Below are positions 1 to 64,000 of a stretch of DNA of 64,000 nucleotides, in pieces; position 1 is the stretch's first letter; each line of letters begins with the position of its first letter. This stretch comes from Candidatus Omnitrophota bacterium (GTDB lineage: Bacteria > Omnitrophota > Gorgyraeia > Gygaellales > Profunditerraquicolaceae). The notes below the pieces were generated by a model. That model had not been told where the DNA came from. It made no database searches and saw nothing but the letters and a program-made list of their open reading frames with translations. The position numbers were made by a program, and so were the translations under genes. The DNA lies in assembly GCA_018825985.1 (NCBI GenBank), contig JAHKAP010000052.1:6373-70372 (forward strand). Reading direction: 5' to 3'.

Positions 1-397
1 TGAAAAAATGGCCCACAAGATCGCTGAGGGTATAATTGCCTCCGGTTTAGAGGTAAAACTTTTTAATGTTGCCCAATCTGACCATACTGAAATAATACAA
101 GAGATGCTGGATGCCAAAGGTTATCTTTTTGGTTCTTCTACCCATGATAATAATATGCTGCCTGGCATGGGAGGTTTTATGGAATTTTTTAAAGGACTTA
201 AGCCTAAAAACAGGATCGCCGGGGTATTCGGTTCCTATGGCTGGGCAGGCGGAGCAGTAAAAGAGATTGAAGGAGTTCTTAAGGAAGCGGGTATAGAAAA
301 TATCCATCCTTCAATTTCATTCCAATATCTGCCGGATAAGGAAGAGATGGCAAAATGCCCGGTATATGGCCAAGATTTTGCCCAAAGAATAGAATAG
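1..397 (+). CDS. Flavodiiron protein (FprA/rubredoxin:oxygen oxidoreductase-like), C-terminal flavodoxin domain; 5' end lies outside the window
   Basis: Flavodoxin-fold motifs (SSTHDNNMLPGM, GSYGWAGGAV) in the frame reaching the window edge. Genomic context is rubredoxin/SOR. Confidence 0.55.
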   Translation, partial: EKMAHKIAEGIIASGLEVKLFNVAQSDHTEIIQEMLDAKGYLFGSSTHDNNMLPGMGGFMEFFKGLKPKNRIAGVFGSYGWAGGAVKEIEGVLKEAGIENIHPSISFQYLPDKEEMAKCPVYGQDFAQRIE

Positions 398-406
398 GAG
401 GAGGGT

Positions 407-583
407 ATGATCCCCATAGAAGCTTTAAGGATTGCTTTAACCGAAGAAGCCAAAGCAATCGCCCTATACAGAAAATTATCCTTAGAACATAATTCAATAA
501 GAGAAGTGTTTGATTTTTTGATAACCGAGGAAGAGAAACACCAGCAGCTCCTTGAAAATAAAATCATAGAATTGACAAAATAG
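407..583 (+). CDS. Small (58 aa) ferritin-like/rubrerythrin-like helical protein
   Basis: ORF below the track length cut-off. GAGGAGGG RBS 6 nt upstream of ATG 407. E-x-x-H type motif ([11 protein letters not shown]). Sits between the flavodiiron and rubredoxin genes. Confidence 0.4.
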
Positions 584-591
584 GAGGTGTG

Positions 592-750
592 ATGGCCAAA
601 TATCGTTGCAAAGTTTGTGGTTATATCTATGACCCTGCCGTTGGGGACCCTGATAACGGGATAAAGCCGGGGACTTCATTTGAAAGTTTACCGGATAATT
701 GGGTTTGTCCTGAGTGTGGGGTGGGAAAGAGTGAGTTTGAAAAAATATAA
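592..750 (+). CDS. Rubredoxin
   Basis: 52-aa ORF not in the track. Two CxxC knuckles (CKVCGY...CPECG) and conserved rubredoxin core [34 protein letters not shown]. Confidence 0.85.
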
Positions 751-770
751 ACCAAAAAAGCGAGGTTAAT

Positions 771-1211
771 ATGGATACGTTTGTCTGTAAAGTCTGCGGA
801 TATGCTTCTTTTAGGGAAGCCCCGGAGAAATGCCCGGTTTGCGGAGCGGCTAAACAAGCTTTTCAGCTTATGCCGGATGTTATCAAGAAACCCATTGACC
901 CTAACAATCTCAATGACCTGGAGAAAAAACACATTCCGGTAGTTAAGATAAGTAAGGTTTGTGGTTTGGTTGGGCCGGGTTGCATTGACGCGCATATTAA
1001 GATCGGCGAGGTAATGCATGTAATGGAGGCCAAGCATTTTATAATGTACGTTGACGTGTATCATGATTATAATTTCCTCTGTCGGGTGCATTTGACTCCT
1101 GAAAAAATTAACCCGGTTATTAGCCTGCATTTAAAAGTCGTAAGCGGTAAGTTGCTGGCCCTGGAGAATTGCAATGTGCATGGCCGCTGGATAGCTGAGG
1201 TAGATTTATAG
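771..1211 (+). CDS. Superoxide reductase (desulfoferrodoxin-like) with N-terminal CxxC...CxxC metal-binding knuckle
   Basis: N-terminal C-x2-C-x14-C-x2-C knuckle. SOR active-site motif E-K-K-H-I-P, additional His/Cys ligands downstream. Confidence 0.7.
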   Translation: MDTFVCKVCGYASFREAPEKCPVCGAAKQAFQLMPDVIKKPIDPNNLNDLEKKHIPVVKISKVCGLVGPGCIDAHIKIGEVMHVMEAKHFIMYVDVYHDYNFLCRVHLTPEKINPVISLHLKVVSGKLLALENCNVHGRWIAEVDL

Positions 1212-1213
1212 CC

Positions 1214-1738
1214 ATGGCTCAACTTCCCCGGGAAGTGGTGGCATTTTTCCTGCAGCAGCATTTTGTGATTGTGACTACTATTGATAGGCAGGGCAGGCTG
1301 CATAATTCATGTAAGGGGATAGTGGATATCGCGCCGGACGGGAAGGTGTATCTTCTAGACCTTTATATGAAAAATACTTTTAATAATTTAAAAGCCAGGC
1401 CGGACATAAGCGTCACTGCGGTAGAGGAACATGAGTTTAGGGGATATTCGATTAAAGGCCGGGGTTCGATAGTCAAAAGAGATGACCTCTCTCCTAAGAT
1501 CATCAGCAAGTGGGATGAGTTGCTCACCCAGCGGATCTCCCAGCGTATAATCAAGAATATCCATAACGGAAAAGCTCAGAAACAGCATCCGGAAGCGCTT
1601 TTACCCAAACCCGCGTATATGGTCTTAGTTAAAGTAGAAGAGGTGGTGGATCTGTCTCCACAACATATCAAAAAGGGGAGTAGAAATGGGCAATATCTTA
1701 ACCGCAAGCGAGATAGTGGAATTAGGTATTCAGATTGA
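1214..1738 (+). CDS. Pyridoxamine 5'-phosphate oxidase-like FMN-binding split-barrel protein
   Basis: PNPOx-like N-terminal pattern (VVAFFLQQHFVIVTTIDRQGRLH...). ATG directly after the SOR stop suggests coupling. The 3' end overlaps the next gene by 53 nt. Confidence 0.45.
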   Translation: MAQLPREVVAFFLQQHFVIVTTIDRQGRLHNSCKGIVDIAPDGKVYLLDLYMKNTFNNLKARPDISVTAVEEHEFRGYSIKGRGSIVKRDDLSPKIISKWDELLTQRISQRIIKNIHNGKAQKQHPEALLPKPAYMVLVKVEEVVDLSPQHIKKGSRNGQYLNRKRDSGIRYSD

Positions 1739-2168
1739 GAAGAACGGCTACGATTTTTATACTGAAGTAGCATCAAAGTCTATAGAGCCAAAAGCCAGGG
1801 GGAGGTTTGAATATCTGGCGGGTGAGGAAAAACAGCATATCAGCGTTTTTCAGGAGATATTGGATAAAGTTGATAAATATGAGCCGGCTGAAAGTTATAC
1901 CGGAGAAAACAAGGATTATTTGAATGCCTTGGCCAGCGAAAATGTTTTTACCCGGGAAGGTAAAGGTAAGGAGATCGCAAGGGCAATAGACTCCGAAAAG
2001 AAAGCGATTGATATGGCGATAAATTTCGAAAAAGATTCAATCAACCTTTTTTCAGTTATGAAGAAGGCGGTCCCTGCCCAGCAGCATAATATAATAGAGG
2101 CTCTTATCCAGCAGGAACAGGGGCACCTGGTTCTGCTGGTTGAAATTAAACAAACCCTTAAAATATAG
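1686..2168 (+). CDS. Rubrerythrin/ferritin-like diiron protein
   Basis: Two E-x-x-H motifs (EEKQH, QQEQGH) spaced as in ferritin-like four-helix bundles. GGGGAG RBS before ATG 1686. Confidence 0.5.
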   Translation: MGNILTASEIVELGIQIEKNGYDFYTEVASKSIEPKARGRFEYLAGEEKQHISVFQEILDKVDKYEPAESYTGENKDYLNALASENVFTREGKGKEIARAIDSEKKAIDMAINFEKDSINLFSVMKKAVPAQQHNIIEALIQQEQGHLVLLVEIKQTLKI

Positions 2169-2177
2169 AGGTTATCG

Positions 2178-2414
2178 ATGAATAAAAAAATCACGGTTTA
2201 CAGTACCCCTACCTGTCCTTACTGCATCAGGGTAAAGCAATTTTTAAAAGACAATAATATTTCATTTGAGCATCACGATGTTTCCGTAGACCAGGAGAAA
2301 GCCGAGGAGATGATTAAGAAATCAGGCCAGATGGGCGTTCCGGTCCTGGATATCGAAGGCGAAATAATTATCGGATTTGACAAAGAAAGAATCAAGGAAT
2401 TATTAGGCATATAG
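2178..2414 (+). CDS. Glutaredoxin
   Basis: CPYC active site in thioredoxin-fold context (VYSTPTCPYCIRVKQFL). 78 aa. Confidence 0.8.
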   Translation: MNKKITVYSTPTCPYCIRVKQFLKDNNISFEHHDVSVDQEKAEEMIKKSGQMGVPVLDIEGEIIIGFDKERIKELLGI

Positions 2415-2422
2415 GCGATTTT

Positions 2423-3343
2423 ATGTATGATTTGATTATCATAGGCGCCGGACCTGCCGGGATCACCGCCGGGATTTACGCTGCCCGCAAGAAGATGGAT
2501 ACCCTGATCATTACCAAGGATGTAGGCGGACAGACAGCCTGGAGCGGTGATATAGAAAATTATACCGGTTATCAATTTATCAGCGGCTTGGATTTAGTGG
2601 CTAAATTCGAAGAGCATATCCGTAAATATGCGATTCATTTAAAAGAGGGCGAAGAAGTCGAAAGCCTCAATAAGGTCCGAGATGTAGTATATCTTAAGAC
2701 CAATAAGGCTGAATATGAAGCCAGGACCGTGATTATAGCTTCTGGAAAAAGGTCAAAAGAATTAGGTGTTCCCGGAGAAAAGGAATTTAAAAATAGAGGG
2801 CTCACCTTTTGCGCTACCTGTGACGGCCCTTTATTCTCCGGAAAGGATGTGGCTGTTATCGGCGGAGGAAATTCTGCTCTGGATGCGGTTCTACAATTAG
2901 CCCGTATCGCAAAAAAAGTATACGTTATCAATAATACAATATCTTTAGGCGCAGACGCGATAATGCGGGAAAAGGTCATCCAGGCAAACAATGTAATTTT
3001 ATTCAATCAGGCCAGAGTTATCGCTATCACCGGGGATAAATTCGTAAGCGGGATCAAGATAAAAGCCCAAGATGAAGAGAAGAGTATATCCTTAGATGGT
3101 GTTTTTGTGGAGGTAGGGTTAAAACCAAATTCCGAGTTCGCGCCTGATGCAGAGAAAAACGCGATTGGAGAAATAAAAGTAAATTGCAATAATGAGACTA
3201 ACCTCCCCGGCATCTTTGCAGCCGGCGATGTAACTGATATCCAGGGTAAGCAGATAATCATTGCCTGTGGCGAAGGGGCGAAATCCTGCTTGTCGGCGTT
3301 CAGTTATCTTAATCAGCATAAATTCAGCGATGATAAAAATTAG
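2423..3343 (+). CDS. trxB: Thioredoxin-disulfide reductase
   Basis: FAD motif GAGPAG, redox-active CATCDG, NADPH motif GGGNSA. Confidence 0.85.
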   Translation: MYDLIIIGAGPAGITAGIYAARKKMDTLIITKDVGGQTAWSGDIENYTGYQFISGLDLVAKFEEHIRKYAIHLKEGEEVESLNKVRDVVYLKTNKAEYEARTVIIASGKRSKELGVPGEKEFKNRGLTFCATCDGPLFSGKDVAVIGGGNSALDAVLQLARIAKKVYVINNTISLGADAIMREKVIQANNVILFNQARVIAITGDKFVSGIKIKAQDEEKSISLDGVFVEVGLKPNSEFAPDAEKNAIGEIKVNCNNETNLPGIFAAGDVTDIQGKQIIIACGEGAKSCLSAFSYLNQHKFSDDKN

Positions 3344-3971
3344 AAGGGCCAGGCAATTTTTTATGGCTGCAGTTTTTATGGCAGTATTTATTTTTGGCTG
3401 GATTTACCCTATTCTGGGATTTTTTATACCTCTATGCATGATCTTAGGGATAGGTATAGGGTTGTTTAAAGGCAGGAAATTCTGCGACTGGTATTGCCCC
3501 AGGGGAAGTTTTTATGACGCCTGGTTTAAGTCCTTGAGTCCGCAAAGAAAGATACCGGCCCTATTTAAGAATATCTATTTTCGTTTGGGGGTGTTATTAT
3601 TTCTGATGGCGGTAATGGTGGTTAACCTGTTTTACCGCTGGCCAAACCCTATTAATATAGGTATGTTTTTTGTGATTATGATGACTTCCACAACTGTTTT
3701 GGGTGTTGGTTTGGCGCTATTTTTCCATCAGCGCAGCTGGTGCTCGTTTTGCCCTGTGGGCACGATTGCCAATTTAGCCGGCAGGAATAAATTTAGCCTC
3801 ATGATAAATTCCCAGGATTGTAACGAATGTAAGGCCTGCGCTAAAGTTTGCCCCATACAGATCGAGCCTTATAAATTCAAAAAAACAGGCATCCGGGAAG
3901 TAAAAGATTTTGATTGCCTAAAATGCGGCACCTGCGTCGCAGCCTGCCCTAAAAAAGCCTTAAGTTTTTAA
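3330..3971 (+). CDS. Membrane-bound polyferredoxin-like protein with 4Fe-4S clusters
   Basis: Several transmembrane segments plus CxxCxxCxxxCP-type motifs (CNECKACAKVCP, CLKCGTCVAACP). Start is uncertain: ATG 3330 or 3363. The track ORF starts at 3261 inside trxB. Confidence 0.55.
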   Translation: MIKIRRARQFFMAAVFMAVFIFGWIYPILGFFIPLCMILGIGIGLFKGRKFCDWYCPRGSFYDAWFKSLSPQRKIPALFKNIYFRLGVLLFLMAVMVVNLFYRWPNPINIGMFFVIMMTSTTVLGVGLALFFHQRSWCSFCPVGTIANLAGRNKFSLMINSQDCNECKACAKVCPIQIEPYKFKKTGIREVKDFDCLKCGTCVAACPKKALSF

Positions 3972-3981
3972 AGGATAGATT

Positions 3982-4791
3982 ATGCTTAGGATACTCTTTA
4001 ATTTAGGCCCAATAAATATTTATTCTTACGGGTTAATGCTGGCCCTGGCATTTTTATCCGGGATGTATTTAATTGAAAAAAGAGCCCGGAAGCAGGGTCT
4101 GAATAAAAACAAAATTCTGGATCTGGTTTTTCTTATTCTTTTTTCTGCAATCCTGGGCGCGAGGGCATTATTCGTTATACTAAACTGGGATTATTACAGG
4201 TCTGACCTAATTGGTATTTTAAAGGTTTGGGAAGGCGGCCTGGTTTTCTACGGCGGATTGATCCTGGCTTTTTTTGCCAGCGTTTGGTTTTTAAAAAAGA
4301 ATAAACTATCTTTCTGGAAAACAGCGGATATTCTAAGCCCGGCATTAGCCTTGGGAGAAGTTTTTGGCAGGATCGGATGTTTTTTGAACGGGTGCTGTTA
4401 TGGTTTGATTTCCGAAAAGTGGGGGATTAGTTTTCCGGCGCGGGATAATCCTCCGGCTTTTTCCCAACAGGTCTTTGATGGCCTGATATCCCCGGCAGCA
4501 AGATGTTCATTGCCGGTGATCCCGACCCAGATCTATTCTGCCCTGGCTGGCCTGGCGATATTTTGTATACTCCTGGTTTTGGAGAAGAAGAAAAGTTTTG
4601 ACGGATTTTTATTCTGGGTTTTTATCCTGCTTTATTCCTTATTTAGGTTTGTAATCGAAAGCTTTCGTTATTACGAAAAAAACTTTTTTGTTCTCAATAA
4701 TCTGACCATATCCCAGGTCATCAGTATAGTTTTGGTTATAATTTCCCTGGTTTTTTTAGTCAAAGGCAAAAAGCAGGCAGAAAACAGGTGA
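3982..4791 (+). CDS. lgt: Prolipoprotein diacylglyceryl transferase
   Basis: Lgt signature regions (YGLMLALAFL, GGLVFYGG, GRIGCFLNGCCYG). Polytopic membrane protein. Confidence 0.85.
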   Translation: MLRILFNLGPINIYSYGLMLALAFLSGMYLIEKRARKQGLNKNKILDLVFLILFSAILGARALFVILNWDYYRSDLIGILKVWEGGLVFYGGLILAFFASVWFLKKNKLSFWKTADILSPALALGEVFGRIGCFLNGCCYGLISEKWGISFPARDNPPAFSQQVFDGLISPAARCSLPVIPTQIYSALAGLAIFCILLVLEKKKSFDGFLFWVFILLYSLFRFVIESFRYYEKNFFVLNNLTISQVISIVLVIISLVFLVKGKKQAENR

Positions 4792-6965
4792 AGATGAATA
4801 ATAAAATAGTGCTGGATATTTCCGGGATGCATTGCGCCTCCTGCGCTTTAAATATTGAACAGTCATTGAAAAAAGTTGCCGGCGTAATTGGTTCCCGGGT
4901 TAATTTCGCTTCAGAAAAGGCATATATTGAGTTTGATCCCGATAGGTTAAATGTCCAGGATTTTATCCGGATAGTTGAGCACAGCGGGTATAAGGCCGCT
5001 GTTCCCGGGACAATGGATGCGGAAAAAGAGTCCCGGGATAAAGAAGTTAAGGCTTTAAGGACGAAATTCATCATCGCTCTGATCCTTTCATCCATCCTGA
5101 TGGTTATATCAATGATAAAGCATACACAAATGGTTATGCCCCAGTTTGTCTTATCTACTGCGGTATTGGTCTGTGGCTATCAGTTTTTTATCCGGGGGAT
5201 AACCGTGGTTTTTAAAAACAAACAGGCGAATATGGATACCCTGGTAGCTTTGGGGGTAGGCAGCGCCTATTTTTATAGTTTATGGGCAAGTCTTTTTGGA
5301 GGCGCTAATCTTTATTATGAGTCAGCCGCTTTTTTGCTTACTTTTATTTTATTGGGTAAATACCTTGAAGCAGCGACCAAGAGAAAGACTTCTCAGGCTA
5401 TCAGGCGACTCTGGGGATTAAGGCCCAAAACAGCTTTGGTTATCCGTGAGGATAAGGAGCAAGAGGTTGCCGTGGAAGATTTAGTAATTGGGGATATTAT
5501 TATTGTTAAACCCGGCCAGAGCATACCGGTGGACGGTAAGGTTATGCACGGTTATTCCAGCGTAGATGAGTCAATGGTGACCGGAGAGAGCTTGCCAATA
5601 GAGAAGACCATCAATTCCATGGTTATCGGGGGGACAATAAATAAATCCGGCTCCTTTAAATTTCAGGCCGAAAAAATAGGTAAAGATACCATTCTGGCCC
5701 AGATCATTAAATTAGTGGAAGAGGCCCAGGGGTCTAAGGCCCCTATCCAGAAGCTGGCAGATAAAATTTCGGGTTTTTTTGTGCCGGCTGTTTTATTGAT
5801 AGGTGCGCTGACGTTTATGATCTGGTTTTTTCTGGGGAAAAACCCTGATTTGGCCTTAAGTAATTTTATCTCGGTATTAATCATCGCTTGCCCTTGCGCC
5901 TTGGGGCTGGCTACTCCTACGGCTGTGATGATGGGAACAGGTATAGGAGCGAACAACGGCATACTTATTAAGAACGCCTCCAGTCTTGAGATTACCCATA
6001 AATCCGGGGTGGTTGTTTTTGATAAAACCGGGACCCTGACCGAAGGAAGGCCGTCTTTGACCGATGTAGTATTAATGAGAGCTAAAGATAGACGGGAAGT
6101 TTTGAAATACGCGGCCATAGCCGAGAAACGTTCCGAGCATCCTTTGGCCGAGGCTATTATGGCTGAGGTCAAGAAAGAAGATTTAGATATTCCTGACCCG
6201 GATTTGTTTAATTCCCTGGCCGGGAAAGGGGTGATTGCCAGGTTTAATTCAGAGGTAATAATTTTAGGGAATCGGAGGTTGTTCGGCGAAAGAAAGATTG
6301 ATTATTCTAATTTAGAAGATAAATTAGCGGCATTAGAAGCCCAGGGTAAGACTGTGATGATGGCCGGGTATAAAAACGAAATTTTGGGGATACTGGCTTT
6401 CGCAGATACCTTAAAAGAAACAGCTAAATCTACGGTAGAGGTGTTAAATAAAATGGGCAAAGAAGTCATAATGATCAGCGGAGATAATCTGGCTACAGCC
6501 AAAGCGATCGCGAAGGCCGCAGGCATAGAAAGAGTTTTGGCTGAAGTTCTGCCGCAGGACAAGGTTCAAGAGATAAAGAATATTCAGGCTAAAGGTTCGA
6601 CGGTGGTTATGGTGGGAGACGGGATAAATGACGCTCCGGCATTAGCCCAGGCTGATGTAGGCATCGCAATAGGTGCGGGAACGGATATAGCCATGGAATC
6701 GGCGGATATTGTATTGATCAGGGATGATTTGTTGGGCGTGATCCTGGCTATTGACTTATCTCGGTATACCTTAAGAAAGATTCGGCAGAATCTTTTCTGG
6801 GCTTTCTTTTATAACAGCATAAGCATACCTGTAGCCGCAGGCCTGCTATATCCGTTTTTTAAAATCTTGCTTAATCCTGTAGTTGCCGCCCTGGCCATGA
6901 CTTTCAGCTCAGTTTCAGTTGTGGTTAATTCGCTTATGATGAAAAGATACTGTTTTAGGCGGTAG
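4788..6965 (+). CDS. copA: Heavy-metal (Cu+-type) translocating P1B-type ATPase
   Basis: N-terminal HMA domain GMHCASCA, transmembrane CPC motif, phosphorylation site DKTGTLT, GDGINDAP hinge. Confidence 0.85.
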   Translation: MKMNNKIVLDISGMHCASCALNIEQSLKKVAGVIGSRVNFASEKAYIEFDPDRLNVQDFIRIVEHSGYKAAVPGTMDAEKESRDKEVKALRTKFIIALILSSILMVISMIKHTQMVMPQFVLSTAVLVCGYQFFIRGITVVFKNKQANMDTLVALGVGSAYFYSLWASLFGGANLYYESAAFLLTFILLGKYLEAATKRKTSQAIRRLWGLRPKTALVIREDKEQEVAVEDLVIGDIIIVKPGQSIPVDGKVMHGYSSVDESMVTGESLPIEKTINSMVIGGTINKSGSFKFQAEKIGKDTILAQIIKLVEEAQGSKAPIQKLADKISGFFVPAVLLIGALTFMIWFFLGKNPDLALSNFISVLIIACPCALGLATPTAVMMGTGIGANNGILIKNASSLEITHKSGVVVFDKTGTLTEGRPSLTDVVLMRAKDRREVLKYAAIAEKRSEHPLAEAIMAEVKKEDLDIPDPDLFNSLAGKGVIARFNSEVIILGNRRLFGERKIDYSNLEDKLAALEAQGKTVMMAGYKNEILGILAFADTLKETAKSTVEVLNKMGKEVIMISGDNLATAKAIAKAAGIERVLAEVLPQDKVQEIKNIQAKGSTVVMVGDGINDAPALAQADVGIAIGAGTDIAMESADIVLIRDDLLGVILAIDLSRYTLRKIRQNLFWAFFYNSISIPVAAGLLYPFFKILLNPVVAALAMTFSSVSVVVNSLMMKRYCFRR

Positions 6966-6990
6966 GGGGTGTTTTTCCAAGCGTATTTAT

Positions 6991-7019
6991 TTGCCTAAAG
7001 AGTATTACTTTGGTATAAT
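6991..7019 (+). promoter_or_regulatory. Sigma70-like promoter (TTGCCT-17-TGgTATAAT) ahead of the DUF39 operon, followed by a ~110-nt structured leader
   Basis: -35 TTGCCT at 6991-6996. 17-nt spacer. Extended -10 TGgTATAAT at 7011-7019. Confidence 0.45.
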
Positions 7020-7135
7020 TTAATGAAATAAAAAGGGTTTTATTCCCGCTATCGCTGGATTTCACCGATCGCCTGCCAGCCGGCGAGGTAGGTGCATTAT
7101 GGTTAAAAAATTGTGTTCACGGAGGTAAATAGGTT

Positions 7136-8338
7136 ATGAAGACGATTGCTGAGATTAACCAGAAGATCAAAAAAGGCGAAGTAGTAGTGGTAACCGCCGA
7201 AGAGATTATTGATCTGGTGGAGAAAAAAGGCTTAAAAAAAGCAGCCCAGGAGGTGGATGTAGTCACAACCGGTACTTTCGGCCCGATGTGCTCTTCCGGG
7301 GCTTATTTTAATATCGGCCATTCTAAGCCAAAGATAAAGATCGGGGGTGGCGCCTGCCGGCTGAATGATGTTCCGGTTTATACCGGATTCGCGGCTATGG
7401 ATATTTATTTAGGGGCTACGGCTCTTCCGGATGATGATCCGTTAAATAAGGTTTATCCGGGTGAGTTCCGTTACGGCGGAGGGCATGTTATCCAGGAACT
7501 GTTGGAAGGAAAAGATATTCGCCTGGAGGCGACAGCTTACGGAACAGATTGTTATCCCCGCAAGAAACTGGACACCTATATATCCTTAAAAGATCTGAAT
7601 GAAGCAGTGCTTTTTAACTTACGTAACTGTTATCAGAATTATAATGTGGCGGTCAACCTTTCGGATAGGATTTTATATACCTATATGGGGGTGCTCAAGC
7701 CTAATTGCGGGAATGCCAATTATTGTTCTGCCGGGCAATTATCACCGCTTTTAAATGATCCTTATTATAAGACTATTGGTATTGGCACCCGGATATTCTT
7801 AGGCGGTGGAATTGGTTATGTAGCCTGGCAGGGGACTCAGCATAATCCTAATGTTAAGAGAAAGGATAATGGGGTGCCTTTTGCGCCAGGCGGAACTCTG
7901 GCGGTTATCGGAGACCTGAAACAGATGGAATCCCAGTGGCTCAGGGGCACCAGTATGTTGGGGTATGGAGTAACATTAAGCGTAGGAATCGGCGTGCCTA
8001 TTCCGGTATTAAATGAGGAGATCGCTCAGTTTTGCGCGGTTAAGGACGAAGAGATTTACGCTTATATAATCGATTATTCCCAGGCTTACCCGCAAGGCAT
8101 GCCTGGGACATTAGGAGAGGTTAATTATAAACAGCTGAAGTCCGGTAAGATTAATCTTCAGGGCAAAGAAATATCAACAGGAGCGCTCTCCAGTTATTCT
8201 AAGGCTAAAGAGATCGCCGAAGAATTAAAATCCTGGATAAAAAAAGGTGATTTTCTATTGAGCGATCCAGTAGCGCCTTTGCCTGGAGTTGAATCCGGAT
8301 ATAGCTTTAAACCGTTGAAAGAACGGCTCATTAAATAA
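7136..8338 (+). CDS. DUF39 (COG1900) homocysteine-biosynthesis protein, MA1821-type L-aspartate-semialdehyde sulfurtransferase family
   Basis: 400-aa protein with the characteristic DUF39 layout and conserved Cys-containing segments. GGAGG RBS. Followed by NifU-like and NIL-ferredoxin genes as in the methanogen pathway. Confidence 0.65.
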   Translation: MKTIAEINQKIKKGEVVVVTAEEIIDLVEKKGLKKAAQEVDVVTTGTFGPMCSSGAYFNIGHSKPKIKIGGGACRLNDVPVYTGFAAMDIYLGATALPDDDPLNKVYPGEFRYGGGHVIQELLEGKDIRLEATAYGTDCYPRKKLDTYISLKDLNEAVLFNLRNCYQNYNVAVNLSDRILYTYMGVLKPNCGNANYCSAGQLSPLLNDPYYKTIGIGTRIFLGGGIGYVAWQGTQHNPNVKRKDNGVPFAPGGTLAVIGDLKQMESQWLRGTSMLGYGVTLSVGIGVPIPVLNEEIAQFCAVKDEEIYAYIIDYSQAYPQGMPGTLGEVNYKQLKSGKINLQGKEISTGALSSYSKAKEIAEELKSWIKKGDFLLSDPVAPLPGVESGYSFKPLKERLIK

Positions 8339-8371
8339 TTGGATTAACTGAGTTTACAATGGAGGCTTACT

Positions 8372-8596
8372 ATGGATAGGGCGCAAATAGAAAAGGCTTT
8401 GGATAAAGTAAGAGGTATGCTGGCCATGGACGGAGGAAATGTAGAATTAGTGGATGTTTCTGATGATGGGATAGTTAAGGTGAAGCTCACCGGTTCCTGC
8501 GGCTGTTGTCCGATGAGCCAGATGACTTTAAAAATGGGAATTGAGCGGGCCTTAAAACAGGAAGTCCCGCAGGTAAAAGAGGTGGTTTCAGTATGA
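8372..8596 (+). CDS. NifU-like (Nfu C-terminal domain) Fe-S protein
   Basis: 74 aa. LTGSCGCCP CxxC-type motif in Nfu-like context. Confidence 0.55.
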
Positions 8597-9000
8597 TTAC
8601 TAAACGCATAGTTTTACATTTTCCCCAACGGCTGGTGGATAAGCCGATAGTTTACAAATTAATCAGGGATTTTAACCTGGAATTCAATATCCTCAAGGCT
8701 TATGTTACTCCTCAGGAGGAGGGGCTGATGGTTTTAGAGCTTAAAGGAAAAGACGAAGATTACCAGAAAGGGATAAAATATCTCGAGTCCTCAGGGGTAA
8801 AGATTCAGCCTTTAAGCGAGGACATCATTCGTAATGAAACTAAGTGCACCCATTGCGGCGTATGTGTTCCTATTTGTCCTACTCAGGCCCTGGCGGTTGA
8901 TCTGATCACCCGCAAGGTTAATTTCTACGACACAAAATGCATTGCCTGTGAAGTCTGCATCAAGGCTTGTCCCACCCACGCCATGGAAGTGCATTTCTAA
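8593..9000 (+). CDS. NIL-domain ferredoxin (2x[4Fe-4S]), MA1822-type partner of DUF39
   Basis: N-terminal NIL-like ~75 aa followed by [12 protein letters not shown] and [12 protein letters not shown]. 4-nt overlap with the upstream gene. Confidence 0.6.
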
Positions 9001-9006
9001 ATAAAA

Positions 9007-9843
9007 ATGCAAGATAAAATTCTGGATTTCCTAAAGTTGAAACAGGATATATCAGGTGCTCACCCGGAGAGATTATCCTCAGCAGGTGTCACCCATCAAT
9101 TGCATACTAAATTTATCGGGCGTAAGGTTTATTATTTCCAAAAAGTAGTTTCTACGATGGACGTGGCAATGCAGTGGGTTACTAAAGGCGCCTGCGAAGG
9201 GGCTTTAGTACTGGCTGAGACTCAGACTAAAGGCAGGGGAAGATTAGGCAGGTTTTGGTCATCGCCTAAATATAAAGGTTTATATTTTTCTTTGATTTTG
9301 AAACCTAAGATCCTGCCATCCGAGGCCTCTATATTTACTCTAATGGCGGCTGTATCTATATGTGAGGCAATTAAAGAGACGACTGAGTTGGAGCCTCAGA
9401 TAAAATGGCCAAATGATATCCTGATCCAGAATAAGAAAGTCGGCGGGATATTAACTGAATTAGACGCTGAAATGGATGAAGTGCGTTTTCTGGTTATTGG
9501 GATTGGCCTGAATGTGAATAATGATAAGGCCGGCATTGTTCTGGGCGCTACCTCTTTAAAGGAGCAGAAGAAAGAAGAAATAAACCGCTTAAGCCTGCTT
9601 CAGGAGATACTGCGCCGGATCGAGGATAATTATCTTGTATTCCAGAAAGAGGGCCCGAGGCCGGTCCTTAAGAAATGGCGCGATTTTAATATTACCCTGG
9701 GTAAAAGGGTAAAGGTAAATTTTCATAAAAAGCATATTGAAGGAGTGGCGGTGGATATCGATGTTGATGGGGCTTTATTGGTGAGGGATAATCCAGGTTT
9801 GATCCATAGGTTTACTGCCGGGGATGTTACCCTCTGCCGGTAA
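9007..9843 (+). CDS. birA: Biotin--[acetyl-CoA-carboxylase] ligase
   Basis: BirA catalytic motif QTKGRGRLGRFWSSP. The N-terminal region may carry an HTH. Confidence 0.8.
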   Translation: MQDKILDFLKLKQDISGAHPERLSSAGVTHQLHTKFIGRKVYYFQKVVSTMDVAMQWVTKGACEGALVLAETQTKGRGRLGRFWSSPKYKGLYFSLILKPKILPSEASIFTLMAAVSICEAIKETTELEPQIKWPNDILIQNKKVGGILTELDAEMDEVRFLVIGIGLNVNNDKAGIVLGATSLKEQKKEEINRLSLLQEILRRIEDNYLVFQKEGPRPVLKKWRDFNITLGKRVKVNFHKKHIEGVAVDIDVDGALLVRDNPGLIHRFTAGDVTLCR

Positions 9844-9921
9844 AAAGAAGATTGCCTGCGGCTGTGGATTAAGGTATAATCACCAGAAATCCGAACCTTG
9901 GATTTAGATAAAGGAGTTTAG

Positions 9922-10845
9922 ATGTTTAGAAAATTATTCAAGTTTGGCTTGGAAGGAAAGATTAAAGAATTAAAGAAAAAACGCGCTGCCGTCATCCTGG
10001 CTCATAATTACCAGCTGCCGGAAGTCCAGGACGTGGCTGATTACCGGGGGGATTCTTTGGAACTGAGTCGGATAGCCGCTAAAATTGATGCCAAGGTAAT
10101 TATTTTTTGCGGAGTGTATTTTATGGCTGAGACCGCGTCGATCCTTTGCCCTGATAAAAAGATCATTATGCCGGATACGTCTGCCGGATGCCCGATGGCA
10201 AACATGATCACGGCCGAAGACGTAAGAAACTTAAGAAAAGAGCATCCTCGGGCCATTGTTGTGGGCTACGTAAATACCTCGGCGGAAGTCAAGGCAGAGC
10301 TAGATGTCTGCTGCACTTCGACCAATGCCGTGGCAGTGGTCAATGCTTTTAAAGACGCCAAAGAGATAATTTTTATCCCGGATAAATACCTGGCGGATTA
10401 TGTTTCCAAAAAAACAGGCAGAAAACTTATCTCTTGGAATGGATTTTGTCCTACCCACGTGCAGATCCTGCCGGAAGATATAAAAAAAGAAAAAAAATTC
10501 CACCCTAAAGCTAAAGTTATAGTCCATCCTGAATGTCTGCCGGAGGTAGTAGCTATGGCGGATGCGGCATTATCCACCAGTAAGATGGGTCAATTCGCTA
10601 AAGAGACTTCTGCAAAAGAGATTATCGTGGGAACTGAAGTAGGAATAATTTATCGCTTAAAGCGGGATAATCTGGATAAGGAATTTTATCCGGCTTCTGA
10701 GCGGGCAGTCTGCCCGAATATGAAACGCACTACCCAGGAGAAGATTCTTTGGTCCTTGCAGGAGTTAAAAGAAGAGGTCAGGGTATCCGCAGACATAAGG
10801 TGTCGGGCGATCAAGGCCATTGATAAAATGCTTAAAATATTCTAA
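9922..10845 (+). CDS. nadA: Quinolinate synthase A
   Basis: NadA signatures (ILAHNYQ, FCGVYFMAE, cluster-ligating Cys residues). Confidence 0.85.
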   Translation: MFRKLFKFGLEGKIKELKKKRAAVILAHNYQLPEVQDVADYRGDSLELSRIAAKIDAKVIIFCGVYFMAETASILCPDKKIIMPDTSAGCPMANMITAEDVRNLRKEHPRAIVVGYVNTSAEVKAELDVCCTSTNAVAVVNAFKDAKEIIFIPDKYLADYVSKKTGRKLISWNGFCPTHVQILPEDIKKEKKFHPKAKVIVHPECLPEVVAMADAALSTSKMGQFAKETSAKEIIVGTEVGIIYRLKRDNLDKEFYPASERAVCPNMKRTTQEKILWSLQELKEEVRVSADIRCRAIKAIDKMLKIF

Positions 10846-11498
10846 TGGAGGATTATTTTAAATATAAGCTCAGCAATATCCCGGTAGTTTATGAGGATGA
10901 TTGGCTCCTGATCGTTGATAAGCCATCGGGACTTTTAACCATACCTACGCCTAAGGCTGAAGTCAGGACTTTAACCAGTATATTAAATGAAGAAATGGAT
11001 AAAAGGGGCGGTGGATTTAAGCTTCATCCCTGCCATCGCCTGGATAGAGAGACTTCCGGATTAATCATTTATGCCAAAGGTAAATCCACCCAGCAAAAGA
11101 TGATGGGGCTGTTTCACCAACAAAAGGTTCGTAAGTCCTATGTCGCTTTTGTCCAGGGTAATCCGTTTAGAGACGAAGGAGAAATTAAAAACCGGATTGG
11201 AGGAGAAAACGCCCTTACTGGGTATAAGGTTTGCCAGCGTAAAAAAGATTTCAGCGTAGTTGAAGTCAGTCCTTTGACAGGAAGGACGAATCAGATCAGG
11301 ATACATTTTAAGCAGATCGGCCATCCGGTTGTCGGTGATGATAAATTCGCTTTCCGGAAAGATTTTGCCTTAAGGTCAAAACATCTATGCCTTCAGTCTA
11401 AGGCAATAAGTTTTCCCCATCCGGTAAGCGCTAAAATAATCAGTCTGGATATACCCTTATCCGGATATCTGTGCGATTTTTTAAGGAAGCACCAATGA
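10845..11498 (+). CDS. RluA-family 23S rRNA/tRNA pseudouridine synthase
   Basis: Catalytic motif HRLDRETSG, downstream TGRTNQIR motif. Overlaps the nadA stop. Confidence 0.75.
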   Translation: MEDYFKYKLSNIPVVYEDDWLLIVDKPSGLLTIPTPKAEVRTLTSILNEEMDKRGGGFKLHPCHRLDRETSGLIIYAKGKSTQQKMMGLFHQQKVRKSYVAFVQGNPFRDEGEIKNRIGGENALTGYKVCQRKKDFSVVEVSPLTGRTNQIRIHFKQIGHPVVGDDKFAFRKDFALRSKHLCLQSKAISFPHPVSAKIISLDIPLSGYLCDFLRKHQ

Positions 11499-12235
11499 TA
11501 AAATATATCATATTAGGCATAACCCAGGGGCTTACTGAATTCTTGCCGGTAAGTAGTTCTGGCCATCTGGTAATTATGCAGCGGATTTTAGGGCTGCCAG
11601 GTGAGGAATTGGTTTTATCGGTAGTCCTGCATTTAGGGACCGTATTGGCCATTTTGGTTTTTTTATATAAGGATATAATTAAATTATTCCGGAATTTTAA
11701 ATTAGTATTACTCATCCTTCTAGTTACGGTTATTACCGGCGCTATCGGAATATCAGGCAAGGATTTTTTCAAGAGCCTGTTTTCTGGGCCTGAGTACTCC
11801 GTATTGGGGCTATTAGCGACAGGGATAATCCTTATCTTGACCAAAAAGATCAGGGGCCATGGAAGAGAGGATTTAAATTTTAAAGATGCTTTGATTCTAG
11901 GTTTTACCCAGGCAATAGCAATAATTCCCGGGATCTCCCGTTCCGGGATTACCATATCTACGCTATTATTCCGCGGCTTAAGCCCGGATGTTGTTTTCCG
12001 TTTTTCATTCTTAGCCTCGATACCGGTGATTTTAGGCGCGGCCTTATTAGAGGTTAAAGATATATCCCTAAGTTTTCAGGGCCATGTCAGTAATCTCATT
12101 GCCGGATTTATTTTTAGTTTTCTTGCCGGTATAATTGCCCTTTTATTATTGCGTAGGATAATTTTAAACGCCAAATTCCATTATTTTGGATATTATTGTA
12201 TAATCGTTGCTTTATTAATATTATTATTTATATAA
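11495..12235 (+). CDS. uppP: Undecaprenyl-diphosphatase
   Basis: BacA/UppP motif GITQGLTEFLPVSSSGH. AGGAAG RBS. ATG 11495 overlaps the upstream stop (ATGA). The track ORF starts further upstream at 11471. Confidence 0.85.
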   Translation: MIKYIILGITQGLTEFLPVSSSGHLVIMQRILGLPGEELVLSVVLHLGTVLAILVFLYKDIIKLFRNFKLVLLILLVTVITGAIGISGKDFFKSLFSGPEYSVLGLLATGIILILTKKIRGHGREDLNFKDALILGFTQAIAIIPGISRSGITISTLLFRGLSPDVVFRFSFLASIPVILGAALLEVKDISLSFQGHVSNLIAGFIFSFLAGIIALLLLRRIILNAKFHYFGYYCIIVALLILLFI

Positions 12236-12236
12236 G

Positions 12237-13136
12237 ATGAGCCTGTTAGTATTAGGGACAGTTGCCTTAGATACCGTAAAAACCCCGTTTGGACTGCGTA
12301 AGAAGATGTTGGGCGGTTCAGCTGTGCATTTTTCTATGTCGGCCCGTCTTTTTACCGATATACATTTAGTGGCGGTGGTGGGTGAAGATTTTCCCGCGCA
12401 GCATTTGAAATTTTTAAAAGGTAAAGGGATTGCTTTTGACTCTCTTGTTCAAAGCGCCGGCAATACTTTTCATTGGGAGGGTAAATACGAAGGAGATTTA
12501 AATAGCGCTGTTACGTTGAATACCCATTTAGGAGTGCTTTCGGATTTTAGTCCTAAAATCAGCCTCAAAGACAGGAAGATCGGGAACATATTTTTAGCCA
12601 ATATTGACCCGGATACCCAAATGAATTTATTGGAGGGGATGGATTCCCCTCGGTTCGTGGCGGTGGATAGCATGAACTATTGGATAGATACTAAGCGCGC
12701 TTCTTTGCTTCGCCTGCTAAAGAAGGTGGATATCTATGTGGCTAATGATGCCGAGGCCAGGAGTTTATCCGGCGAGACTAACTTGATCAAAGCTGCCAAG
12801 AGATTGCGTTCTTTAGGCCCGAAGACAGTCTTAATTAAAAAAGGCGAGCACGGGGTTTTGCTTTATAATGACAAATTTATTTTTAGCCTGCCTGCTTATC
12901 CGCTTAGCAGGGTTATTGATCCTACCGGGGCCGGCGATACGTTTGCCGGCGGATTTATGGGGTATCTTGCTAGGTCTGGAAAAAAAGATAAAGAGTCTTT
13001 TAAAAAAGCTATTTGTTACGGGACTGTTGCCGCTTCTTTTAATGTTGAGGGTTTTGGGGTGGAGAGAACCTCCAGGATTAATTTTGAACAATTGAAAAAA
13101 AGATTCAAGGAATTTAGGGAGATAGTTATATTCTAA
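12237..13136 (+). CDS. PfkB-family carbohydrate/nucleoside kinase
   Basis: Ribokinase-family anion-hole motif DPTGAGDTFAGGF. Substrate cannot be assigned from sequence. Confidence 0.65.
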   Translation: MSLLVLGTVALDTVKTPFGLRKKMLGGSAVHFSMSARLFTDIHLVAVVGEDFPAQHLKFLKGKGIAFDSLVQSAGNTFHWEGKYEGDLNSAVTLNTHLGVLSDFSPKISLKDRKIGNIFLANIDPDTQMNLLEGMDSPRFVAVDSMNYWIDTKRASLLRLLKKVDIYVANDAEARSLSGETNLIKAAKRLRSLGPKTVLIKKGEHGVLLYNDKFIFSLPAYPLSRVIDPTGAGDTFAGGFMGYLARSGKKDKESFKKAICYGTVAASFNVEGFGVERTSRINFEQLKKRFKEFREIVIF

Positions 13137-13149
13137 ACGGAGGTTGCCG

Positions 13150-13596
13150 ATGCTTGAAGAAAAGATACTCACTGATTATAAAGAGGCAATGAAAAATAAA
13201 GATAGTTTAAGAAGCGGAATCTTGAGTTTCTTGCGGGCCCAATTTATGAATCTGGTCCTGGAAAAGAAGAAGAATAAACTGGATGACGCTGATTGTATGT
13301 CTGTGATCAGGAAACTGATTAAACAGCACCAGGACTCCATCGAGCAGTTTACTAAAGGATCGAGGCTTGACCTGGTCGACAAAGAAGCAAAAGAAATGGA
13401 GATCCTGAAAAGCTATTTACCCAAAGAATTAGGCCCGGATGAAGTTAAAAAGCTCATTGAAGAAGCTATTTCTTTAACCGGCGCCGCGGGCATGAAAGAC
13501 ATGGGCAAGGTAATGAAGGAAGTAATGTCTAAAGCCGCCGGGGCCTGCGATAATAAATTAGTCAGCGATTTAATCAGGCAAAAACTTACCGATTAA
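13150..13596 (+). CDS. GatB/YqeY domain protein
   Basis: YqeY-like helical protein. GGAGG RBS 6 nt before ATG 13150. The track uses a TTG at 13144. Confidence 0.65.
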   Translation: MLEEKILTDYKEAMKNKDSLRSGILSFLRAQFMNLVLEKKKNKLDDADCMSVIRKLIKQHQDSIEQFTKGSRLDLVDKEAKEMEILKSYLPKELGPDEVKKLIEEAISLTGAAGMKDMGKVMKEVMSKAAGACDNKLVSDLIRQKLTD

Positions 13597-13599
13597 AAG

Positions 13600-14799
13600 A
13601 TGTTCTCCTCGCTCTCTATCCGGAATTACCGCTTATACGGAAGCGGGATGTTTATTTCCTTTACCGGAACCTGGATCCAATCAGTAGCTTTGAGCTGGTT
13701 GGTTTTTCAACTGACTAATTCAGCTTTTTTATTAGGGTTGATTGGTTTTTTAAACTCGATTCCGGTATTTCTGTTTTCTTTATTCGGTGGAGTAGTCGCC
13801 GACAGGATGAATAAACGCAATGTGCTTTTATTTACCCAGACAGTTTTTATGGCTCTGGCTTTTATTTTGGCCGTTCTTACCCAGATGAAATTGATCACCA
13901 CTTGGCAGATAATGCTTATCGCACTTTTAAATGGGATGACCATGGCTTTTGACGCGCCCAGCCGCCAGGCAATGGTCGTGGATTTGGTAGGGAAAAAACA
14001 TTTAATGAACGCTATTGCTTTAAACTCCGCGGCCTTTAATTCCAGCCGGATAATAGGACCGGCCTTAGCCGGTATATTTGTAGCCAGTATCGGGATGAGC
14101 GGGTGTTTTTATATTAACGCCCTAAGTTTCATAGCGGCTATTATCGCCCTTTTATTTATTAATTTAACCTACGTCAAAAGCGCTAATGGCAAGGGTGGCT
14201 CAGCTATCGCGGATTTAAAAGAAGGATTGCTGTTTATCCGGGATAATCGCCTGATATTAATATTAGTGGTAATGATAGGGGTGATGAGTCTATTCGGGAC
14301 GTCTTATGTTATCCTGATGCCGATATTTGCCAATGATATTTTAAAAGTCGGGGTTAAGGGCTTGGGTATTTTAATGTCATCTGCCGGTATAGGCGCGGTA
14401 ATCGCGTCTTTAGCCCTGGCCAGGCTGGGAGACTTTAAATATAAGGGCAATTTATTAATAATATCGTCAATAGTATTCTCGATTTTTTTAATAACATTTT
14501 CTTTTTCCCGCAATTATTTATTTTCAATCATAAGCCTAATCCTGATGGGTTGGGGAAATGTTAGTTTATTCGCCCTGGTTAATACCATATTGCAGATTAG
14601 GGTTAAAGATGAATTCCGCGGAAGGGTAATGAGCGTATACATGTTTACTTTTGCCGGAATGATGCCTTTCGGTAATTTAATTTCCGGAAGCCTGGCTTCT
14701 AAGACCGGCGCCCCTTTTGCCGTGATGCTGGGAGGGGCTATTTGTCTGGCCTCATTTTTAGCCATTGGGCTCAAATATCCGGATTTACGAAAGCTTTAA
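13600..14799 (+). CDS. MFS transporter
   Basis: About 12 predicted TM helices with MFS-type loop motifs. Confidence 0.7.
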   Translation: MFSSLSIRNYRLYGSGMFISFTGTWIQSVALSWLVFQLTNSAFLLGLIGFLNSIPVFLFSLFGGVVADRMNKRNVLLFTQTVFMALAFILAVLTQMKLITTWQIMLIALLNGMTMAFDAPSRQAMVVDLVGKKHLMNAIALNSAAFNSSRIIGPALAGIFVASIGMSGCFYINALSFIAAIIALLFINLTYVKSANGKGGSAIADLKEGLLFIRDNRLILILVVMIGVMSLFGTSYVILMPIFANDILKVGVKGLGILMSSAGIGAVIASLALARLGDFKYKGNLLIISSIVFSIFLITFSFSRNYLFSIISLILMGWGNVSLFALVNTILQIRVKDEFRGRVMSVYMFTFAGMMPFGNLISGSLASKTGAPFAVMLGGAICLASFLAIGLKYPDLRKL

Positions 14800-14860
14800 T
14801 ATTTCATTTGATTTTTTACTAAGAAGTAATACAATGATTTCAAGAAAGGAGGAACAATAG

Positions 14861-15382
14861 ATGAGGAGATTTGGTTTTATAATATTAATTTTAGCGGTGG
14901 TTGTGGTCTTGGCTGGTTGCGGCAAGAAACAGGAGGCCCTGGAACAGATGCAGCAGCCTATGGCGCCCGAGGATTTAAGCAGGCTTAAGACTGAGGCCCA
15001 GGTTGCCACGGAGATGAAGCCGGAGGCTATAATGTTTCAATCCCAAAAGGCGGCTTCTGCGGGTTTACAGCCTCAAACAGCGGTAGCGCCGCAATCAGAG
15101 GTAAGGCTGGAACCGTTACCCCCGGCAGGACCTTATAGGCCTACAATTCACGAGATCCAGACAGCCTTAAAGAACTCTGGTTATTATATAGGTAAGGTTG
15201 ACGGTAAGGTTGGTCCGATGACCAAAAAGGCGATTGAAGAATTTCAGAAAGCCAATAATCTTAAGGTTGACGGTAAGGTTGGTCCTAAGACCTGGTCAGT
15301 ATTAAACCAGAACCTTAATCAAGCTTCAGCTGTAACAGCGGAAACTCTATCAGCTTCTTCTGCATCAAGCCAGAAAAGATAA
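14861..15382 (+). CDS. Lipoprotein with tandem peptidoglycan-binding (PG_binding_1-like) repeats
   Basis: Lipobox LAGC. Two repeats of the form GKVDGKVGP.TKKAIEEFQKANNLKVDG. Confidence 0.6.
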   Translation: MRRFGFIILILAVVVVLAGCGKKQEALEQMQQPMAPEDLSRLKTEAQVATEMKPEAIMFQSQKAASAGLQPQTAVAPQSEVRLEPLPPAGPYRPTIHEIQTALKNSGYYIGKVDGKVGPMTKKAIEEFQKANNLKVDGKVGPKTWSVLNQNLNQASAVTAETLSASSASSQKR

Positions 15383-15389
15383 GCTGGTC

Positions 15390-15418
15390 TTGAAAAATAT
15401 ATAGCCTTATGCTATTCT
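15390..15418 (+). promoter_or_regulatory. Sigma70-like promoter (TTGAAA-17-TATTCT) driving the structured RNA
   Basis: -35 at 15390-15395, -10 at 15413-15418. The predicted TSS (~15424) coincides with the first base of the RNA's closing stem. Confidence 0.4.
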
Positions 15419-15423
15419 TTAAT

Positions 15424-15620
15424 AGCCGATAAAGGCAAACTCTGGGAAACCAGGGGGCCCCTGCGGATTTATCGCAGGGCCCACTTAAGCCAAACGTGTA
15501 AACAGTCTGGCGTAGGCGGGGCAAAGCCACAGGCCTAATCCTGCCGATAGTAGAGGTGGGGATGGCGGCTGGGTTGCCGAAAGGGGCGAGGATATTTTAA
15601 TAGACCCGCCTTTATCGGCT
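15424..15620 (+). ncRNA. Candidate ~197-nt structured RNA of unassigned class (GEMM/c-di-GMP-I-like signatures, or a novel sRNA)
   Basis: 5' AGCCGAUAAAGGC pairs with 3' GCCUUUAUCGGCU (13 bp). Internal CUGG-GAAA-CCAG GNRA hairpin preceded by GCAAAC. 11-bp GC hairpin GGGGGCCCCUGCG/CGCAGGGCCC. GGGGCAAAGCC-ACA-GGCCUAA string. Own promoter and downstream terminator. No ORF. Confidence 0.35.
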
Positions 15621-15644
15621 GCTAAATTTCCGAGTTTTTAGAAT

Positions 15645-15677
15645 AATCCCAACATTTTTGTTGGGATTTTCTATTTA
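15645..15677 (+). terminator. Intrinsic terminator-like hairpin (AATCCCAACA/TGTTGGGATT, U-rich tail)
   Basis: 10-bp perfect stem, 4-nt loop, then TTCTATTTA. Confidence 0.4.
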
Positions 15678-15697
15678 CGGGTGGTATAATAGCCACT

Positions 15698-16921
15698 ATG
15701 ATTGTTTTCCCTCAGGGTTTTTTATGGGGCGCGGCCACTTCTGCCCATCAAGTCGAAGGCGAAAATAGAAATAATGATTGGTGGAAGTGGGAGAGGTCCG
15801 CAAATTTGAAAGAAACCTCCGGGAGCGCCTGCCGGCATTACCAGCTTTTTAAAGAAGACTTTGATCTGGCCCGGTCCCTCAATCATAATTGCCATCGTTT
15901 TTCAATCGAATGGAGCCGTATATTTCCTTCCAGCGGCGCAATTTCTCGCGAAGAGCTTACGCATTATCGGAATGTTATCCAGGCGTTAAAAGAACGGGGC
16001 CTGGAGCCTATAGTTAGTCTCCATCATTTTACCAATCCTCTTTGGTTCAGTAAATTAGGCGGCTGGGAGAATCCGGGATCTCAAGGGCACTACTTAAATT
16101 ATGTCCGCAGGGTAGTGGAAGAATTCGCCGATTTGGTTAAATATTGGGTGACTATTAATGAGCCTATGGTTTACGTTTATTATTCTTATGTTATCGGCGC
16201 CTGGCCCCCGCAGGAAAAATCTTTTTTAAAAGCCAGAAGAGTTACCGCTAATCTTATTTCCGCGCATACCCAAGCTTATAAATTGATCCAGGTAATTTAT
16301 AGAAATAAGGGATTGCCTAAGCCTGAGGTTGGCATCGCCAAGAATATGCAGGCTTTTGTTCCCTGCAAAAATAACTTTAGGAACAGATTGGCGGTTTATC
16401 TGCGGGATAAATCATTTAACTTCGATTTTCTAAACAAGTTGGCAAAGTCTAAAACCATGGATTTCATCGGGGTAAACTATTATACCCGTAGCCTGGTTGA
16501 GACTTCCAGTTGGTCGCTGAATAACGTATTGACCCGGATCTGCCAGGACAACCATAGTTCTCTTCTTAAGAATTCCTTAGGTTGGGATATTTACCCTGAA
16601 GGATTAGTCGACCTTTTATTAAGGCTCAAAATTTACGATCTTCCGGTGATAATCCTGGAGAATGGAATTTGTACTATGGATGATGCTCTAAGATGGAATT
16701 TTATTAATCAGCACCTGAAAAGTATAGGCATTGCCTTAGCCAAAGGAGTAAGGATTTCAGGTTATATCTATTGGTCCCTTTTGGATAATTTTGAATGGGA
16801 CAAAGGTTTTGGTCCCCGCTTCGGTTTAATCGGAGTAGATTATTCTGATTTCAGGCGCACGGTCAGAGAGAGCGCAAGAATTTTTTCCCTGGTTTGCAAA
16901 ACCGGGATACTTGAGCAATGA
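15698..16921 (+). CDS. Glycoside hydrolase family 1 beta-glucosidase
   Basis: GH1 N-terminus FPQGFLWGAATSAHQVEG, acid/base region TINEP, nucleophile region ILENG. Extended -10 TGgTATAAT at 15682-15690 lies only 7 nt from the ATG, with no SD, so the mRNA is probably leaderless. Confidence 0.8.
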   Translation: MIVFPQGFLWGAATSAHQVEGENRNNDWWKWERSANLKETSGSACRHYQLFKEDFDLARSLNHNCHRFSIEWSRIFPSSGAISREELTHYRNVIQALKERGLEPIVSLHHFTNPLWFSKLGGWENPGSQGHYLNYVRRVVEEFADLVKYWVTINEPMVYVYYSYVIGAWPPQEKSFLKARRVTANLISAHTQAYKLIQVIYRNKGLPKPEVGIAKNMQAFVPCKNNFRNRLAVYLRDKSFNFDFLNKLAKSKTMDFIGVNYYTRSLVETSSWSLNNVLTRICQDNHSSLLKNSLGWDIYPEGLVDLLLRLKIYDLPVIILENGICTMDDALRWNFINQHLKSIGIALAKGVRISGYIYWSLLDNFEWDKGFGPRFGLIGVDYSDFRRTVRESARIFSLVCKTGILEQ

Positions 16922-18927
16922 AGACATTTAAAAAAGAACTGATTTTAAAAGAGATACCCCTGTTCGTAGGCCTATCCACTAAAGAGCTCATTCTTATTAA
17001 AGAAAGTTCGAGTTTAGTTGAATACCGTAAGGGGCAGGTTATATACAAAGAGGGAACCAATCCTTCGGCGTTTTATTGCATTGTTTTTGGCAGGGTAGTG
17101 ATCTCGGCCTTGGATTTCCAGGGGAAAGAAACAATACTTGAATATCTTCACCGGGGTAAATATTTCGGGATAATTTCTTTGCTTACCGGAGAACCCCATT
17201 CTGTCAGCGCCAAGGCTATTAATGACTGCCTACTTTTAGTTATAAACAAAGAAGAATTTGATTTCCTTCTCAAAAAAATATCCTCTTTGGCCATTGACTT
17301 GAGCCGGACTTTATCCCGCAGGCTAAAGCGCAAAGATATCCATGCTAAGAAGATATTTGAAAGCACGATCATTTCCGTCTTTAGTTCTTATCCCAGGGCA
17401 GGAAAGACTATCTACGCGGCAAACTTAGGCTTCGGCCTGAAAAAAGAAACCCATAAATCGGTAGTTATACTGGATATCTGCCCGAAAATTAAGACCCACA
17501 GCATGCCCAGAAGGTTGGGAATGGAATCCGGGTATAAAGTTTTTGACCTTTCCAACAAAGCTGCGGATATGAACAAAGTAAAAGAATTTATTTTTAAGGA
17601 TAGATTTGATATCGATATCATATTTTTTAATTACCGGCCTAAGGATAAATCTTATGTCAGGATGCTTTTGGGTATTTTAAGTTCATTGGTCAATGATTAC
17701 CATTATATAGTTTTAGACCTTCCTTCTTATATGGATGATTCAATTTTCGGTATTTTAAACCAATCAGACATAATTCACTTATTGACCAGTCCGGATCTGG
17801 CCGACTTAAAGAGAACTCGTAGGCTCATCCAGAAGATGAAAAACTATTTTTTCTTTTCCCCTTCCAAGATAAAAGTCATTATAAATGAATATAAATCAGG
17901 AAGATTAAGCTATCCTGAAGAAATGAAATTACTGGGTAGCAATATTTTTGCTGTCCTGCCCCGCATAGAATACAAGGAACCGGCAAGGTTATTTCTGGAT
18001 AAGCCTGCCTGCGAGTATGCCAAGACTATCCGCAGGATATCCCGCCAGGAAGGTGATTGTATGGTGGGATTAGCTTTGGGGATCGGCGTGGCCTATGGAT
18101 TCTGTCATATCGGAGTATTAAAAGTAATTGAAGAGGAAAAGATCCCCATAGATGTTATTACCGGCTCGAGCATGGGCGCGTTTGTTGCCGGATTATGGGC
18201 CTTGGGTAAATCAAGCGCAGAAATCTTGGATATTGCCCGGGAATTAAAGGCCCCTAGGTGGATATTCGGCATGTTGGATTTTACATTCCCCCGTTTGGGT
18301 TTTATTAAGGGTAACCGGCTTTATAGTTTAATCAAGAAATATTTTCAGGAAAAGACGTTTTATGATTTAAAAATTCCCTTGAAGATTATTGCCAGCGATA
18401 TTAAAATGAAGGAACCTAGGGTATTGGATAAAGGGCTTTTGGCAGATGCGATCATGGCCAGCTGTTCCATGCCCGGGGTATTTAAGCCCTTCCGGATAAA
18501 GGAAGATGCTTTATATGACGGCGGGGTGGTCCATCCTTTGCCGACCGAGCCTTTATTTGAGATGGGGGTGAAAAAGATAATCGCGGTTAATGTTACTCCA
18601 TCGCGCCAGGACATACTTAAACAGTATGAGAAAATAAAGGAAATGGTCATTAACAGCAAGGGTGCGGATAAAAAGCAGTGGTTTAATCTGGGTGAATATT
18701 TTAAAGAGAAGTTTAAGTCCAATATTTTGGATATTATTTTCAGTAGTTTTGAAATATTGCAATCGACAGTGGCGGAACAGGAAGGTAATCTTGCGGATAT
18801 AGTTCTACATCCGGATACTTCGGGGATGCATTGGTTAGAATTGCACAAGGCTGAAGAGTTCGCTAAAAGAGGCGAAGAGGAAACCCGTAGGTGTCTAGAT
18901 AAGGTCTGGGAGGTAATTAATGAATAG
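16918..18927 (+). CDS. Three-domain protein: cyclic-nucleotide-binding (CAP/CNB) domain + degenerate ParA/MinD-like domain + patatin-like phospholipase
   Basis: aa 1-140: CNB fold (GE.SLL.G.P..ATA-like pattern around GKYFGIISLLTGEPHSVSAKAI). aa ~150-380: MinD/ParA-like with degenerate Walker A (SSYPRAGKT) and YHYIVLDLPS. aa ~385-669: patatin motifs GxGxxG (GLALGIG), GxSxG (GSSMGA), catalytic DGG (YDGGVV). ATGA overlap with the beta-glucosidase stop. Confidence 0.75.
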   Translation: MKTFKKELILKEIPLFVGLSTKELILIKESSSLVEYRKGQVIYKEGTNPSAFYCIVFGRVVISALDFQGKETILEYLHRGKYFGIISLLTGEPHSVSAKAINDCLLLVINKEEFDFLLKKISSLAIDLSRTLSRRLKRKDIHAKKIFESTIISVFSSYPRAGKTIYAANLGFGLKKETHKSVVILDICPKIKTHSMPRRLGMESGYKVFDLSNKAADMNKVKEFIFKDRFDIDIIFFNYRPKDKSYVRMLLGILSSLVNDYHYIVLDLPSYMDDSIFGILNQSDIIHLLTSPDLADLKRTRRLIQKMKNYFFFSPSKIKVIINEYKSGRLSYPEEMKLLGSNIFAVLPRIEYKEPARLFLDKPACEYAKTIRRISRQEGDCMVGLALGIGVAYGFCHIGVLKVIEEEKIPIDVITGSSMGAFVAGLWALGKSSAEILDIARELKAPRWIFGMLDFTFPRLGFIKGNRLYSLIKKYFQEKTFYDLKIPLKIIASDIKMKEPRVLDKGLLADAIMASCSMPGVFKPFRIKEDALYDGGVVHPLPTEPLFEMGVKKIIAVNVTPSRQDILKQYEKIKEMVINSKGADKKQWFNLGEYFKEKFKSNILDIIFSSFEILQSTVAEQEGNLADIVLHPDTSGMHWLELHKAEEFAKRGEEETRRCLDKVWEVINE

Positions 18928-18938
18928 GGGAGGGGATT

Positions 18939-19406
18939 ATGATCAAGTTTAAAGTTAAAAGTTTAAAGTCTAAAATCAGTCTAGTAAGCGCTTTGAGCCT
19001 TTTGTTTTTTGCCGGGGGATGTTCTTCTTTAGTAAACTATCCTAAAAGATTCTTGGGGCTTTCGACAGTTGAACTAGAGAGGCAGCGCGCTGAAGCGATC
19101 AGTATGGTTTTTAGCTTGGATTATCCGGTTTGTTACGCTAAAACGCAGGATATATTAAAGGAAATCGGGGTTTATATTTACGCTAAGGATAATAAAAAGC
19201 GGATGATCGCTATTTATTTATCAAGCGAGGATACTACACCAGTGGGTTTGTTTTTTAAAGAGATTGCGGTCGGTAAGACAGAAATAGAAGTTTCCTCCCC
19301 GAGTATTTATGGCAAAGAGATTATTGCCAAAAGGGTCTTTACGATGCTGGAAGGATTGCCTGATCCAATGAAGAAGATCGAAAAAGGCAATGAGCAAAAT
19401 AAATAG
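18939..19406 (+). CDS. Lipoprotein, unknown function
   Basis: Signal peptide with lipobox FFAGGCSS. No recognisable catalytic motif. Confidence 0.45.
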   Translation: MIKFKVKSLKSKISLVSALSLLFFAGGCSSLVNYPKRFLGLSTVELERQRAEAISMVFSLDYPVCYAKTQDILKEIGVYIYAKDNKKRMIAIYLSSEDTTPVGLFFKEIAVGKTEIEVSSPSIYGKEIIAKRVFTMLEGLPDPMKKIEKGNEQNK

Positions 19407-19426
19407 TTTTTTCTGTTCAGAGCAAT

Positions 19427-19816
19427 ATGAAAGATTGTTTTATTGAAAAGAAGATATACTATCACGATACAGATTGCGGCGGAGTGGTCTATTACGCTAA
19501 TTACCTGAAATTCTTTGAGGAGGGCAGGGCTGAGTATTGTCTGGATAAAGGAGTGGCATTAAAGGATTTAGCAAATAGGCATACTTATTTTGTGGTGGCT
19601 CATACTGAAATCAATTATAAGGCTCCGGCCCGCTATCAGGATAAGATTAGTATTTCTACCGGGATTGAAAAGATTGGAAATGCCTCGATAAATTTTATCC
19701 AGAAGATCGCCAGAGATGATATTGTTTTGGTTGAGTCAAAGACTACCTGGGTTTGTGTGGGGAAAGATTTCAAGCCTAAACCTGTGCCTGAAGAGGCTAT
19801 AAGAGCGTTGGTGTAG
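19427..19816 (+). CDS. Hotdog-fold acyl-CoA thioesterase (YbgC/4HBT family)
   Basis: YYHDTDCGGVVYYANYLKFFEEGR is characteristic of YbgC-type thioesterases. Confidence 0.7.
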   Translation: MKDCFIEKKIYYHDTDCGGVVYYANYLKFFEEGRAEYCLDKGVALKDLANRHTYFVVAHTEINYKAPARYQDKISISTGIEKIGNASINFIQKIARDDIVLVESKTTWVCVGKDFKPKPVPEEAIRALV

Positions 19817-19817
19817 C

Positions 19818-21386
19818 GTGGGAAAAATCAGAAAGAGAGATAGCTGGGGGTCGCGCCTAGGTATTATTATGGCTGTGGCAGGTTCCGCTATCGGTCTAGG
19901 TAATTTCTTAAGGTTTCCGGCCAAGGCAGCCTGTTACGGCGGAGGAGCGTTTATGATCCCCTATTTTGTTTCTCTGCTTCTTTTAGGGATCCCGCTGATG
20001 TGGATCGAATGGACATTGGGAAGGTACGGCGGAGGATACGGCCATGGCAGCGCCCCGGGGATATTCCATAGTATCTGGAATAAAAACCGCTTCATCAAAT
20101 ATTTTGGGATTATCGGTATCTTTGGTCCCTTGGTCATATTAATTTATTATACCTATATAGAATCATGGACCTTGGCTTATAGTTTTTACGCCTTGACAGG
20201 TAAATACAGTCAGATAGCCAGCCAGTCTGGTATGCAGAGTTTCTTGCGTGGATTCCAGGGTTTGGAGAATAACCAGTATTTTCATGGTTTAGGGGCGGCC
20301 TACTTCTTTTTCCTCGTTACCTTTATTCTTAATATCACGGTAATTTATTATGGGATAAAAGGCGGCATAGAAAGATTATGTAAATTTGCTATGCCGCTTT
20401 TATTTATCTGCGGGTTGATGCTTTTGGCCAGGGTTGTAACTTTAGGCGCTCCCGATCCGGCTAAACCTGACTGGAACATTTTGAATGGATTCGGTTTTTT
20501 ATGGAACCCTGACTTTTCAGCTTTAAAATCAGCCAGGGTCTGGCTGGAAGCTGCCGGACAGATATTCTTTACTTTAAGCGTTGGTATAGGAGTGATACTT
20601 ACTTATGCCAGTTATTTATCTAAAGGAGATGATGTGGTTCTTTCCGGACTCACCGCGGCTACCACTAATGAAATAGCTGAGGTTATAATAGGCGGAAGCA
20701 TTATAATACCTGCGGCTTTTGTTTTTTTCGGTCCTGCAGATATACGGGCTATTGCTCAATCCGGGGTGTTTAATTTAGGGTTCGTGACCACTCCTTTAGT
20801 TTTAAATAAGTTACCTCTGCCCCAGATAATGGGTTTTATTTGGTTCTCGCTTTTGTTTTTGGCTGGGGTAACTTCTTCGGTTTCCCTGGCTCAGCCGGCG
20901 GTAGCTTTTTTAGAGGACGAGTTTAATTTAAATCGCAAAAAAGCGGTTTTTATATTTGCCGCGGCCACATTTATACTTTGCCAGCCGGCAATATTTTTCT
21001 TGGGTAAAGGCGTAGTTAACGAATTGGATTTCTGGGGCGGGACATTCTTTCTGGTTTTATTCGCGGCTATCGAGATCATACTTTTTGTCTGGGTTTTTGG
21101 GATGGAGAAGGCCTGGGACGAAATACATAAAGGCGCGGATATGTCTATCCCCAGGGTTTATAAATTTATAATCAAGTATATCACCCCTTTATTTATTTTC
21201 TTTATCTTGGGGATGTGGTTTTGGCAGGAGTGGCTGCCGGTGATTTTGATGAAAGGGGTATCGATTCAGGAGCGTCCCTTTATTTTGTGGACCAGGATTT
21301 GCCTGTTGGTGATATTTCTGATTCTGGCTCTAATGGTCAAATCCGCGTGGAGAAAAAGAAAGATGCAATTGGAGATGATTAAATGA
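19818..21386 (+). CDS. Neurotransmitter:sodium symporter (NSS/SNF) family transporter
   Basis: NSS N-terminal signature (WGSRLGIIMAVAGSAIGLGNFLRFP), ~11-12 TM helices. GTG start. Confidence 0.8.
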   Translation: MGKIRKRDSWGSRLGIIMAVAGSAIGLGNFLRFPAKAACYGGGAFMIPYFVSLLLLGIPLMWIEWTLGRYGGGYGHGSAPGIFHSIWNKNRFIKYFGIIGIFGPLVILIYYTYIESWTLAYSFYALTGKYSQIASQSGMQSFLRGFQGLENNQYFHGLGAAYFFFLVTFILNITVIYYGIKGGIERLCKFAMPLLFICGLMLLARVVTLGAPDPAKPDWNILNGFGFLWNPDFSALKSARVWLEAAGQIFFTLSVGIGVILTYASYLSKGDDVVLSGLTAATTNEIAEVIIGGSIIIPAAFVFFGPADIRAIAQSGVFNLGFVTTPLVLNKLPLPQIMGFIWFSLLFLAGVTSSVSLAQPAVAFLEDEFNLNRKKAVFIFAAATFILCQPAIFFLGKGVVNELDFWGGTFFLVLFAAIEIILFVWVFGMEKAWDEIHKGADMSIPRVYKFIIKYITPLFIFFILGMWFWQEWLPVILMKGVSIQERPFILWTRICLLVIFLILALMVKSAWRKRKMQLEMIK

Positions 21387-21483
21387 ATATTAAAGGATGG
21401 CTGTTTTTGATTTTATCTTGGGGATTGATATTAGGAATAGCTGTTTTTTGCTTTGGCAAAGTAATTTCAAAAAAGGAGTTGAA

Positions 21484-21873
21484 ATGAGAAATAATTCCAT
21501 CGTTTGTGTTTTGGCAATACTCTGTTTGGTTAGTTTCGGATGTGCCCCTATTCTTATTGGGGCGGCAGTCGGGGCCGGAGCGGTAGGCGGTTATGCGGTA
21601 AGTAAGGATACTATTCAGACCGATCTGGATAAGCCTTACGAGAATATCTGGAATAGCGCCTTATCAGTAAGTAAAAATTACGGCAATATTAAGTATGAGA
21701 ATATCGCTCAGGGTTATCTTGAACTAGAGCAGGGTCCGACGCATGTCTGGATCAGATTAAGTCGGATGACCAGGGCAACTACCCGGATAAGGGTCTCGGT
21801 TCGCAAATACCATTTACCGAATATGGCTTTAGCCCAGGAGATATTCGCCAAGGTCGTCCAGGAGGCCAGGTAA
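21484..21873 (+). CDS. Small lipoprotein, unknown function
   Basis: AAGGAG RBS before ATG 21484. Lipobox SFGCAP. The track ORF starts upstream at 21397. Confidence 0.45.
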   Translation: MRNNSIVCVLAILCLVSFGCAPILIGAAVGAGAVGGYAVSKDTIQTDLDKPYENIWNSALSVSKNYGNIKYENIAQGYLELEQGPTHVWIRLSRMTRATTRIRVSVRKYHLPNMALAQEIFAKVVQEAR

Positions 21874-21950
21874 AATTTTTTCCTGTATGAAAAACCTTGC
21901 AAAAAATAAATAATCCGTTAAAATTATCCTGGTCGCTTTAAAAGATTCCT

Positions 21951-22526
21951 ATGGATATATTAAAACTTAAACCAGTTAACCTAAATTACGAGATCTTGTG
22001 TTTTCTTGAGGAGAGGCAGCTGATCCGCAGCTTAAGGCCTACCTTAAAGATATTACAAAATCACTCTGCCGGCGGGATGGTGGATACTATTTATACTTCC
22101 GCTTCCGAATTCGGATCGCATAAGCTTATTTGCATTGGTTTAAGCGCCGATTCCACCCGGATAGAGCTTAATTCTCATCCGGATAACGAGGAATTCATTA
22201 TCATTAATAATACCTTCACTAAATTCAAGCCTCTATATATGGCTATAGGTTTGCATAAACATAATATCCTGGAGGAGAAAGCTAAAAACAGAGTATTAAC
22301 ATCCGATGATATTATGCTCTTAAGGTTAAAATATAATAATGCCAAGACCAGCATTTTTACCATGCTTAAGGATACTCCCCACTGCGAATTAACCACTAAA
22401 GAAGAAGGCACCCATCCGGTTTTTTTCGTGTCTGAGCCCAGCAATTTAACTATGAATTACCTTAAGCTTGAAGGTTACGAACTCAGGCCTGATCACTCCA
22501 ACGATCACCTCCACTGCAAAAAATAG
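21951..22526 (+). CDS. Hypothetical protein (possible cupin-like fold)
   Basis: ORF with acceptable codon usage. No confident motif. Confidence 0.3.
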   Translation: MDILKLKPVNLNYEILCFLEERQLIRSLRPTLKILQNHSAGGMVDTIYTSASEFGSHKLICIGLSADSTRIELNSHPDNEEFIIINNTFTKFKPLYMAIGLHKHNILEEKAKNRVLTSDDIMLLRLKYNNAKTSIFTMLKDTPHCELTTKEEGTHPVFFVSEPSNLTMNYLKLEGYELRPDHSNDHLHCKK

Positions 22527-22584
22527 AATAGAAAAGGGATTTCTCGTTAGTTGATTGGCGAGACGTCCCCTAAGTTTTTGAGAT

Positions 22585-22621
22585 GGGGACACCCTTAGCT
22601 TTAGCTGGGGAGGGTGTCCCC
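22585..22621. repeat. Palindromic hairpin repeat GGGGACACCCT-loop-AGGGTGTCCCC (copy 1 of 3)
   Basis: 11-bp arms. The loop TAGCTTTAGCTG is the reverse complement of the loop of the copy at 46051. Confidence 0.6.
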
Positions 22622-22655
22622 TGCTTTGACTGCCTAAAAATTAGGCATAAAGATA

Positions 22656-22684
22656 TTGACAAAAAACGCATTTATATTATTATA
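22656..22684 (+). promoter_or_regulatory. Sigma70-like promoter (TTGACA-16-TATTAT) for the nfnA/sudB-like operon, followed by a GACGTC hairpin leader
   Basis: TTGACA then a 16-nt spacer then TATTAT. Downstream GAGACGTCC.../GGGCGTCT hairpin with U-rich tail (22699-22737). Confidence 0.4.
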
Positions 22685-22774
22685 AGAGGGCAGACAGAGA
22701 CGTCCGGAACATTTATGGGGCGTCTTTTCCTGTTTTAGGATAGGTATAGTAAAGGTAAAATTAGGGGTATTGAA

Positions 22775-23584
22775 ATGTTCAAAATACTGGAGAAATATTC
22801 TTTAGCGCCGCAAATACATTATTGCTTAGTTGAGGCGCCATTAATTGCCAGGAAAGCTAAAGCGGGGCAGTTTGTGATTGTCCGTGTCCGTGAACAAGGC
22901 GAGCGTATCCCTCTGACTATTGCTGATTTTGACCGCGATAAGGGTACGATTATTTTAGTTTTTCAGTCTTTGGGCAAGACTACTTGTTTGTTCTCCCAGA
23001 TGAAAGCCGGGGATAATCTATTAGATTTGCTTGGGCCCCAGGGTAATCCTACGGAAATTGAAAATTATGGCCATACGGTGGTTATCGGAGGCGGGATCGG
23101 TATTGCTCCGGTGTATCCATTAGCCAGAAGCTTAAAAGAGGCAGGGAACAAAGTCAGTTCAATTATTGGTTTCCGGGGGAAAGAGTATGTATTCTGGGAA
23201 GATAAGATGCGCTCAGTATCAAATGATCTTTTGATAGCTACTAATGACGGCTCTTATGGTAAAAAAGGTTTTGTTACTGATGTGCTTAAAGAATTAATGA
23301 ATAGCGATGAAAAAATAGATAGGGTATTTGCAATCGGTCCGGCAATTATGATGAAAGCAGTTAGCGATATGACTAAAGTCAGCAATATTCCTACAATCGT
23401 TAGTTTAAACTCTTCGATGGTATGCGGTATGGGGATGTGCGGTGCCTGCAGGGTTAGCGTCGGAGGCAAGACCAAGTTTACCTGTATGGATGGCCCGGAT
23501 TTTGACGGCCATCAGGTTGATTTTGAAGAACTGATGAAAAGGCTGGATACCTATAAACAGGAAGAGATATCTTGTAAAGGTTAA
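22775..23584 (+). CDS. NfnA/SudB-type FAD/[2Fe-2S] oxidoreductase subunit
   Basis: PyrK-like fold with FAD/NAD region and C-terminal cluster of 4 Cys (CGMGMCGACRV). Confidence 0.7.
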   Translation: MFKILEKYSLAPQIHYCLVEAPLIARKAKAGQFVIVRVREQGERIPLTIADFDRDKGTIILVFQSLGKTTCLFSQMKAGDNLLDLLGPQGNPTEIENYGHTVVIGGGIGIAPVYPLARSLKEAGNKVSSIIGFRGKEYVFWEDKMRSVSNDLLIATNDGSYGKKGFVTDVLKELMNSDEKIDRVFAIGPAIMMKAVSDMTKVSNIPTIVSLNSSMVCGMGMCGACRVSVGGKTKFTCMDGPDFDGHQVDFEELMKRLDTYKQEEISCKG

Positions 23585-24979
<1,395 letters not shown>

Positions 24980-25152
24980 AGCGTTAGCCAGTAGTGATAG
25001 CTTGCGCCGCAAAAGTCTTTGCGGCACCAAGCAAAAAATATACGCCAGCCGGCATTTTTTGCTTGACAAAACATTTTGGGCATTTTAAGATAAGCGAGTA
25101 AAAAGACAGGGCCTTTTTTAGAATTTAGCAAGGGCGCGTAAGTTTTAATGAC

Positions 25153-26585
<1,433 letters not shown>

Positions 26586-26607
26586 TAAAGAATAAGCCGT
26601 TACACTA

Positions 26608-26647
26608 AGCGCCCCTCCTGTAATTTAAGAAGGGGCGCTTTTTTTTC
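26608..26647 (+). terminator. Rho-independent terminator of gdhA
   Basis: AGCGCCCCT / AGGGGCGCT 9-bp stem followed by T8. Confidence 0.7.
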
Positions 26648-26800
26648 TTGACAAATAAAAATTAAGTGCTATATTTATAATAGAAGTACAAAGGTGTAAA
26701 AGAACGCAGGCGTTCGCTCTAAAGGCGAACGTTTTTTTATTTGTAAGGGACTAAAGGCGGTCCAATACCCAATAAAGGGTAAGGGCCGCCTTTTTATTTT
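26648..26800 (+). promoter_or_regulatory. Promoter (TTGACA-16-TATATT) plus leader with mutually exclusive hairpins and two terminator-like structures ahead of the sigma-factor gene
   Basis: GAACG-CAGG-CGUUC hairpin (26702-26715) overlaps terminator CGUUCGC-UCUAAAG-GCGAACG-U7 (26711-26738). Second hairpin GGCGGUCC/GGGCCGCC-U-run (26756-26800) abuts the SD. Confidence 0.45.
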
Positions 26801-26812
26801 AGGAGCGAAGAT

Positions 26813-27328
26813 ATGGAATTTAATGATTTATCAGCTAAATTATCCTCTAAATTGAAGGCTATAGCTTATAGGCTTAATCATCAGTTCACTTTTTTTAACG
26901 AAGAAGACCTATATCAGGAAGCCCTGATTCGTTTATGGGAAGATTCCCGGACCGGGCGCTTAGATGATAAAACAGACAGTTATATCTTACAAGGGTGTTA
27001 TTTTCATCTAAAAAATTATATCCGCAAGAACAGGGTAAAGACAAAGTTGGTGAGTATTGAGGAGAATGTCGGACAGGGGGAAAATAGTTTTGAGGACTTA
27101 TTTTTAAAAGATGAGAAATCGCCTGATCTGCGGGACCGTTTGAACGACTTATTCTTGGCAGAGACGATCCTTAATAACGGGTTTACGTTAAGAGAAAAAC
27201 AGGTCCTCAGGGGATACGCCGAAGGCCTGACTACCCGCCAGATCGGGGAGAAACTGGGGGTTTCGCATGTCAGCGTAGTCAAGATGACTGATAGGATTAG
27301 AAAAAAAAGCCGGAGATATATCGATTAA
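26813..27328 (+). CDS. Sigma-70 family (ECF-like) RNA polymerase sigma factor
   Basis: Region 2-like EDLYQEALIRLWE. Region 4 HTH LTTRQIGEKLGVSHVSVVKM. 171 aa. Confidence 0.65.
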   Translation: MEFNDLSAKLSSKLKAIAYRLNHQFTFFNEEDLYQEALIRLWEDSRTGRLDDKTDSYILQGCYFHLKNYIRKNRVKTKLVSIEENVGQGENSFEDLFLKDEKSPDLRDRLNDLFLAETILNNGFTLREKQVLRGYAEGLTTRQIGEKLGVSHVSVVKMTDRIRKKSRRYID

Positions 27329-27397
27329 ATCCTGACCCCATTTCCCTGATTAGAACCGTCCCTGTTTAAAAAATTGGTTACCAGAGACGGCATATTT

Positions 27398-27473
27398 TTA
27401 CTTGTAATAATGTAGCAGACACGTAGATGTGTAAAAAACAGAGGCGTTCTAGAAATTAAAGAACGCTTTTTTT
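27398..27473 (+). promoter_or_regulatory. TTACTTGTAA palindromic motif plus GCGUUCU/AGAACGC-U7 terminator hairpin (paralog of the 26648 and 32399 leaders)
   Basis: Motif at 27398-27407. Hairpin 27444-27466 followed by T7. Confidence 0.4.
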
Positions 27474-27536
27474 ATTACCGTAATGGGTAAGCCAGCAATC
27501 ATATAAGCTGGGAGATATTACGAGTTTTAAAGACCG

Positions 27537-27582
27537 AGACGTCTTTTAAAATCCAAATAAGGATAAAAGACGTCTTTTTTTT
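27537..27582 (+). promoter_or_regulatory. GACGTC-palindrome terminator hairpin in the porin-amt leader
   Basis: AGACGUCUUUU / AAAAGACGUCU 11-bp stem with a 17-nt loop, followed by U8. Further small hairpins at 27583-27621 before the GGAGG RBS. Confidence 0.45.
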
Positions 27583-27646
27583 CGCCAAAAATCTTGGCGA
27601 ATCCGCCACGTATTGTGGCGGAATTTCTGAACCTAAAGGAGGAAGA

Positions 27647-28435
27647 ATGAAACGGATTATGGCAATAATAGTTTTAACGGTAGTCCTTAATTTTGGCCAT
27701 GTTGGTTTCGCCCAGGAATCAAAGACTGTTTTGGGCGATTTAGGTCTTGAATTTTCCGGAGACCTGGCGTTTAATTCAATTTATATGTGGAGGGGTATTA
27801 TGCTTGATGGCGATCCGGTTGTCCAGCCCGGATTTTACGTTAAATCGCCAGAATCAAAATATGGCCGGGTTAAATTAGGCTGGTGGATGAGCCATGATTT
27901 AGAAAATAAGGACGCATTGAAGTATAGCGAGACTGATTGGATAATAGATTATACTTACAATTTTCCCAGCGTAGGCCTATCTTTTGGGCATACCTATTAT
28001 GATTTTCCCGATGCCCTGCCTACTGACGGCGCGCCTAAGGGTTTCAGCCGGGAATTATACACAGGAATAGCATTTACTAAATTGTTTTTGACTCCTTCGG
28101 TATACTATTATTATGATTATGGTAAGAAAGAAGATGGCGGCGGCGAAGGAAGCTATACGGTATTGAATTTGGCTTATAGTGTTCCGTTTAAAGTCAAGGA
28201 TATTGGTATGAGCCTTGATCTCTTTGGGCATGTTGGCCATAATAATAAACAATATTATAGAGGTAAGGGTGGTGACGCTGCTGTTAGCGCGGGGATAACC
28301 ATACCATTAGCTAAAAATTTATCCTGTAAGCCGAATATTAATTATTCGGCTCCCTGGGGCAATATCAGTGATAAGGGCAATGGCAACCAGAAGAACAGGT
28401 TCTACAGCGGTGTATATTTGAATTATGTATTTTAA
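27647..28435 (+). CDS. Outer-membrane beta-barrel porin (amt-associated, TorF-like)
   Basis: Signal peptide. Alternating amphipathic beta-strand pattern rich in Tyr/Gly. C-terminal aromatic residue (YVF). Located immediately upstream of amt. Confidence 0.55.
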   Translation: MKRIMAIIVLTVVLNFGHVGFAQESKTVLGDLGLEFSGDLAFNSIYMWRGIMLDGDPVVQPGFYVKSPESKYGRVKLGWWMSHDLENKDALKYSETDWIIDYTYNFPSVGLSFGHTYYDFPDALPTDGAPKGFSRELYTGIAFTKLFLTPSVYYYYDYGKKEDGGGEGSYTVLNLAYSVPFKVKDIGMSLDLFGHVGHNNKQYYRGKGGDAAVSAGITIPLAKNLSCKPNINYSAPWGNISDKGNGNQKNRFYSGVYLNYVF

Positions 28436-28455
28436 AAAATCAAAGGAGGTAACAA

Positions 28456-29685
28456 ATGGTAAACACTGGGGATACAGCCTGGGTTTTGATTTCGTCGGCG
28501 CTGGTTTTACTAATGACTCCGGGATTGGCTTTTTTTTACGGAGGAATGGTTAGGCGCAAAAATGTTTTAAGTGTTTTAATGCAGTGTTTTGTGATCATGT
28601 GTGTTTTAAGTTTACAGTGGGTTTTGTTCGGCTATAGCCTTTCTTTTCACCCCTCCAATGGTTTTTGGGGAGGTTTTGGCTGGATGGGTCTTCATGGTGT
28701 GGGTTTGGAGCCTTATGCTGATTATGCCGGGACAATCCCTCATCAGGCATTTATGATTTTTCAGGCAATGTTTGCCATAATTACACCGGCCTTGATTATT
28801 GGCGCGTTTGCCGAACGGATGAAATTTGCCGCTTTCCTGCTCTTTACCGTATTATGGGCAACTTTTGTTTACAATCCTCTTTGTCATTGGGTCTGGGGCT
28901 TAGGCGGTTGGCTGCGCAACTATGGCGCTCTGGATTTTGCCGGAGGAACAGTAGTTCATATTAATGCCGGGATCGCAGCTTTAGTTACTGCGTTAGTGAT
29001 CGGCAAGAGGAAGAATCTGGAGAAAAATGTCCCCTCTCCACATAACCTGCCATTTGTAGTTTTAGGCACTGGTTTATTATGGTTTGGCTGGTTTGGTTTT
29101 AATGCCGGCAGCGCTTTGGCAGCCAATGGTTTAGCGGTGAATGCTTTTGTAGTGACTAATACTGCTGCCGCAGCCGCGGGTCTAAGCTGGGCGCTTATGG
29201 AGTGGATGCGTAATGGTAAACCGACTATATTCGGGCTTTGCAGCGGCGCAGTGGCAGGTTTGGTAGCTATTACTCCGGCAGCCGGATATGTGAGCGTAAT
29301 TCCGGCGATAATCATTGGTATATTGGTCAGCTTGTTTTGTTTTGCCGCAGTCAGCGTTATTAAGCCTAAATTAGGCTATGATGATTCTTTGGACGCCTTT
29401 GGGGTGCACTGCGTGGGCGGAATATGGGGAGCTTTAGCTACAGGGTTATTCGCTTCTAAAGCAGTAAATCCGGCAGGAGCTAATGGTTTGTTCTTTGGAA
29501 ATCCCCAGCAGTTTCTAATCCAATTATTTACTGTTTTAGTTACAGTTGTTTACGCAGGAGTAGTAACTTTTGTGATTTACAAGGTAGTGGATTTTATTAT
29601 CGGTGTGCGGGTTAATGAGAAGGCTGAATCTTTAGGGCTTGATCTTACCCAGCACAGGGAAAGGGCGTATACCGTACTAGAATAA
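28456..29685 (+). CDS. amt: Ammonium transporter
   Basis: Amt/MEP signatures throughout (DFAGGTVVHINAGIAAL, twin-His region). 11 TM helices. Confidence 0.9.
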   Translation: MVNTGDTAWVLISSALVLLMTPGLAFFYGGMVRRKNVLSVLMQCFVIMCVLSLQWVLFGYSLSFHPSNGFWGGFGWMGLHGVGLEPYADYAGTIPHQAFMIFQAMFAIITPALIIGAFAERMKFAAFLLFTVLWATFVYNPLCHWVWGLGGWLRNYGALDFAGGTVVHINAGIAALVTALVIGKRKNLEKNVPSPHNLPFVVLGTGLLWFGWFGFNAGSALAANGLAVNAFVVTNTAAAAAGLSWALMEWMRNGKPTIFGLCSGAVAGLVAITPAAGYVSVIPAIIIGILVSLFCFAAVSVIKPKLGYDDSLDAFGVHCVGGIWGALATGLFASKAVNPAGANGLFFGNPQQFLIQLFTVLVTVVYAGVVTFVIYKVVDFIIGVRVNEKAESLGLDLTQHRERAYTVLE

Positions 29686-29722
29686 AAGTAGGTAGTATAT
29701 AGTAGGTAATATGTAGGTAAAA
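29686..29722 (+). promoter_or_regulatory. Three direct repeats of GTAGGTA(A) in the amt-glnK intergenic region
   Basis: GTAGGTA at 29688, 29702 and 29713 (spacing 14 and 11 nt). Confidence 0.35.
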
Positions 29723-29750
29723 CAAAAGAATCTAAAAAAGCGAGGGGAAA

Positions 29751-30092
29751 ATGAAATTAGTGATAGCGATAATCCAGCCGGATAAGCTGGAAGAGGTTAA
29801 GGAGGAATTATATAAAGCAGAGATTAATCTTTTAACTGTAAGCGAGGTTCTTGGCCATGGTCGGCAAAAAGGGATTACTGAGGTTTACCGCGGCCATAAG
29901 GAGACTGGCAATCTTTTGAGAAAAGTTCGTTTGGAGATTGCCGTTAATGATCATTTCCTTGAGCCAACAATTAAGGCTATTGTTAGGGGGGCTAAGACCG
30001 GCGAGACAGGAGATGGAAAAATATTTATTCTGGATCTTAAAGAGTGCATCCGCATACGTACAGAAGAACGGGGTTCAACAGCTATAGGTTAA
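29751..30092 (+). CDS. glnK: P-II nitrogen regulatory protein
   Basis: PII fold with T-loop [11 protein letters not shown] and C-terminal GDGKIFI. Adjacent to amt. Confidence 0.85.
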
Positions 30093-30116
30093 GCTTTTGG
30101 TTACCGGGGTAAACTT

Positions 30117-30150
30117 AATTTTACTTGTAAAATATTGGGTAATTTGTGGT
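30117..30150 (+). promoter_or_regulatory. AATTTTAC-TT-GTAAAAT palindrome plus GGTAA direct repeats upstream of glnN
   Basis: Near-perfect 17-bp palindrome centred on TTACTTGTAA (30121-30130). GGTAA half-sites at +12 and +22. Confidence 0.35.
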
Positions 30151-30182
30151 AAAATAATATATAAATAAAAAAGGGGGAAGTT

Positions 30183-32372
30183 ATGGGACTAAGACAAAAA
30201 ACATTGTTCAGAATAAAAAATGTGGAGTTGAAAAAGATCGACCATCCTAAAAAAGTATCTTCTTATTTCGGGGAAAACACCTTTAGTTTAGAGACCATGC
30301 AAAAGCATATCTCTAAAACGACATTTGAGGCTTTTAAAGCCTGGATGTCAGAAGGTAAAACTATTAATATTAAACAAGCTGATGAGATTGCCGCAGCGAT
30401 GAAGGATTGGGCAATCTCCAAAGGCGCGACTTATTATACCCATTGGTTTCAGCCGATGACCGGGCTTACCGCTGAAAAGCACGATAGTTTTATTTCAATG
30501 GCTGGTCCGGGAAAGGTCATCGAAAAATTCTCCGGGAATAAATTGATCCAGGGTGAGCCTGATGCCTCGAGTTTTCCTTCGGGAGGGATCAGGGCCACAT
30601 TTGAAGCCAGGGGTTATACTGCCTGGGATCCTTCCAGCCCGGCTTTTATCATTGAGAGCGCGTTAGGTAAGACTTTATGTATACCTACTATTTTTATTTC
30701 TTACCATGGCGAGGCACTGGATAAAAAGCTTCCCTTGTTACGTTCTGATGAGGCCTTAAATAAAGCGGCAACAGGCTTATTAAAAATTTTTGGGCGTAAA
30801 GACGCGCAAAAAGTCTTTTCTACCTGTGGACCGGAACAAGAGTATTTTTTAATCGACCGGAATTATTATAACCTCAGGCAGGATCTGTTATTGACTGGAC
30901 GGACTTTAGTTGGGGCTGCTTCTCCTAAGGGTCAGCAGTTAGAAGACCAGTATTTCGGGACGATCAAGGAACGGGTAGTTAACTTTATGTTTGAGGTAGC
31001 CGAAGAAGCCTATAAGTTGGGTATTCCGGTGATGACCAGACATAATGAAGTTGCTCCGCATCAATATGAATTCGCTCCTATATTTGAGGAGTCAAATTTA
31101 GCTGCGGATCATAACCAGCTTTTAATGGAATTGATGAAAAAGGTGGCGTTAAGGCATAACCTGGTCTGTCTTTTACATGAAAAGCCTTTTGCCGGCATTA
31201 ATGGAAGCGGTAAACATCTGAATTGGTCTTTGGCGGATAACAACGGGAATAACCTGCTTAATCCCGGAGAGACCCCAGAAGATAATCTTCAGTTTTTAGC
31301 AGTATTAGCCGCAGTATTAAGGGCGGTATATCTGCATGGCGATTTATTAAGGGCTAGCGTTGCCTTGGCCGGGAATGAACACCGTTTAGGCGCTAATGAA
31401 GCGCCGCCTGCGATTATCAGTGTTTTCTTAGGGGAACAGTTAACTTCAATTTTGGATATGATTGAAAAAGGGGCAAAATCCAAAGTCTCTAAGCGCGATA
31501 TTATTGATTTAGGGATAGCCCGCCTGCCGAAATTCAATAAAGATTCTACTGACCGCAACCGCACTTCTCCGTTTGCCTTTACCGGAGCCAAGTTTGAGTT
31601 CAGGGCTGTAGGCTCATCTCAGAATATTGCAACCGCGATCGCAATGATCAATACTATCATTGCTGAAAGCCTGGATTATGTCGCTGATAAGGTCAATAAG
31701 GCCAAAGGAAGCGATTTCAGCACTAAAGTAATGCAGGTGATCGCTCAAATCGTAAAGGAGACTAAGGACATCCGTTTTGAAGGCAATAACTACGCTGAGG
31801 AATGGATAAAAGAAGCTAAAAAAAGAGGCCTGCCTAATGTCGCTTCCACAATAGACGCGCTTAAGGCCTTGACCGAAAAGAAGAATATAAATCTTTTTGA
31901 AAGATACAAGGTTTTCTCTAAGGAAGAATTAATCGCCCGGCACCATATCTGGGTTCATATGTATAACCTTACTCTTGAGATCGAAGCTAATACTTTGAAT
32001 GAAATGGTCAATGCCAGTATTGTCCCGGCAGGCTATGAATACGAAAAACTCCTGGCTGGTAACTTGAAAAAAATAGTTGAACTTTTAAAAGAAGCGAAAC
32101 TTAAGCTGGACCCGGCCGTAATCAGTGATCAGAAAGAACATTTAAGCGATGTGGTCAGTAAGATCTATTATGTCCGGCGCAATACCAAGGAATTGGTGAA
32201 GCTTCTGGAAAAAGCCAGGGGTTTGGATAATGACTTGAGGGCGAATCTGTATTTTAAAGAGCTTAAACCTTTGATGGAGCATATCCGTAGGCATGTTGAT
32301 GCTTTGGAATGCGTTGTCCCGGATGAGCTTTGGGAGTTACCGAAATACCGGGAGATGCTTTTTATTAAATAA
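30183..32372 (+). CDS. glnN: Glutamine synthetase type III
   Basis: 729-aa GS with type III architecture. GGGGG RBS. Confidence 0.85.
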   Translation: MGLRQKTLFRIKNVELKKIDHPKKVSSYFGENTFSLETMQKHISKTTFEAFKAWMSEGKTINIKQADEIAAAMKDWAISKGATYYTHWFQPMTGLTAEKHDSFISMAGPGKVIEKFSGNKLIQGEPDASSFPSGGIRATFEARGYTAWDPSSPAFIIESALGKTLCIPTIFISYHGEALDKKLPLLRSDEALNKAATGLLKIFGRKDAQKVFSTCGPEQEYFLIDRNYYNLRQDLLLTGRTLVGAASPKGQQLEDQYFGTIKERVVNFMFEVAEEAYKLGIPVMTRHNEVAPHQYEFAPIFEESNLAADHNQLLMELMKKVALRHNLVCLLHEKPFAGINGSGKHLNWSLADNNGNNLLNPGETPEDNLQFLAVLAAVLRAVYLHGDLLRASVALAGNEHRLGANEAPPAIISVFLGEQLTSILDMIEKGAKSKVSKRDIIDLGIARLPKFNKDSTDRNRTSPFAFTGAKFEFRAVGSSQNIATAIAMINTIIAESLDYVADKVNKAKGSDFSTKVMQVIAQIVKETKDIRFEGNNYAEEWIKEAKKRGLPNVASTIDALKALTEKKNINLFERYKVFSKEELIARHHIWVHMYNLTLEIEANTLNEMVNASIVPAGYEYEKLLAGNLKKIVELLKEAKLKLDPAVISDQKEHLSDVVSKIYYVRRNTKELVKLLEKARGLDNDLRANLYFKELKPLMEHIRRHVDALECVVPDELWELPKYREMLFIK

Positions 32373-32398
32373 AAAAAGGTTACCAGGCGGCTACAATC

Positions 32399-32508
32399 TT
32401 TACTTGTATATATAGGTAAAGACTGCACGTTGTAGTGCATCAGTAGCCGACTAATTTAAAGAACGCAGGCGTTCATCTTCGTTTGGTAACGGGGTGAGCG
32501 CCTTTTTT
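32399..32508 (+). promoter_or_regulatory. Leader with TTTACTTGTA motif, TGCAC-N6-GTGCA palindrome, and GAACG-CAGG-CGUUC hairpin overlapping a terminator
   Basis: AAAGAACGCAGGCGTTC 17-mer is identical to the one at 26697-26715. Terminator GGCGUUCA/UGAGCGCC followed by U6 (32468-32508). NtrC-box-like palindrome at 32424-32439. Confidence 0.45.
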
Positions 32509-32541
32509 ATTGTTCTTGACTGATTAAATATTAGGCAGGAT

Positions 32542-32919
32542 ATGATCACAATATTGATCACTGAAGACGAATTAAAAGCCAAGGATGCCTTGGCTAAGGC
32601 GCTCTCTCAGGAAGGGTATGCCTTATCCGAAGGTTTTAATGATTCGAATATGATCCGGATAGTAAAAAAAGATTGTATCCGGGATTTGGCTTTTATCAAA
32701 GATAAAGTGATCGAGCTGGAAGACGCTTTAGTCAATGAAAAGAAAGGGTTTTTGTATAAGTCTGTGTTGGAGGCTATTGAAAAACCACTTATTGAACATA
32801 TCCTGGAGCGCACCGAGGGAAATCAGTTAAAGGCAGCCAGGATTCTGGGGATTAACCGTAATACTATGCGCTCTAAAATTAAAAAACTGGGGATTAGCGC
32901 GGCAAAATGGAAGGTTTGA
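32542..32919 (+). CDS. Stand-alone Fis/NtrC-type HTH DNA-binding protein
   Basis: C-terminal 45 aa (EKPLIEHILERTEGNQLKAARILGINRNTMRSKIKKLGI) match the HTH_8 DNA-binding domain of sigma54 activators. No receiver or AAA+ domain. Confidence 0.6.
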   Translation: MITILITEDELKAKDALAKALSQEGYALSEGFNDSNMIRIVKKDCIRDLAFIKDKVIELEDALVNEKKGFLYKSVLEAIEKPLIEHILERTEGNQLKAARILGINRNTMRSKIKKLGISAAKWKV

Positions 32920-35900
32920 TGGAAAAACAAGGGCTTTATGATCCTAAGTTTGAACATGATTCCTGCGGCACCGGGTTTGTTTGCCAGGTCAAGGGAGAGA
33001 GGTCTTTTTCAATTATCCAGCAGGGCCTGGAGGTATTAAGGAGATTGTCTCATCGCGGGGCAACCGGAGCAGACCCCAAAACCGGAGATGGCGCAGGAGT
33101 GCTGATCCAGATGCCGCATGATTTCCTGGTAGATGAATGTTTGAAGTTAGGGATAAATCTTCCCCGCATAGGAGATTATGCCTGCGGTTTAGTTTTTCTG
33201 CCGGTGGAAAAGTTAGAGCGTCAATATTGCAAAGATGCCTTTGCCGAGATAGTCGAGCATGAAGGACAACTTCTTTTAGGCTGGAGAAAAGTTCCGGTAA
33301 ATGATTCAGATATAGGGCATACCGCCAAAAAGACCCAGCCAATGATTGAACAGGTTTTTATCCAAAAAGGCCGGGGTATTTTTAAGGATAACCTCGCCTT
33401 TGAGAGAAAGCTTTATATCATTAGGAAGAGAGTTGAAAATATAATCCGCAGGAAGGGTTTAAGCAAAGATTCATTATTTTATATCACTAATCTTTCTTCT
33501 CGGACATTGTCTTATAAGGGCCTGTTGATGCCCACCCAGGTAAAGGATTATTTTCCCGACCTTAAGAACCCGCTTTTAAAAAGCGCGATCTGTTTAGTCC
33601 ATTCCCGGTATTCCACTAATACTTTTCCTACCTGGGACCTGGCTCAGCCGTTTAGATATTTGGCTCATAACGGAGAGATAAATACTCTGCGGGGGAATAT
33701 TAATTGGATGCAAGCCAGGGAAGGTTTATTGGAAAGCGAGTTATTTGGCTCGGATATAGAAAAACTTAAACCGGTGATCGTTCCCGGCGGAAGCGATTCA
33801 GCCACATTAGACAATGTTTTTGAATTACTTTTCTTAGGAGGCAGGCCTTTAGCCCAGGTAATGATGATGCTTATTCCTTCGGCTTGGGAGCAATCCAAGT
33901 CAATGGATGAGAAATTGCGCAGTTTCTATAAATACCACGCTTGTCTTATGGAGCCCTGGGATGGGCCGGCAGCTATTGTTTTTACTGACGGTATCCGGGT
34001 AGGGGCAGTGTTGGACAGGAATGGCCTGAGGCCCTGCCGTTACATTACTACCCGGGATAACCGGGTAATCATGGCTTCTGAAGTCGGGATTTTAGATATA
34101 CCTCCCCATGATATTCTTTCTTCAGGGAGGATCGAGCCGGGAAAGATATTTTTTATCAATACTGAGGTAGGCAGGATTATTGAAGACCGGGAGCTAAAGG
34201 AGATAACCGCCGGCAAACATCCCTACCGCAGCTGGGTTTTAGAAAACATGCGTAATCTCGAAGACCTGGCTGAAAAAGAAATAGATTCCAAACGGTTGGA
34301 TATTCTCCCACAGTTAAAAGCCTTCGGCTATACCCGAGAGGACATTAAAACCATTATCAAACCGATGATGGAAACGGCTCAAGAGCCGGTGGGTTCAATG
34401 GGAAATGATACTCCTTTAGCTGTTCTTTCCCAAAAACCCCAGATGCTTTACAGTTATTTCAAACAACTCTTTGCTCAGGTAACTAATCCGGCGATCGATC
34501 CTATACGCGAAGAACTGGTAATGTCTTTGTCGACTTATTTAGGCCCGGAAAAGAATATCCTGGAAGAATCTCCGGCAAATTGCCACAAGATATTTATAAA
34601 AGAACCGGTAATTACTAATGAATCCCTGGAAAAGATCCGCAATATCGATTTAAATTCCTTTAAGACTAAGACCGTATCTCTTTTATTCGAAGCATCCGCG
34701 CCTGATAATTTTCTAAAAACCTTAGATAGGATATGCCAGGACGCGTTATCCGCTATAAGGCAGGGTTATACTTTCATAATATTAAGCGACCGGGGGGTAG
34801 ATAAAAAACACGCGGCGATTCCTGCACTTCTAGCCATAGGCGCGGTGCATCATTTTCTGGTGAGAAAATCCCTGCGCACCCGTATCGGCATCGTAGTTGA
34901 AAGCGCTGAGCCTAGGGAAGTGCATCATTTTGCCCTTTTATTCGGATACGGAGCGGATTGCGTTAATCCTTATCTGGCCTTCGAAGCGGTAAAATCAATA
35001 CTTAAAGAAGAATCCGGCAGCCTTAATGATGAAGAATATTTACATAAATATATTAAGGCGGTTAATAAGGGGATTTTAAAGATCCTCTCTAAAATGGGGA
35101 TATCTACTCTACAAAGTTACCGGGGGGCCCAGATATTTGAGGCTCTGGGTTTAGGAAAAGAAGTGATCGAGCAATGTTTTAGCGGGACGGTATCAAGGAT
35201 AGGAGGTATAGGCTTTGATATTATAGTTCAGGAGACCTTGTTAAGGCACGCCCAAGCTTTTGTAAAAGGCCAGCCAGAAACTCCGTATTTATCCTCGGGG
35301 GGGATGTATCAATGGAGAAAAGACGGTGAATTCCACCTTTGGAATCCGGAAACCATCGCTGCTTTGCAAGACGCAGTGCGAACCGGGAATTACCAGAAAT
35401 ATAAAGAATTCAGTAAATTAATAAATGACCAATCTTTAAATCCTACTACCTTGCGTAGCCTCTTGAAATTCAAGGATGGAACTGCCGTAATTGATTTGAA
35501 AGAAGTTGAGCCGCAGGAATTTATTATTAAGCGTTTTGCCACCGGGGCAATGAGTTTCGGCTCGATAAGCGGCGCGGCTCATCGCACCATTGCCCTGGCT
35601 ATGAACCGCCTGGGAGCAAAGTCAAATACCGGAGAAGGGGGAGAAGACCCGGTTCGTTTTATGCCTTTGCCAAACGGTGATAGTTTCCGCAGCGCGATCA
35701 AACAAGTCGCCTCCGGCAGGTTTGGGGTAACTACAAATTATTTGGTTAATGCCGATGAGTTGCAGATCAAGATCTGCCAGGGAGCTAAACCCGGTGAAGG
35801 AGGGCAATTACCCGGGCATAAGGTCAGTTTGATCATTGCCAAGACCCGCTATACTACTCCGGGAGTGACTCTGATCTCTCCTCCTCCGCATCATGATATT

Positions 35901-37433
35901 TATTCTATTGAAGATTTAGCCCAGCTTATATTTGATCTAAAGAATGTTAATCCTAAAGCCAGGATAAGCGTTAAGTTAGTTTCCGAGATTGGCGTAGGTA
36001 CTGTTGCTGCCGGAGTAGCTAAAGGGCATGCGGATATGATCCTGATATCCGGCGGGGACGGTGGAACTGGAGCCTCGCCAATAAGCTCGATCAAACACGC
36101 CGGCCTGCCCTGGGAACTGGGTTTATCCGAGGCCCACCAGACCCTGGTATTAAATGATTTAAGGAGCAGGGTAAGGTTGCAAACCGACGGTCAACTGCGC
36201 ACCGGAAGGGATATCGCTATAGCAGCTTTATTAGGTGCGGAAGAATACGGCTTTGCCACCAGCGTATTGGTTACATTAGGATGCGTTATGTTAAGACATT
36301 GTAATTTAAATAATTGCTCTTTAGGTATAGCTACCCAGGACGAGTTATTAGAGAAAAAATTCTTAGGCCAGGCAGACTATGTGATTAATTATTTTCGTTT
36401 TGTGGTTACCGAGCTTAGAGAGATCATGGCCCATCTTGGCATAAAGACTATTGACGAGATGATCGGCCGCACCGATTTATTGGAGCTCAATAAAAATATA
36501 TTACCCTGGAAAGCTAAGGAATTAGATTTCTCTCGGATACTTTATAAGCCTGATCTCTTTGCGCAAGTCGGCAGGTATAAGATTATTTCTCAGGAGCACG
36601 GCATTGATAAAGTTTTAGATTTAAAATTAATTGAAGCGGTAAAATCAGGATTAGGTAAGGATAATCAGATTAAGCTGGAATTACCGATAAAAAACTCCGA
36701 TCGGGCTGTAGGGGCGATGTTAAGCGGTTATGTGGCTAAAAACTTCGGCGAGGCCGGCCTGGTTGAAAAATCCATTCATTGTAATTTTAAAGGTTATGCC
36801 GGACAGAGTTTCGGCGCTTTTCTTGTTCCCGGGATAACCTTTGAGCTTGAAGGTATGGCTAATGATTATGTTGGTAAAGGTATATCCGGAGGCCGGATCA
36901 TAATCTATCCGGATAAAGAGGTAACTTACAGCGCCCGGGAGAATATCATTATTGGCAATACCGCATTTTACGGAAGCGTAAACGGTGAGGCCTATATCCG
37001 CGGCCGCTCAGGAGAAAGATTTGCGATCCGCAATTCCGGGCTCTATGCGGTTGTGGAAGGCGTGGGAGACCATGGTTGCGAGTATATGACCGGAGGAAGG
37101 GTTGTGGTTTTAGGAAGGACCGGCAAGAATTTTGCCGCTGGTATGGCCGGAGGCATTGCCTATGTATATAACCGGGAAGGAAATTTTAAATACCGTTGTA
37201 ACTATGATATGGTGGGTTTAGAAAAACTTAATCCGGACGACATAGAAACGGTTAAAAAATTAATTCTTAATCATTACAAATATACCCAGAGTTTACTGGC
37301 CAAGAGAATAATGGACAATTTTTCTTCCGAGATACGGGATTTTGTCAAGGTTATACCTTTTGAGTATAAGCGTATCTTAGAAGAAAAGAAACCGGCTAAA
37401 AATAATAATTTAGACGAAGTATCAGATGGGTAA
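32907..37433 (+). CDS. gltB: Glutamate synthase large subunit
   Basis: N-terminal amidotransferase Cys (HDSCGTGFV), FMN and 3Fe-4S domains, C-terminal GXGXG domain. 1508 aa. Start may instead be the ATG at 32919. Confidence 0.9.
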   Translation: MEGLMEKQGLYDPKFEHDSCGTGFVCQVKGERSFSIIQQGLEVLRRLSHRGATGADPKTGDGAGVLIQMPHDFLVDECLKLGINLPRIGDYACGLVFLPVEKLERQYCKDAFAEIVEHEGQLLLGWRKVPVNDSDIGHTAKKTQPMIEQVFIQKGRGIFKDNLAFERKLYIIRKRVENIIRRKGLSKDSLFYITNLSSRTLSYKGLLMPTQVKDYFPDLKNPLLKSAICLVHSRYSTNTFPTWDLAQPFRYLAHNGEINTLRGNINWMQAREGLLESELFGSDIEKLKPVIVPGGSDSATLDNVFELLFLGGRPLAQVMMMLIPSAWEQSKSMDEKLRSFYKYHACLMEPWDGPAAIVFTDGIRVGAVLDRNGLRPCRYITTRDNRVIMASEVGILDIPPHDILSSGRIEPGKIFFINTEVGRIIEDRELKEITAGKHPYRSWVLENMRNLEDLAEKEIDSKRLDILPQLKAFGYTREDIKTIIKPMMETAQEPVGSMGNDTPLAVLSQKPQMLYSYFKQLFAQVTNPAIDPIREELVMSLSTYLGPEKNILEESPANCHKIFIKEPVITNESLEKIRNIDLNSFKTKTVSLLFEASAPDNFLKTLDRICQDALSAIRQGYTFIILSDRGVDKKHAAIPALLAIGAVHHFLVRKSLRTRIGIVVESAEPREVHHFALLFGYGADCVNPYLAFEAVKSILKEESGSLNDEEYLHKYIKAVNKGILKILSKMGISTLQSYRGAQIFEALGLGKEVIEQCFSGTVSRIGGIGFDIIVQETLLRHAQAFVKGQPETPYLSSGGMYQWRKDGEFHLWNPETIAALQDAVRTGNYQKYKEFSKLINDQSLNPTTLRSLLKFKDGTAVIDLKEVEPQEFIIKRFATGAMSFGSISGAAHRTIALAMNRLGAKSNTGEGGEDPVRFMPLPNGDSFRSAIKQVASGRFGVTTNYLVNADELQIKICQGAKPGEGGQLPGHKVSLIIAKTRYTTPGVTLISPPPHHDIYSIEDLAQLIFDLKNVNPKARISVKLVSEIGVGTVAAGVAKGHADMILISGGDGGTGASPISSIKHAGLPWELGLSEAHQTLVLNDLRSRVRLQTDGQLRTGRDIAIAALLGAEEYGFATSVLVTLGCVMLRHCNLNNCSLGIATQDELLEKKFLGQADYVINYFRFVVTELREIMAHLGIKTIDEMIGRTDLLELNKNILPWKAKELDFSRILYKPDLFAQVGRYKIISQEHGIDKVLDLKLIEAVKSGLGKDNQIKLELPIKNSDRAVGAMLSGYVAKNFGEAGLVEKSIHCNFKGYAGQSFGAFLVPGITFELEGMANDYVGKGISGGRIIIYPDKEVTYSARENIIIGNTAFYGSVNGEAYIRGRSGERFAIRNSGLYAVVEGVGDHGCEYMTGGRVVVLGRTGKNFAAGMAGGIAYVYNREGNFKYRCNYDMVGLEKLNPDDIETVKKLILNHYKYTQSLLAKRIMDNFSSEIRDFVKVIPFEYKRILEEKKPAKNNNLDEVSDG

Positions 37434-37445
37434 AGCGGAGTTATT

Positions 37446-38891
37446 ATGGGTGATCCTAAAGGTTTCTTAAAGGTTAAAAGAGAGCATCCGGCATACCGTC
37501 CGGTATGCGAACGGGTCCGGGATTATAAGCAGGTATCTGCTTTAAGGAGCGACTCCAAATCTATGGAACAGGCCTCGCGTTGCATGGACTGCGGCACTCC
37601 CTTCTGCCATTGGGCCTGTCCGATAGGTAATTACATACCGGAATGGAATGATCTGGTATTTCATAACCGTTGGGAAGAAGCGATAAGTCTGCTCATGGCG
37701 ACAAATAATCTTCCGGAAGTTACCGGCAGGGTCTGCCCGGCGCTGTGCGAATACTCCTGTGTTTTAGGTATTAATGATGATCCGGTCACTATAAGAGAGA
37801 ATGAATTTTCGGTTATCGAGCATGCTTTTAAGGAAGGAATAATCATTCCTATCCTGCCTAAGAATAGGACCGGTAAAACTGTAGCGATAGTAGGTTCAGG
37901 GCCGTCAGGCCTGGCTTGCGCTGATCAATTGAATCAAGCCGGGCATAGGGTGATAGTTTTTGAAAAGGATGATTCAATAGGTGGGATATTGCGCTTTGGC
38001 ATACCGGATTTTAAATTAGAGAAAAAGGTAATCGATCGCAGGTTGAATATTTTAAAGGCTGAAGGAATAGAGTTTCGGACTAAAATAAATGTAGGCCTTG
38101 ATTATCCGGCTAAAAAATTATTAGAAGATTTTGACGCAGTCTGCCTGGCCGGCGGAAGCAGGGTTGCCCGGGATTTGAAGATTCCTGGGCGGGATTTAAA
38201 AGGTATTTATTTTGCCATGGATTATTTAACCCAGTCAAACCGCAGGGGCAGAGGAGAGAATATTCCCGACAATCTCCTTATAGACGCCAATAATAAATCA
38301 GTAGTAGTGATCGGCGGCGGTGATACCGGTTCGGATTGCGTGGGTACTGCTAATCGCCAGCAGGCTAAATGTGTAGTCCAGATAGAAGTATTACCTAAGC
38401 CTTCCGAGTGCCGGACTCCCGACCACGCTTGGCCTAAATACCCGGTTATTTTAAAAACTTCAACCAGCCATGAAGAAGGAGGGCTTAGGCATTGGGCGGT
38501 TTTGTCTAAAGAATTTATTGGAGATAATGGCAAGGTGAGTAGAATTTCTTGTGTAAACGCGGACTTCTCTGAAAAAGATAGCCAGGGATGCGGGATCATG
38601 AAAGAAGTGGCTGGTTCGGGTTTTGAGGTTCCGGCGGATTTAGTTATTATTGCGGCAGGTTTTCTGCACCCTGAGCATAACGGGTTGATCAAGGATTTGA
38701 ATCTGGACATGGATAACCGGGGAAATGTTTTAACCGGCCAAGATTATGCTACTTTAGTAAAAAAAGTTTTTGCAGCCGGAGATATACGCCGGGGCCAGTC
38801 TTTAGTAGTCTGGGCTATTTCTGAAGGCAGACAGGCAGCGTTTAACATTGATAAATATCTTATGGGTTATACCAACCTGCCTATGCTCTAA
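37446..38891 (+). CDS. gltD: Glutamate synthase small subunit (NADPH)
   Basis: GltD family: N-terminal Fe-S Cys clusters, FAD (IVGSGPSGL) and NADPH ([11 protein letters not shown]) Rossmann motifs. Confidence 0.9.
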
Positions 38892-38927
38892 ACCAGTTCC
38901 ACCTTTGCAGGTGGATAGGGGGGTTTT

Positions 38928-41495
38928 ATGGTAAGCACCGGGTTAAAAGGCCTGGATAAAGTAATCAACTCCTTACGCTTAGGCGATAATGTAGTCTGGC
39001 AGATCGATAGTATTGATGATTACGCTGATTTTGTCCGGCCTTTTGTTAAATCCGCCCTGGAAGAAAAACGCAGGCTGGTTTACATCCGCTTTGCCCATCA
39101 CAAACCTCTTTTGCCGGATAAAAAAGAAATTACAGTCTATAAGCTTGACGCCTTCAGCGGCTTTGAATCTTTTTCCACCCAGTTAAATAGCATCATTACC
39201 AAAGAAGGTAAAGAGGTTTTTTACGTTTTTGACTGCCTCTCTGATCTTCTTTCTGCCTGGTCCAACGACCTGATGATCGGGAATTTCTTCAAGATCACCT
39301 GTCCCTACCTTTTTGAGCTGGATACTATCGCTTATTTTTCATTATTACGCAACAGCCATTCTTTTAAAACCGTGGCCCGTATCCGCGAGATCACCCAGCT
39401 TTTGGTCAATGTCTATAACTTTGAAGGAAACTATTATGTTCATCCTTTAAAGGTCTGGAACCGTTATTCACCGACCATGTTCCTGCCGCACTTAAAGAAA
39501 CAGGAGCGGTTTGTTCCTATTGGAAATAGCGTGGATACTGCCCGGCTTTTTTCCAACATAATCAAAAAAGGGGCAAAAAGCACCAAAAGAAACCTGGATT
39601 ACTGGGACAGGTTGTTTTTAAAAGTCGAGGATTTAACCGGCCAGAGCGGAACGGCCGAGGAAAAGTCTAAAATGTTAGAGCATTTATGCCGGATGATCAT
39701 TGCCCGGGATGAGAAATTCTTCCGTCTGGCCAAAGAAAACCTTTCTTTGGAAGATTTTTTAGCTATAAAGACCAGGATGGTGGGGACAGGTTTTATCGGA
39801 GGCAAGTCCGTAGGCATGCTTATTGCCAGGAGCATCCTTTTGAAAGAAAAAGATTTAAAAGCTGAGGAGTTCTTTGAGCCCCATGATTCTTTCTACATCG
39901 GCTCGGACGTGTTCTATACCTATATAGTGGAGAACGGTTGGTGGAAAGCCAGGATGGATCAGAGGACTAAAGACGGGTATTTTAAGGTAGCTAATATATT
40001 GAAAGAGCAGATGCTTTCCGGGGTGTTCCCTGAAGAGATTAAAGAGCAGTTCAAGCAGATGATCGATTATTTTGGCCAATCTCCGATCATTGTGCGCTCC
40101 TCAAGCCTTTTAGAAGATAGTTTCGGCAACGCCTTTGCCGGAAAATACGAAAGCATTTTTTTAGTTAACCAGGGGACTCCGGATGAACGCTATGCCAGAT
40201 TTTCCGAGGCAGTGAGACGGATCTATGCCTCGACCATGAATGAAGACGCATTAGCGTATCGGCTGCAAAGAGGCTTAGATCAACAAGATGAACAAATGGC
40301 TTTATTGGTCCAGAGGGTATCGGGTGCATATCATAAGGATTATTTTTTTCCTGACGCAGCCGGAGTCGGGATCTCTTATAATACTTTTGTTTGGAAAAAA
40401 GATCTGGACCCTGAGGCTGGGATGCTCAGGATAGTTTTAGGCTTAGGCACCCGGGCAGTTAACCGGGTAGAGGGTGATTATCCGCGGATAGTAGCTTTGG
40501 ATCAACCTCTGCTTAAGGCTCATTCCGGCCTGGAAGACGCTCAAAAGTTTTCCCAGCATGACATCGATCTATTGAATATCCGGGAAAACAAGCTACAGAC
40601 CCGGACATTAAGAGAGTTGTTGAATGAAAAAGTAGAGATAAAGCTGGATTTGTTGGCAGTAAGGGATTATGAGGCTTCTGAGAGGATGCGCCAGATGGGT
40701 AAGGATGAAGAATCCTGGATCATTAATTTCGATACCCTATTTACAAAAACAGATTTTAGAGAGACTTTGCAAAAAATCCTGAAGATCCTGCAGGCTCATT
40801 ACGGCTATCCTGTAGATATAGAATTTACGGTTAATTTTGACAAACACGATAAATTTAAGATAAATCTTTTACAATGCCGGACTATCCAGGGTAGGGGTTT
40901 GGGAAAAAGGGTAGAAATACCTGAGAAAATAGAAAAAGAAAGAATACTTTTCGAATCCCAGGGTAATTTTCTAGGAGGAAATTTTTCCCATCTGATCCGC
41001 AGGGTGATCTATGTTGATCCGCAAGGTTATTCGCAGCTGCCGGTAACAGGAAAATATGATATTGCTAGAGCGGTGGGAGAATTAAACCGGCAGATAAAGG
41101 ATAAGGAAGAATTTCCGGTTATTTTATTAGGTCCGGGAAGATGGGGGACTACTACTCCTTCTTTAGGCGTCCCGGTTTCTTTTGCCGAGATAAATAATAT
41201 ATCCGTATTGGCAGAGGTGTCTTTTGCCAGCGCTAATTGCATCCCGGAGCTTTCTTTCGGCACCCATTTCTTCCAGGACCTGATTGAAACCGGGATTTTT
41301 TATGTAGCTTTATTTGTGGATAATAAAGAAGCATTTTTAAATACTGAGATGATCGGTTCCTGGCCGAATTCCTTGACTAAATTCGCCCAGTCTTATGCTA
41401 AATACAGCCCGGTGATCAAGGTTTATGATCTGGATAAAAAAGAACTGCGCATTGTCTCGGATATTATCTCTCAAAAAGTAGTTTGTTTTCACTGA
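38928..41495 (+). CDS. Fusion protein: degenerate KaiC/RecA-like N-terminal domain + PEP-utilising-enzyme N-terminal (PPDK_N ATP-grasp) domain
   Basis: C-terminal ~600 aa carry PPDK_N motifs (GGKSVGM, VRSSSLLEDSFGNAFAGKYES, MALLVQRV, GLGTRAV) but no phospho-His or PEP/pyruvate domains. N-terminal ~230 aa is KaiC-like (GLDKVINSLRLGDNVV) without a Walker A. Confidence 0.55.
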   Translation: MVSTGLKGLDKVINSLRLGDNVVWQIDSIDDYADFVRPFVKSALEEKRRLVYIRFAHHKPLLPDKKEITVYKLDAFSGFESFSTQLNSIITKEGKEVFYVFDCLSDLLSAWSNDLMIGNFFKITCPYLFELDTIAYFSLLRNSHSFKTVARIREITQLLVNVYNFEGNYYVHPLKVWNRYSPTMFLPHLKKQERFVPIGNSVDTARLFSNIIKKGAKSTKRNLDYWDRLFLKVEDLTGQSGTAEEKSKMLEHLCRMIIARDEKFFRLAKENLSLEDFLAIKTRMVGTGFIGGKSVGMLIARSILLKEKDLKAEEFFEPHDSFYIGSDVFYTYIVENGWWKARMDQRTKDGYFKVANILKEQMLSGVFPEEIKEQFKQMIDYFGQSPIIVRSSSLLEDSFGNAFAGKYESIFLVNQGTPDERYARFSEAVRRIYASTMNEDALAYRLQRGLDQQDEQMALLVQRVSGAYHKDYFFPDAAGVGISYNTFVWKKDLDPEAGMLRIVLGLGTRAVNRVEGDYPRIVALDQPLLKAHSGLEDAQKFSQHDIDLLNIRENKLQTRTLRELLNEKVEIKLDLLAVRDYEASERMRQMGKDEESWIINFDTLFTKTDFRETLQKILKILQAHYGYPVDIEFTVNFDKHDKFKINLLQCRTIQGRGLGKRVEIPEKIEKERILFESQGNFLGGNFSHLIRRVIYVDPQGYSQLPVTGKYDIARAVGELNRQIKDKEEFPVILLGPGRWGTTTPSLGVPVSFAEINNISVLAEVSFASANCIPELSFGTHFFQDLIETGIFYVALFVDNKEAFLNTEMIGSWPNSLTKFAQSYAKYSPVIKVYDLDKKELRIVSDIISQKVVCFH

Positions 41496-43224
<1,729 letters not shown>

Positions 43225-43310
43225 GTAAAGGTAAAGAAAAGATCAGTACGGATTCCAGGTTTTCTCTGCCTATTCCTATACCTGTACCTAGTTATATTAA
43301 GGAATAATAA

Positions 43311-44396
43311 ATGGATGCTATATTAGCCTTAGAAGACGGCAGAATATTCAAAGGCAAGTCTTTTGGCGCCTCAGGCGAAAGAAGCGGTGAGGTGGTTTTT
43401 AATACCAGTATGTCCGGATACCAGGAGATCATTACTGATCCTTCCTATAAGGGCCAGATCGTAGCGATGACTTATCCCCTGATCGGAAATTACGGGGTAA
43501 ATAAAGAAGATGTAGAATCATTTAAACCTTTTGTTGAAGGTTTTGTGGTCAAGGAATATTCTAAGATTGCCAGTAATTGGCGCTCCCATACTACATTGGG
43601 AGAATATCTGAAAGAAAATAATATTTTAGGTATTGAAGGTATAGATACCCGGGCCCTGACTTTACATATAAGGCGAGCCGGAGCAATGAAAGCGGTTTTA
43701 TCAACCAAGGACCTGGATCAGGAGAGCTTGGTTGAAAAAGCCAAGAATTCTCTGGGGCTTGAGGGTGTAGATTTAGTAAAAGAAGTAACTTGTAAGAAAA
43801 GATACATCTGGTCAAAAGCAAATAAGGCCGGATGTAAAATTACAGTGATTGACTGCGGAGTAAAATACAATATATTAAGGGAGCTTTTAAAATACGGATG
43901 TCAGGTTAGTATAGTTCCGGCATTTACAACTGCCGAAGAGATACTTAAAGATAAGCCGGATGGAGTTTTACTTTCTAATGGCCCGGGAGACCCGGCAGCA
44001 GTTACTTATGTGGTAGAGACAGTCAGAAAACTGATCGGTAAAGTTCCTATTTTTGGGATATGTTTGGGGCAGCAAATGATAGGTTTGGCTTTAGGCGGCA
44101 AGACCTATAAGCTTAAATTCGGGCATCACGGCGGCAACCAGCCGGTTAAGGATCTAAAAACCGGGAAAGTTTCTATTACTTGCCAGAATCACGGGTTCTG
44201 TGTGGATATTGGTTCTTTACCTAAAAAAGATATTGAGATAACCCATAAGAACTTAAATGACCAGACCCTGGAGGGTATCCGGCATAAAAGATTTCCCTTA
44301 TTTTCCGTGCAGTTTCATCCTGAATCTTCTCCCGGCCCCCATGACGCGGAATATTTATTCAAGAATTTCATAGATATGGTTAAAAAACATGCCTAA
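43311..44396 (+). CDS. carA: Carbamoyl-phosphate synthase small (glutaminase) subunit
   Basis: CarA GATase signature (GICLGQQ, His/Glu of triad) and N-terminal CPSase small-chain domain. Confidence 0.9.
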
Positions 44397-46050
44397 ACGT
44401 AAAGACATAAAAAAAATTATGATCATCGGCTCAGGCCCGATTGTCATCGGCCAGGCCTGCGAATTTGATTATTCCGGGTCTCAGGCCTGCAAGGTTTTAA
44501 GGCAGGAAGGATACCAGGTAGTTTTGGTTAATTCTAACCCGGCTACTATTATGACTGATCCGGAGATGGCGGACAGCACTTATATCGAGCCGATTACTCC
44601 GGATATAGTTGAGAAAATAATTGCTTTGGAAAGGCCGGATGCCCTGCTTCCTACTTTAGGCGGGCAGACTGCTTTAAATACCACTGTTATTCTGGCTGAA
44701 AGAGGTGTATTAAAAAAATATAAAGTTGAAACTATCGGAGCAAATATCAAAGCGATTAAAAAAGCTGAAGATAGAAAGTTATTCAAAGAGGCGATGCTCA
44801 AGATCGGCTTGGACCTGCCTAAAAGCGGAAGAGCTTATAATTTAAAAGAAGCCTTAGAAGTTGCTGGAGAAATCGGGTTTCCTTTGATCATCCGGCCCAG
44901 TTTTACTTTAGGCGGCACCGGCGGAAGCCTGGCTTATAATATCGAAGAGTTTAAGGGTCTGGCTAAACATGGCCTGGAATCGAGCATGATCAGCGAGATC
45001 CTGATTGAAGAATCTATAGTTGGTTGGAAAGAATATGAATTAGAGGTAATGCGGGATTTAAAGGATAATGTGGTGATTATCTGTTCTATCGAGAATTTTG
45101 ATCCGATGGGAGTGCATACCGGCGATAGCATTACTGTTGCCCCTATCCAGACTTTAACTGATCGGGAATATCAGAAGATGCGCGATAGCGCTATTGCCTG
45201 TATCCGGGAGATTGGGGTTGAAACCGGAGGTTCTAATATTCAATTCGGCGTGCATCCTCAAACCGGAAGACAGGTAGTTATTGAAATGAATCCCCGGGTT
45301 TCCCGAAGTTCAGCTTTAGCCTCCAAGGCCACGGGTTTTCCTATCGCTAAAATTGCCGCCAAGTTAGCTGTAGGTTATACCTTAGATGAGATAGCTAATG
45401 ATATTACCAAAGAGACTCCGGCTTGTTTTGAGCCGGCAATAGATTATTGTGTAGTAAAAATTCCCAGGTTTACTTTTGAGAAATTCCGCGGAGCGAATTG
45501 CGAACTTACTGTTTCCATGAAATCAGTTGGCGAGGCGATGTCTATCGGGAGGACTTTTAAAGAGGCTTTGCAAAAAGGCATTCGTTCCCTGGAGATAAAA
45601 AAATACGGTTTAGACAGCATGATTTTTGCGGATCTGTCACGGATAAATCCTAACCCTAATGATCTGGATATAATCGACCAAAAATTAAGGATGCCTAACG
45701 CCGAAAGGTTATTTTACCTGGCTGATGCTTTACGCTGCGGCATGGATATTGAGAAGATCTATGAAATGACTAAGATCGACCGCTGGTTTATTTATAATAT
45801 TAAAGAGATCATTGATATGGAGAAAGAAATTATAAAGAATAAAGGCAATCTCGATAAAGAACTTTTGATTTCCGCCAAACAATACGGATTTAGCGATAAG
45901 CAGCTATCCAAGCTTACCAATAAGGCCGAGGAAGATATTTATAAACTCCGCAAGTCGTTCAATATCTCTCCAGATTTTAAATTAGTGGACACCTGCGCCG
46001 CCGAGTTCCAGGCCCACACCCCCTATTTTTATTCTACCTACGACAAATAG
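44389..46050 (+). CDS. carB: Carbamoyl-phosphate synthase large subunit, N-terminal half only (carboxyphosphate ATP-grasp + oligomerisation domains)
   Basis: 553 aa ending at ...[20 protein letters not shown]. This is the inter-half linker of canonical ~1070-aa CarB. 8-nt overlap with carA. Confidence 0.8.
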
Positions 46051-46093
46051 AGGGACACCCTCGCAGCTAAAGCTAAGGGTGTCCCTTTTTTTA
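46051..46093 (+). terminator. Terminator formed by a GGGACACCCT palindromic repeat (copy 2), followed by T7
   Basis: AGGGACACCCT-CGCAGCTAAAGCTA-AGGGTGTCCCT then TTTTTTT. Immediately follows the carB stop. Confidence 0.7.
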
Positions 46094-46099
46094 TTCCTT

Positions 46100-46136
46100 G
46101 GGGGACACCCTCCCGATTAGCTGCAAGGGTGTCCCT
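46100..46136. repeat. GGGGGACACCCT-loop-AGGGTGTCCCT palindromic repeat (copy 3)
   Basis: Same arms as copies 1 and 2, with a different loop (CCCGATTAGCTGCA). Confidence 0.6.
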
Positions 46137-46203
46137 AGTTAATTCTTGACGCAGGGGGTTCTTAGGCATAAAATACCTTTGTTACAATATATAAAAAGGA
46201 GAA

Positions 46204-47115
46204 TTGATGAAAAAAATACTGGCTTTGTTACTATTCGCGTTTATTTTTTCCGGATGTGCCACCTATAAATACCAGCATGGTAATAAACCTTATGATCAAG
46301 GATACGTGATAACCCGGAATAACCAGTTTGTCATGGAATATACCCTGGGTGAGAATAATACTGTTCCAGATAAAGAGTTAGCTAAAGAGAGGTTTAAAAG
46401 GCGCAGAAAAGCCGTTGAGATTTTTTATAAAAGAATGGGTTATATCGAAAGTTATTATAGGTTGTATTTCTGGAATCATGTATCAACGATGGCTGATGCC
46501 ATCGGAGGTTTTTTCCGTATGCCCGGTGTCGCTATTTCCGAATACAGGTATGCCCATAATCCAAAATACAGGGAAAAGATTATAAAACTTGAGGATGAGC
46601 GGGAAGCTAAAGAAGAAACCAGGGTAAATAAAATCAAAGATGAATTAAGGGAGTATGTTAAAAAAGACTTAGAAAGAGAAAAAGGTTTTCCTGACAAAGA
46701 AACAAAACCTAGAGTTAAAGCTTTAGTTAAGAAAGTCAAGCCTGCGGTTTCAACTGGTCCTATCGTAGAGAAAAAAGCCGGACCAAGGGCTGGCAGGATC
46801 AAGCCCGAAACTATTAAGGCCCAGAGTGAGGTTGCACCAGAGCTGCCGGTTGCAGTGATAATCGCCAAGCCTGAGAAAGGGTACGCACCTTTAATGGTTA
46901 ATTTCTCGGGTAAAAAGTCATATTCTCCAAAGGCCAGGATAGTTTCTTATTCCTGGGATTTTGGCGATTCAGATACTTCCAATAAACCAACAGCTGTTAA
47001 TACTTACTGGAGCGGTTCTTTTGAGACTCGCTATTTTAATGTTATTTTAACTGTTAAAGATTCCAACGGCAATACTGCTCAGGCAAATACTACTATCGAG
47101 GTTAAGAATAAATAA
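46204..47115 (+). CDS. Lipoprotein with C-terminal PKD domain
   Basis: Lipobox FSGCA. Lys/Glu-rich linker. PKD-like C-terminus (WDFGDS...TVKDSNGNTA). Confidence 0.6.
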   Translation: MMKKILALLLFAFIFSGCATYKYQHGNKPYDQGYVITRNNQFVMEYTLGENNTVPDKELAKERFKRRRKAVEIFYKRMGYIESYYRLYFWNHVSTMADAIGGFFRMPGVAISEYRYAHNPKYREKIIKLEDEREAKEETRVNKIKDELREYVKKDLEREKGFPDKETKPRVKALVKKVKPAVSTGPIVEKKAGPRAGRIKPETIKAQSEVAPELPVAVIIAKPEKGYAPLMVNFSGKKSYSPKARIVSYSWDFGDSDTSNKPTAVNTYWSGSFETRYFNVILTVKDSNGNTAQANTTIEVKNK

Positions 47116-47132
47116 GATTAGAAAGAAAGGCA

Positions 47133-48662
47133 GTGATGTTAAATAAAAACGGTTTTGACAATGAAAAATACTTAAAAGAACAAACTGCAGCAATCCTTAA
47201 CCGGGTTAGAAAATTCGATAACAAGCTTTACCTGGAATTCGGGGGGAAACTTTGTTTTGATTATCATGCGGCCCGCGTCCTTCCCGGGTATGACCCCAAT
47301 GTTAAAATAAGGCTTTTGCAGTCTTTAAAAGATAAGGTTGATATTGTCCTGTGTATTTACGCAGGGGATATTGAAAAGGGGAGGGTGCGCGGTGATTTCG
47401 GGATAACTTATGATGCAGCAACGTTTAAATTAATCGATGATTTAAGAAAATGGGGCCTGGATATATTATCAGTGGTAATTACCCGGTTTGCGAATCAACC
47501 CTTAAGCGTTATTTTTAAGAATAAATTGGAACGCCGGGGAGTCAAGGTAAACCTGCATTATCCGATAGAAGGCTATTCCACTAATTTTGATTTTGTAGTC
47601 AGCGAAAACGGTTTTGGGAAAAATGATTATATTGAAACTAAAAATCCGATTGTGATAATTACCGGGCCCGGGCCTAATAGCGGTAAGTTATCCACCTGTC
47701 TCTCCCAGTTATATCACGAACATAAAAGAGGGATTAACGCCGGTTACGCCAAATTTGAGACTTTTCCTATTTGGAATATACCTTTAAAACATCCGGTAAA
47801 TGTGGCTTATGAGGCAGCTACCGCCGATATCCTGGATTTTAACCTGGTTGATCCTTTTCACCTTGAGAAATACCAGGAGGCAGCCATAAATTACAACCGG
47901 GATGTAGAGAGTTTTCCTATTTTAAAGTTGATCCTGAACAAGATCCTGGATAAAAAAGCCGATATGCCGATGTATAATTCTCCAACAGATATGGGCGTTA
48001 ACCGCGCTGGCTTTGGGATTGTGGATGATAAAATAGTCCAGGAAGCGGCTAAACAGGAATTAATTCGGCGTTATTTCAGGTATAACGGTGAATACTTGTT
48101 AGGGGTTGAGAAGAAAGAGACCGTAGACCGGGCAAATTTATTAATGGAGGAATTAGGGATAAAAGTTACGGATCGGATAGTAGTAGAACCGGCCAGAAAG
48201 ACCGCTGAAGAGGCAGAGAGCAAGGGTAAAGGCAACGATGGTATCTATTGCGGCGCCGCTATTCAGTTGAGCGATGGAAGGATTATAACCGGGAGAAATT
48301 CTCATCTTATGCACGCGGCCTCCAGTCTGGTTTTGAACTCGGTTAAGGTTTTAGCGAATATACCTGATGAAATCCTGCTTTTATCCCCTCATATTATCAA
48401 CCAGATATCCAAATTAAAAGAAGGTATCTTAGGTAATGAGTCGGAGAGCCTGGACCTGGAAGAGGCTTTGATTGCCCTTTCTATCAGCGCTACCACTAAC
48501 CATACCGCAGAGGTGGCTATGAATAAGCTAAAGGAATTAAGGGGATGCGAAGTGCATATGACCCATATTCCCACCCCAGGCGATGAAGTGGGGCTTAAGA
48601 GATTGGGTGTTAATTTAACTACTGACGGCAAATTCTCTTCCCGCAACCTCTTCGTTACTTAA
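47133..48662 (+). CDS. DUF1846 (UPF0371) family protein
   Basis: About 500-aa protein with conserved DUF1846 N-terminal region (FDNEKYLKEQ...LYLEFGGKL) and overall collinearity with that family. Confidence 0.6.
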   Translation: MMLNKNGFDNEKYLKEQTAAILNRVRKFDNKLYLEFGGKLCFDYHAARVLPGYDPNVKIRLLQSLKDKVDIVLCIYAGDIEKGRVRGDFGITYDAATFKLIDDLRKWGLDILSVVITRFANQPLSVIFKNKLERRGVKVNLHYPIEGYSTNFDFVVSENGFGKNDYIETKNPIVIITGPGPNSGKLSTCLSQLYHEHKRGINAGYAKFETFPIWNIPLKHPVNVAYEAATADILDFNLVDPFHLEKYQEAAINYNRDVESFPILKLILNKILDKKADMPMYNSPTDMGVNRAGFGIVDDKIVQEAAKQELIRRYFRYNGEYLLGVEKKETVDRANLLMEELGIKVTDRIVVEPARKTAEEAESKGKGNDGIYCGAAIQLSDGRIITGRNSHLMHAASSLVLNSVKVLANIPDEILLLSPHIINQISKLKEGILGNESESLDLEEALIALSISATTNHTAEVAMNKLKELRGCEVHMTHIPTPGDEVGLKRLGVNLTTDGKFSSRNLFVT

Positions 48663-48685
48663 TAAAGAATAGATAAAGGTATTTT

Positions 48686-50080
48686 ATGCCGGTAAAGATT
48701 AAATTCTTAGGCGGAGTAAGGACAGTCACTGGTTCCAGTCATCTTATCTCAACCGATAAATCCGAAATACTCCTGGATGCCGGTCTGTTTCAGGGCCACC
48801 GCAATGATTTCTATGATATCAATACTACCTTTAGCTATAATCCCCGTAAGCTCAATGCCATGCTTTTATCCCATGCCCATATCGACCATAGCGGGAATAT
48901 CCCCAGCCTTTTGAAAAAAGGGATGCGCTGTAAGATATATACTACCGCTGCAACCCGTGATCTATGTAAATTAATGCTCGAAGATTCCGGAAAGATCCAG
49001 GAAGAAGATATCCGCTACGTGAATAAGATCAACCGCAGGTTGGGCCTTCCTTTGAGAAAAGCTCTTTATAACAGGAAAGAGGCCCGCCACGCTGCCAAGA
49101 GGTTTCATCCGGTCCCTTATAGTCAGAAGACCTGCGTGGCCAATAATGTTTTCGCTACTTTTTATGATGCCGGCCATATCCTGGGTTCTTCGATCATAGT
49201 CTTAGATATCAAGGATGGAGTTCAAAGTATCCGTTTAGGTTATGCCGTAGATTTAGGCAGAAGAAACCTGCCGCTCTTAAATGATCCCTTTATTCCTACG
49301 GGCCTGGATTATCTTATTATAGAGAGTACTTACGGAGGAAGGGTGCGGCCGCCTATAGAAGAAGCCAAGATCAAGCTTAAAGAGGTTATTCTGCGCACGA
49401 TCGAGCGCAAAGGAAAGATCCTGATCCCGGCTTTTACCTTGGAACGGACCCAGGAAGTGGTTTATTTTTTAAGTGAGCTCTTTAAAGATAAATCTCTTCC
49501 TTTTATTCCGGTTTATGTCGACAGCCCATTAGCCACGGATATAACCGATGTATTTAAATACCATCTGGATTACCTTAATCAAGAGACCCGCCAACATATA
49601 TCCCAGGGCCAGAGCCCTTTTGAATTTTTGAATTTAAGTTATATCCGCGACCAGAAAGAATCCAAAACCCTGAATAATGACCGCCGGCCGATGATAATCA
49701 TTGCCGGGTGCGGGATGTGTGAGTCCGGCAGGATCGTTCATCACATTAAGAATAATATTGAGGATTCCCGCAATACTATACTGGTGGTTGGCTATATGGC
49801 CAAGAATACCTTAGGCAAACGGATCGTGGAAAAGACCCCTTTTGTGCGTATTTTCGGTATTGAATATCAGTTAAATGCCGAGGTGGTAGTTATCAATTCG
49901 TTCTCCGGGCACGCGGACAAAAATGAACTGACGGATTTTATAACTCAATCCCTGCCTTTAAAAAGGATATTCTTGGTCCACGGAGACATGGAGCAGACCC
50001 AGCCGTTATTCGAAAATCTCTCTCAGATATGCCAGAATGTTTACATCCCGGCTAAAGACGAAGAAGTCTTGCTTGAGTAA
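48686..50080 (+). CDS. MBL-fold beta-CASP ribonuclease (RNA-metabolising metallo-beta-lactamase)
   Basis: HxHxDH motif (HAHIDHSG), beta-CASP motifs and C-terminal RMMBL-like region. Confidence 0.7.
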   Translation: MPVKIKFLGGVRTVTGSSHLISTDKSEILLDAGLFQGHRNDFYDINTTFSYNPRKLNAMLLSHAHIDHSGNIPSLLKKGMRCKIYTTAATRDLCKLMLEDSGKIQEEDIRYVNKINRRLGLPLRKALYNRKEARHAAKRFHPVPYSQKTCVANNVFATFYDAGHILGSSIIVLDIKDGVQSIRLGYAVDLGRRNLPLLNDPFIPTGLDYLIIESTYGGRVRPPIEEAKIKLKEVILRTIERKGKILIPAFTLERTQEVVYFLSELFKDKSLPFIPVYVDSPLATDITDVFKYHLDYLNQETRQHISQGQSPFEFLNLSYIRDQKESKTLNNDRRPMIIIAGCGMCESGRIVHHIKNNIEDSRNTILVVGYMAKNTLGKRIVEKTPFVRIFGIEYQLNAEVVVINSFSGHADKNELTDFITQSLPLKRIFLVHGDMEQTQPLFENLSQICQNVYIPAKDEEVLLE

Positions 50081-50229
50081 GGAATGTGTGATATTATACA
50101 TACATTAATTCGTGTTCTTATCCGCCTTCGCGCTTTAATAGGGCAAAAAATAGCTCTGGCGCGCTATGGCGGATTTCGCTAAATGTCTGCCTTCGGCAGA
50201 CGTATACTTGTGTTTAAGGAGGATTACAA

Positions 50230-50457
50230 ATGGTAGGCGGATTTTCAACACCCAAAAAAGATAAAGAACTTAAGGTCTCCGGAGGAGAGAAAGTAAAAAA
50301 AGGCCAGATACTTTGCCGGCAGGTTGGCGGGTATAAAGCAGGCGTTAATGTGAGCGGTATAGCTATTTTGCACGCTGACTGCGATGGAAAAGTATCTTTT
50401 TCCCGTAAAAAGACCGGTTCCGGAAAACTAAGGACTTTTATCAACGTTTTATCTTAA
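50230..50457 (+). CDS. rpmA: Divergent ribosomal protein L27-like
   Basis: Core (CRQVGGYKAGVNV...ADCDGKVSF) resembles L27. The N-terminus is atypical and there is no adjacent rplU. GGAGG RBS. Confidence 0.4.
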   Translation: MVGGFSTPKKDKELKVSGGEKVKKGQILCRQVGGYKAGVNVSGIAILHADCDGKVSFSRKKTGSGKLRTFINVLS

Positions 50458-50462
50458 GATAA

Positions 50463-51620
50463 ATGCCGGCTAGTGAGGCACTCGATAGCCTAAATGATAA
50501 GTCCAGGGTTTATTCATTGATCAAATATTCCTTGGCTATCGCGGAATTAATCTTCCTTCTTTTAATCTTAATCATATTTCAGTCTTCCGGTTCATCCAGG
50601 ATATTAGCCAATTTGTTAGTTGGGTTGATACCGCAACATTTTCTGGCTTACCCGGCATACTTTTTTATAATTTACCTAGTATATTATCTATTTAATCTTC
50701 CTATAAATTTCTGCCAATCATTTTTTATCGAGCGTCAATTCGGCTTGTCTAACCAGAAAATCTCTGATTGGATAAAAGACCAGCTAAAGTCCTGGGTAAT
50801 ATCCTGCCTCATTATAATTATTTCCCTGGAGGCTTTTTACTATAGCTTAAAATTAAGCCCTTCTTACTGGTGGCTGATAGTTTCTGCGTTTTGGATATTT
50901 TTTAATCTGGTTTTAGCTAAGATTGCCCCTGTAGTTATAATCCCCTTATTTTTTAAATATAAAAATATCTCAGACGATAGATTAAAACAAAAGATCTTAG
51001 GGCTTGCCTCCAGAATGAAAGTAAAAGTCCTGGATGTGTTTGAGATCGATTTTAGCCGGAAGAGCCTAAAAGGCAATGCCGCCTTTGTGGGAATGGACGG
51101 CACAAAACGGATCCTGCTTGCTGATACCTTAAAAGAAAAATACAATTATGATGAAATTGAAGTTATCCTGGCCCATGAATTTGCCCACTTTCGCCTTAAA
51201 CATTTATTAAAATTGGTCATTATAAATTCTCTGCTTACAATAGTTTTTTTCTGGTTGTTTTTTAAAACTAACTTTTATGCCTTAAATTTATTTGGGTTGG
51301 ATTCACTCTCTGAAGTCGCGGCCATGCCGTTTATATTTATTTATTTTATTATCTTTAGCATAGTTATGGATCCAGTAAGTAATTTCATCAGCCGTAGGTT
51401 TGAAACCAACGCCGACAGGATGAGCATACAGGCGACCGGTTTAAAAGAATCTTTCATTTCGGCGATGGAGAAACTCAGTATTCAGAACCTGGCAGACCGT
51501 AATCCCCATCCGATAATTAAGTTTATTTTTTTTAGCCATCCACCGATTGGGGAGCGCATAAAAATGGCTGAGGCATTAATTCTTAAGATTAGTGTTGACC
51601 GTTCCAACCCTAAGCAGTAG
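50463..51620 (+). CDS. M48-family (HtpX/Ste24-like) membrane zinc metallopeptidase
   Basis: HEFAH zinc motif in a multi-TM context. Confidence 0.7.
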   Translation: MPASEALDSLNDKSRVYSLIKYSLAIAELIFLLLILIIFQSSGSSRILANLLVGLIPQHFLAYPAYFFIIYLVYYLFNLPINFCQSFFIERQFGLSNQKISDWIKDQLKSWVISCLIIIISLEAFYYSLKLSPSYWWLIVSAFWIFFNLVLAKIAPVVIIPLFFKYKNISDDRLKQKILGLASRMKVKVLDVFEIDFSRKSLKGNAAFVGMDGTKRILLADTLKEKYNYDEIEVILAHEFAHFRLKHLLKLVIINSLLTIVFFWLFFKTNFYALNLFGLDSLSEVAAMPFIFIYFIIFSIVMDPVSNFISRRFETNADRMSIQATGLKESFISAMEKLSIQNLADRNPHPIIKFIFFSHPPIGERIKMAEALILKISVDRSNPKQ

Positions 51621-51647
51621 AATAAGATAAGTTTTAGGGGGGATACA

Positions 51648-52028
51648 ATGATTTTAAAAAGAGCAATATCAAAGGCAGCCCCTTTTATCCAGGGCCTGCC
51701 TATTTTTTTTATTGTTTTTGCATTGGTATCAACTGCTGGCAGCCAGGAGGTTAATAAAAACGAAACTCCTCCTAAGGGGATGGAGATCAGGGATCTTGGT
51801 TCTGCCAGGGTGATAGTCCCTAAAGATATGAAGCTGACCGAAGGCAAGGGTATAATAATCCAAGAAGACCTGAGTGAATATGTAGCCCGGGCAATCGCCA
51901 ATATGCAGGAGGATATCGCTAAAGTCAAATCTACCCAGGATGAATTAGAAAAAGAAATCGCCGAAATAAAAAAGGATTTAGAGGCCAGCAAAGAAGAAAA
52001 TAAGAATAGCAAATCTAAAGGAGAATAA
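51648..52028 (+). CDS. Secreted coiled-coil protein, unknown function
   Basis: Signal peptide, Lys/Glu-rich coiled-coil C-terminus, GGGGGG RBS. The overlapping - strand ORF 51482..52075 is judged spurious. Confidence 0.4.
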   Translation: MILKRAISKAAPFIQGLPIFFIVFALVSTAGSQEVNKNETPPKGMEIRDLGSARVIVPKDMKLTEGKGIIIQEDLSEYVARAIANMQEDIAKVKSTQDELEKEIAEIKKDLEASKEENKNSKSKGE

Positions 52029-52038
52029 GGAGGCAGGT

Positions 52039-53904
52039 ATGTTAAAAAGAATAGCTGTTTTGGCGATATTAGCAACTTTCGGATTATTTTTTATGACCAA
52101 TGTTTCAGCCCAGGAAAAGATTAAAGTAGGCATTGTCCTTGCAAGTGACCAGCCGCATTATGTGGAAGGTATGAAAGGAGTCCTTTCGCAATTAAAAAAA
52201 GAAGGTTTTGATGAATCTAATGTAGATTTCGATATCCGCTATGGTGACGGTAAAGCGGAAAAAATCGTAGAGATAGTCAGCGATTTTAAGAAAAGAGGGG
52301 TTAATTTAATAATTCCTATAGGAACTGTGGCGGCTATTAATACATATAATGAGGCTAAGAATATCCCTATTGTTTTTTCTCTTGTTTTTGACCCCATTGG
52401 TTCAGGGATAGCTAAGGCTTGGGAGACCCCGGGCAGCAATGCCACTGGCAGTAGCAGTTGGGTTAGCATGATTTCCATAGTAAAGCTGTTAAAAAAGATT
52501 AGTCCGGGAAACCGAATAGGGGTTATTTATACCGAAAGAGAAAAGCAGACAGTCTTACAGCTAGAAGAATTTAAAAAGATTCAGAATAAAATGGAAATCT
52601 CAGTGGTACCGGTTGAATTATCTAAGCCTGAAGATGCCCAGGCTGTGACTAATGCCTTGGCAGGCAAGGTTGATTATATATTCATAACCGGAGGCACAGT
52701 GGTTGGCGAAGGTTTGAATGCAATTATAGAGGTGACTAAAAAATTAAAGATTCCCACCTCTACACATTTACCGGATAGGGCAGAGAGAGGAATATTATTA
52801 GCGATGGGCGCAGATAGGTTTCAACTCGGAGAGTTAGCAGGCAGAAAAGCCGCTCAAGTCCTGAGGGGCGGAAATCCGGCTTTTATACCGATAGAGACCC
52901 TGGAACAATACGATATAACTATTAATATGCAAACGGCAAAAGATATGGGCTTAGAGATTCCGGAGTCAATTTTAAAATCAGCCAAGGAGGTTATTCAGCC
53001 GGTATCAACCCCGAGAAAGATTAAAGTAGGCATAATATTACAGAGTAACCAGCCTCAACATCAGGCCTGCCTGAAAGGTATTTTGGAAGAATTAAAAAAA
53101 GAAGGTTTTGATGAAACAAGTGTGGATTTTGATATCCGTTATGGCTCGGTTGATAATAATGATATAATTATTGCGGCAATTAAAGATTTTAAAGAGAAAA
53201 AGGTGGATTTAATAATAACTACAGGCACTCCGACAACTATTGCCGCCTCCGAAGAGATTAAAGATATCCCGGTTGTTTTTACTCAGATGTTTGATCCCTT
53301 GGGCGCTAAGATAATCGACAGATGGGAAAGCTCAGGGAATAATTTTACCGGCAGCTCTAACTGGCTTGATTTGACTGCTTTAATAAAAACAATCCGGAAG
53401 ATTGTCCCGGGAAAGCGCATTGGGGTTTTATATAGCGAGAAAGAAATGAATAGCCTTTCTCAATTAACCCAATTTAAACTATTACAGGATAAATTGGGTT
53501 TTAAGTTAATCCCGGCTAATCTATTAAAATCCGAGGATGCCAAGGCTTTAGCCGAGCCTCTGATAGGCCAAGTAGATTCGGTATATATATCCGGAAGTAA
53601 TTTAGTAGGTGAGAATATAATGGTTATATTAGAGGTTCTTAATAAAGCCAAGATTCCTACTGTAGCCCATTTGCAAGGTAAGGCAGAACAAGGAGTTTTA
53701 TTAGTCCTGGCAGTAGATTCTGTTCAATTGGGGGCTTTGGCCGGTAGAAAAGCAGCCCAGGTCCTGCAAGGGATAAAGCCGTCTTTGATTCCCGTGGAGA
53801 CGTTGGAACAGTGGGATATAATAGTCAATTTAAAGACCGCTAAAAAAATCGGCTTAGAGATCCCGAGTGCATTTTTAAAAACAGCAAAGAAGATTATCGA
53901 ATAA
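52039..53904 (+). CDS. Periplasmic protein with two tandem ABC_sub_bind-type substrate-binding domains
   Basis: Internal duplication: KIKVGIVLASDQPHYVEGMKGVLSQLKKEGFDESNVDFDIRYG versus KIKVGIILQSNQPQHQACLKGILEELKKEGFDETSVDFDIRYG. Confidence 0.6.
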   Translation: MLKRIAVLAILATFGLFFMTNVSAQEKIKVGIVLASDQPHYVEGMKGVLSQLKKEGFDESNVDFDIRYGDGKAEKIVEIVSDFKKRGVNLIIPIGTVAAINTYNEAKNIPIVFSLVFDPIGSGIAKAWETPGSNATGSSSWVSMISIVKLLKKISPGNRIGVIYTEREKQTVLQLEEFKKIQNKMEISVVPVELSKPEDAQAVTNALAGKVDYIFITGGTVVGEGLNAIIEVTKKLKIPTSTHLPDRAERGILLAMGADRFQLGELAGRKAAQVLRGGNPAFIPIETLEQYDITINMQTAKDMGLEIPESILKSAKEVIQPVSTPRKIKVGIILQSNQPQHQACLKGILEELKKEGFDETSVDFDIRYGSVDNNDIIIAAIKDFKEKKVDLIITTGTPTTIAASEEIKDIPVVFTQMFDPLGAKIIDRWESSGNNFTGSSNWLDLTALIKTIRKIVPGKRIGVLYSEKEMNSLSQLTQFKLLQDKLGFKLIPANLLKSEDAKALAEPLIGQVDSVYISGSNLVGENIMVILEVLNKAKIPTVAHLQGKAEQGVLLVLAVDSVQLGALAGRKAAQVLQGIKPSLIPVETLEQWDIIVNLKTAKKIGLEIPSAFLKTAKKIIE

Positions 53905-53924
53905 TTAAGGAGTAAATTAAAAAT

Positions 53925-55382
53925 ATGCAGCTGACCAAATTAAGCGCAAAAATATTAATTACAATTACTGGTTTAGTCCTGCTGCTTAGTGTAACATTAA
54001 TAAGTACTATTCAATTTACTCTTTCCAAAGAACTTCTGAGCGAACTTCAAAAAAGAGGCATCAGGGTAGCTAAAGATATTTCCAGGCAAGGAGCTAATTA
54101 TATACTGACTAACGATATATTGAATCTGCGGATATTGGTTAACGGGTATAAAAGGACAGATCCCGAGATAGCGTTTATATATGTTATAAATAAACAAGGC
54201 GACGTATTAGTCCATACCTTTAAAGAGGGTTTTCCCTTTGAACTAACAGGGCAAAAACACCTGGAATTCAAAACCTCCGATTTTTTGATTACGCCTGTGT
54301 TTATTGATAAAATTAAGTTTTTTAATATATCAGCTCCTATATTAAAGGAAAGTATTGGATGCGTCCATGTGGGTATTTCCGAGGCCTCTTTAAAGGCAGT
54401 TGTGAATAAAACTATTAAATTAATAACAATAATTGTTCTAGCGATTTTATTTATTATGGCTATTGTCGGAGTTATACTTTCATGGATAATTACCAGGCCA
54501 ATTTTGCAGCTGGTAAAAGTAGCCCAGGCTGTGGGTATGGGGGATTTAAATGCTAAAGTTGATATAAAATCCCAGGATGAATTAGGACAATTGGGAATGG
54601 CTTTTAATCAAATGACTAATGACTTGCAGAAAACCCAGGGCCAGCTTGTCCAGGCCGCCAAGATGGCTTCTATCGGCCAGTTGGCTGCCGGCTTAGCCCA
54701 CGAGATAAATAATCCTTTGACCGGAGTGGTTAATAATGTTCAATTAATTAAAATGATGGCCGCGCAGAAACCGGATTCTACCATATCTATGGTTGAGCTT
54801 AATGATATCTTGAACGCGATTGAGCAAGCGGGCTTACGCTGTAAAAAGATAACCCAGTCTTTATTGGATTTTTCTCACGCCTCCAAAGCTGTTTTTAAGC
54901 CTGTGTCTATAAATGAGCTAGTTGAAAATACCGTTGGCCTTATTAACCAGGAATTGAAATTGCAGAATATTGTTATCCGGGTCGAACCTGAGTTCGGGCT
55001 TCCTCTTATCTACGGTAATTCTCAGCTTCTCCAGCAGGTATTAATGAATCTGATTACTAACGCCCAATGGGCTATAAAGAAGAAATCCGGAGCTGCCAGG
55101 GGTTTAATTATCATAAAAACATTTAGCAGCCGCCAGGATAATCAGGTTTATATCGAAGTTATTGATACAGGCGTAGGAATGCCTGCGGATGTGCTGGCCA
55201 AGATATTTGAGCCTTTTTTTACCACTAAAGATGTCGGCGAAGGCACAGGTTTAGGTTTAAGCGTGCTTTTTGGCATCATTAAGGATCATCGAGGTTTAAT
55301 AAAAGCAGAAAGCCAGCCAGGCCTTGGCTCAACCTTTACGATATCCTTACCTGTTCTTCAGGAAGGTAAACAGGGAGGTTAA
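53925..55382 (+). CDS. Sensor histidine kinase (TM-periplasmic domain-TM-HAMP-HisKA-HATPase)
   Basis: HAMP region, H-box LAAGLAHEINNPLT, N/G1/G2 boxes (DTGVGM, GTGLGL). Confidence 0.8.
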   Translation: MQLTKLSAKILITITGLVLLLSVTLISTIQFTLSKELLSELQKRGIRVAKDISRQGANYILTNDILNLRILVNGYKRTDPEIAFIYVINKQGDVLVHTFKEGFPFELTGQKHLEFKTSDFLITPVFIDKIKFFNISAPILKESIGCVHVGISEASLKAVVNKTIKLITIIVLAILFIMAIVGVILSWIITRPILQLVKVAQAVGMGDLNAKVDIKSQDELGQLGMAFNQMTNDLQKTQGQLVQAAKMASIGQLAAGLAHEINNPLTGVVNNVQLIKMMAAQKPDSTISMVELNDILNAIEQAGLRCKKITQSLLDFSHASKAVFKPVSINELVENTVGLINQELKLQNIVIRVEPEFGLPLIYGNSQLLQQVLMNLITNAQWAIKKKSGAARGLIIIKTFSSRQDNQVYIEVIDTGVGMPADVLAKIFEPFFTTKDVGEGTGLGLSVLFGIIKDHRGLIKAESQPGLGSTFTISLPVLQEGKQGG

Positions 55383-55383
55383 T

Positions 55384-55761
55384 ATGGCGGATATTACTTC
55401 CAAGAAGATTTTGGTGATTGATGACGAAGAAGATGTCCAGATTTATCTGGGCAATATTTTAAAACGGCACAATTATAACGTTATTGTGGCCGCTAACGGC
55501 AGTAATGGCCTGGATTTAGCTAAAAAAGAATTGCCGGATCTGATTGTCCTGGATATTATGCTTCCGGATATTGAAGGCGGTGACGTAGCCAGTAAGCTCT
55601 CAGAGGACCCGGCTACCAGGAATATTCCGGTTATATTCTTAACTGCTTTGATCCGCAAACAAGAAGAAGAAAAGATGATGAAGACCGGGAACCGCTATAT
55701 CCTGGCTAAGCCGGCGATGAAAGAAGAGATCCTGGGCTTGATCGCTAAGATCCTGGGGTAA
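55384..55761 (+). CDS. Single-domain response regulator (receiver only)
   Basis: ILVIDDEEDV ... DLIVLDIMLPD ... receiver motifs. GGGAGG RBS before ATG 55384. Confidence 0.75.
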   Translation: MADITSKKILVIDDEEDVQIYLGNILKRHNYNVIVAANGSNGLDLAKKELPDLIVLDIMLPDIEGGDVASKLSEDPATRNIPVIFLTALIRKQEEEKMMKTGNRYILAKPAMKEEILGLIAKILG

Positions 55762-55772
55762 TCAAATTTAAT

Positions 55773-56144
55773 ATGCCTAAGAAGACAATCTTAGTAGTTG
55801 ATAACAAGCCGGATATTTTAGAATTCTTACAGAAAAGACTGGAGTCTCAGGATTATCAAGTAATTACCGCTTCCGATGGCGTTGAAGGCCTTAAAAAGGC
55901 TATCAGCCAAGAAATAGACTTAGTCTTGTTAGATATTGCCATGCCTAAGAAAGACGGTTTTGCTATGCTTAAAGAACTAAAGTCCCAGGAGGCGACTAAG
56001 GATATACAGGTAATTATCGTTTCGGCTAAAAGAGAGACTAAATCTATATTGGAAGGACAAAATTTAGGCAGTTTTGATTATTTCCTTAAGCCTTTTAATT
56101 TCGAAGAATTAATTAAGCATATCAAAAGGTGTGTCTGGAGTTAA
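55773..56144 (+). CDS. Single-domain response regulator (receiver only)
   Basis: ILVVDNKPD ... DLVLLDIAMPKKDG ... FLKPF receiver motifs. Confidence 0.75.
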   Translation: MPKKTILVVDNKPDILEFLQKRLESQDYQVITASDGVEGLKKAISQEIDLVLLDIAMPKKDGFAMLKELKSQEATKDIQVIIVSAKRETKSILEGQNLGSFDYFLKPFNFEELIKHIKRCVWS

Positions 56145-56150
56145 AAAAAA

Positions 56151-56205
56151 CGGGGTCAGAATTATTTTTTAAGACAAATACGGTGAAAAAATAATTCTGA
56201 CCCCG
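56151..56205. terminator. Bidirectional terminator formed by a GGGGTCAGAATTATTTTTT palindromic repeat (copy 1 of 2)
   Basis: 20-bp arms. A-run upstream and T-run downstream. Lies between convergent genes. Confidence 0.7.
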
Positions 56206-56208
56206 TTT

Positions 56209-57345
56209 TTATTTAAGATAATCTAAGATAATTTTGGCGGCACGGATTGCTGCGCCAGGCGAGCCTAACTGATACTTAACTTCAGCCAGCCCTTTAGTCA
56301 TTTCATCTATTTCGGAAGGGTTGTTCAATAAGGCGATTGCTTCCTTAGCGATCTTCTCCGGTTTTGCTTGATACTGGATAAATTCAGGGATTATTGACCT
56401 GTCTGCCACAAGGTTTACCATTCCGATAAAAGGAACTTTTACCAAAGGACGGTATAAAAAATAATTCAGCCAGCTCATTTTATAGATTATAAAAAAAGGC
56501 TTCTTCATGATCGTGGTTTCTAAAGTAGCGGTCCCGGAACAGACTAAAGCGAAATCCGCGGCCTCCAGGCAATCATATGTCCTGGCCTCGACTATCCTTA
56601 AATCAAAACCCGGATTTTCTGTCAATCGTTCATATATAGAAATATCGACTTGAGCTGATTTAGCGATAATAAACTGGGTATTTTTAATCCTTTGATTTAT
56701 TAACCCGGCGGACTCAAGCATTATCGGCAGGATATTCTCGATCTCCTGTTTGCGGGAACCAGGCAAAAGAGCGATAGTGATATTTGTTTGGGATAATTTT
56801 ATATTCTCAAGTATCATTGTTCTTTGTTTCTGCGGTTTGACAATATCCAACAGGGGATGTCCGGTAAAATCAACCCTTAGGCCCTGGCGCAGGTAAAAAT
56901 CCTCCTCGAATTTAAAAAGAACGACCATCCGATGAATATATTTTTTTATAGTTTTTATCCTGCCCGGCCGGCTGGCCCAGACCTGAGGGGAGACATAATA
57001 TATGACCGGGATCTTTTTATTGATTGCTTTAGCCAGCCTGAGGTTGAATCCGGAGAAATCCACCAGGATTATCCCTGAAGGCTTTACTTCATCAATTTTC
57101 TTAAGGATTAATTCTTTTAAGGCTAGGAATTTGGGGAGTTTTTTCAGGGCGTCAAAAAAACCGAATACGGCTAATTCTTTAATATCGCAATAAATCTCAG
57201 CGGCAGTTTCACTTAATGAATTTCCTCCCACCCCGGAGATTCTAATTTGTGGGTCAATTTTCTTGATAGCCCTGGCCAGCTCTCCGGCAAGCAGATCGCC
57301 TGAGGGTTCTCCGCAGATTATCAGGATCTCTTTTGTTTGCGCCAT
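56209..57345 (-). CDS. lpxB: Lipid-A-disaccharide synthase
   Basis: LpxB N-terminus (ILIICGEPSGDLLAGELARAI) and GT-B fold motifs. Confidence 0.85.
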   Translation of the reverse strand: MAQTKEILIICGEPSGDLLAGELARAIKKIDPQIRISGVGGNSLSETAAEIYCDIKELAVFGFFDALKKLPKFLALKELILKKIDEVKPSGIILVDFSGFNLRLAKAINKKIPVIYYVSPQVWASRPGRIKTIKKYIHRMVVLFKFEEDFYLRQGLRVDFTGHPLLDIVKPQKQRTMILENIKLSQTNITIALLPGSRKQEIENILPIMLESAGLINQRIKNTQFIIAKSAQVDISIYERLTENPGFDLRIVEARTYDCLEAADFALVCSGTATLETTIMKKPFFIIYKMSWLNYFLYRPLVKVPFIGMVNLVADRSIIPEFIQYQAKPEKIAKEAIALLNNPSEIDEMTKGLAEVKYQLGSPGAAIRAAKIILDYLK

Positions 57346-58253
57346 ATCTGTTCTTGGATAATGAGGCTGACTTTAAGAGCCTCCCGCGCCACTGTCCCGG
57401 ATACGAGAGCCTCCCGGTGCTCTTTAACGCAGTCAATAAAAGAGGAGAGTTCTTTTTGCAGGGGTTGTTCTTTTTCAATCGGCAGGTCAAGTTTGGTGAT
57501 ATTCATCCCAGTTTTTGTGAATACAGAGGCTTTTGCTTCCTTGTAATCCAAGGATATATAGGTGTTTTCCTGGAAGATCCGGATCTTGCGCATTACTTCG
57601 TCAGATACCCGGCTGGCAGTAAGATTGGCAACGCAGCCGTTTTTAAAAGTTATCCGGGCATTGGCAATATCCTCAAAGGGGGTGAGCACCCCTATGCCTA
57701 CGGATTCAATTTTTTTAATTTTCGAGGGAACCAGCCCCAATATAATATCGATGTCATGGATCATTATGTCCATTACCGCGCCCACATCCAGGGAACGGTT
57801 AGGGAACGGGCTTAAGCGGTGGCACTCGATAAATTTAGGATTATGGATTATTTCCTGGACTGCCTTAAACGCGGAATTAAACCTTTCGATATGCCCTACC
57901 TGCAGGATGAGTTTATTCTTTCGGGCGAGCCTGATAAGGGAATCAGCCTCTTTAAGATCGGTAGTAAATGGTTTCTCTACCAGGGCGTGTATATTATGTT
58001 TTAAAAAATCAAGGGCAATTTTATAATGTAATTTTGTGGGCACGGCAATGCTGACCGCGTCAACTTTTCCGAAAAGTTGACGGTAATCATTAAACCCGGG
58101 TACGCCCAGCTCTCGGGTCAATTTATCTAATGCTTGAGGATTGGTGTCGCAGATCCCTGCCAGCCGGCAATTCCCGATTTCTTTATAGATTTTTGCGTGC
58201 AGGCTTCCCAGGTATCCTGTGCCGATTACCGCTACTTTGATCACTTCTGTCAT
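57321..58253 (-). CDS. Gfo/Idh/MocA-family NAD(P)-dependent oxidoreductase
   Basis: Rossmann motif VAVIGTGYLGSLHA. Start taken at the ATG (MTEVIKVAV) rather than the upstream TTG used by the track. Overlaps lpxB by 25 nt. Confidence 0.7.
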   Translation of the reverse strand: MTEVIKVAVIGTGYLGSLHAKIYKEIGNCRLAGICDTNPQALDKLTRELGVPGFNDYRQLFGKVDAVSIAVPTKLHYKIALDFLKHNIHALVEKPFTTDLKEADSLIRLARKNKLILQVGHIERFNSAFKAVQEIIHNPKFIECHRLSPFPNRSLDVGAVMDIMIHDIDIILGLVPSKIKKIESVGIGVLTPFEDIANARITFKNGCVANLTASRVSDEVMRKIRIFQENTYISLDYKEAKASVFTKTGMNITKLDLPIEKEQPLQKELSSFIDCVKEHREALVSGTVAREALKVSLIIQEQIWRKQKRS

Positions 58254-58300
58254 AATATGAATGATAACAAATCCGGCTTTGGGTTGCAAGATAAATTATT

Positions 58301-58366
58301 AAATGGGGACAGCGACTATTTTTTCTCCCCCCTATTTGTGGAGAAAAATAGTCGCTGTCCCCATTT
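58301..58366. repeat. Long imperfect palindrome (27-28-bp arms) AAATGGGGACAGCGACTATTTTTTCTCC / GGAGAAAAATAGTCGCTGTCCCCATTT
   Basis: Located between divergent genes. The arm pattern GGGG-N-CAG-N3-4-TATTTTTT is related to the 56151 and 62492 repeats. Confidence 0.6.
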
Positions 58367-58411
58367 AAATTTTGCTTGATATTTAGGCATATCATATTAT
58401 CATATAACTAT

Positions 58412-59008
58412 ATGAATATTCAGAGGGTTAAGAAAAAAAATCCTGCTGGGCTTACCCCCGTACCTTTTATATATTTAAATAGTTTTAGAATAGTAAAGTA
58501 TTTAAAGCGATTGAATGTAAAAAAGGTGCGGGGACTTACCATTATTGAATTAATAATGGTAATTATTATAATCGGTATTTTAGCGGTTTTAGCCCTGCCC
58601 CGTTTTGACAGTTTTTATGAGATTAAACTTAATGGCGCGGTCAAGAAAGTAATTTCAGATATAAGATATGCCCAGCAAATAGCTATCTCCCACCACACGG
58701 ATTACCGGGTAAATTTCTCCGGGAATAGTTATAATGTCCGCCGGGTTTCTGACGGAGCGTACGCTATCAGCCCTTTTACCCGCGGGGATCTGACAATAAA
58801 TTTTAATACCGATCAGCAATATAAAGGAATAACTATCAGCGGCCCGAATTTCGCAGGTACCACGGATTTAAGATTTAATTGGCTGGGGAATCCTCAAGGC
58901 GGCACAGGTGGAAATTTGACTATTGCCGGGCAGGTCACCTTTTCGTATCAAGGGAACTCTTTGACTATTTACGTTGAGCCTGGAACAGGAAGAGTGAGCG
59001 CGCAATGA
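58412..59008 (+). CDS. Type IV pilin-like protein with an unusually long N-terminal leader (alternative TTG start at 58511 would give MNVKKVRG/LTIIE)
   Basis: Prepilin cleavage/methylation motif KKVRG-LTIIELIMV followed by a hydrophobic helix. 32 in-frame residues upstream are conserved with the 59537 paralog. Confidence 0.65.
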   Translation: MNIQRVKKKNPAGLTPVPFIYLNSFRIVKYLKRLNVKKVRGLTIIELIMVIIIIGILAVLALPRFDSFYEIKLNGAVKKVISDIRYAQQIAISHHTDYRVNFSGNSYNVRRVSDGAYAISPFTRGDLTINFNTDQQYKGITISGPNFAGTTDLRFNWLGNPQGGTGGNLTIAGQVTFSYQGNSLTIYVEPGTGRVSAQ

Positions 59009-59532
59009 AACAAAAAGGTCTAACTTTAATTGAAATGGTGGCGATAATCGTAATTTTAGGATTGACGATCCCCGTGCTTCTGACAATGTGGGCGGATGTG
59101 GCCTGGCGTTCAGCCCGCTCCGAGCAATTAGCCGACGCAACTTTTTACGCCCAGCAATTAATGGAGGAAGTTAGGTCTAAGAGGTTCGACGATAAATCCG
59201 GCCAGCCCTGGACCAACAGCGCTAGTTTTGGTGTGGATACCGGAGAAAGCAGTTCAAACAGTGCCGGGTTTGACGATATCGATGATTTTATAGGCTCTAC
59301 CGATACTAATATTACCACTCCAACTCCGGGTTTTACCCGCTCCGTAACTATGGACTATGTAAGGATTCCGGCTAATAATACCTGGACAAGTTGCGGGGCT
59401 ACGGTTTGTAGCACAACTTTCAATTGTACTTTATGCGCTGCCTGCTGCTATAAGCGGATCCAGGTTTCTGTAGCCAGTAATATTCCTAACGCCGGCAACG
59501 CCACCCTGGTAACTATAATGAGCAGTTACTAA
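59005..59532 (+). CDS. Type IV pilin/pseudopilin
   Basis: Short leader MKQKG-LTLIEMVAIIVILG. Overlaps the upstream stop. Confidence 0.7.
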   Translation: MKQKGLTLIEMVAIIVILGLTIPVLLTMWADVAWRSARSEQLADATFYAQQLMEEVRSKRFDDKSGQPWTNSASFGVDTGESSSNSAGFDDIDDFIGSTDTNITTPTPGFTRSVTMDYVRIPANNTWTSCGATVCSTTFNCTLCAACCYKRIQVSVASNIPNAGNATLVTIMSSY

Positions 59533-59536
59533 AAAT

Positions 59537-60130
59537 ATGGACATGAAGAGCAAGAAATCTGATTCCGGACTTACCCCCGCACATTCTAAATATTTAATTT
59601 TTTTTAAATTAGCAAAGCCTTTAAAACGATTGAATACCAAAAAGGCGCGGGGGTTTACCCTGATCGAGGCGATAATGGTTATTGTGATCGTGGGTATTTT
59701 AGCTGGCGGCTCCTCAATGTATATAAAACAGGTTATAAACTTATGGAGTTTTCAGAATTTCCGCGAGGAAGCGGTTTCGCAAGGCCGGATCGCTCTAATC
59801 AGGATTTCCCGAGAGATCCGCCAGATCAAAGATCCATATTCGGTAAATGCAGCTAATCAGACGGTTTTTTCTTTTGTGGATTACAATAATAATACGATCA
59901 GCTATAGCCTCTCAGGCACTGCCCTAAACCGTAATTCCAACCTTCTGATCTCAGGAGTGAATAATCTCGCCTTTTCCTATTACGATGATAATAACCAGCC
60001 GGTTGTTTCGCCAACCCTGGCTCCTTACAGGACAAATATCTATAGGATAAATATAGATTTTCAAGTTCAATCCGGCGGCCAAACCAAGAATTTAAAAACT
60101 CAGGTCTGGCCGAGGAATTTTATTTATTAG
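59537..60130 (+). CDS. Type IV pilin-like protein with long leader (alternative TTG start giving MNTKKARG/FTLIEA)
   Basis: KKARG-FTLIEAIMVIVIVG motif. Upstream in-frame region is a paralog of 58412. Confidence 0.6.
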   Translation: MDMKSKKSDSGLTPAHSKYLIFFKLAKPLKRLNTKKARGFTLIEAIMVIVIVGILAGGSSMYIKQVINLWSFQNFREEAVSQGRIALIRISREIRQIKDPYSVNAANQTVFSFVDYNNNTISYSLSGTALNRNSNLLISGVNNLAFSYYDDNNQPVVSPTLAPYRTNIYRINIDFQVQSGGQTKNLKTQVWPRNFIY

Positions 60131-60138
60131 CAAAAATT

Positions 60139-62187
60139 ATGAAAAAAGAAAAAGGCGTAGCTTTGATAATTGTCATTTTCGGAATCATGCTCTTGGCTGT
60201 ATTAGGCTGGACCTTAGTTTCTTTACAGTCGGGCGATTTTGATTTTAATCTGCGTAATCTAGAATCTGAAAGGGCTTTATTCCTGGCTGAGGCCGGGATA
60301 CATGAAGCAATGGTACTTTTAAAAAACTCAGATGCCTCATTTGATAATGATGCGGATATAATAACCCGGACTTTGAATTACGGGCAATATAGGCTTACCC
60401 GTTCCACAGTAGGTTCTGCTACTGAGGTCATTGCAACCGGATGTATTCCTACGGTCGCCAACCCCAGGGCAACCAGGGTAGTTAAGGTCGCAGTAGCCGC
60501 GGCTGTTTGGAGTAACGCGGTAGGCGGAGCGAATATTTTTGATTGGTCAGAAATGACTACGGGTTGGTTATTCAGTTCGCGGATAAGGGGTAATGTTACC
60601 GCCAAATATTTTGAAGGCGACGGAGATCCTGCTTATAACGAGCTGGGGGTTGATTACGATGTACCTCCTAATGCCTTGCCTCCGCCGAATTCAGGTTATG
60701 ACCGGACAGTCGGGACCATTACTATGCCTGAGATCGATATGGATTATTATAAGAATAAAGCGATAGGCTCAAACCATTATATTTATTCCCCTTATATCTA
60801 TCTGGCCAGCGCTGACAAAGGATTAACCGCTTTGAATAATAATATAACTAATCCTACTTCTGTAGGGTCTCTTAATACCGCCGGCAGGGTTTACGATATC
60901 CAGGGGTTTGTTGTCTACGGAGGGAATTATTATACCTGTTTAGTGGATACTCAGAGCGGCCGGGAATTTAAAATGATCCGGATCAATGATCCGCCTACCA
61001 GCCCCACTGTAGCGGATTATTGCAATATCGGAAATACCCCTTACGGAGTATTTGCCCAATTAAATAATAATTATGCTCCTACCTATGCTTTTGTTGCTGC
61101 CGGGCCTGATGGTTTTCAGGTTGTAGATATATCGAATCCCGCCAACCCTTCTTTAGTAAGAACATTAAGTTTAGGAGGGGGGATTGCTTATGGGGTTTAT
61201 GCCCGGGCTATTTATGCTTTTGTTGCCTGCGGCTCTGCCGGCCTAAAGATAATCAATATCTCTAATCCGGGGAACCCGAGTTTATTATGGACTTATAATA
61301 CCTCCGGGACTAGCCGGGGGGTATATGTCCGGGGTAGATTTGCTTATGTTGCAGATGGAGACCAAGGTTTAAACATAGTCAATATCTCCATAGCTCCTTT
61401 ATTTTTTTCTCCTTCTTCCAGGGCAACCGTGGCTACCGGTGGGACGTGTTATAATGTTTATCTTAGGGGTAATTATGCTTATGTTGCCTGCGGCACAGCC
61501 GGTTTAAAAGTAATTGACATCTCAAATATTAATAATGATTTTTTTACCCCTACGGTAGTTGCTACTTATGCCACTAGTCCCGATGACGCTACTGATGTGC
61601 AGATATCCGGTGATTACGCCTATGTATCTTGCAGTACCAGCGGCAACAAAGGCAAGGTCAAGATCGTAAATATCATTGATCCTACGGCGCCTGCTCTATC
61701 AGGAGAATATATTGATACTGCGAGCAATAGCAACGGCCTGGCGGTTTATCTGCGAGGAGATAGGTATTTTGACGGGAATTGGAATAACGAAAAGATCTGG
61801 TATACTACTGGAAATTTTATGATCGGCGGTGGAAATTTTCAAAAAACTTCTTTTGTTTCTGAAGGCGATACCGAGCTCCCTGGTTTATCCGGCATAGTAA
61901 TGAGGGCTCATGTATTGGCTAGCGCGAACGAGAACTTTCCCAATTTGGCCACTAAGAATGGAAGTATAGTCTCCGAAGGCATACTGGGCATTACAAAGGA
62001 TTTTGACGGCCTGGTGTTTACCGAAAAAGGCAGTATTATTTTTAACGGGATCAGTGGTTGCGCGGCAATTGGCTACAATGTATTTTTAAGCGATATCTGC
62101 GATATTACATATAGCGGTAAATATGTAGGTTCTCCTCCGGATGGAATCGTCGCGGGGGTAGGTATCAGCGAGTGGAGAGAGGAATAA
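60139..62187 (+). CDS. Pilus-associated protein: PilX-like N-terminal pilin helix + LVIVD-repeat beta-propeller
   Basis: N-terminus MKKEKGVALIIVIFGIMLLAVLG. At least five repeats of the form YAFVA.G..GL.I.NISNP..P.L. Confidence 0.65.
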   Translation: MKKEKGVALIIVIFGIMLLAVLGWTLVSLQSGDFDFNLRNLESERALFLAEAGIHEAMVLLKNSDASFDNDADIITRTLNYGQYRLTRSTVGSATEVIATGCIPTVANPRATRVVKVAVAAAVWSNAVGGANIFDWSEMTTGWLFSSRIRGNVTAKYFEGDGDPAYNELGVDYDVPPNALPPPNSGYDRTVGTITMPEIDMDYYKNKAIGSNHYIYSPYIYLASADKGLTALNNNITNPTSVGSLNTAGRVYDIQGFVVYGGNYYTCLVDTQSGREFKMIRINDPPTSPTVADYCNIGNTPYGVFAQLNNNYAPTYAFVAAGPDGFQVVDISNPANPSLVRTLSLGGGIAYGVYARAIYAFVACGSAGLKIINISNPGNPSLLWTYNTSGTSRGVYVRGRFAYVADGDQGLNIVNISIAPLFFSPSSRATVATGGTCYNVYLRGNYAYVACGTAGLKVIDISNINNDFFTPTVVATYATSPDDATDVQISGDYAYVSCSTSGNKGKVKIVNIIDPTAPALSGEYIDTASNSNGLAVYLRGDRYFDGNWNNEKIWYTTGNFMIGGGNFQKTSFVSEGDTELPGLSGIVMRAHVLASANENFPNLATKNGSIVSEGILGITKDFDGLVFTEKGSIIFNGISGCAAIGYNVFLSDICDITYSGKYVGSPPDGIVAGVGISEWREE

Positions 62188-62200
62188 AAAGGAGGCGGCT

Positions 62201-62482
62201 ATGATTAAAAGGGTATTTTTCATCAGTATGTTGATAATTTTTATAGGTTTATTTTTCTGTTGGGAGATAAGGGCTCAAAGGTCGGCGGATCCAAACGAGA
62301 TAATGGCCAGCCTCTCTGAGAGGTTTAATCAGATGGAGGCGAAGATGGATAAATTCAGCGCATCCCTGGATAAAGCCGGCAACCGGGATGTATTAATTAA
62401 ATTAGATCAGGTCCTGGCTAACCAGCAGAAGATCTTAGGCGAATTGGAGATAGTGAAGGTCAGGGCTTCCCAGAAAAGATAA
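62201..62482 (+). CDS. Small membrane-anchored coiled-coil protein
   Basis: One N-terminal TM helix. GGAGG RBS. Confidence 0.35.
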   Translation: MIKRVFFISMLIIFIGLFFCWEIRAQRSADPNEIMASLSERFNQMEAKMDKFSASLDKAGNRDVLIKLDQVLANQQKILGELEIVKVRASQKR

Positions 62483-62491
62483 ATAAGTAAT

Positions 62492-62547
62492 GGGGTCAGA
62501 ATTATTTTTTCTTTAGTTTTCGTGGTTGAAAAAATAATTCTGACCCC
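62492..62547 (+). terminator. Terminator hairpin, second copy of the GGGGTCAGAATTATTTTTT repeat
   Basis: 19-bp arms identical to the copy at 56151. Different 18-nt loop. Confidence 0.65.
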
Positions 62548-62559
62548 AACTCAATTGTC

Positions 62560-62588
62560 TTGACATAATAACTTAAAGGCAATACAAT
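62560..62588 (+). promoter_or_regulatory. Consensus sigma70 promoter TTGACA-17-TACAAT; TSS coincides with the pilM ATG (leaderless)
   Basis: -35 at 62560-62565, -10 at 62583-62588. ATG at 62596 is 7 nt after the -10. No SD. Confidence 0.55.
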
Positions 62589-62595
62589 TTAAAAG

Positions 62596-64000
62596 ATGGA
62601 CAACCCCTTTAAAACAAAGAAAATAAAAAATTCTCAACCTCTTAGCATTAAAAGAGTTAAGCTTTCTCTGAATAATTCGTTTTCTTTGCTTAAAAACATC
62701 GTTGTTTCTACCCAGAATATCATGGGTATAGACATCGGCTCTAATTATATAAAAATAGCCCAGCTTCAAAAAAGCGGCAAGAGTTATATTATAACTAATT
62801 ATGTTGCCAGGGCTATACCCTTGGAGGCCAGGGATAATATTTCGGAAAAGAAAAGGCTGGTCAGGGAATTTGTAAAAGAATTTCTTTCATCCTCCAGGGT
62901 TAAGACCACGCTTTTAAGGTCGACTATTTTTGGCAAGGGCATCTTCATTTTTTCCCTCAGTGTTCCTTACATGAATAAAAAAGACCTTAAGGGAGCGGTG
63001 AACATTGAGCTAAAAAAACGCCTTCCTTTTCAGCTGGATATAAATAACGTATCCTTTGACTACTTTATTACCGACCAGATCCACGACGATAAAGGTTTAA
63101 GTTATCAAATAACTTGTATCGCTGCGGAGAAATCCGCGATAGACGAACAGCTTTATTTTTTAAAAGAAATGAATATCCGGCCCGTGGGTATAAATGTAAT
63201 TCCGGATATCTTAGGCAATATTCTTCCTCTTTGCCTTAATTATCCCGCGGATAAGCCGGTCCCGGTGTTGGAGTTGGGAGCTAATGTATCTTCGCTCAAT
63301 TTTTATAAAGGAAAGAATTTGATTTTCTCCCGGGAGATCCCTATCGCAGGAGAACATCTTACCCGGGCGATGGCCAAGACAATAAATACCGCGAATGGCC
63401 CAATAAATATTTCTATCGAAGACGCCGAGAAGATCAAGCGGACTTGCGGCGTTCCTTTAGATGATGAAGCTAAAAATGAATTCCTGACTGATTTTGGAGT
63501 TATTTTGGGAGAGCAGATCTCCACAATGCTGCGGCCGACTTTAGAACGCCTGATCCTGGAGATAAACCGGACCATTAGCTACTATGTAAAGACGTTCAGA
63601 GGCGTTGCCATCGATGAGTTGTATATAACCGGAGGCAGCTCGCGGTTGAATAATATGGATAAATTCCTGTTATATAACCTTGAGGGAGTAAAAAAGGTCG
63701 AGCATTTAAACGTGCTAAAAGCAGTCAAGGGCTGGGCTGATCCGGGAGTGTTAAGGCAGGAGCTGGTCATAGAGCAAGCTGCTCCGCATTTAAGTGTAGT
63801 TTTTGGCCTTTGTTTTGGTAAGGGCGGCCGGATTAACCTTCTGCCGGCTAAGGAGAAATTGGAACAGAAGACGATTTTTCTAGCTAACATTATACGCATA
63901 TCTTTTCCTATAGTCCTAATTTTAAGCCTGGTTTTCTACGCGATTATTTACGGCAATTCTTTAAAATACAAAGTTTTAAACAGCAAGTTAGACTTGGGGA
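62596..64000 (+). CDS. pilM: Type IV pilus assembly protein PilM, apparently continuing in-frame into a PilN-like segment (3' end outside the window)
   Basis: Open frame without stop to the window end. This is why it is absent from the ORF track. GIDIGSNYIKIAQ actin-like motif. INLLPAKEK plus a TM helix near the end resembles the PilN N-terminus. Confidence 0.7.
   Translation, partial: MDNPFKTKKIKNSQPLSIKRVKLSLNNSFSLLKNIVVSTQNIMGIDIGSNYIKIAQLQKSGKSYIITNYVARAIPLEARDNISEKKRLVREFVKEFLSSSRVKTTLLRSTIFGKGIFIFSLSVPYMNKKDLKGAVNIELKKRLPFQLDINNVSFDYFITDQIHDDKGLSYQITCIAAEKSAIDEQLYFLKEMNIRPVGINVIPDILGNILPLCLNYPADKPVPVLELGANVSSLNFYKGKNLIFSREIPIAGEHLTRAMAKTINTANGPINISIEDAEKIKRTCGVPLDDEAKNEFLTDFGVILGEQISTMLRPTLERLILEINRTISYYVKTFRGVAIDELYITGGSSRLNNMDKFLLYNLEGVKKVEHLNVLKAVKGWADPGVLRQELVIEQAAPHLSVVFGLCFGKGGRINLLPAKEKLEQKTIFLANIIRISFPIVLILSLVFYAIIYGNSLKYKVLNSKLDLG

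Follow-up and report, generated by a model that had tools for sequence, protein, structure and literature searches.

Covalent control of nitrogen assimilation is exerted by GlnE and GlnD on GS and PII and, in Actinobacteria, by PknG-GarA on GDH, GOGAT, and ODH; to our knowledge, how GDH and glutamate synthase are controlled is well understood for only a few model bacteria and largely unknown in most anaerobes, Planctomycetes, Omnitrophota, and methanogens. In the enzyme family of the dikinases, phenylphosphate synthase and AcvAB (10.1101/2022.04.28.489975) as well as the rifampin phosphotransferase RPH (PMC4844700) are described as working by a ping-pong mechanism through a histidine residue. 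VadK (Rv1127c), a regulatory histidine (di)kinase from Mycobacterium tuberculosis, is a PPDK in truncated form; it autophosphorylates on His422 and controls enzymes of metabolism (bioRxiv 10.1101/2025.10.30.685616).

The window analysed here (64,000 nucleotides of a Candidatus Omnitrophota contig, JAHKAP010000052.1) contains a gene, here called X, which sits in a gdh-amt-glnK-GSIII-gltBD island with the following features:

25248..32919, + strand: upstream part of the nitrogen-assimilation island (Pfam, ORFs and translations)
25248-26585, + strand: GDH (Pfam)
28456-29685, + strand: Amt (Pfam)
29751-30092, + strand: PII, GlnK-like (identity read from sequence)
30183-32372, + strand: GS type III (Pfam)
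32542-32919, + strand: small Fis-type HTH protein (sequence reading; HTH_8 label from the homologue in locus L003)
32907..38891, + strand: glutamate synthase genes gltB (32907-37433) and gltD (37446-38891), directly upstream of X (Pfam)
38914..38924, + strand: ribosome-binding site of X, GGATAGGGGGG (sequence reading)
38928..41495, + strand: gene X, intact ORF with an ATG start, encoding a three-domain protein of 855 aa
41563..41607, + strand: terminator-like hairpin GGCGTTTAGTCGCCGG...CCGGCGCTAAAACGCC followed by TATTTTTAT, in the gap between X and pyrG (RNA fold)

The 855-aa ORF proposed by a sequence-only reading of this DNA is real and intact, and Pfam agrees with its placing between gltD and pyrG (41611-43224), behind which come carA and the part of carB that encodes its N-terminal half. 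The product is identical to NCBI MBU1929733.1, a "PEP/pyruvate-binding domain-containing protein" of a Candidatus Omnitrophota MAG. The start codon of X lies 36 nt past the gltD stop, and no terminator-like site was predicted between the two genes by a generic promoter/terminator scan, which was at background level over the window; downstream, the hairpin of the X/pyrG gap folds with -34.4 kcal/mol (z -4.6; 0 of 200 shuffles as stable). X is likely the last gene of a gltB-gltD-X unit and probably co-transcribed with gltB and gltD. The sigma-54 promoter pattern was not enriched across the window (43 matches vs 37 expected) and an Rfam scan of the whole window gave nothing near X. The PADLOC defence models gave no match. 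A role of X as a defence system was rejected.

The gltB-gltD-X order is also found in loci L003, L013, L018, L019, L029, and L034. Among 82 loci, with neighbour identities checked by Pfam, a core nitrogen-assimilation gene (counted as GDH, GltB/D, Amt, GS, or NrpR) lies at most four genes from X in 52, covering at least nine phyla, and is a direct neighbour in 43; 30 of the 82 have no nitrogen gene nearby. The frequency of these genes falls with the distance from X, from 30% at position 1 to 19%, 9%, and about 3% beyond position 5, and even if the background is set to 10%, the binomial tail for a nitrogen gene in 52 of the 82 loci stays below 1e-30, which argues against a coincidental neighbourhood. 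GDH is the most frequent (31 loci), followed by GltB/D, Amt, GS, and NrpR; in 17 loci it adjoins X co-directionally, and the gaps there measure 4-234 nt. The association extends to Omnitrophota, Planctomycetota, Desulfobacterota, Bacillota, Actinomycetota, Gammaproteobacteria, Acidobacteriota, Spirochaetota, and Methanoregula, and all recurrent neighbours of X are either regulators or ordinary assimilation genes; one neighbour cluster (c16) was discarded as an antisense high-GC ORF artefact. A nitrogen- or nucleotide-linked role had been suggested for X, of which the nitrogen part is borne out by the 52 loci far more strongly than the sequence alone could show; pyrG and carAB are neighbours in only 5-6 loci each, and in the window a terminator-like hairpin stands between X and pyrG. 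The gene neighbourhood, in which a regulator, an enzyme, and a gene that is simply co-regulated would look alike, associates X with the glutamate/ammonium node and not mainly with nucleotide synthesis.

The protein consists, in order, of a degenerate KaiC-like domain, a PPDK_N ATP-grasp domain, and a novel His-bearing C-terminal domain:

38928..39527, + strand: N-terminal domain (aa 1-200), a P-loop-less alpha/beta core that is RecA/KaiC-like
39528..39794, + strand: helical linker (aa 201-289) from the KaiC-like to the ATP-grasp domain (DSSP of the AF2 model)
39795..40934, + strand: PPDK_N ATP-grasp nucleotide-binding domain (aa 290-669; Pfam PF01326)
40935..41492, + strand: C-terminal domain (aa 670-855, 186 aa), family-specific, with a swivelling beta/beta/alpha-like core
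41265..41267, + strand: codon CAT of His780, candidate phospho-acceptor

The two-domain anatomy described earlier is therefore right in its KaiC-like and PPDK_N parts and incomplete, since it overlooked the strongly conserved C-terminal domain with its invariant His780 and placed at the C-terminus a PPDK_N domain that is central. The completeness of the latter is borne out by the match to PF01326 (E 9.1e-54), which spans profile positions 4-325 of 328. Its motifs are GGK293, VR390SSSLLED397, D630-I-E632-FT, and Q649-C-R651; GGK293, R390-SS, E396-D397, D630xE632, and Q649xR651 show little or no variation in 70 family sequences and correspond to the nucleotide/Mg residues K22, R92, D321, E323, and Q335 of PPDK. 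The ATP-grasp part is aligned by hhalign to E. coli PpsA with a probability of 98%, and X has the ATP-grasp domain with catalytic residues proper to PEP-utilising dikinases. PPDK_N belongs to the ATP-grasp superfamily, most members of which act via an acyl-phosphate, and the GDH and GOGAT encoded nearby produce glutamate; X might thus be a kinase or ligase of ATP-grasp type acting on a carboxylate such as glutamate, with an acyl-phosphate and no His intermediate. This is very unlikely: the sequence and structure of X are specifically PPDK_N/RPH-like and not ligase-like, an amine-ligase signature or partner was not found, and the invariance of His780 is left unexplained.

A PEP/pyruvate TIM domain is absent, as had been noted: no match to PF02896 was found at E <= 1, and the protein stops at aa 855 after the C-terminal domain. 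Lacking this domain, X cannot be a PEP synthase or a PPDK of the canonical kind, and the earlier statement that it is not a canonical dikinase holds for these two enzymes. A split enzyme was also considered and rejected, no TIM-domain partner recurring in the 82 neighbourhoods. The NCBIfam matches (PEP synthase, rph, PigC) are sub-threshold and confined to the ATP-grasp part, with 16-64 bits for all PEP synthase models against cut-offs of 456-1700, scores well under the cut-off for the PPDK models too, and 22-44 bits for rph, PigC, and RedH against cut-offs of 999-1700. The reading of X as an ordinary PEP synthase or PPDK, or of its nitrogen neighbourhood as a coincidence, follows the labels that some source names give to family members and deserves hardly any credence given the missing TIM domain and partner, the missing PF00391, the NCBIfam scores, and the binomial tail reported above; canonical PEP synthase was rejected.

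The C-terminal domain carries the motifs GPGRWGT (736-742) and PELSFGTH780FFQDL, and its invariant residues in the family are G737, R738, G747, E763, G778, and H780. His780 is the only invariant histidine, present in 70 of 70 sequences down to about 30% identity and in 25 of 25 C-terminal domains. It is the first residue (N-cap) of helix 780-787 (DSSP, AF2 model), within a strand-loop-helix-Gly-strand unit, and its placing by sequence layout matches that of the catalytic His of E. coli PpsA, PtsI, PtsP, PtsA, and FryA; in the model it resembles the catalytic His of PEP-utilising enzymes by secondary-structure order only. Pfam did not detect PEP-utilizers (PF00391), the phospho-histidine swivel domain of dikinases with its GG-x-T/S-S/C-H motif, in X and gave no match with 25 C-terminal domains of the family or with that of X alone at E <= 10. 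A PDB sequence-profile search with the domain gave no match, and hhalign gave no link to E. coli PpsA (probability 0.1%) and 0.5% against five E. coli swivel domains, the sole match being spurious and 6 residues long; Foldseek against the PDB returned nothing below E 0.02, with TM <= 0.3. The claim that X lacks a phospho-histidine swivel domain holds as far as Pfam goes and may not hold structurally, because the core of the C-terminal domain falls into the swivel-domain fold class. The premise of a protein without a phosphocarrier is also doubtful, because in the model the invariant His occupies a helix N-cap, as in phospho-His domains, and the small domain resembles a phosphocarrier.

The searches yield no proven homology of this domain to phospho-His carriers, which would suit a nucleotide-sensing or ATP-hydrolysing regulatory switch without a phospho-His relay, whose ATP-grasp domain reads the ATP/AMP state and whose C-terminal and pseudo-KaiC domains are interaction or oligomerisation modules binding nitrogen-assimilation proteins. 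Such a switch is improbable, since all the catalytic-type ATP-grasp residues, needless in a pure sensor, are kept across the family and the invariant His, GPGR, and E763 are hard to explain by scaffolding alone. Phosphotransfer and an ATP-binding switch, both of which had been proposed for X, are possible, the former being better supported; the earlier account is thus partly confirmed in what it observed and partly supported in how it was interpreted.

The N-terminal domain has a RecA-like alpha/beta core fold in which the P-loop is deleted, strand 21-26 running directly into helix 29-45 (DSSP, AF2 model), and the central strand ends with a Walker-B-like residue, Asp102. The lack of a Walker A P-loop (GxxxxGK[ST]), already recognised in X (sequence GDNVVWQIDSIDDY), is a family trait, none being found in 51 diverse N-terminal domains or in 165 full-length relatives. 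A Pfam search of aa 1-289 alone at E <= 10 gave no match, KaiC/ATPase (PF06745) included; a PDB sequence-profile search with the full X family gave none, and a search with just the N-terminal domain retrieved nothing beyond fragments of X family members, and thus no other architecture. The linker is formed by helices 201-216, 225-240, 243-258, 262-271, and 274-282 (DSSP, AF2 model).

The conserved polar residues of this domain (D10, D20, N21, E80, D102, S105, D114, H144, and R179) form a cluster that suggests a ligand site, and X often follows the gene of a glutamate-producing enzyme in the same operon. Both points are consistent with a small-molecule dikinase, that is, a metabolic enzyme modelled on rifampin phosphotransferase, phenylphosphate synthase, AcvAB, and CreHI, in which ATP-to-His780 chemistry would serve a metabolite acceptor, perhaps related to glutamate, glutamine, or 2-oxoglutarate, in the polar pocket of the KaiC-like domain. 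This alternative is possible, if on the unlikely side. We know of no pathway at the glutamate node that needs such a phosphorylated intermediate; no recurrent neighbour is able to use a phosphorylated product, and some relatives are fused to nucleotidyltransferase domains of the MNT type, which are typically protein-modifying.

The X family comprises 869 clusters (50% identity, E <= 1e-30) and has no curated model, and no paper on it turned up in a literature search covering the family, its domain combination, and its link to GDH or NrpR. The source names of some family records are phosphoenolpyruvate synthase or pyruvate,water dikinase. Some distant relatives carry an MNT/Pol-beta-type minimal nucleotidyltransferase domain, for which the best NCBIfam hint is MntA (23 bits vs a cut-off of 60) and which X itself does not have; a subfamily 28% identical to X occurs in a gdh-X'-X''(NTase) operon. 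The fused Geobacter-type forms of 1,460-1,490 aa are found in unrelated gene contexts. In Geobacter sp. OR-1 the gene lies between an alpha-amylase-family gene and pgi, and the carbohydrate role, similar to glucan dikinase, prompted by this locus was rejected, the arrangement not being repeated in two other fused-form loci.

With its domain anatomy, motif conservation, and genomic association established, X is tentatively read, at a probability somewhat short of even, as a His-mediated dikinase-type phosphotransferase at the glutamate branch of ammonium assimilation, probably regulatory. For the transfer through His780, the part played by the N-terminal domain, and the acceptor, we infer the following course. 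MgATP would be bound by the central ATP-grasp domain, which would pyrophosphorylate or phosphorylate His780 on the swivel-like C-terminal domain with the release of AMP and Pi, on the model of PEP synthase, PPDK, rifampin phosphotransferase, and VadK. The phospho-His domain would then hand the phosphoryl group to an acceptor held by, or part of, the P-loop-less KaiC-like domain, which may also oligomerise X. The acceptor would most likely be a protein of the glutamate node, because many phyla retain the gene next to gdh, gltBD, amt, glnA, and nrpR, and some distant relatives have a nucleotidyltransferase domain of a protein-modifying type; by analogy, X would regulate GDH or GOGAT flux as VadK does the methylcitrate cycle.

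The X family is large, is without a curated model, and in nine or more phyla neighbours gdh, gltBD, amt, glnA, or nrpR; because of its size, the lack of a model or of literature found, and its retention next to nitrogen genes, it is a concrete candidate for a regulator or enzyme that is missing at the carbon-nitrogen junction. The family would extend the PEP-synthase/PPDK class with a new carrier domain unrecognisable by sequence and with a P-loop-less KaiC-like domain as a substrate or assembly module, and the analysis corrects the common misannotation "phosphoenolpyruvate synthase". A broader proposal, which we consider unlikely, is that X and its relatives constitute a widespread, previously unrecognised post-translational control of the glutamate-forming step (GDH and/or GOGAT), in which a phospho-His, loaded by the dikinase-type enzyme on the new swivel domain, would give its phosphate to a target protein docked on the pseudo-KaiC platform, with a nucleotidyltransferase in some lineages; if true, the X system would be the counterpart of GlnE/GlnD or PknG-GarA in many anaerobic bacteria and some archaea.

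In comparison with known systems, RPH, phenylphosphate synthase, AcvAB, CreHI, and HpeHI combine an ATP-binding, a substrate-binding, and a small carrier domain, placed on one or two polypeptides in enzymes of the RPH and phenylphosphate synthase types, and X would follow the same logic; like X, they have no TIM barrel. The His domain of RPH is recognisable as PF00391, and its RIF-binding domain is an insertion behind the ATP-grasp, whereas in X the C-terminal domain is family-specific without sequence similarity to PF00391 and an unrelated, N-terminal, P-loop-less KaiC-like domain takes the place of the substrate domain; the context is nitrogen assimilation for X and antibiotic resistance or aromatic catabolism for the RPH-type enzymes. 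PpsA and PPDK have an ATP-grasp homologous to that of X, with catalytic motifs kept and directly followed, in the same order as in X, by a small domain, which in X is putatively of swivel type; GTHFFQDLIETG of X and E. coli PpsA share (T/S)-H at the helix N-cap, Glu at +7, and Gly at +9. X differs from them in having no TIM domain, a swivel-like domain undetectable by sequence, and an extra N-terminal pseudo-KaiC domain. VadK, PPDK-derived and without a PEP/pyruvate domain like X, offers the best functional analogy for a regulatory role; it is a protein of about 50 kDa with a canonical His domain and no KaiC-like domain, in contrast to the 855 aa of X, is linked to the methylcitrate cycle, and is confined to mycobacteria and relatives, whereas X is found in many phyla and linked to GDH and GOGAT.

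The N-terminal domain is to be compared with KaiC, PH0284, SSO2452, and FlaH/ArlH, and with the degenerate RecA-like scaffolds Elp4/5/6 and BcsE. X shares with KaiC-like/RecA ATPases the Walker-B-like Asp (D102) that terminates the central strand and differs from them in the deleted P-loop, the family-wide lack of Walker A, the lack of a Pfam KaiC/ATPase match, and the fusion to a dikinase. GlnE, GlnD, and PknG have no sequence or domain relationship to X; by an analogy drawn from general knowledge, GlnE/GlnD and PknG-GarA are encoded with, or act on, the enzyme set that surrounds X, and the nucleotidyltransferase chemistry used by GlnE and GlnD has a parallel in the nucleotidyltransferase domain of some X relatives.

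The gene between gltD and pyrG (hereafter X) occupies 38928..41495 on the + strand, starts with ATG 36 nt past the gltD stop codon behind the ribosome-binding site GGATAGGGGGG, and encodes 855 aa. Its product is 100% the same as NCBI MBU1929733.1, a 'PEP/pyruvate-binding domain-containing protein' of Candidatus Omnitrophota MAGs, which shows the gene to be genuine and intact. Pfam confirms the neighbours named in the sequence-only reading, gltD before X and pyrG, carA and carB after it.

Genes around X in the window
25248-26585, +, GDH (glutamate dehydrogenase), nitrogen island upstream of X
27647-28435, +, Gcw_chp-family gene (outer-membrane porin-like), directly upstream of amt
28456-29685, +, Amt, nitrogen island
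29751-30092, +, PII, nitrogen island
30183-32372, +, GS type III, nitrogen island
32542-32919, +, small Fis-type HTH protein, between GS type III and gltB
32907-37433, +, gltB, upstream of X
37446-38891, +, gltD, directly upstream of X
41611-43224, +, pyrG, downstream of X
43311-44396, +, carA, downstream of X
44389-46050, +, carB, N-terminal half, 553 aa (CPSase_L_D1, D2, D3)

The nitrogen island ends with gltB, gltD and X, an order also present in a 71%-identical Omnitrophota contig (L003). The gap between X and pyrG holds a strong hairpin (41563-41598, then TATTTTTAT; -34.4 kcal/mol, z -4.6), so X is most probably the last gene of a gltB-gltD-X transcript, with pyrG/carAB transcribed separately.

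The whole stretch 25248-46050 (+) is a single co-directional 'glutamine/glutamate island' (gdh, sigma/LuxR-like gene, Gcw_chp gene, amt, PII, GS type III, Fis-type HTH gene, gltB, gltD, X, pyrG, carA, carB-N), nearly identical in order in L003. In Omnitrophota the Fis-type HTH_8 protein, of 125-145 aa, is kept between GS type III and gltB (window 32542-32919; L003 1534-1971), and it is a candidate for regulating the gltB-gltD-X unit locally; the Gcw_chp-family gene, which also adjoins amt and X in the Planctomycetes loci L010, L022 and L033 (cluster c39), may encode an ammonium-related porin. The carB of the window has no adjoining second half and is followed by a PKD-domain protein (46204-47115); in L003 it likewise has the 553-aa form, and some loci with X relatives carry paired, adjoining carB-like genes. 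Downstream of the island lie a DUF1846 protein (47133-48662, +, 509 aa, both DUF1846 domains, E 6e-158) and then a beta-CASP RNase gene (48686-50080). A c-di-GMP-I riboswitch (15424-15581, +; RF01051, 41 bits vs a gathering score of 35, E 1.4e-4) is located upstream of an ORF at 15698-16921, whose next gene encodes a cNMP-binding patatin-like phospholipase (16918-18927).

The sole Pfam domain of X is PPDK_N (PF01326), at aa 290-669 (profile positions 4-325/328, E 9.1e-54), while aa 1-289 and 670-855 have no Pfam match even at E <= 10; the NCBIfam models PEP synthase, rph, PigC and RedH match the ATP-grasp part, all far below threshold. This part aligns with residues 42-347 of E. coli PpsA (hhalign probability 98%), and GGK293, VR390SSSLLED397, D630-I-E632-FT and Q649-C-R651 vary little or not at all in a 70-sequence alignment. 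These motifs correspond to K22, R92, D321, E323 and Q335 of PPDK. The central domain is thus a bona fide PEP-synthase-type ATP-grasp domain; that X uses it as a non-catalytic nucleotide switch is quite unlikely. The complete PPDK_N domain claimed from sequence is present, but its C-terminal placement was wrong, the proposed two-domain layout having overlooked the domain at aa 670-855. The PEP/pyruvate TIM domain is absent by Pfam, as had been said; this excludes a canonical PEP synthase and means that X is no canonical dikinase.

The AlphaFold2 prediction for X, which took the 70-sequence family alignment as input, is a confident one (pLDDT 89.8, pTM 0.87). The N-terminal domain resembles (structural comparison figures in brackets) KaiC 9ofh_A (20.3, 197 residues aligned), KaiC 8dba_A (19.8), PH0284 and SSO2452 (18.7 each), FlaH (18.4) and the degenerate relatives Elp4 (17.1) and BcsE (16.5). 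The model has no P-loop, with helix 29-45 following directly on strand 21-26 (NVVWQI), and Walker A (GxxxxGK[ST]) occurs in 0/51 diverse N-domains and 0/165 full-length relatives; the description 'KaiC-like without Walker A' is right, though visible at the structural level only. The Walker-B-like Asp102 and D10, D20, N21, E80, S105, D114, H144 and R179 are at least 90% conserved in this pseudo-KaiC domain.

The C-domain (aa 670-855) is among the best conserved regions of X. It contains the motifs GPGRWGT and PELSxGTHFFQDLVE, within which G737, R738, G747, E763, G778 and H780 do not vary across 70 sequences that reach as low as ~30% identity. Its layout comprises strand 731-736, a coil, strand 760-765, a loop, helix 780-787, whose first residue in the model is His780, a Gly and strand 791-796. 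Structural matches include the DRTGG domain, chaperonin apical domains, RPH 5hv1 (5.3) and Enzyme I (2wqd, 5.0; 5woy, 4.9; 5t12, 4.7); Foldseek gave no significant match. Homology to PEP-utilizers (PF00391) was found neither by Pfam on 25 members, nor by PDB profile search, nor by hhalign against PpsA, and hhalign showed none with five E. coli swivel domains (PpsA, PtsI, PtsP, PtsA, FryA). The PpsA layout, which includes DVLVTD, nevertheless matches topologically, and counted from the His both proteins have T/S at -1, a Glu at +7 and a Gly at +9. The C-domain is concluded to be novel, its core being swivel-like, and it may plausibly serve as a phospho-His carrier. The earlier denial of a swivel domain is correct for PEP-utilizers sequence homology, but with the swivel-like core and invariant His a phosphocarrier may well exist; that X is a direct ATP-grasp kinase or ligase is very improbable.

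An exhaustive HMMER scan (E <= 1e-30) collected 869 clusters at 50% identity, and a word-indexed search at least 8,000 at 90% identity. The conserved unit is a core of PPDK_N and C-domain (aa ~250-855 of X). Proteins of about 520-650 aa consist of this core alone, and the commonest form, at about 855 aa, also has the pseudo-KaiC domain; others bear different N-terminal regions or, at the C-terminus, a Pol-beta/MNT-type nucleotidyltransferase (NTase; P0188, P0232, P0238), and in Geobacter-type proteins of 1,460-1,490 aa the core is duplicated, in the order core, pseudo-KaiC and core. In Planctomycetes a separate core-only gene of 520 aa lies directly upstream of X (L010, L020, L022, L028, L038), and in Geobacter/Geoanaerobacter both units are fused in single proteins (P0003-P0011, e.g. 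L001 10001-14419), which suggests that both forms act together in a complex. No curated family covers these proteins and no published study was found in the literature; the family is large, unnamed and unstudied, and adds a new architecture to the PEP-synthase/PPDK/RPH class.

Eighty loci with relatives 44-70% identical to X were fetched from one-genome-per-species contigs (Omnitrophota, Planctomycetota, Desulfobacterota/Syntrophia, Bacillota, Actinomycetota, Gammaproteobacteria, Acidobacteriota, Spirochaetota, Elusimicrobia, Methanoregula); ORFs were called and the neighbours clustered, recurrent neighbours were confirmed by Pfam, and counts were made over 82 loci. The neighbours are glutamate dehydrogenase (31 loci), GltD (11), Amt (10), GltB (9), NrpR (7), carA (6), carB and pyrG (5 each), GS type I and GS type III (4 each) and purF (2). 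Counting up to four genes away, 52/82 loci have a core nitrogen-assimilation gene, in 43/82 it is the immediate neighbour, and 30/82 have none nearby; the share of such genes among neighbours decays from 30% at position 1 to 19% at 2, 8-9% at 3-4 and ~3% beyond 5, which serves as internal control. In 17 loci GDH adjoins the X relative in the same orientation (gaps 4-234 nt), and a 28%-identical subfamily has an operon of overlapping genes, gdh, a 973-aa core protein and a 1,077-aa core+NTase protein. The partner is gltD in Omnitrophota, gdh in most others and amt/GS in some Firmicutes, Spirochaetes and Methanoregula, a variation that argues for repeated selection over one inherited arrangement. 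The nitrogen- or nucleotide-linked role proposed from sequence is thereby narrowed to glutamate/ammonium assimilation rather than nucleotides; that reading was largely right but incomplete in observation and partly supported in interpretation. Being linked to gdh and gltBD over a wide phylogenetic range, the family is a good experimental target.

Unrelated genes surround the fused proteins of Geobacter type and a variant of 778 aa. This variant (P0216, L098 5170-9337), with a different ~160-aa N-terminus, is encoded just downstream of STAS anti-anti-sigma and HATPase_c_2 anti-sigma kinase genes, a partner-switching and not a nitrogen context. The gdh operon of the divergent subfamily (L099 2780-10234) encodes a core protein with an unrelated 416-aa N-terminus and P0232, with its MNT/Pol-beta nucleotidyltransferase C-terminal, and a gltD-like pair follows downstream. 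NrpR is best known from methanogens; bacterial homologues (wHTH + NRD1_2, PF01995) adjoin X and gdh in Syntrophia and Syntrophorhabdus (L012, L014, L016, L024, L026, L044, L087), often convergent with X and with overlapping 3' ends (-14 to -43 nt).

The proposed mechanism builds on the intact PEP-synthase-type ATP site, the adjoining swivel-like-core domain with one invariant His, the conserved polar patch on the P-loop-less KaiC-like domain and the conserved linkage to the glutamate/ammonium node. X would spend ATP in dikinase style, giving AMP, Pi and phospho-His780, and the phosphoryl would then move to an acceptor bound by, or within, the pseudo-KaiC domain, which may additionally oligomerise the enzyme. 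A protein acceptor, and with it a role in regulating GDH or GOGAT, is favoured because no metabolic step at the node is known to need a new phosphorylated intermediate, and because some relatives bear an added NTase of protein-modifying type. That X acts as a dikinase on small molecules, in the manner of RPH, phenylphosphate synthase or AcvAB (PMC4844700; 10.1101/2022.04.28.489975), is rather unlikely. The protein acceptor is favoured also by the precedent of VadK, a truncated PPDK for which autophosphorylation on a His and control of metabolic enzymes have recently been shown (bioRxiv 10.1101/2025.10.30.685616).

Follow-up and report, generated by a model that had tools for sequence, protein, structure and literature searches.

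The 64,000-nucleotide stretch of DNA analysed here (the window) carries an operon in which two prepilin-like genes, g1 and g3, have long N-terminal leaders that resemble each other. This raises the question of where the extra leader sequence came from and whether it is translated. The original prediction had read the likeness as a sign of a translated, type IVb-like extension or, alternatively, of a conserved untranslated element upstream of an internal TTG start. The genes of the operon are as follows (arrows here and below mark the cleavage site):

58412..59008, forward strand: g1, a GspH/FimT-like minor prepilin with Pfam matches to GspH and N_methyl
58412-58450, forward strand: ancestral leader of g1 (M1-G13), MNIQRVKKKNPAG; three orthologues with the same start are insert-free
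59005..59532, forward strand: g2, a minor pilin whose leader (MKQKG↓LTLIEMV) is short and ordinary; no insert
59537..60130, forward strand: g3, a PilW-like minor prepilin with the ancestral leader MDMKSKKSDSG
60139..62187, forward strand: g4, which closes the operon and encodes a large PilX-like protein with LVIVD repeats; insert-free

The two cleavage motifs were confirmed. A basic leader, Gly-1, Phe/Leu/Met+1, Glu+5 and a hydrophobic N-terminal helix, which we used to define a prepilin, are found in both g1 (KKVRG↓LTIIELIMVIIIIGILAV) and g3 (KKARG↓FTLIEAIMVIVIVGILAG), and both proteins match Pfam N_methyl (E = 5e-4 and E = 1.6e-7, respectively). In the related loci L001 and L003 the operon adjoins T2SSF/PilC, PilM, PilN and secretin genes. 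Judging by these sequences, g1 and g3 are minor pilins of a T4a/T2SS-type cluster and not type IVb pilins. A Pfam search among 20 ORFs of the window did not find Peptidase_A24 (prepilin peptidase). Counted from the ATG at 58412, the g1 leader is 41 aa long (MNIQRVKKKNPAGLTPVPFIYLNSFRIVKYLKRLNVKKVRG↓LTIIE), and from the ATG at 59537 that of g3 is 39 aa long (MDMKSKKSDSGLTPAHSKYLIFFKLAKPLKRLNTKKARG↓FTLIEA), in line with the original description; the accompanying claim of a single upstream ATG per gene fails for g3, which has two (M1 and M3).

The likeness of the two leaders is far above chance and is stronger in DNA than in protein. From GLTP to RG they share 17 of 29 residues, a count that replaces the 15 of 32 first reported. 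At the nucleotide level, identity exceeds that of the amino acids and reaches 78% over a 78-nt core and 71% over 111 nt, compared with 45% over the following 111 nt of coding DNA. Third-codon-position variation had been proposed as a check of leader coding; the mismatches between g1 and g3 fall 8/16/8 over the three codon positions, without third-position bias. The conservation is that of two copies of one mobile palindromic element and not the result of selection on the peptide. The copies and their flanks are:

58451..58454, forward strand: left target-site duplication of g1, CTTA, from comparison of filled and empty sites
58455..58534, forward strand: element copy 1 (g1), an 80-nt palindrome with ends CCCCCGTACCTTTT...AAAAAGGTGCGGGGA; its final three bases form the Gly-1 codon
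58535..58538, forward strand: right target-site duplication of g1, CTTA, covering the Leu+1 codon and the first base of Thr+2
59570..59573, forward strand: left target-site duplication of g3, CTTA
59574..59653, forward strand: element copy 2 (g3), 80 nt and more decayed, with ends CCCCCGCACATTCT...AAAAAGGCGCGGGGG; its final codon, GGG, is Gly-1
59654..59657, forward strand: right target-site duplication of g3, TTTA, covering the Phe+1 codon and the first base of Thr+2

The element is an imperfect palindrome with 13-14-bp terminal inverted repeats, CCCCCGYACCTTTT / AAAAGGYGCGGGG. Copy 1, together with the left copy of the duplication, reads LTPVPFIYLNSFRIVKYLKRLNVKKVRG in the g1 frame and folds into a hairpin of -36.8 kcal/mol (z = -5.4), and copy 2, 78% identical to it, into one of -29.5 kcal/mol (z = -2.6). 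An nhmmer profile found exactly these two copies in the 64-kb window (E = 4e-24 for copy 1 and 2e-23 for copy 2). A GTDB scan matched a single related genome, GCA_043812955.1, in which three copies were counted by strict pattern, so the numbers of copies seen in and near this genome are low. The same element also lies between genes in the genome that holds L003 (L005:6382-6459, followed by T8). Element copies are 76-91% identical to one another, so the insertions are old and not recently active.

Comparison with orthologues locates the insertion precisely. In g1 the filled site reads ...CTGCTGGG CTTA [element] CTTA CCATTATT..., and the corresponding empty site in L133 reads ...CTGCTGGG TTTA CCATTATC..., which puts the insertion point within GGN-TTY-ACC, the codons for Gly-1, Phe+1 and Thr+2. 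Element and duplication together measure 84 nt, or 28 codons. The site is filled in the window, L001 and L003 and empty in L133, L004 and P0016. Among g1 orthologues that use the same start, P0018 (MNSQWVKKKNPAG↓FTIIE), P0016 and P0028 have no insert; for g3 an empty site is found in L004, and the distant orthologues P0004-P0009 have leaders of 6-9 aa. In general, insert-free orthologues have leaders of 4-13 aa. Within the operon itself g2 is element-free, with the cleavage-site codons GGT CTA ACT. The duplication is TTTA/TTTA in L001 g3, L127 and L131; it is imperfect in g3 of the window (CTTA/TTTA), and none surrounds the intergenic copy in L005. We call the element mobile on the strength of empty and filled sites, target duplications and dispersal, sequence patterns that point to movement, and not from a known mechanism.

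We put at roughly 85% the probability that the long leaders are in origin short prepilin leaders of the ordinary kind, each broken up by a non-autonomous MITE-like palindromic element. The ancestral leaders read MNIQRVKKKNPAG↓F/LTIIE in g1 and about MDMKSKKSDSG↓FTLIE in g3. The element sits at TTTA/CTTA, that is, at the +1 codon and the first base of +2, with this tetranucleotide doubled on both sides, and the left-hand duplicate has become the degenerate G-L-T-P. The 3' repeat of the element reads K-K-V/A-R-G and provides a basic stretch before the cleavage site. With GGG(G/A) at the element's end, the right-hand TTT/CTT again follows a Gly codon, and the cleavage site Gly-1↓Phe/Leu+1-Thr-Leu/Ile-Ile-Glu+5 is rebuilt automatically. 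Ribosomes would still start at the ancestral ATG and read on across the element, prepilin peptidase would cut after the new Gly and discard the 39-41-aa leader, and the stable mRNA hairpin may lower translation. Since the leader would be cut off and discarded, the insertion may have been nearly neutral and so have persisted through speciation. Likewise, the site may have been hit, or insertions there may have survived, repeatedly because every pilin gene would offer a self-repairing TTYA target.

Long leaders are familiar from type IVb pilins such as TcpA, BfpA, CofA and LngA, in which basic leaders of 15-30 aa are removed by prepilin peptidase after Gly-1 and belong ancestrally to a separate class of pilins that has machinery of its own. 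The leaders described here are similarly long and basic before Gly-1, and type IVb pilins show that the machinery tolerates long leaders. However, at 39-41 aa they exceed the characterised type IVb leaders, and their length comes from a 28-codon insertion in T4a/T2SS-type minor pilins whose sister lineages have leaders of 9-13 aa. That the extension is an ancestral, protein-level type IVb-like signal peptide common to the paralogues is therefore a reading to which we give almost no credence: the open frames and the 17 shared residues fit it, whereas the short-leader orthologues of both genes simply lack the insert, the likeness is one of nucleotides before amino acids, the same DNA is found outside genes, and the proteins are GspH/FimT-like and PilW-like with PilC, PilM, PilN and secretin genes as neighbours in relatives. 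Of the proposed type IVb-like extension, translation probably stands, while the explanation of its conservation and the type IVb class do not.

This point in pilin leaders is found occupied time and again. Among 117 PilA-like relatives the hairpin family of g1 and g3 occurs in 4, or in 5 with L089, whose leader reads ...RRT FTPHLL...EYKKGAG↓FTLVE with a TTCA duplication. A second hairpin family, 53 nt long (CCCCGTTAGA.., with a TTTA duplication), is found in ~10 of the 117, and most of the other relatives have M[KR][KR][AG]↓FTLVE. The insertions were verified at the DNA level in L127, L129 and L131. By these alignments, two hairpin families occupy one and the same point in many PilA-like Omnitrophota pilins. 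As a separate observation, a MerR-type HTH domain is fused ahead of the cleavage site in the g1 orthologues P0020 and P0021.

Such recurrence could mean that the hairpin is a selected cis-regulatory RNA (an attenuator, thermosensor or protein-binding site) that sets minor-pilin dosage, its palindromic-element origin being secondary. The hairpin is indeed highly stable and falls in the 125 nt at the 5' end of the message, it has been kept in two genes and three genomes (g3 proteins ~77% identical), and PilA-like genes often carry leader insertions (~14 of 117 cluster representatives). We nevertheless consider this highly improbable. In an alignment of seven copies 91% of stem cells are paired, but no pair has changed on both sides and the pairing is no better than in column shuffles; moreover, the stem of copy 2 is gathering mismatches, and the same hairpin family occurs in unrelated genes and in spacers. 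No Rfam family matched the hairpin in searches of the window at the gathering threshold, of the region at E <= 10 and of 20 hairpin-bearing loci; the matches seen were generic miRNA-like or long-hairpin models far below threshold, RNase P and tRNAs. The suggestion of a conserved untranslated element accordingly holds as far as a nucleic-acid element is concerned, but without covariation it does not extend to a regulatory RNA.

Two further features bear on where translation of g1 starts:

58376..58403, forward strand: putative promoter-like site, TTGATA-N16-TATCAT, 10 of 12 consensus positions matching (a consensus match only)
58511..58513, forward strand: alternative start TTG in the 3' arm of copy 1, giving MNVKKVRG↓LTIIE; the start used by NCBI

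The frames and their surroundings suggest that translation most likely begins at the ancestral ATG and reads through the element. A gap of 8 nt separates the promoter-like site from the ATG of g1, so a leaderless or nearly leaderless mRNA is predicted, and the block is conserved 5' of the empty-site orthologues L004 and L133. The predicted region had been drawn from position 58376, which is merely the first TTG of the g1 open frame and overlaps the -35-like hexamer. In g3, the ATG follows the g2 stop codon after 4 nt. A random family member in a random orientation would be stop-free and length-compatible in a given frame in only 8-10% of cases, and all pilin-embedded copies are frame-compatible. 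Later indels, of 3 nt in L001 g3 and 27 nt in L003 g3, are all multiples of three. Furthermore, a clear SD still precedes the ancestral ATG in L127 and L129. At g1 and g3 no SD precedes either candidate start, as had been noted; only 19 of the 48 window genes have a clear one, so its absence here is not unusual.

It is also possible, though on balance unlikely, that the insertion is mobile but that initiation occurs at the in-frame TTG, in which case the ancestral ATG would belong, with the element's 5' half, to a 5' UTR. The TTG does lie eight codons 5' of the cleavage site in both genes (58511-58513 in g1, 59630-59632 in g3), as originally described, and in all six subfamily pilin copies; it gives the textbook leaders MNVKKVRG and MNTKKARG, and NCBI uses it for g1 here (P0013, 165 aa) and in L003 (P0015). 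In L001 a second insertion, which matched nothing in a plasmid collection, separates the ancestral g1 ATG from the gene by a stop codon, so translation there must begin at another codon, either a new ATG or the TTG in the element. On the other hand, the TTG has no SD and lies within a hairpin of -30 to -37 kcal/mol, and it is just as conserved in the intergenic L005 copy, where it belongs to the inner stem. The frame upstream of it is still open and has changed only by multiples of three, the promoter-like context of the ancestral ATG is retained in g1, as is stop-start coupling at that of g3, and the pilin insertions in L089 and L129 persist with no in-frame ATG, GTG or TTG within the element. 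We therefore favour read-through from the ancestral ATG, which the element-region peptides LTPVPFIYLNSFR and YLIFFK would show if detected.

The element belongs to a hairpin family with 13-bp CCCCGCACCTTTT ends and a 4-nt TTNA duplication that is widespread in metagenomes and apparently undescribed. More than 120 metagenome contigs carry hairpins of 66-89 nt with the same 13-bp ends and variable interiors. Identical 4-nt direct flanks were found in 39 of 101 distinct copies, against a mean of 5.5 and a maximum of 11 for shuffled pairings, and 5-nt flank identity is rare; the flank classes are TAAA/TTTA (20), TCAA/TTGA (14), TTAA (2), TTCA (1) and CTTA (1). An IS200/IS605- or REP-type insertion 3' of TTAC had been considered and was dropped for the 4-nt duplication on the flank statistics. 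Nested copies with duplications of their own are also seen. Members lie in frame in TilS, an HhH-GPD glycosylase (Nth-like), UvrC, an RT-like ORF and a 1242-aa protein, and in every case the element length plus 4 is a multiple of 3. No metagenome match was obtained with the element's 3' half (TTTAAANCGNTTGAATNNNNAAAAGGNNCGGG), the g1/g3 subfamily being absent from the JGI set, and viral contigs gave no matches for either hairpin family. A pilin motif was found within 700 nt of 4 of 121 hairpins, a share that does not clearly exceed chance. AAGGTGCGGGG looks like the Haemophilus USS AAGTGCGGT; a role as DNA-uptake sequence was rejected because nearly all occurrences of the 13-mer are paired arms of hairpins, with only two in 64 kb. 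Literature searches returned nothing relevant for the exact 13-mers and no paper joining MITEs and Omnitrophota. A transposase with matching ends was not found in the ~790 kb of DNA searched, where long-range pairs of matching ends enclose housekeeping genes (ABC-transporter, ArgC and ribosomal-protein genes) and not transposases.

In kind, the element is MITE-like and behaves like the Rickettsia palindromic elements (RPEs), which Ogata et al. 2000 reportedly described as 'selfish DNA in protein-coding genes'. RPEs are short palindromic repeats that often lie in frame within unrelated protein-coding genes (PMC10969869). Both they and this element occur in genes and spacers, add a tolerated peptide and have no transposase of their own. 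Compared with RPEs, this element is shorter (66-89 nt versus about 100-150 nt) and has a clear 4-nt TTNA target duplication and sharply conserved 13-bp ends. Its hosts, Omnitrophota and other uncultivated bacteria, are unrelated to Rickettsia, the likeness being one of behaviour, and here the insert lies in a cleaved leader and rebuilds the processing site, which would leave the mature protein unchanged. Bacterial MITEs include Correia/CREE, ERIC, RUP and BOX (PMC10969869), and like MITEs the element is small, has terminal inverted repeats and a target-site duplication and gives hairpin-forming transcripts; its copies are dispersed over many contigs and in places nested, and now and then it is fused in frame with a host ORF. 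It differs in that no parent insertion sequence was found in the ~790 kb searched and in combining a very variable interior with 13-bp ends that hardly vary among many metagenomes. In a limited literature search that included PMC10969869, no protein family was reported to have one specific codon junction occupied repeatedly. The terminal repeats of 13-14 bp starting with CCC and the 4-bp duplication of a TTAA-like target also recall piggyBac and IS1380. The target of piggyBac is TTAA (PMC10140906), whereas that seen here is looser, TTNA (TTTA, TTGA, TTAA, TTCA), and no piggyBac- or IS1380-like transposase was found beside any copy. This link is a resemblance only, which may serve as a lead but is not a result.

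A further possibility, which we regard as quite unlikely, is that the hairpin elements are adapted to the cleavage-site codons GGN-TTY-ACC and tune pilin dosage or processing in Omnitrophota. Two families, with CCCCG...CGGGG ends and a TTTA target, would then rebuild Gly-1↓Phe+1, and their additions would be a leader that is long and basic, a strong hairpin at the 5' end of the mRNA and, in certain copies, an internal start codon. If true, this would make the pilin leader an evolvable 'docking site' for modules, for which the MerR-type HTH fusions in P0020 and P0021 offer a comparison.

Under the interrupted-leader reading, an odd annotation is explained, NCBI having started g1 at an internal TTG and g3 at an upstream ATG in the same operon, and a rule is gained for recognising element-bearing leaders in Omnitrophota pilins. 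The cleaved leader would tolerate extra sequence, and the terminal GGG would restore the essential Gly-1, so that the element mends its own insertion site. Production and cleavage of the 39-41-aa leaders, if they occur, would give a measure of the substrate tolerance of prepilin peptidase. Finally, the RPE-like behaviour of the hairpin family suggests that in-frame 'selfish DNA in genes' reaches free-living uncultivated phyla.

The two pilin genes with long leaders belong to a minor-pilin operon of four genes on the + strand of this Candidatus Omnitrophota MAG (slashes mark prepilin cleavage sites):

58412-59008, + strand: g1, GspH/FimT-like
59005-59532, + strand: g2, with an ordinary leader, MKQKG/LTLIE
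59537-60130, + strand: g3, PilW-like
60139-62187, + strand: g4, PilX-like, with LVIVD repeats

The features claimed for g1 and g3 in the original prediction are all present as described: the prepilin motifs KKVRG/LTIIE and KKARG/FTLIE lie 41 and 39 codons past the first ATG, respectively, both genes have an in-frame TTG 8 codons ahead of the cleavage site, and no Shine-Dalgarno (SD) sequence precedes either candidate start of either gene. This is unremarkable here, since a clear SD precedes just 19 of the window's 48 genes. A suggested check for a prepilin peptidase revealed none in the window, where Pfam found no Peptidase_A24 among the 20 ORFs tested.

The leaders had been taken for either a translated, type IVb-like extension or a conserved untranslated element. 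They are 71% identical in nucleotides over 111 nt and 78% over a 78-nt core, compared with 45% over the following 111 nt of coding sequence. Mismatches at codon positions 1/2/3 number 8/16/8 and thus show no third-position excess, the proposed sign of a coding leader; the conservation sits in the DNA. Both segments form long imperfect hairpins (g1, -36.8 kcal/mol, z = -5.4; g3, -29.5 kcal/mol, z = -2.6) with the closing stem CCCCGYACCUUUU / AAAAGGYGCGGGG, and the "conserved" TTG belongs to the 3' arm of an inner stem. Searched with an nhmmer profile of this element, the window yields exactly two matches, in g1 and g3. At 76-91% identity to one another, its copies are old.

Comparison with homologues (L-numbers, loci from related genomes or metagenomes; P-numbers, proteins) shows both filled sites, with the insert, and empty ones. 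L001 and L003, whose g3 proteins are nearest to that of the window (77% and 76% identical), likewise carry the extension, more distant homologues have leaders of 6-9 aa, and in L004 both the g1 and g3 sites are empty. The empty g1 site of L133 reads AAT CCT GCT GGG TTT ACC ATT ATC GAA, or MNSQWVKKKNPAG/FTIIE, and the filled site in the window AAT CCT GCT GGG CTTA [80 nt] CTTA CC ATT ATT GAA. Relative to the empty site, the gene has thus gained 84 nt (28 codons), of which 80 nt are the element and 4 nt a duplication, at the tetranucleotide made up of the +1 codon and base 1 of the +2 codon. Empty/filled comparison delimits:

58451-58454 and 58535-58538, + strand: g1 target duplication
58455-58534, + strand: g1 element
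59570-59573 and 59654-59657, + strand: g3 target duplication
59574-59653, + strand: g3 element

The g1 start MNIQRVKKK and the upstream TTGATA-N16-TATCAT-N8-ATG are also found in empty-site orthologues, and therefore the upstream ATG is the ancestral start. A type IVb identity for g1 and g3 is ruled out by their short-leader orthologues and by proteins and neighbours that are T4a/T2SS-like. In the window, the two copies share ~78% identity and the same orientation at a distance of 1119 nt; if these direct repeats recombined, the mature part of g1 would be lost together with g2 and the g1 leader joined to g3. A second insertion, of ~290 nt, follows MNIQRIKKK directly in the g1 leader codons of L001 (4611-4899; GCA_041643395.1). 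It introduces a stop codon and includes a hairpin between 13-nt direct repeats (GATTACAGAGATT / GATTACACAGATT); nothing in the plasmid collection matches it.

The element is dispersed. A GTDB pattern scan found a third copy in the genome of L003, in an intergenic spacer and followed by T8 (L005). When JGI metagenomes were scanned for both 13-bp ends spaced 40-64 nt, at least 120 contigs matched, with variable interiors and almost invariant ends; the 3' half of the element, scanned against metagenomes, matched nothing, nor did viral contigs match the hairpin families. Among the matches listed, the 4-nt direct flanks are identical in 39 of 101 distinct copies (TAAA/TTTA 20, TCAA/TTGA 14, TTAA 2, TTCA 1, CTTA 1), against 5.5 on average and at most 11 after shuffled pairing, and identity rarely reaches 5 nt. 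Nested or tandem copies, each with its own 4-nt duplication, occur at L109:339-522, L110:6006-6189, L065:532-680 and L039:481-631. Flank identity and nested copies together point to transposition. No Rfam family matches the hairpin in the window region or the hairpin-bearing loci, and the literature searched for the exact 13-mer ends yielded nothing relevant. A DNA-uptake sequence was rejected, since the 13-mer is found almost only in paired hairpin arms.

Open frames cross family hairpins in five genes (L095, L094, L075, L035, L064), encoding TilS, with its PP-loop domain interrupted, an HhH-GPD glycosylase, UvrC, just ahead of the GIY-YIG domain, an RT-like ORF and a 1242-aa protein; in all five the element length plus 4 is divisible by three. 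Rickettsia palindromic elements are described as inserting in frame in this way (PMC10969869). In L026, a CCCCGCACCTTTT-family hairpin (1577-1645) lies in the P3 region of an RNase P RNA (1558-1975), immediately before the conserved GGAAAGUCCGG, and L082 and L125 are further instances; a structured RNA gene thus seems able to accommodate the element as well.

Pilin leaders recur as an insertion site. The PilA-like gene of metagenome contig L089 is interrupted where g1 and g3 are, by a different family member (MRKKGATLRRT-FTPHLL...EYKKGAG/FTLVE; TTCA duplication), its 3' repeat read in another frame than the window copies. A search with the L089 protein returned 117 relatives, most of 141 aa with the leader M[KR][KR][AG]/FTLVE; four more have the 29-aa insert (P0038, P0042, P0047, P0065), and ~10 have a 19-23-aa insert, FTPLE...SLTG/FTLVE. 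The DNA of L127, L129 and L131 bears these structures out: the L129 site is TTTG-[ CCCCGCACC...GGTGCGGGG ]-TTTA, and L127 (1513-1573) and L131 (~124-184) carry a second, 53-nt hairpin family, CCCCGTTAGA...TCTAACGGGG, with perfect TTTA duplications, all placed between the old leader and FTLVE. At this one codon junction, therefore, insertion has occurred independently at least four to six times, across three different pilin genes. Among the metagenome matches listed, hairpins near pilin genes show no clear enrichment. L039 has its tandem pair just upstream of a pilin gene, and L117 one copy 20 nt ahead of a pilin ATG.

The 53-nt family (ends CCCCGTTAGA(A/G)A...TCTAACGGGG) occupies this junction in the PilA-like Omnitrophota pilins P0036, P0043, P0091, P0094, P0096, P0109 and P0110, and in some copies an in-frame ATG precedes the cleavage site by 5-6 codons; at the protein level, P0041 and P0073 may hold a third insert variant. 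The g1 orthologues P0020 (L134:345-998) and P0021 have a 56-aa MerR/Xis-type helix-turn-helix "leader" (PF13411, PF00376) directly before GRG/VTLIE, and P0020 has its own promoter-like site and SD. In this unusual architecture, peptidase cleavage would free a DNA-binding domain in the cytoplasm.

Both hairpin families end in ...CGGGG and duplicate TTYA. If TTY serves as the Phe/Leu+1 codon, the right-hand copy is preceded by the triplet GGG or GGA; thus the essential Gly-1 is recreated and Thr+2 to Glu+5 are untouched, a restoration that follows directly from the sequence. In the window frame, the 3' repeat AAA AAG GTG CGG GGA also gives K-K-V-R-G, and the left-hand copy degenerates to G-L-T-P. 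An in-frame, stop-free insertion would cost only a longer leader, removed by the peptidase, and every pilin gene would offer the target. Recurrence could therefore come from survival, targeting or both. Flanks of intergenic copies have no G...C preference beyond TTNA among the matches listed.

All pilin-embedded copies are frame-compatible, whereas only 8-10% of random family members and orientations are stop-free and length-compatible in a given frame, and later indels are of 3 nt (L001 g3) and 27 nt (L003 g3), which favours read-through from the ancestral ATG over initiation at the internal TTG (58511 in g1, 59630 in g3). NCBI does begin g1 there (P0013, 165 aa; P0015), yet within the same operon begins g3 at the second upstream ATG, 59543 (P0001, 195 aa). 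The stop codon in L001, which cuts the ancestral g1 ATG off from the rest, also favours the TTG; this TTG, however, lacks an SD, falls within a stable stem and is no less conserved in the intergenic copy, and the L089 and L129 elements contain no in-frame ATG, GTG or TTG. A good SD is kept before the ancestral ATG in L127 and L129, 8 nt separate the g1 promoter-like site from the ATG, so that the mRNA is predicted to be near-leaderless, and the g3 ATG is 4 nt past the g2 stop codon. Overall, we give read-through from the ancestral ATG a probability of about 0.65 and regard initiation at the TTG as unlikely, although both starts could occur.

The hairpin may conceivably have a regulatory role as a selected RNA, but nothing supports one. 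Across seven copies, 91% of cells in three helices are paired, and no pair has changed on both sides; column shuffles pair equally well. Stem pairs are being lost in copy 2 (g3), and the pilin-gene hairpins have no T-run after them and no detectable + strand terminator.

Elsewhere in the window, a perfect 25-bp-arm hairpin at 58299-58368 (TTAAATGGGGACAGCGACTATTTTT...; -45.9 kcal/mol, z = -12) lies between a divergent oxidoreductase gene and the g1 promoter-like site, a placement that is not terminator-like; L133 has a different hairpin at the orthologous position (~375-430), and the window hairpin may be another palindromic repeat. Two further long G/C-capped hairpins lie at 56143-56213 and 46052-46136; one, between convergent genes, looks like a bidirectional terminator, and the other, a tandem pair (GGGACACCCT...AGGGTGTCCC), follows a carB-like gene. 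A glycoside hydrolase family 1 gene (15698-16921) is closely preceded by a c-di-GMP-I riboswitch aptamer (15424-15581, + strand; 41 bits against a gathering score of 35), and metagenome locus L061 has another aptamer of this family (6176-6319).

In its 13-bp CCC-first ends and 4-nt TTNA duplication, the element resembles piggyBac and the prokaryotic relatives of that transposon, IS1380 (PMC10140906). This likeness is only a lead, and no transposase with matching ends was found in the ~790 kb of loci examined. The element works like a MITE, being likewise short, with inverted ends, a duplicated target, sites that are empty in orthologues, nested copies and copies dispersed over many contigs, and, in its in-frame residence in genes, like the Rickettsia palindromic elements. 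In-frame palindromic elements are already known; the hairpin family itself, the presence of such elements in Omnitrophota, and the repeated occupation of prepilin cleavage-site codons by an insert that automatically restores the site appear to be new.
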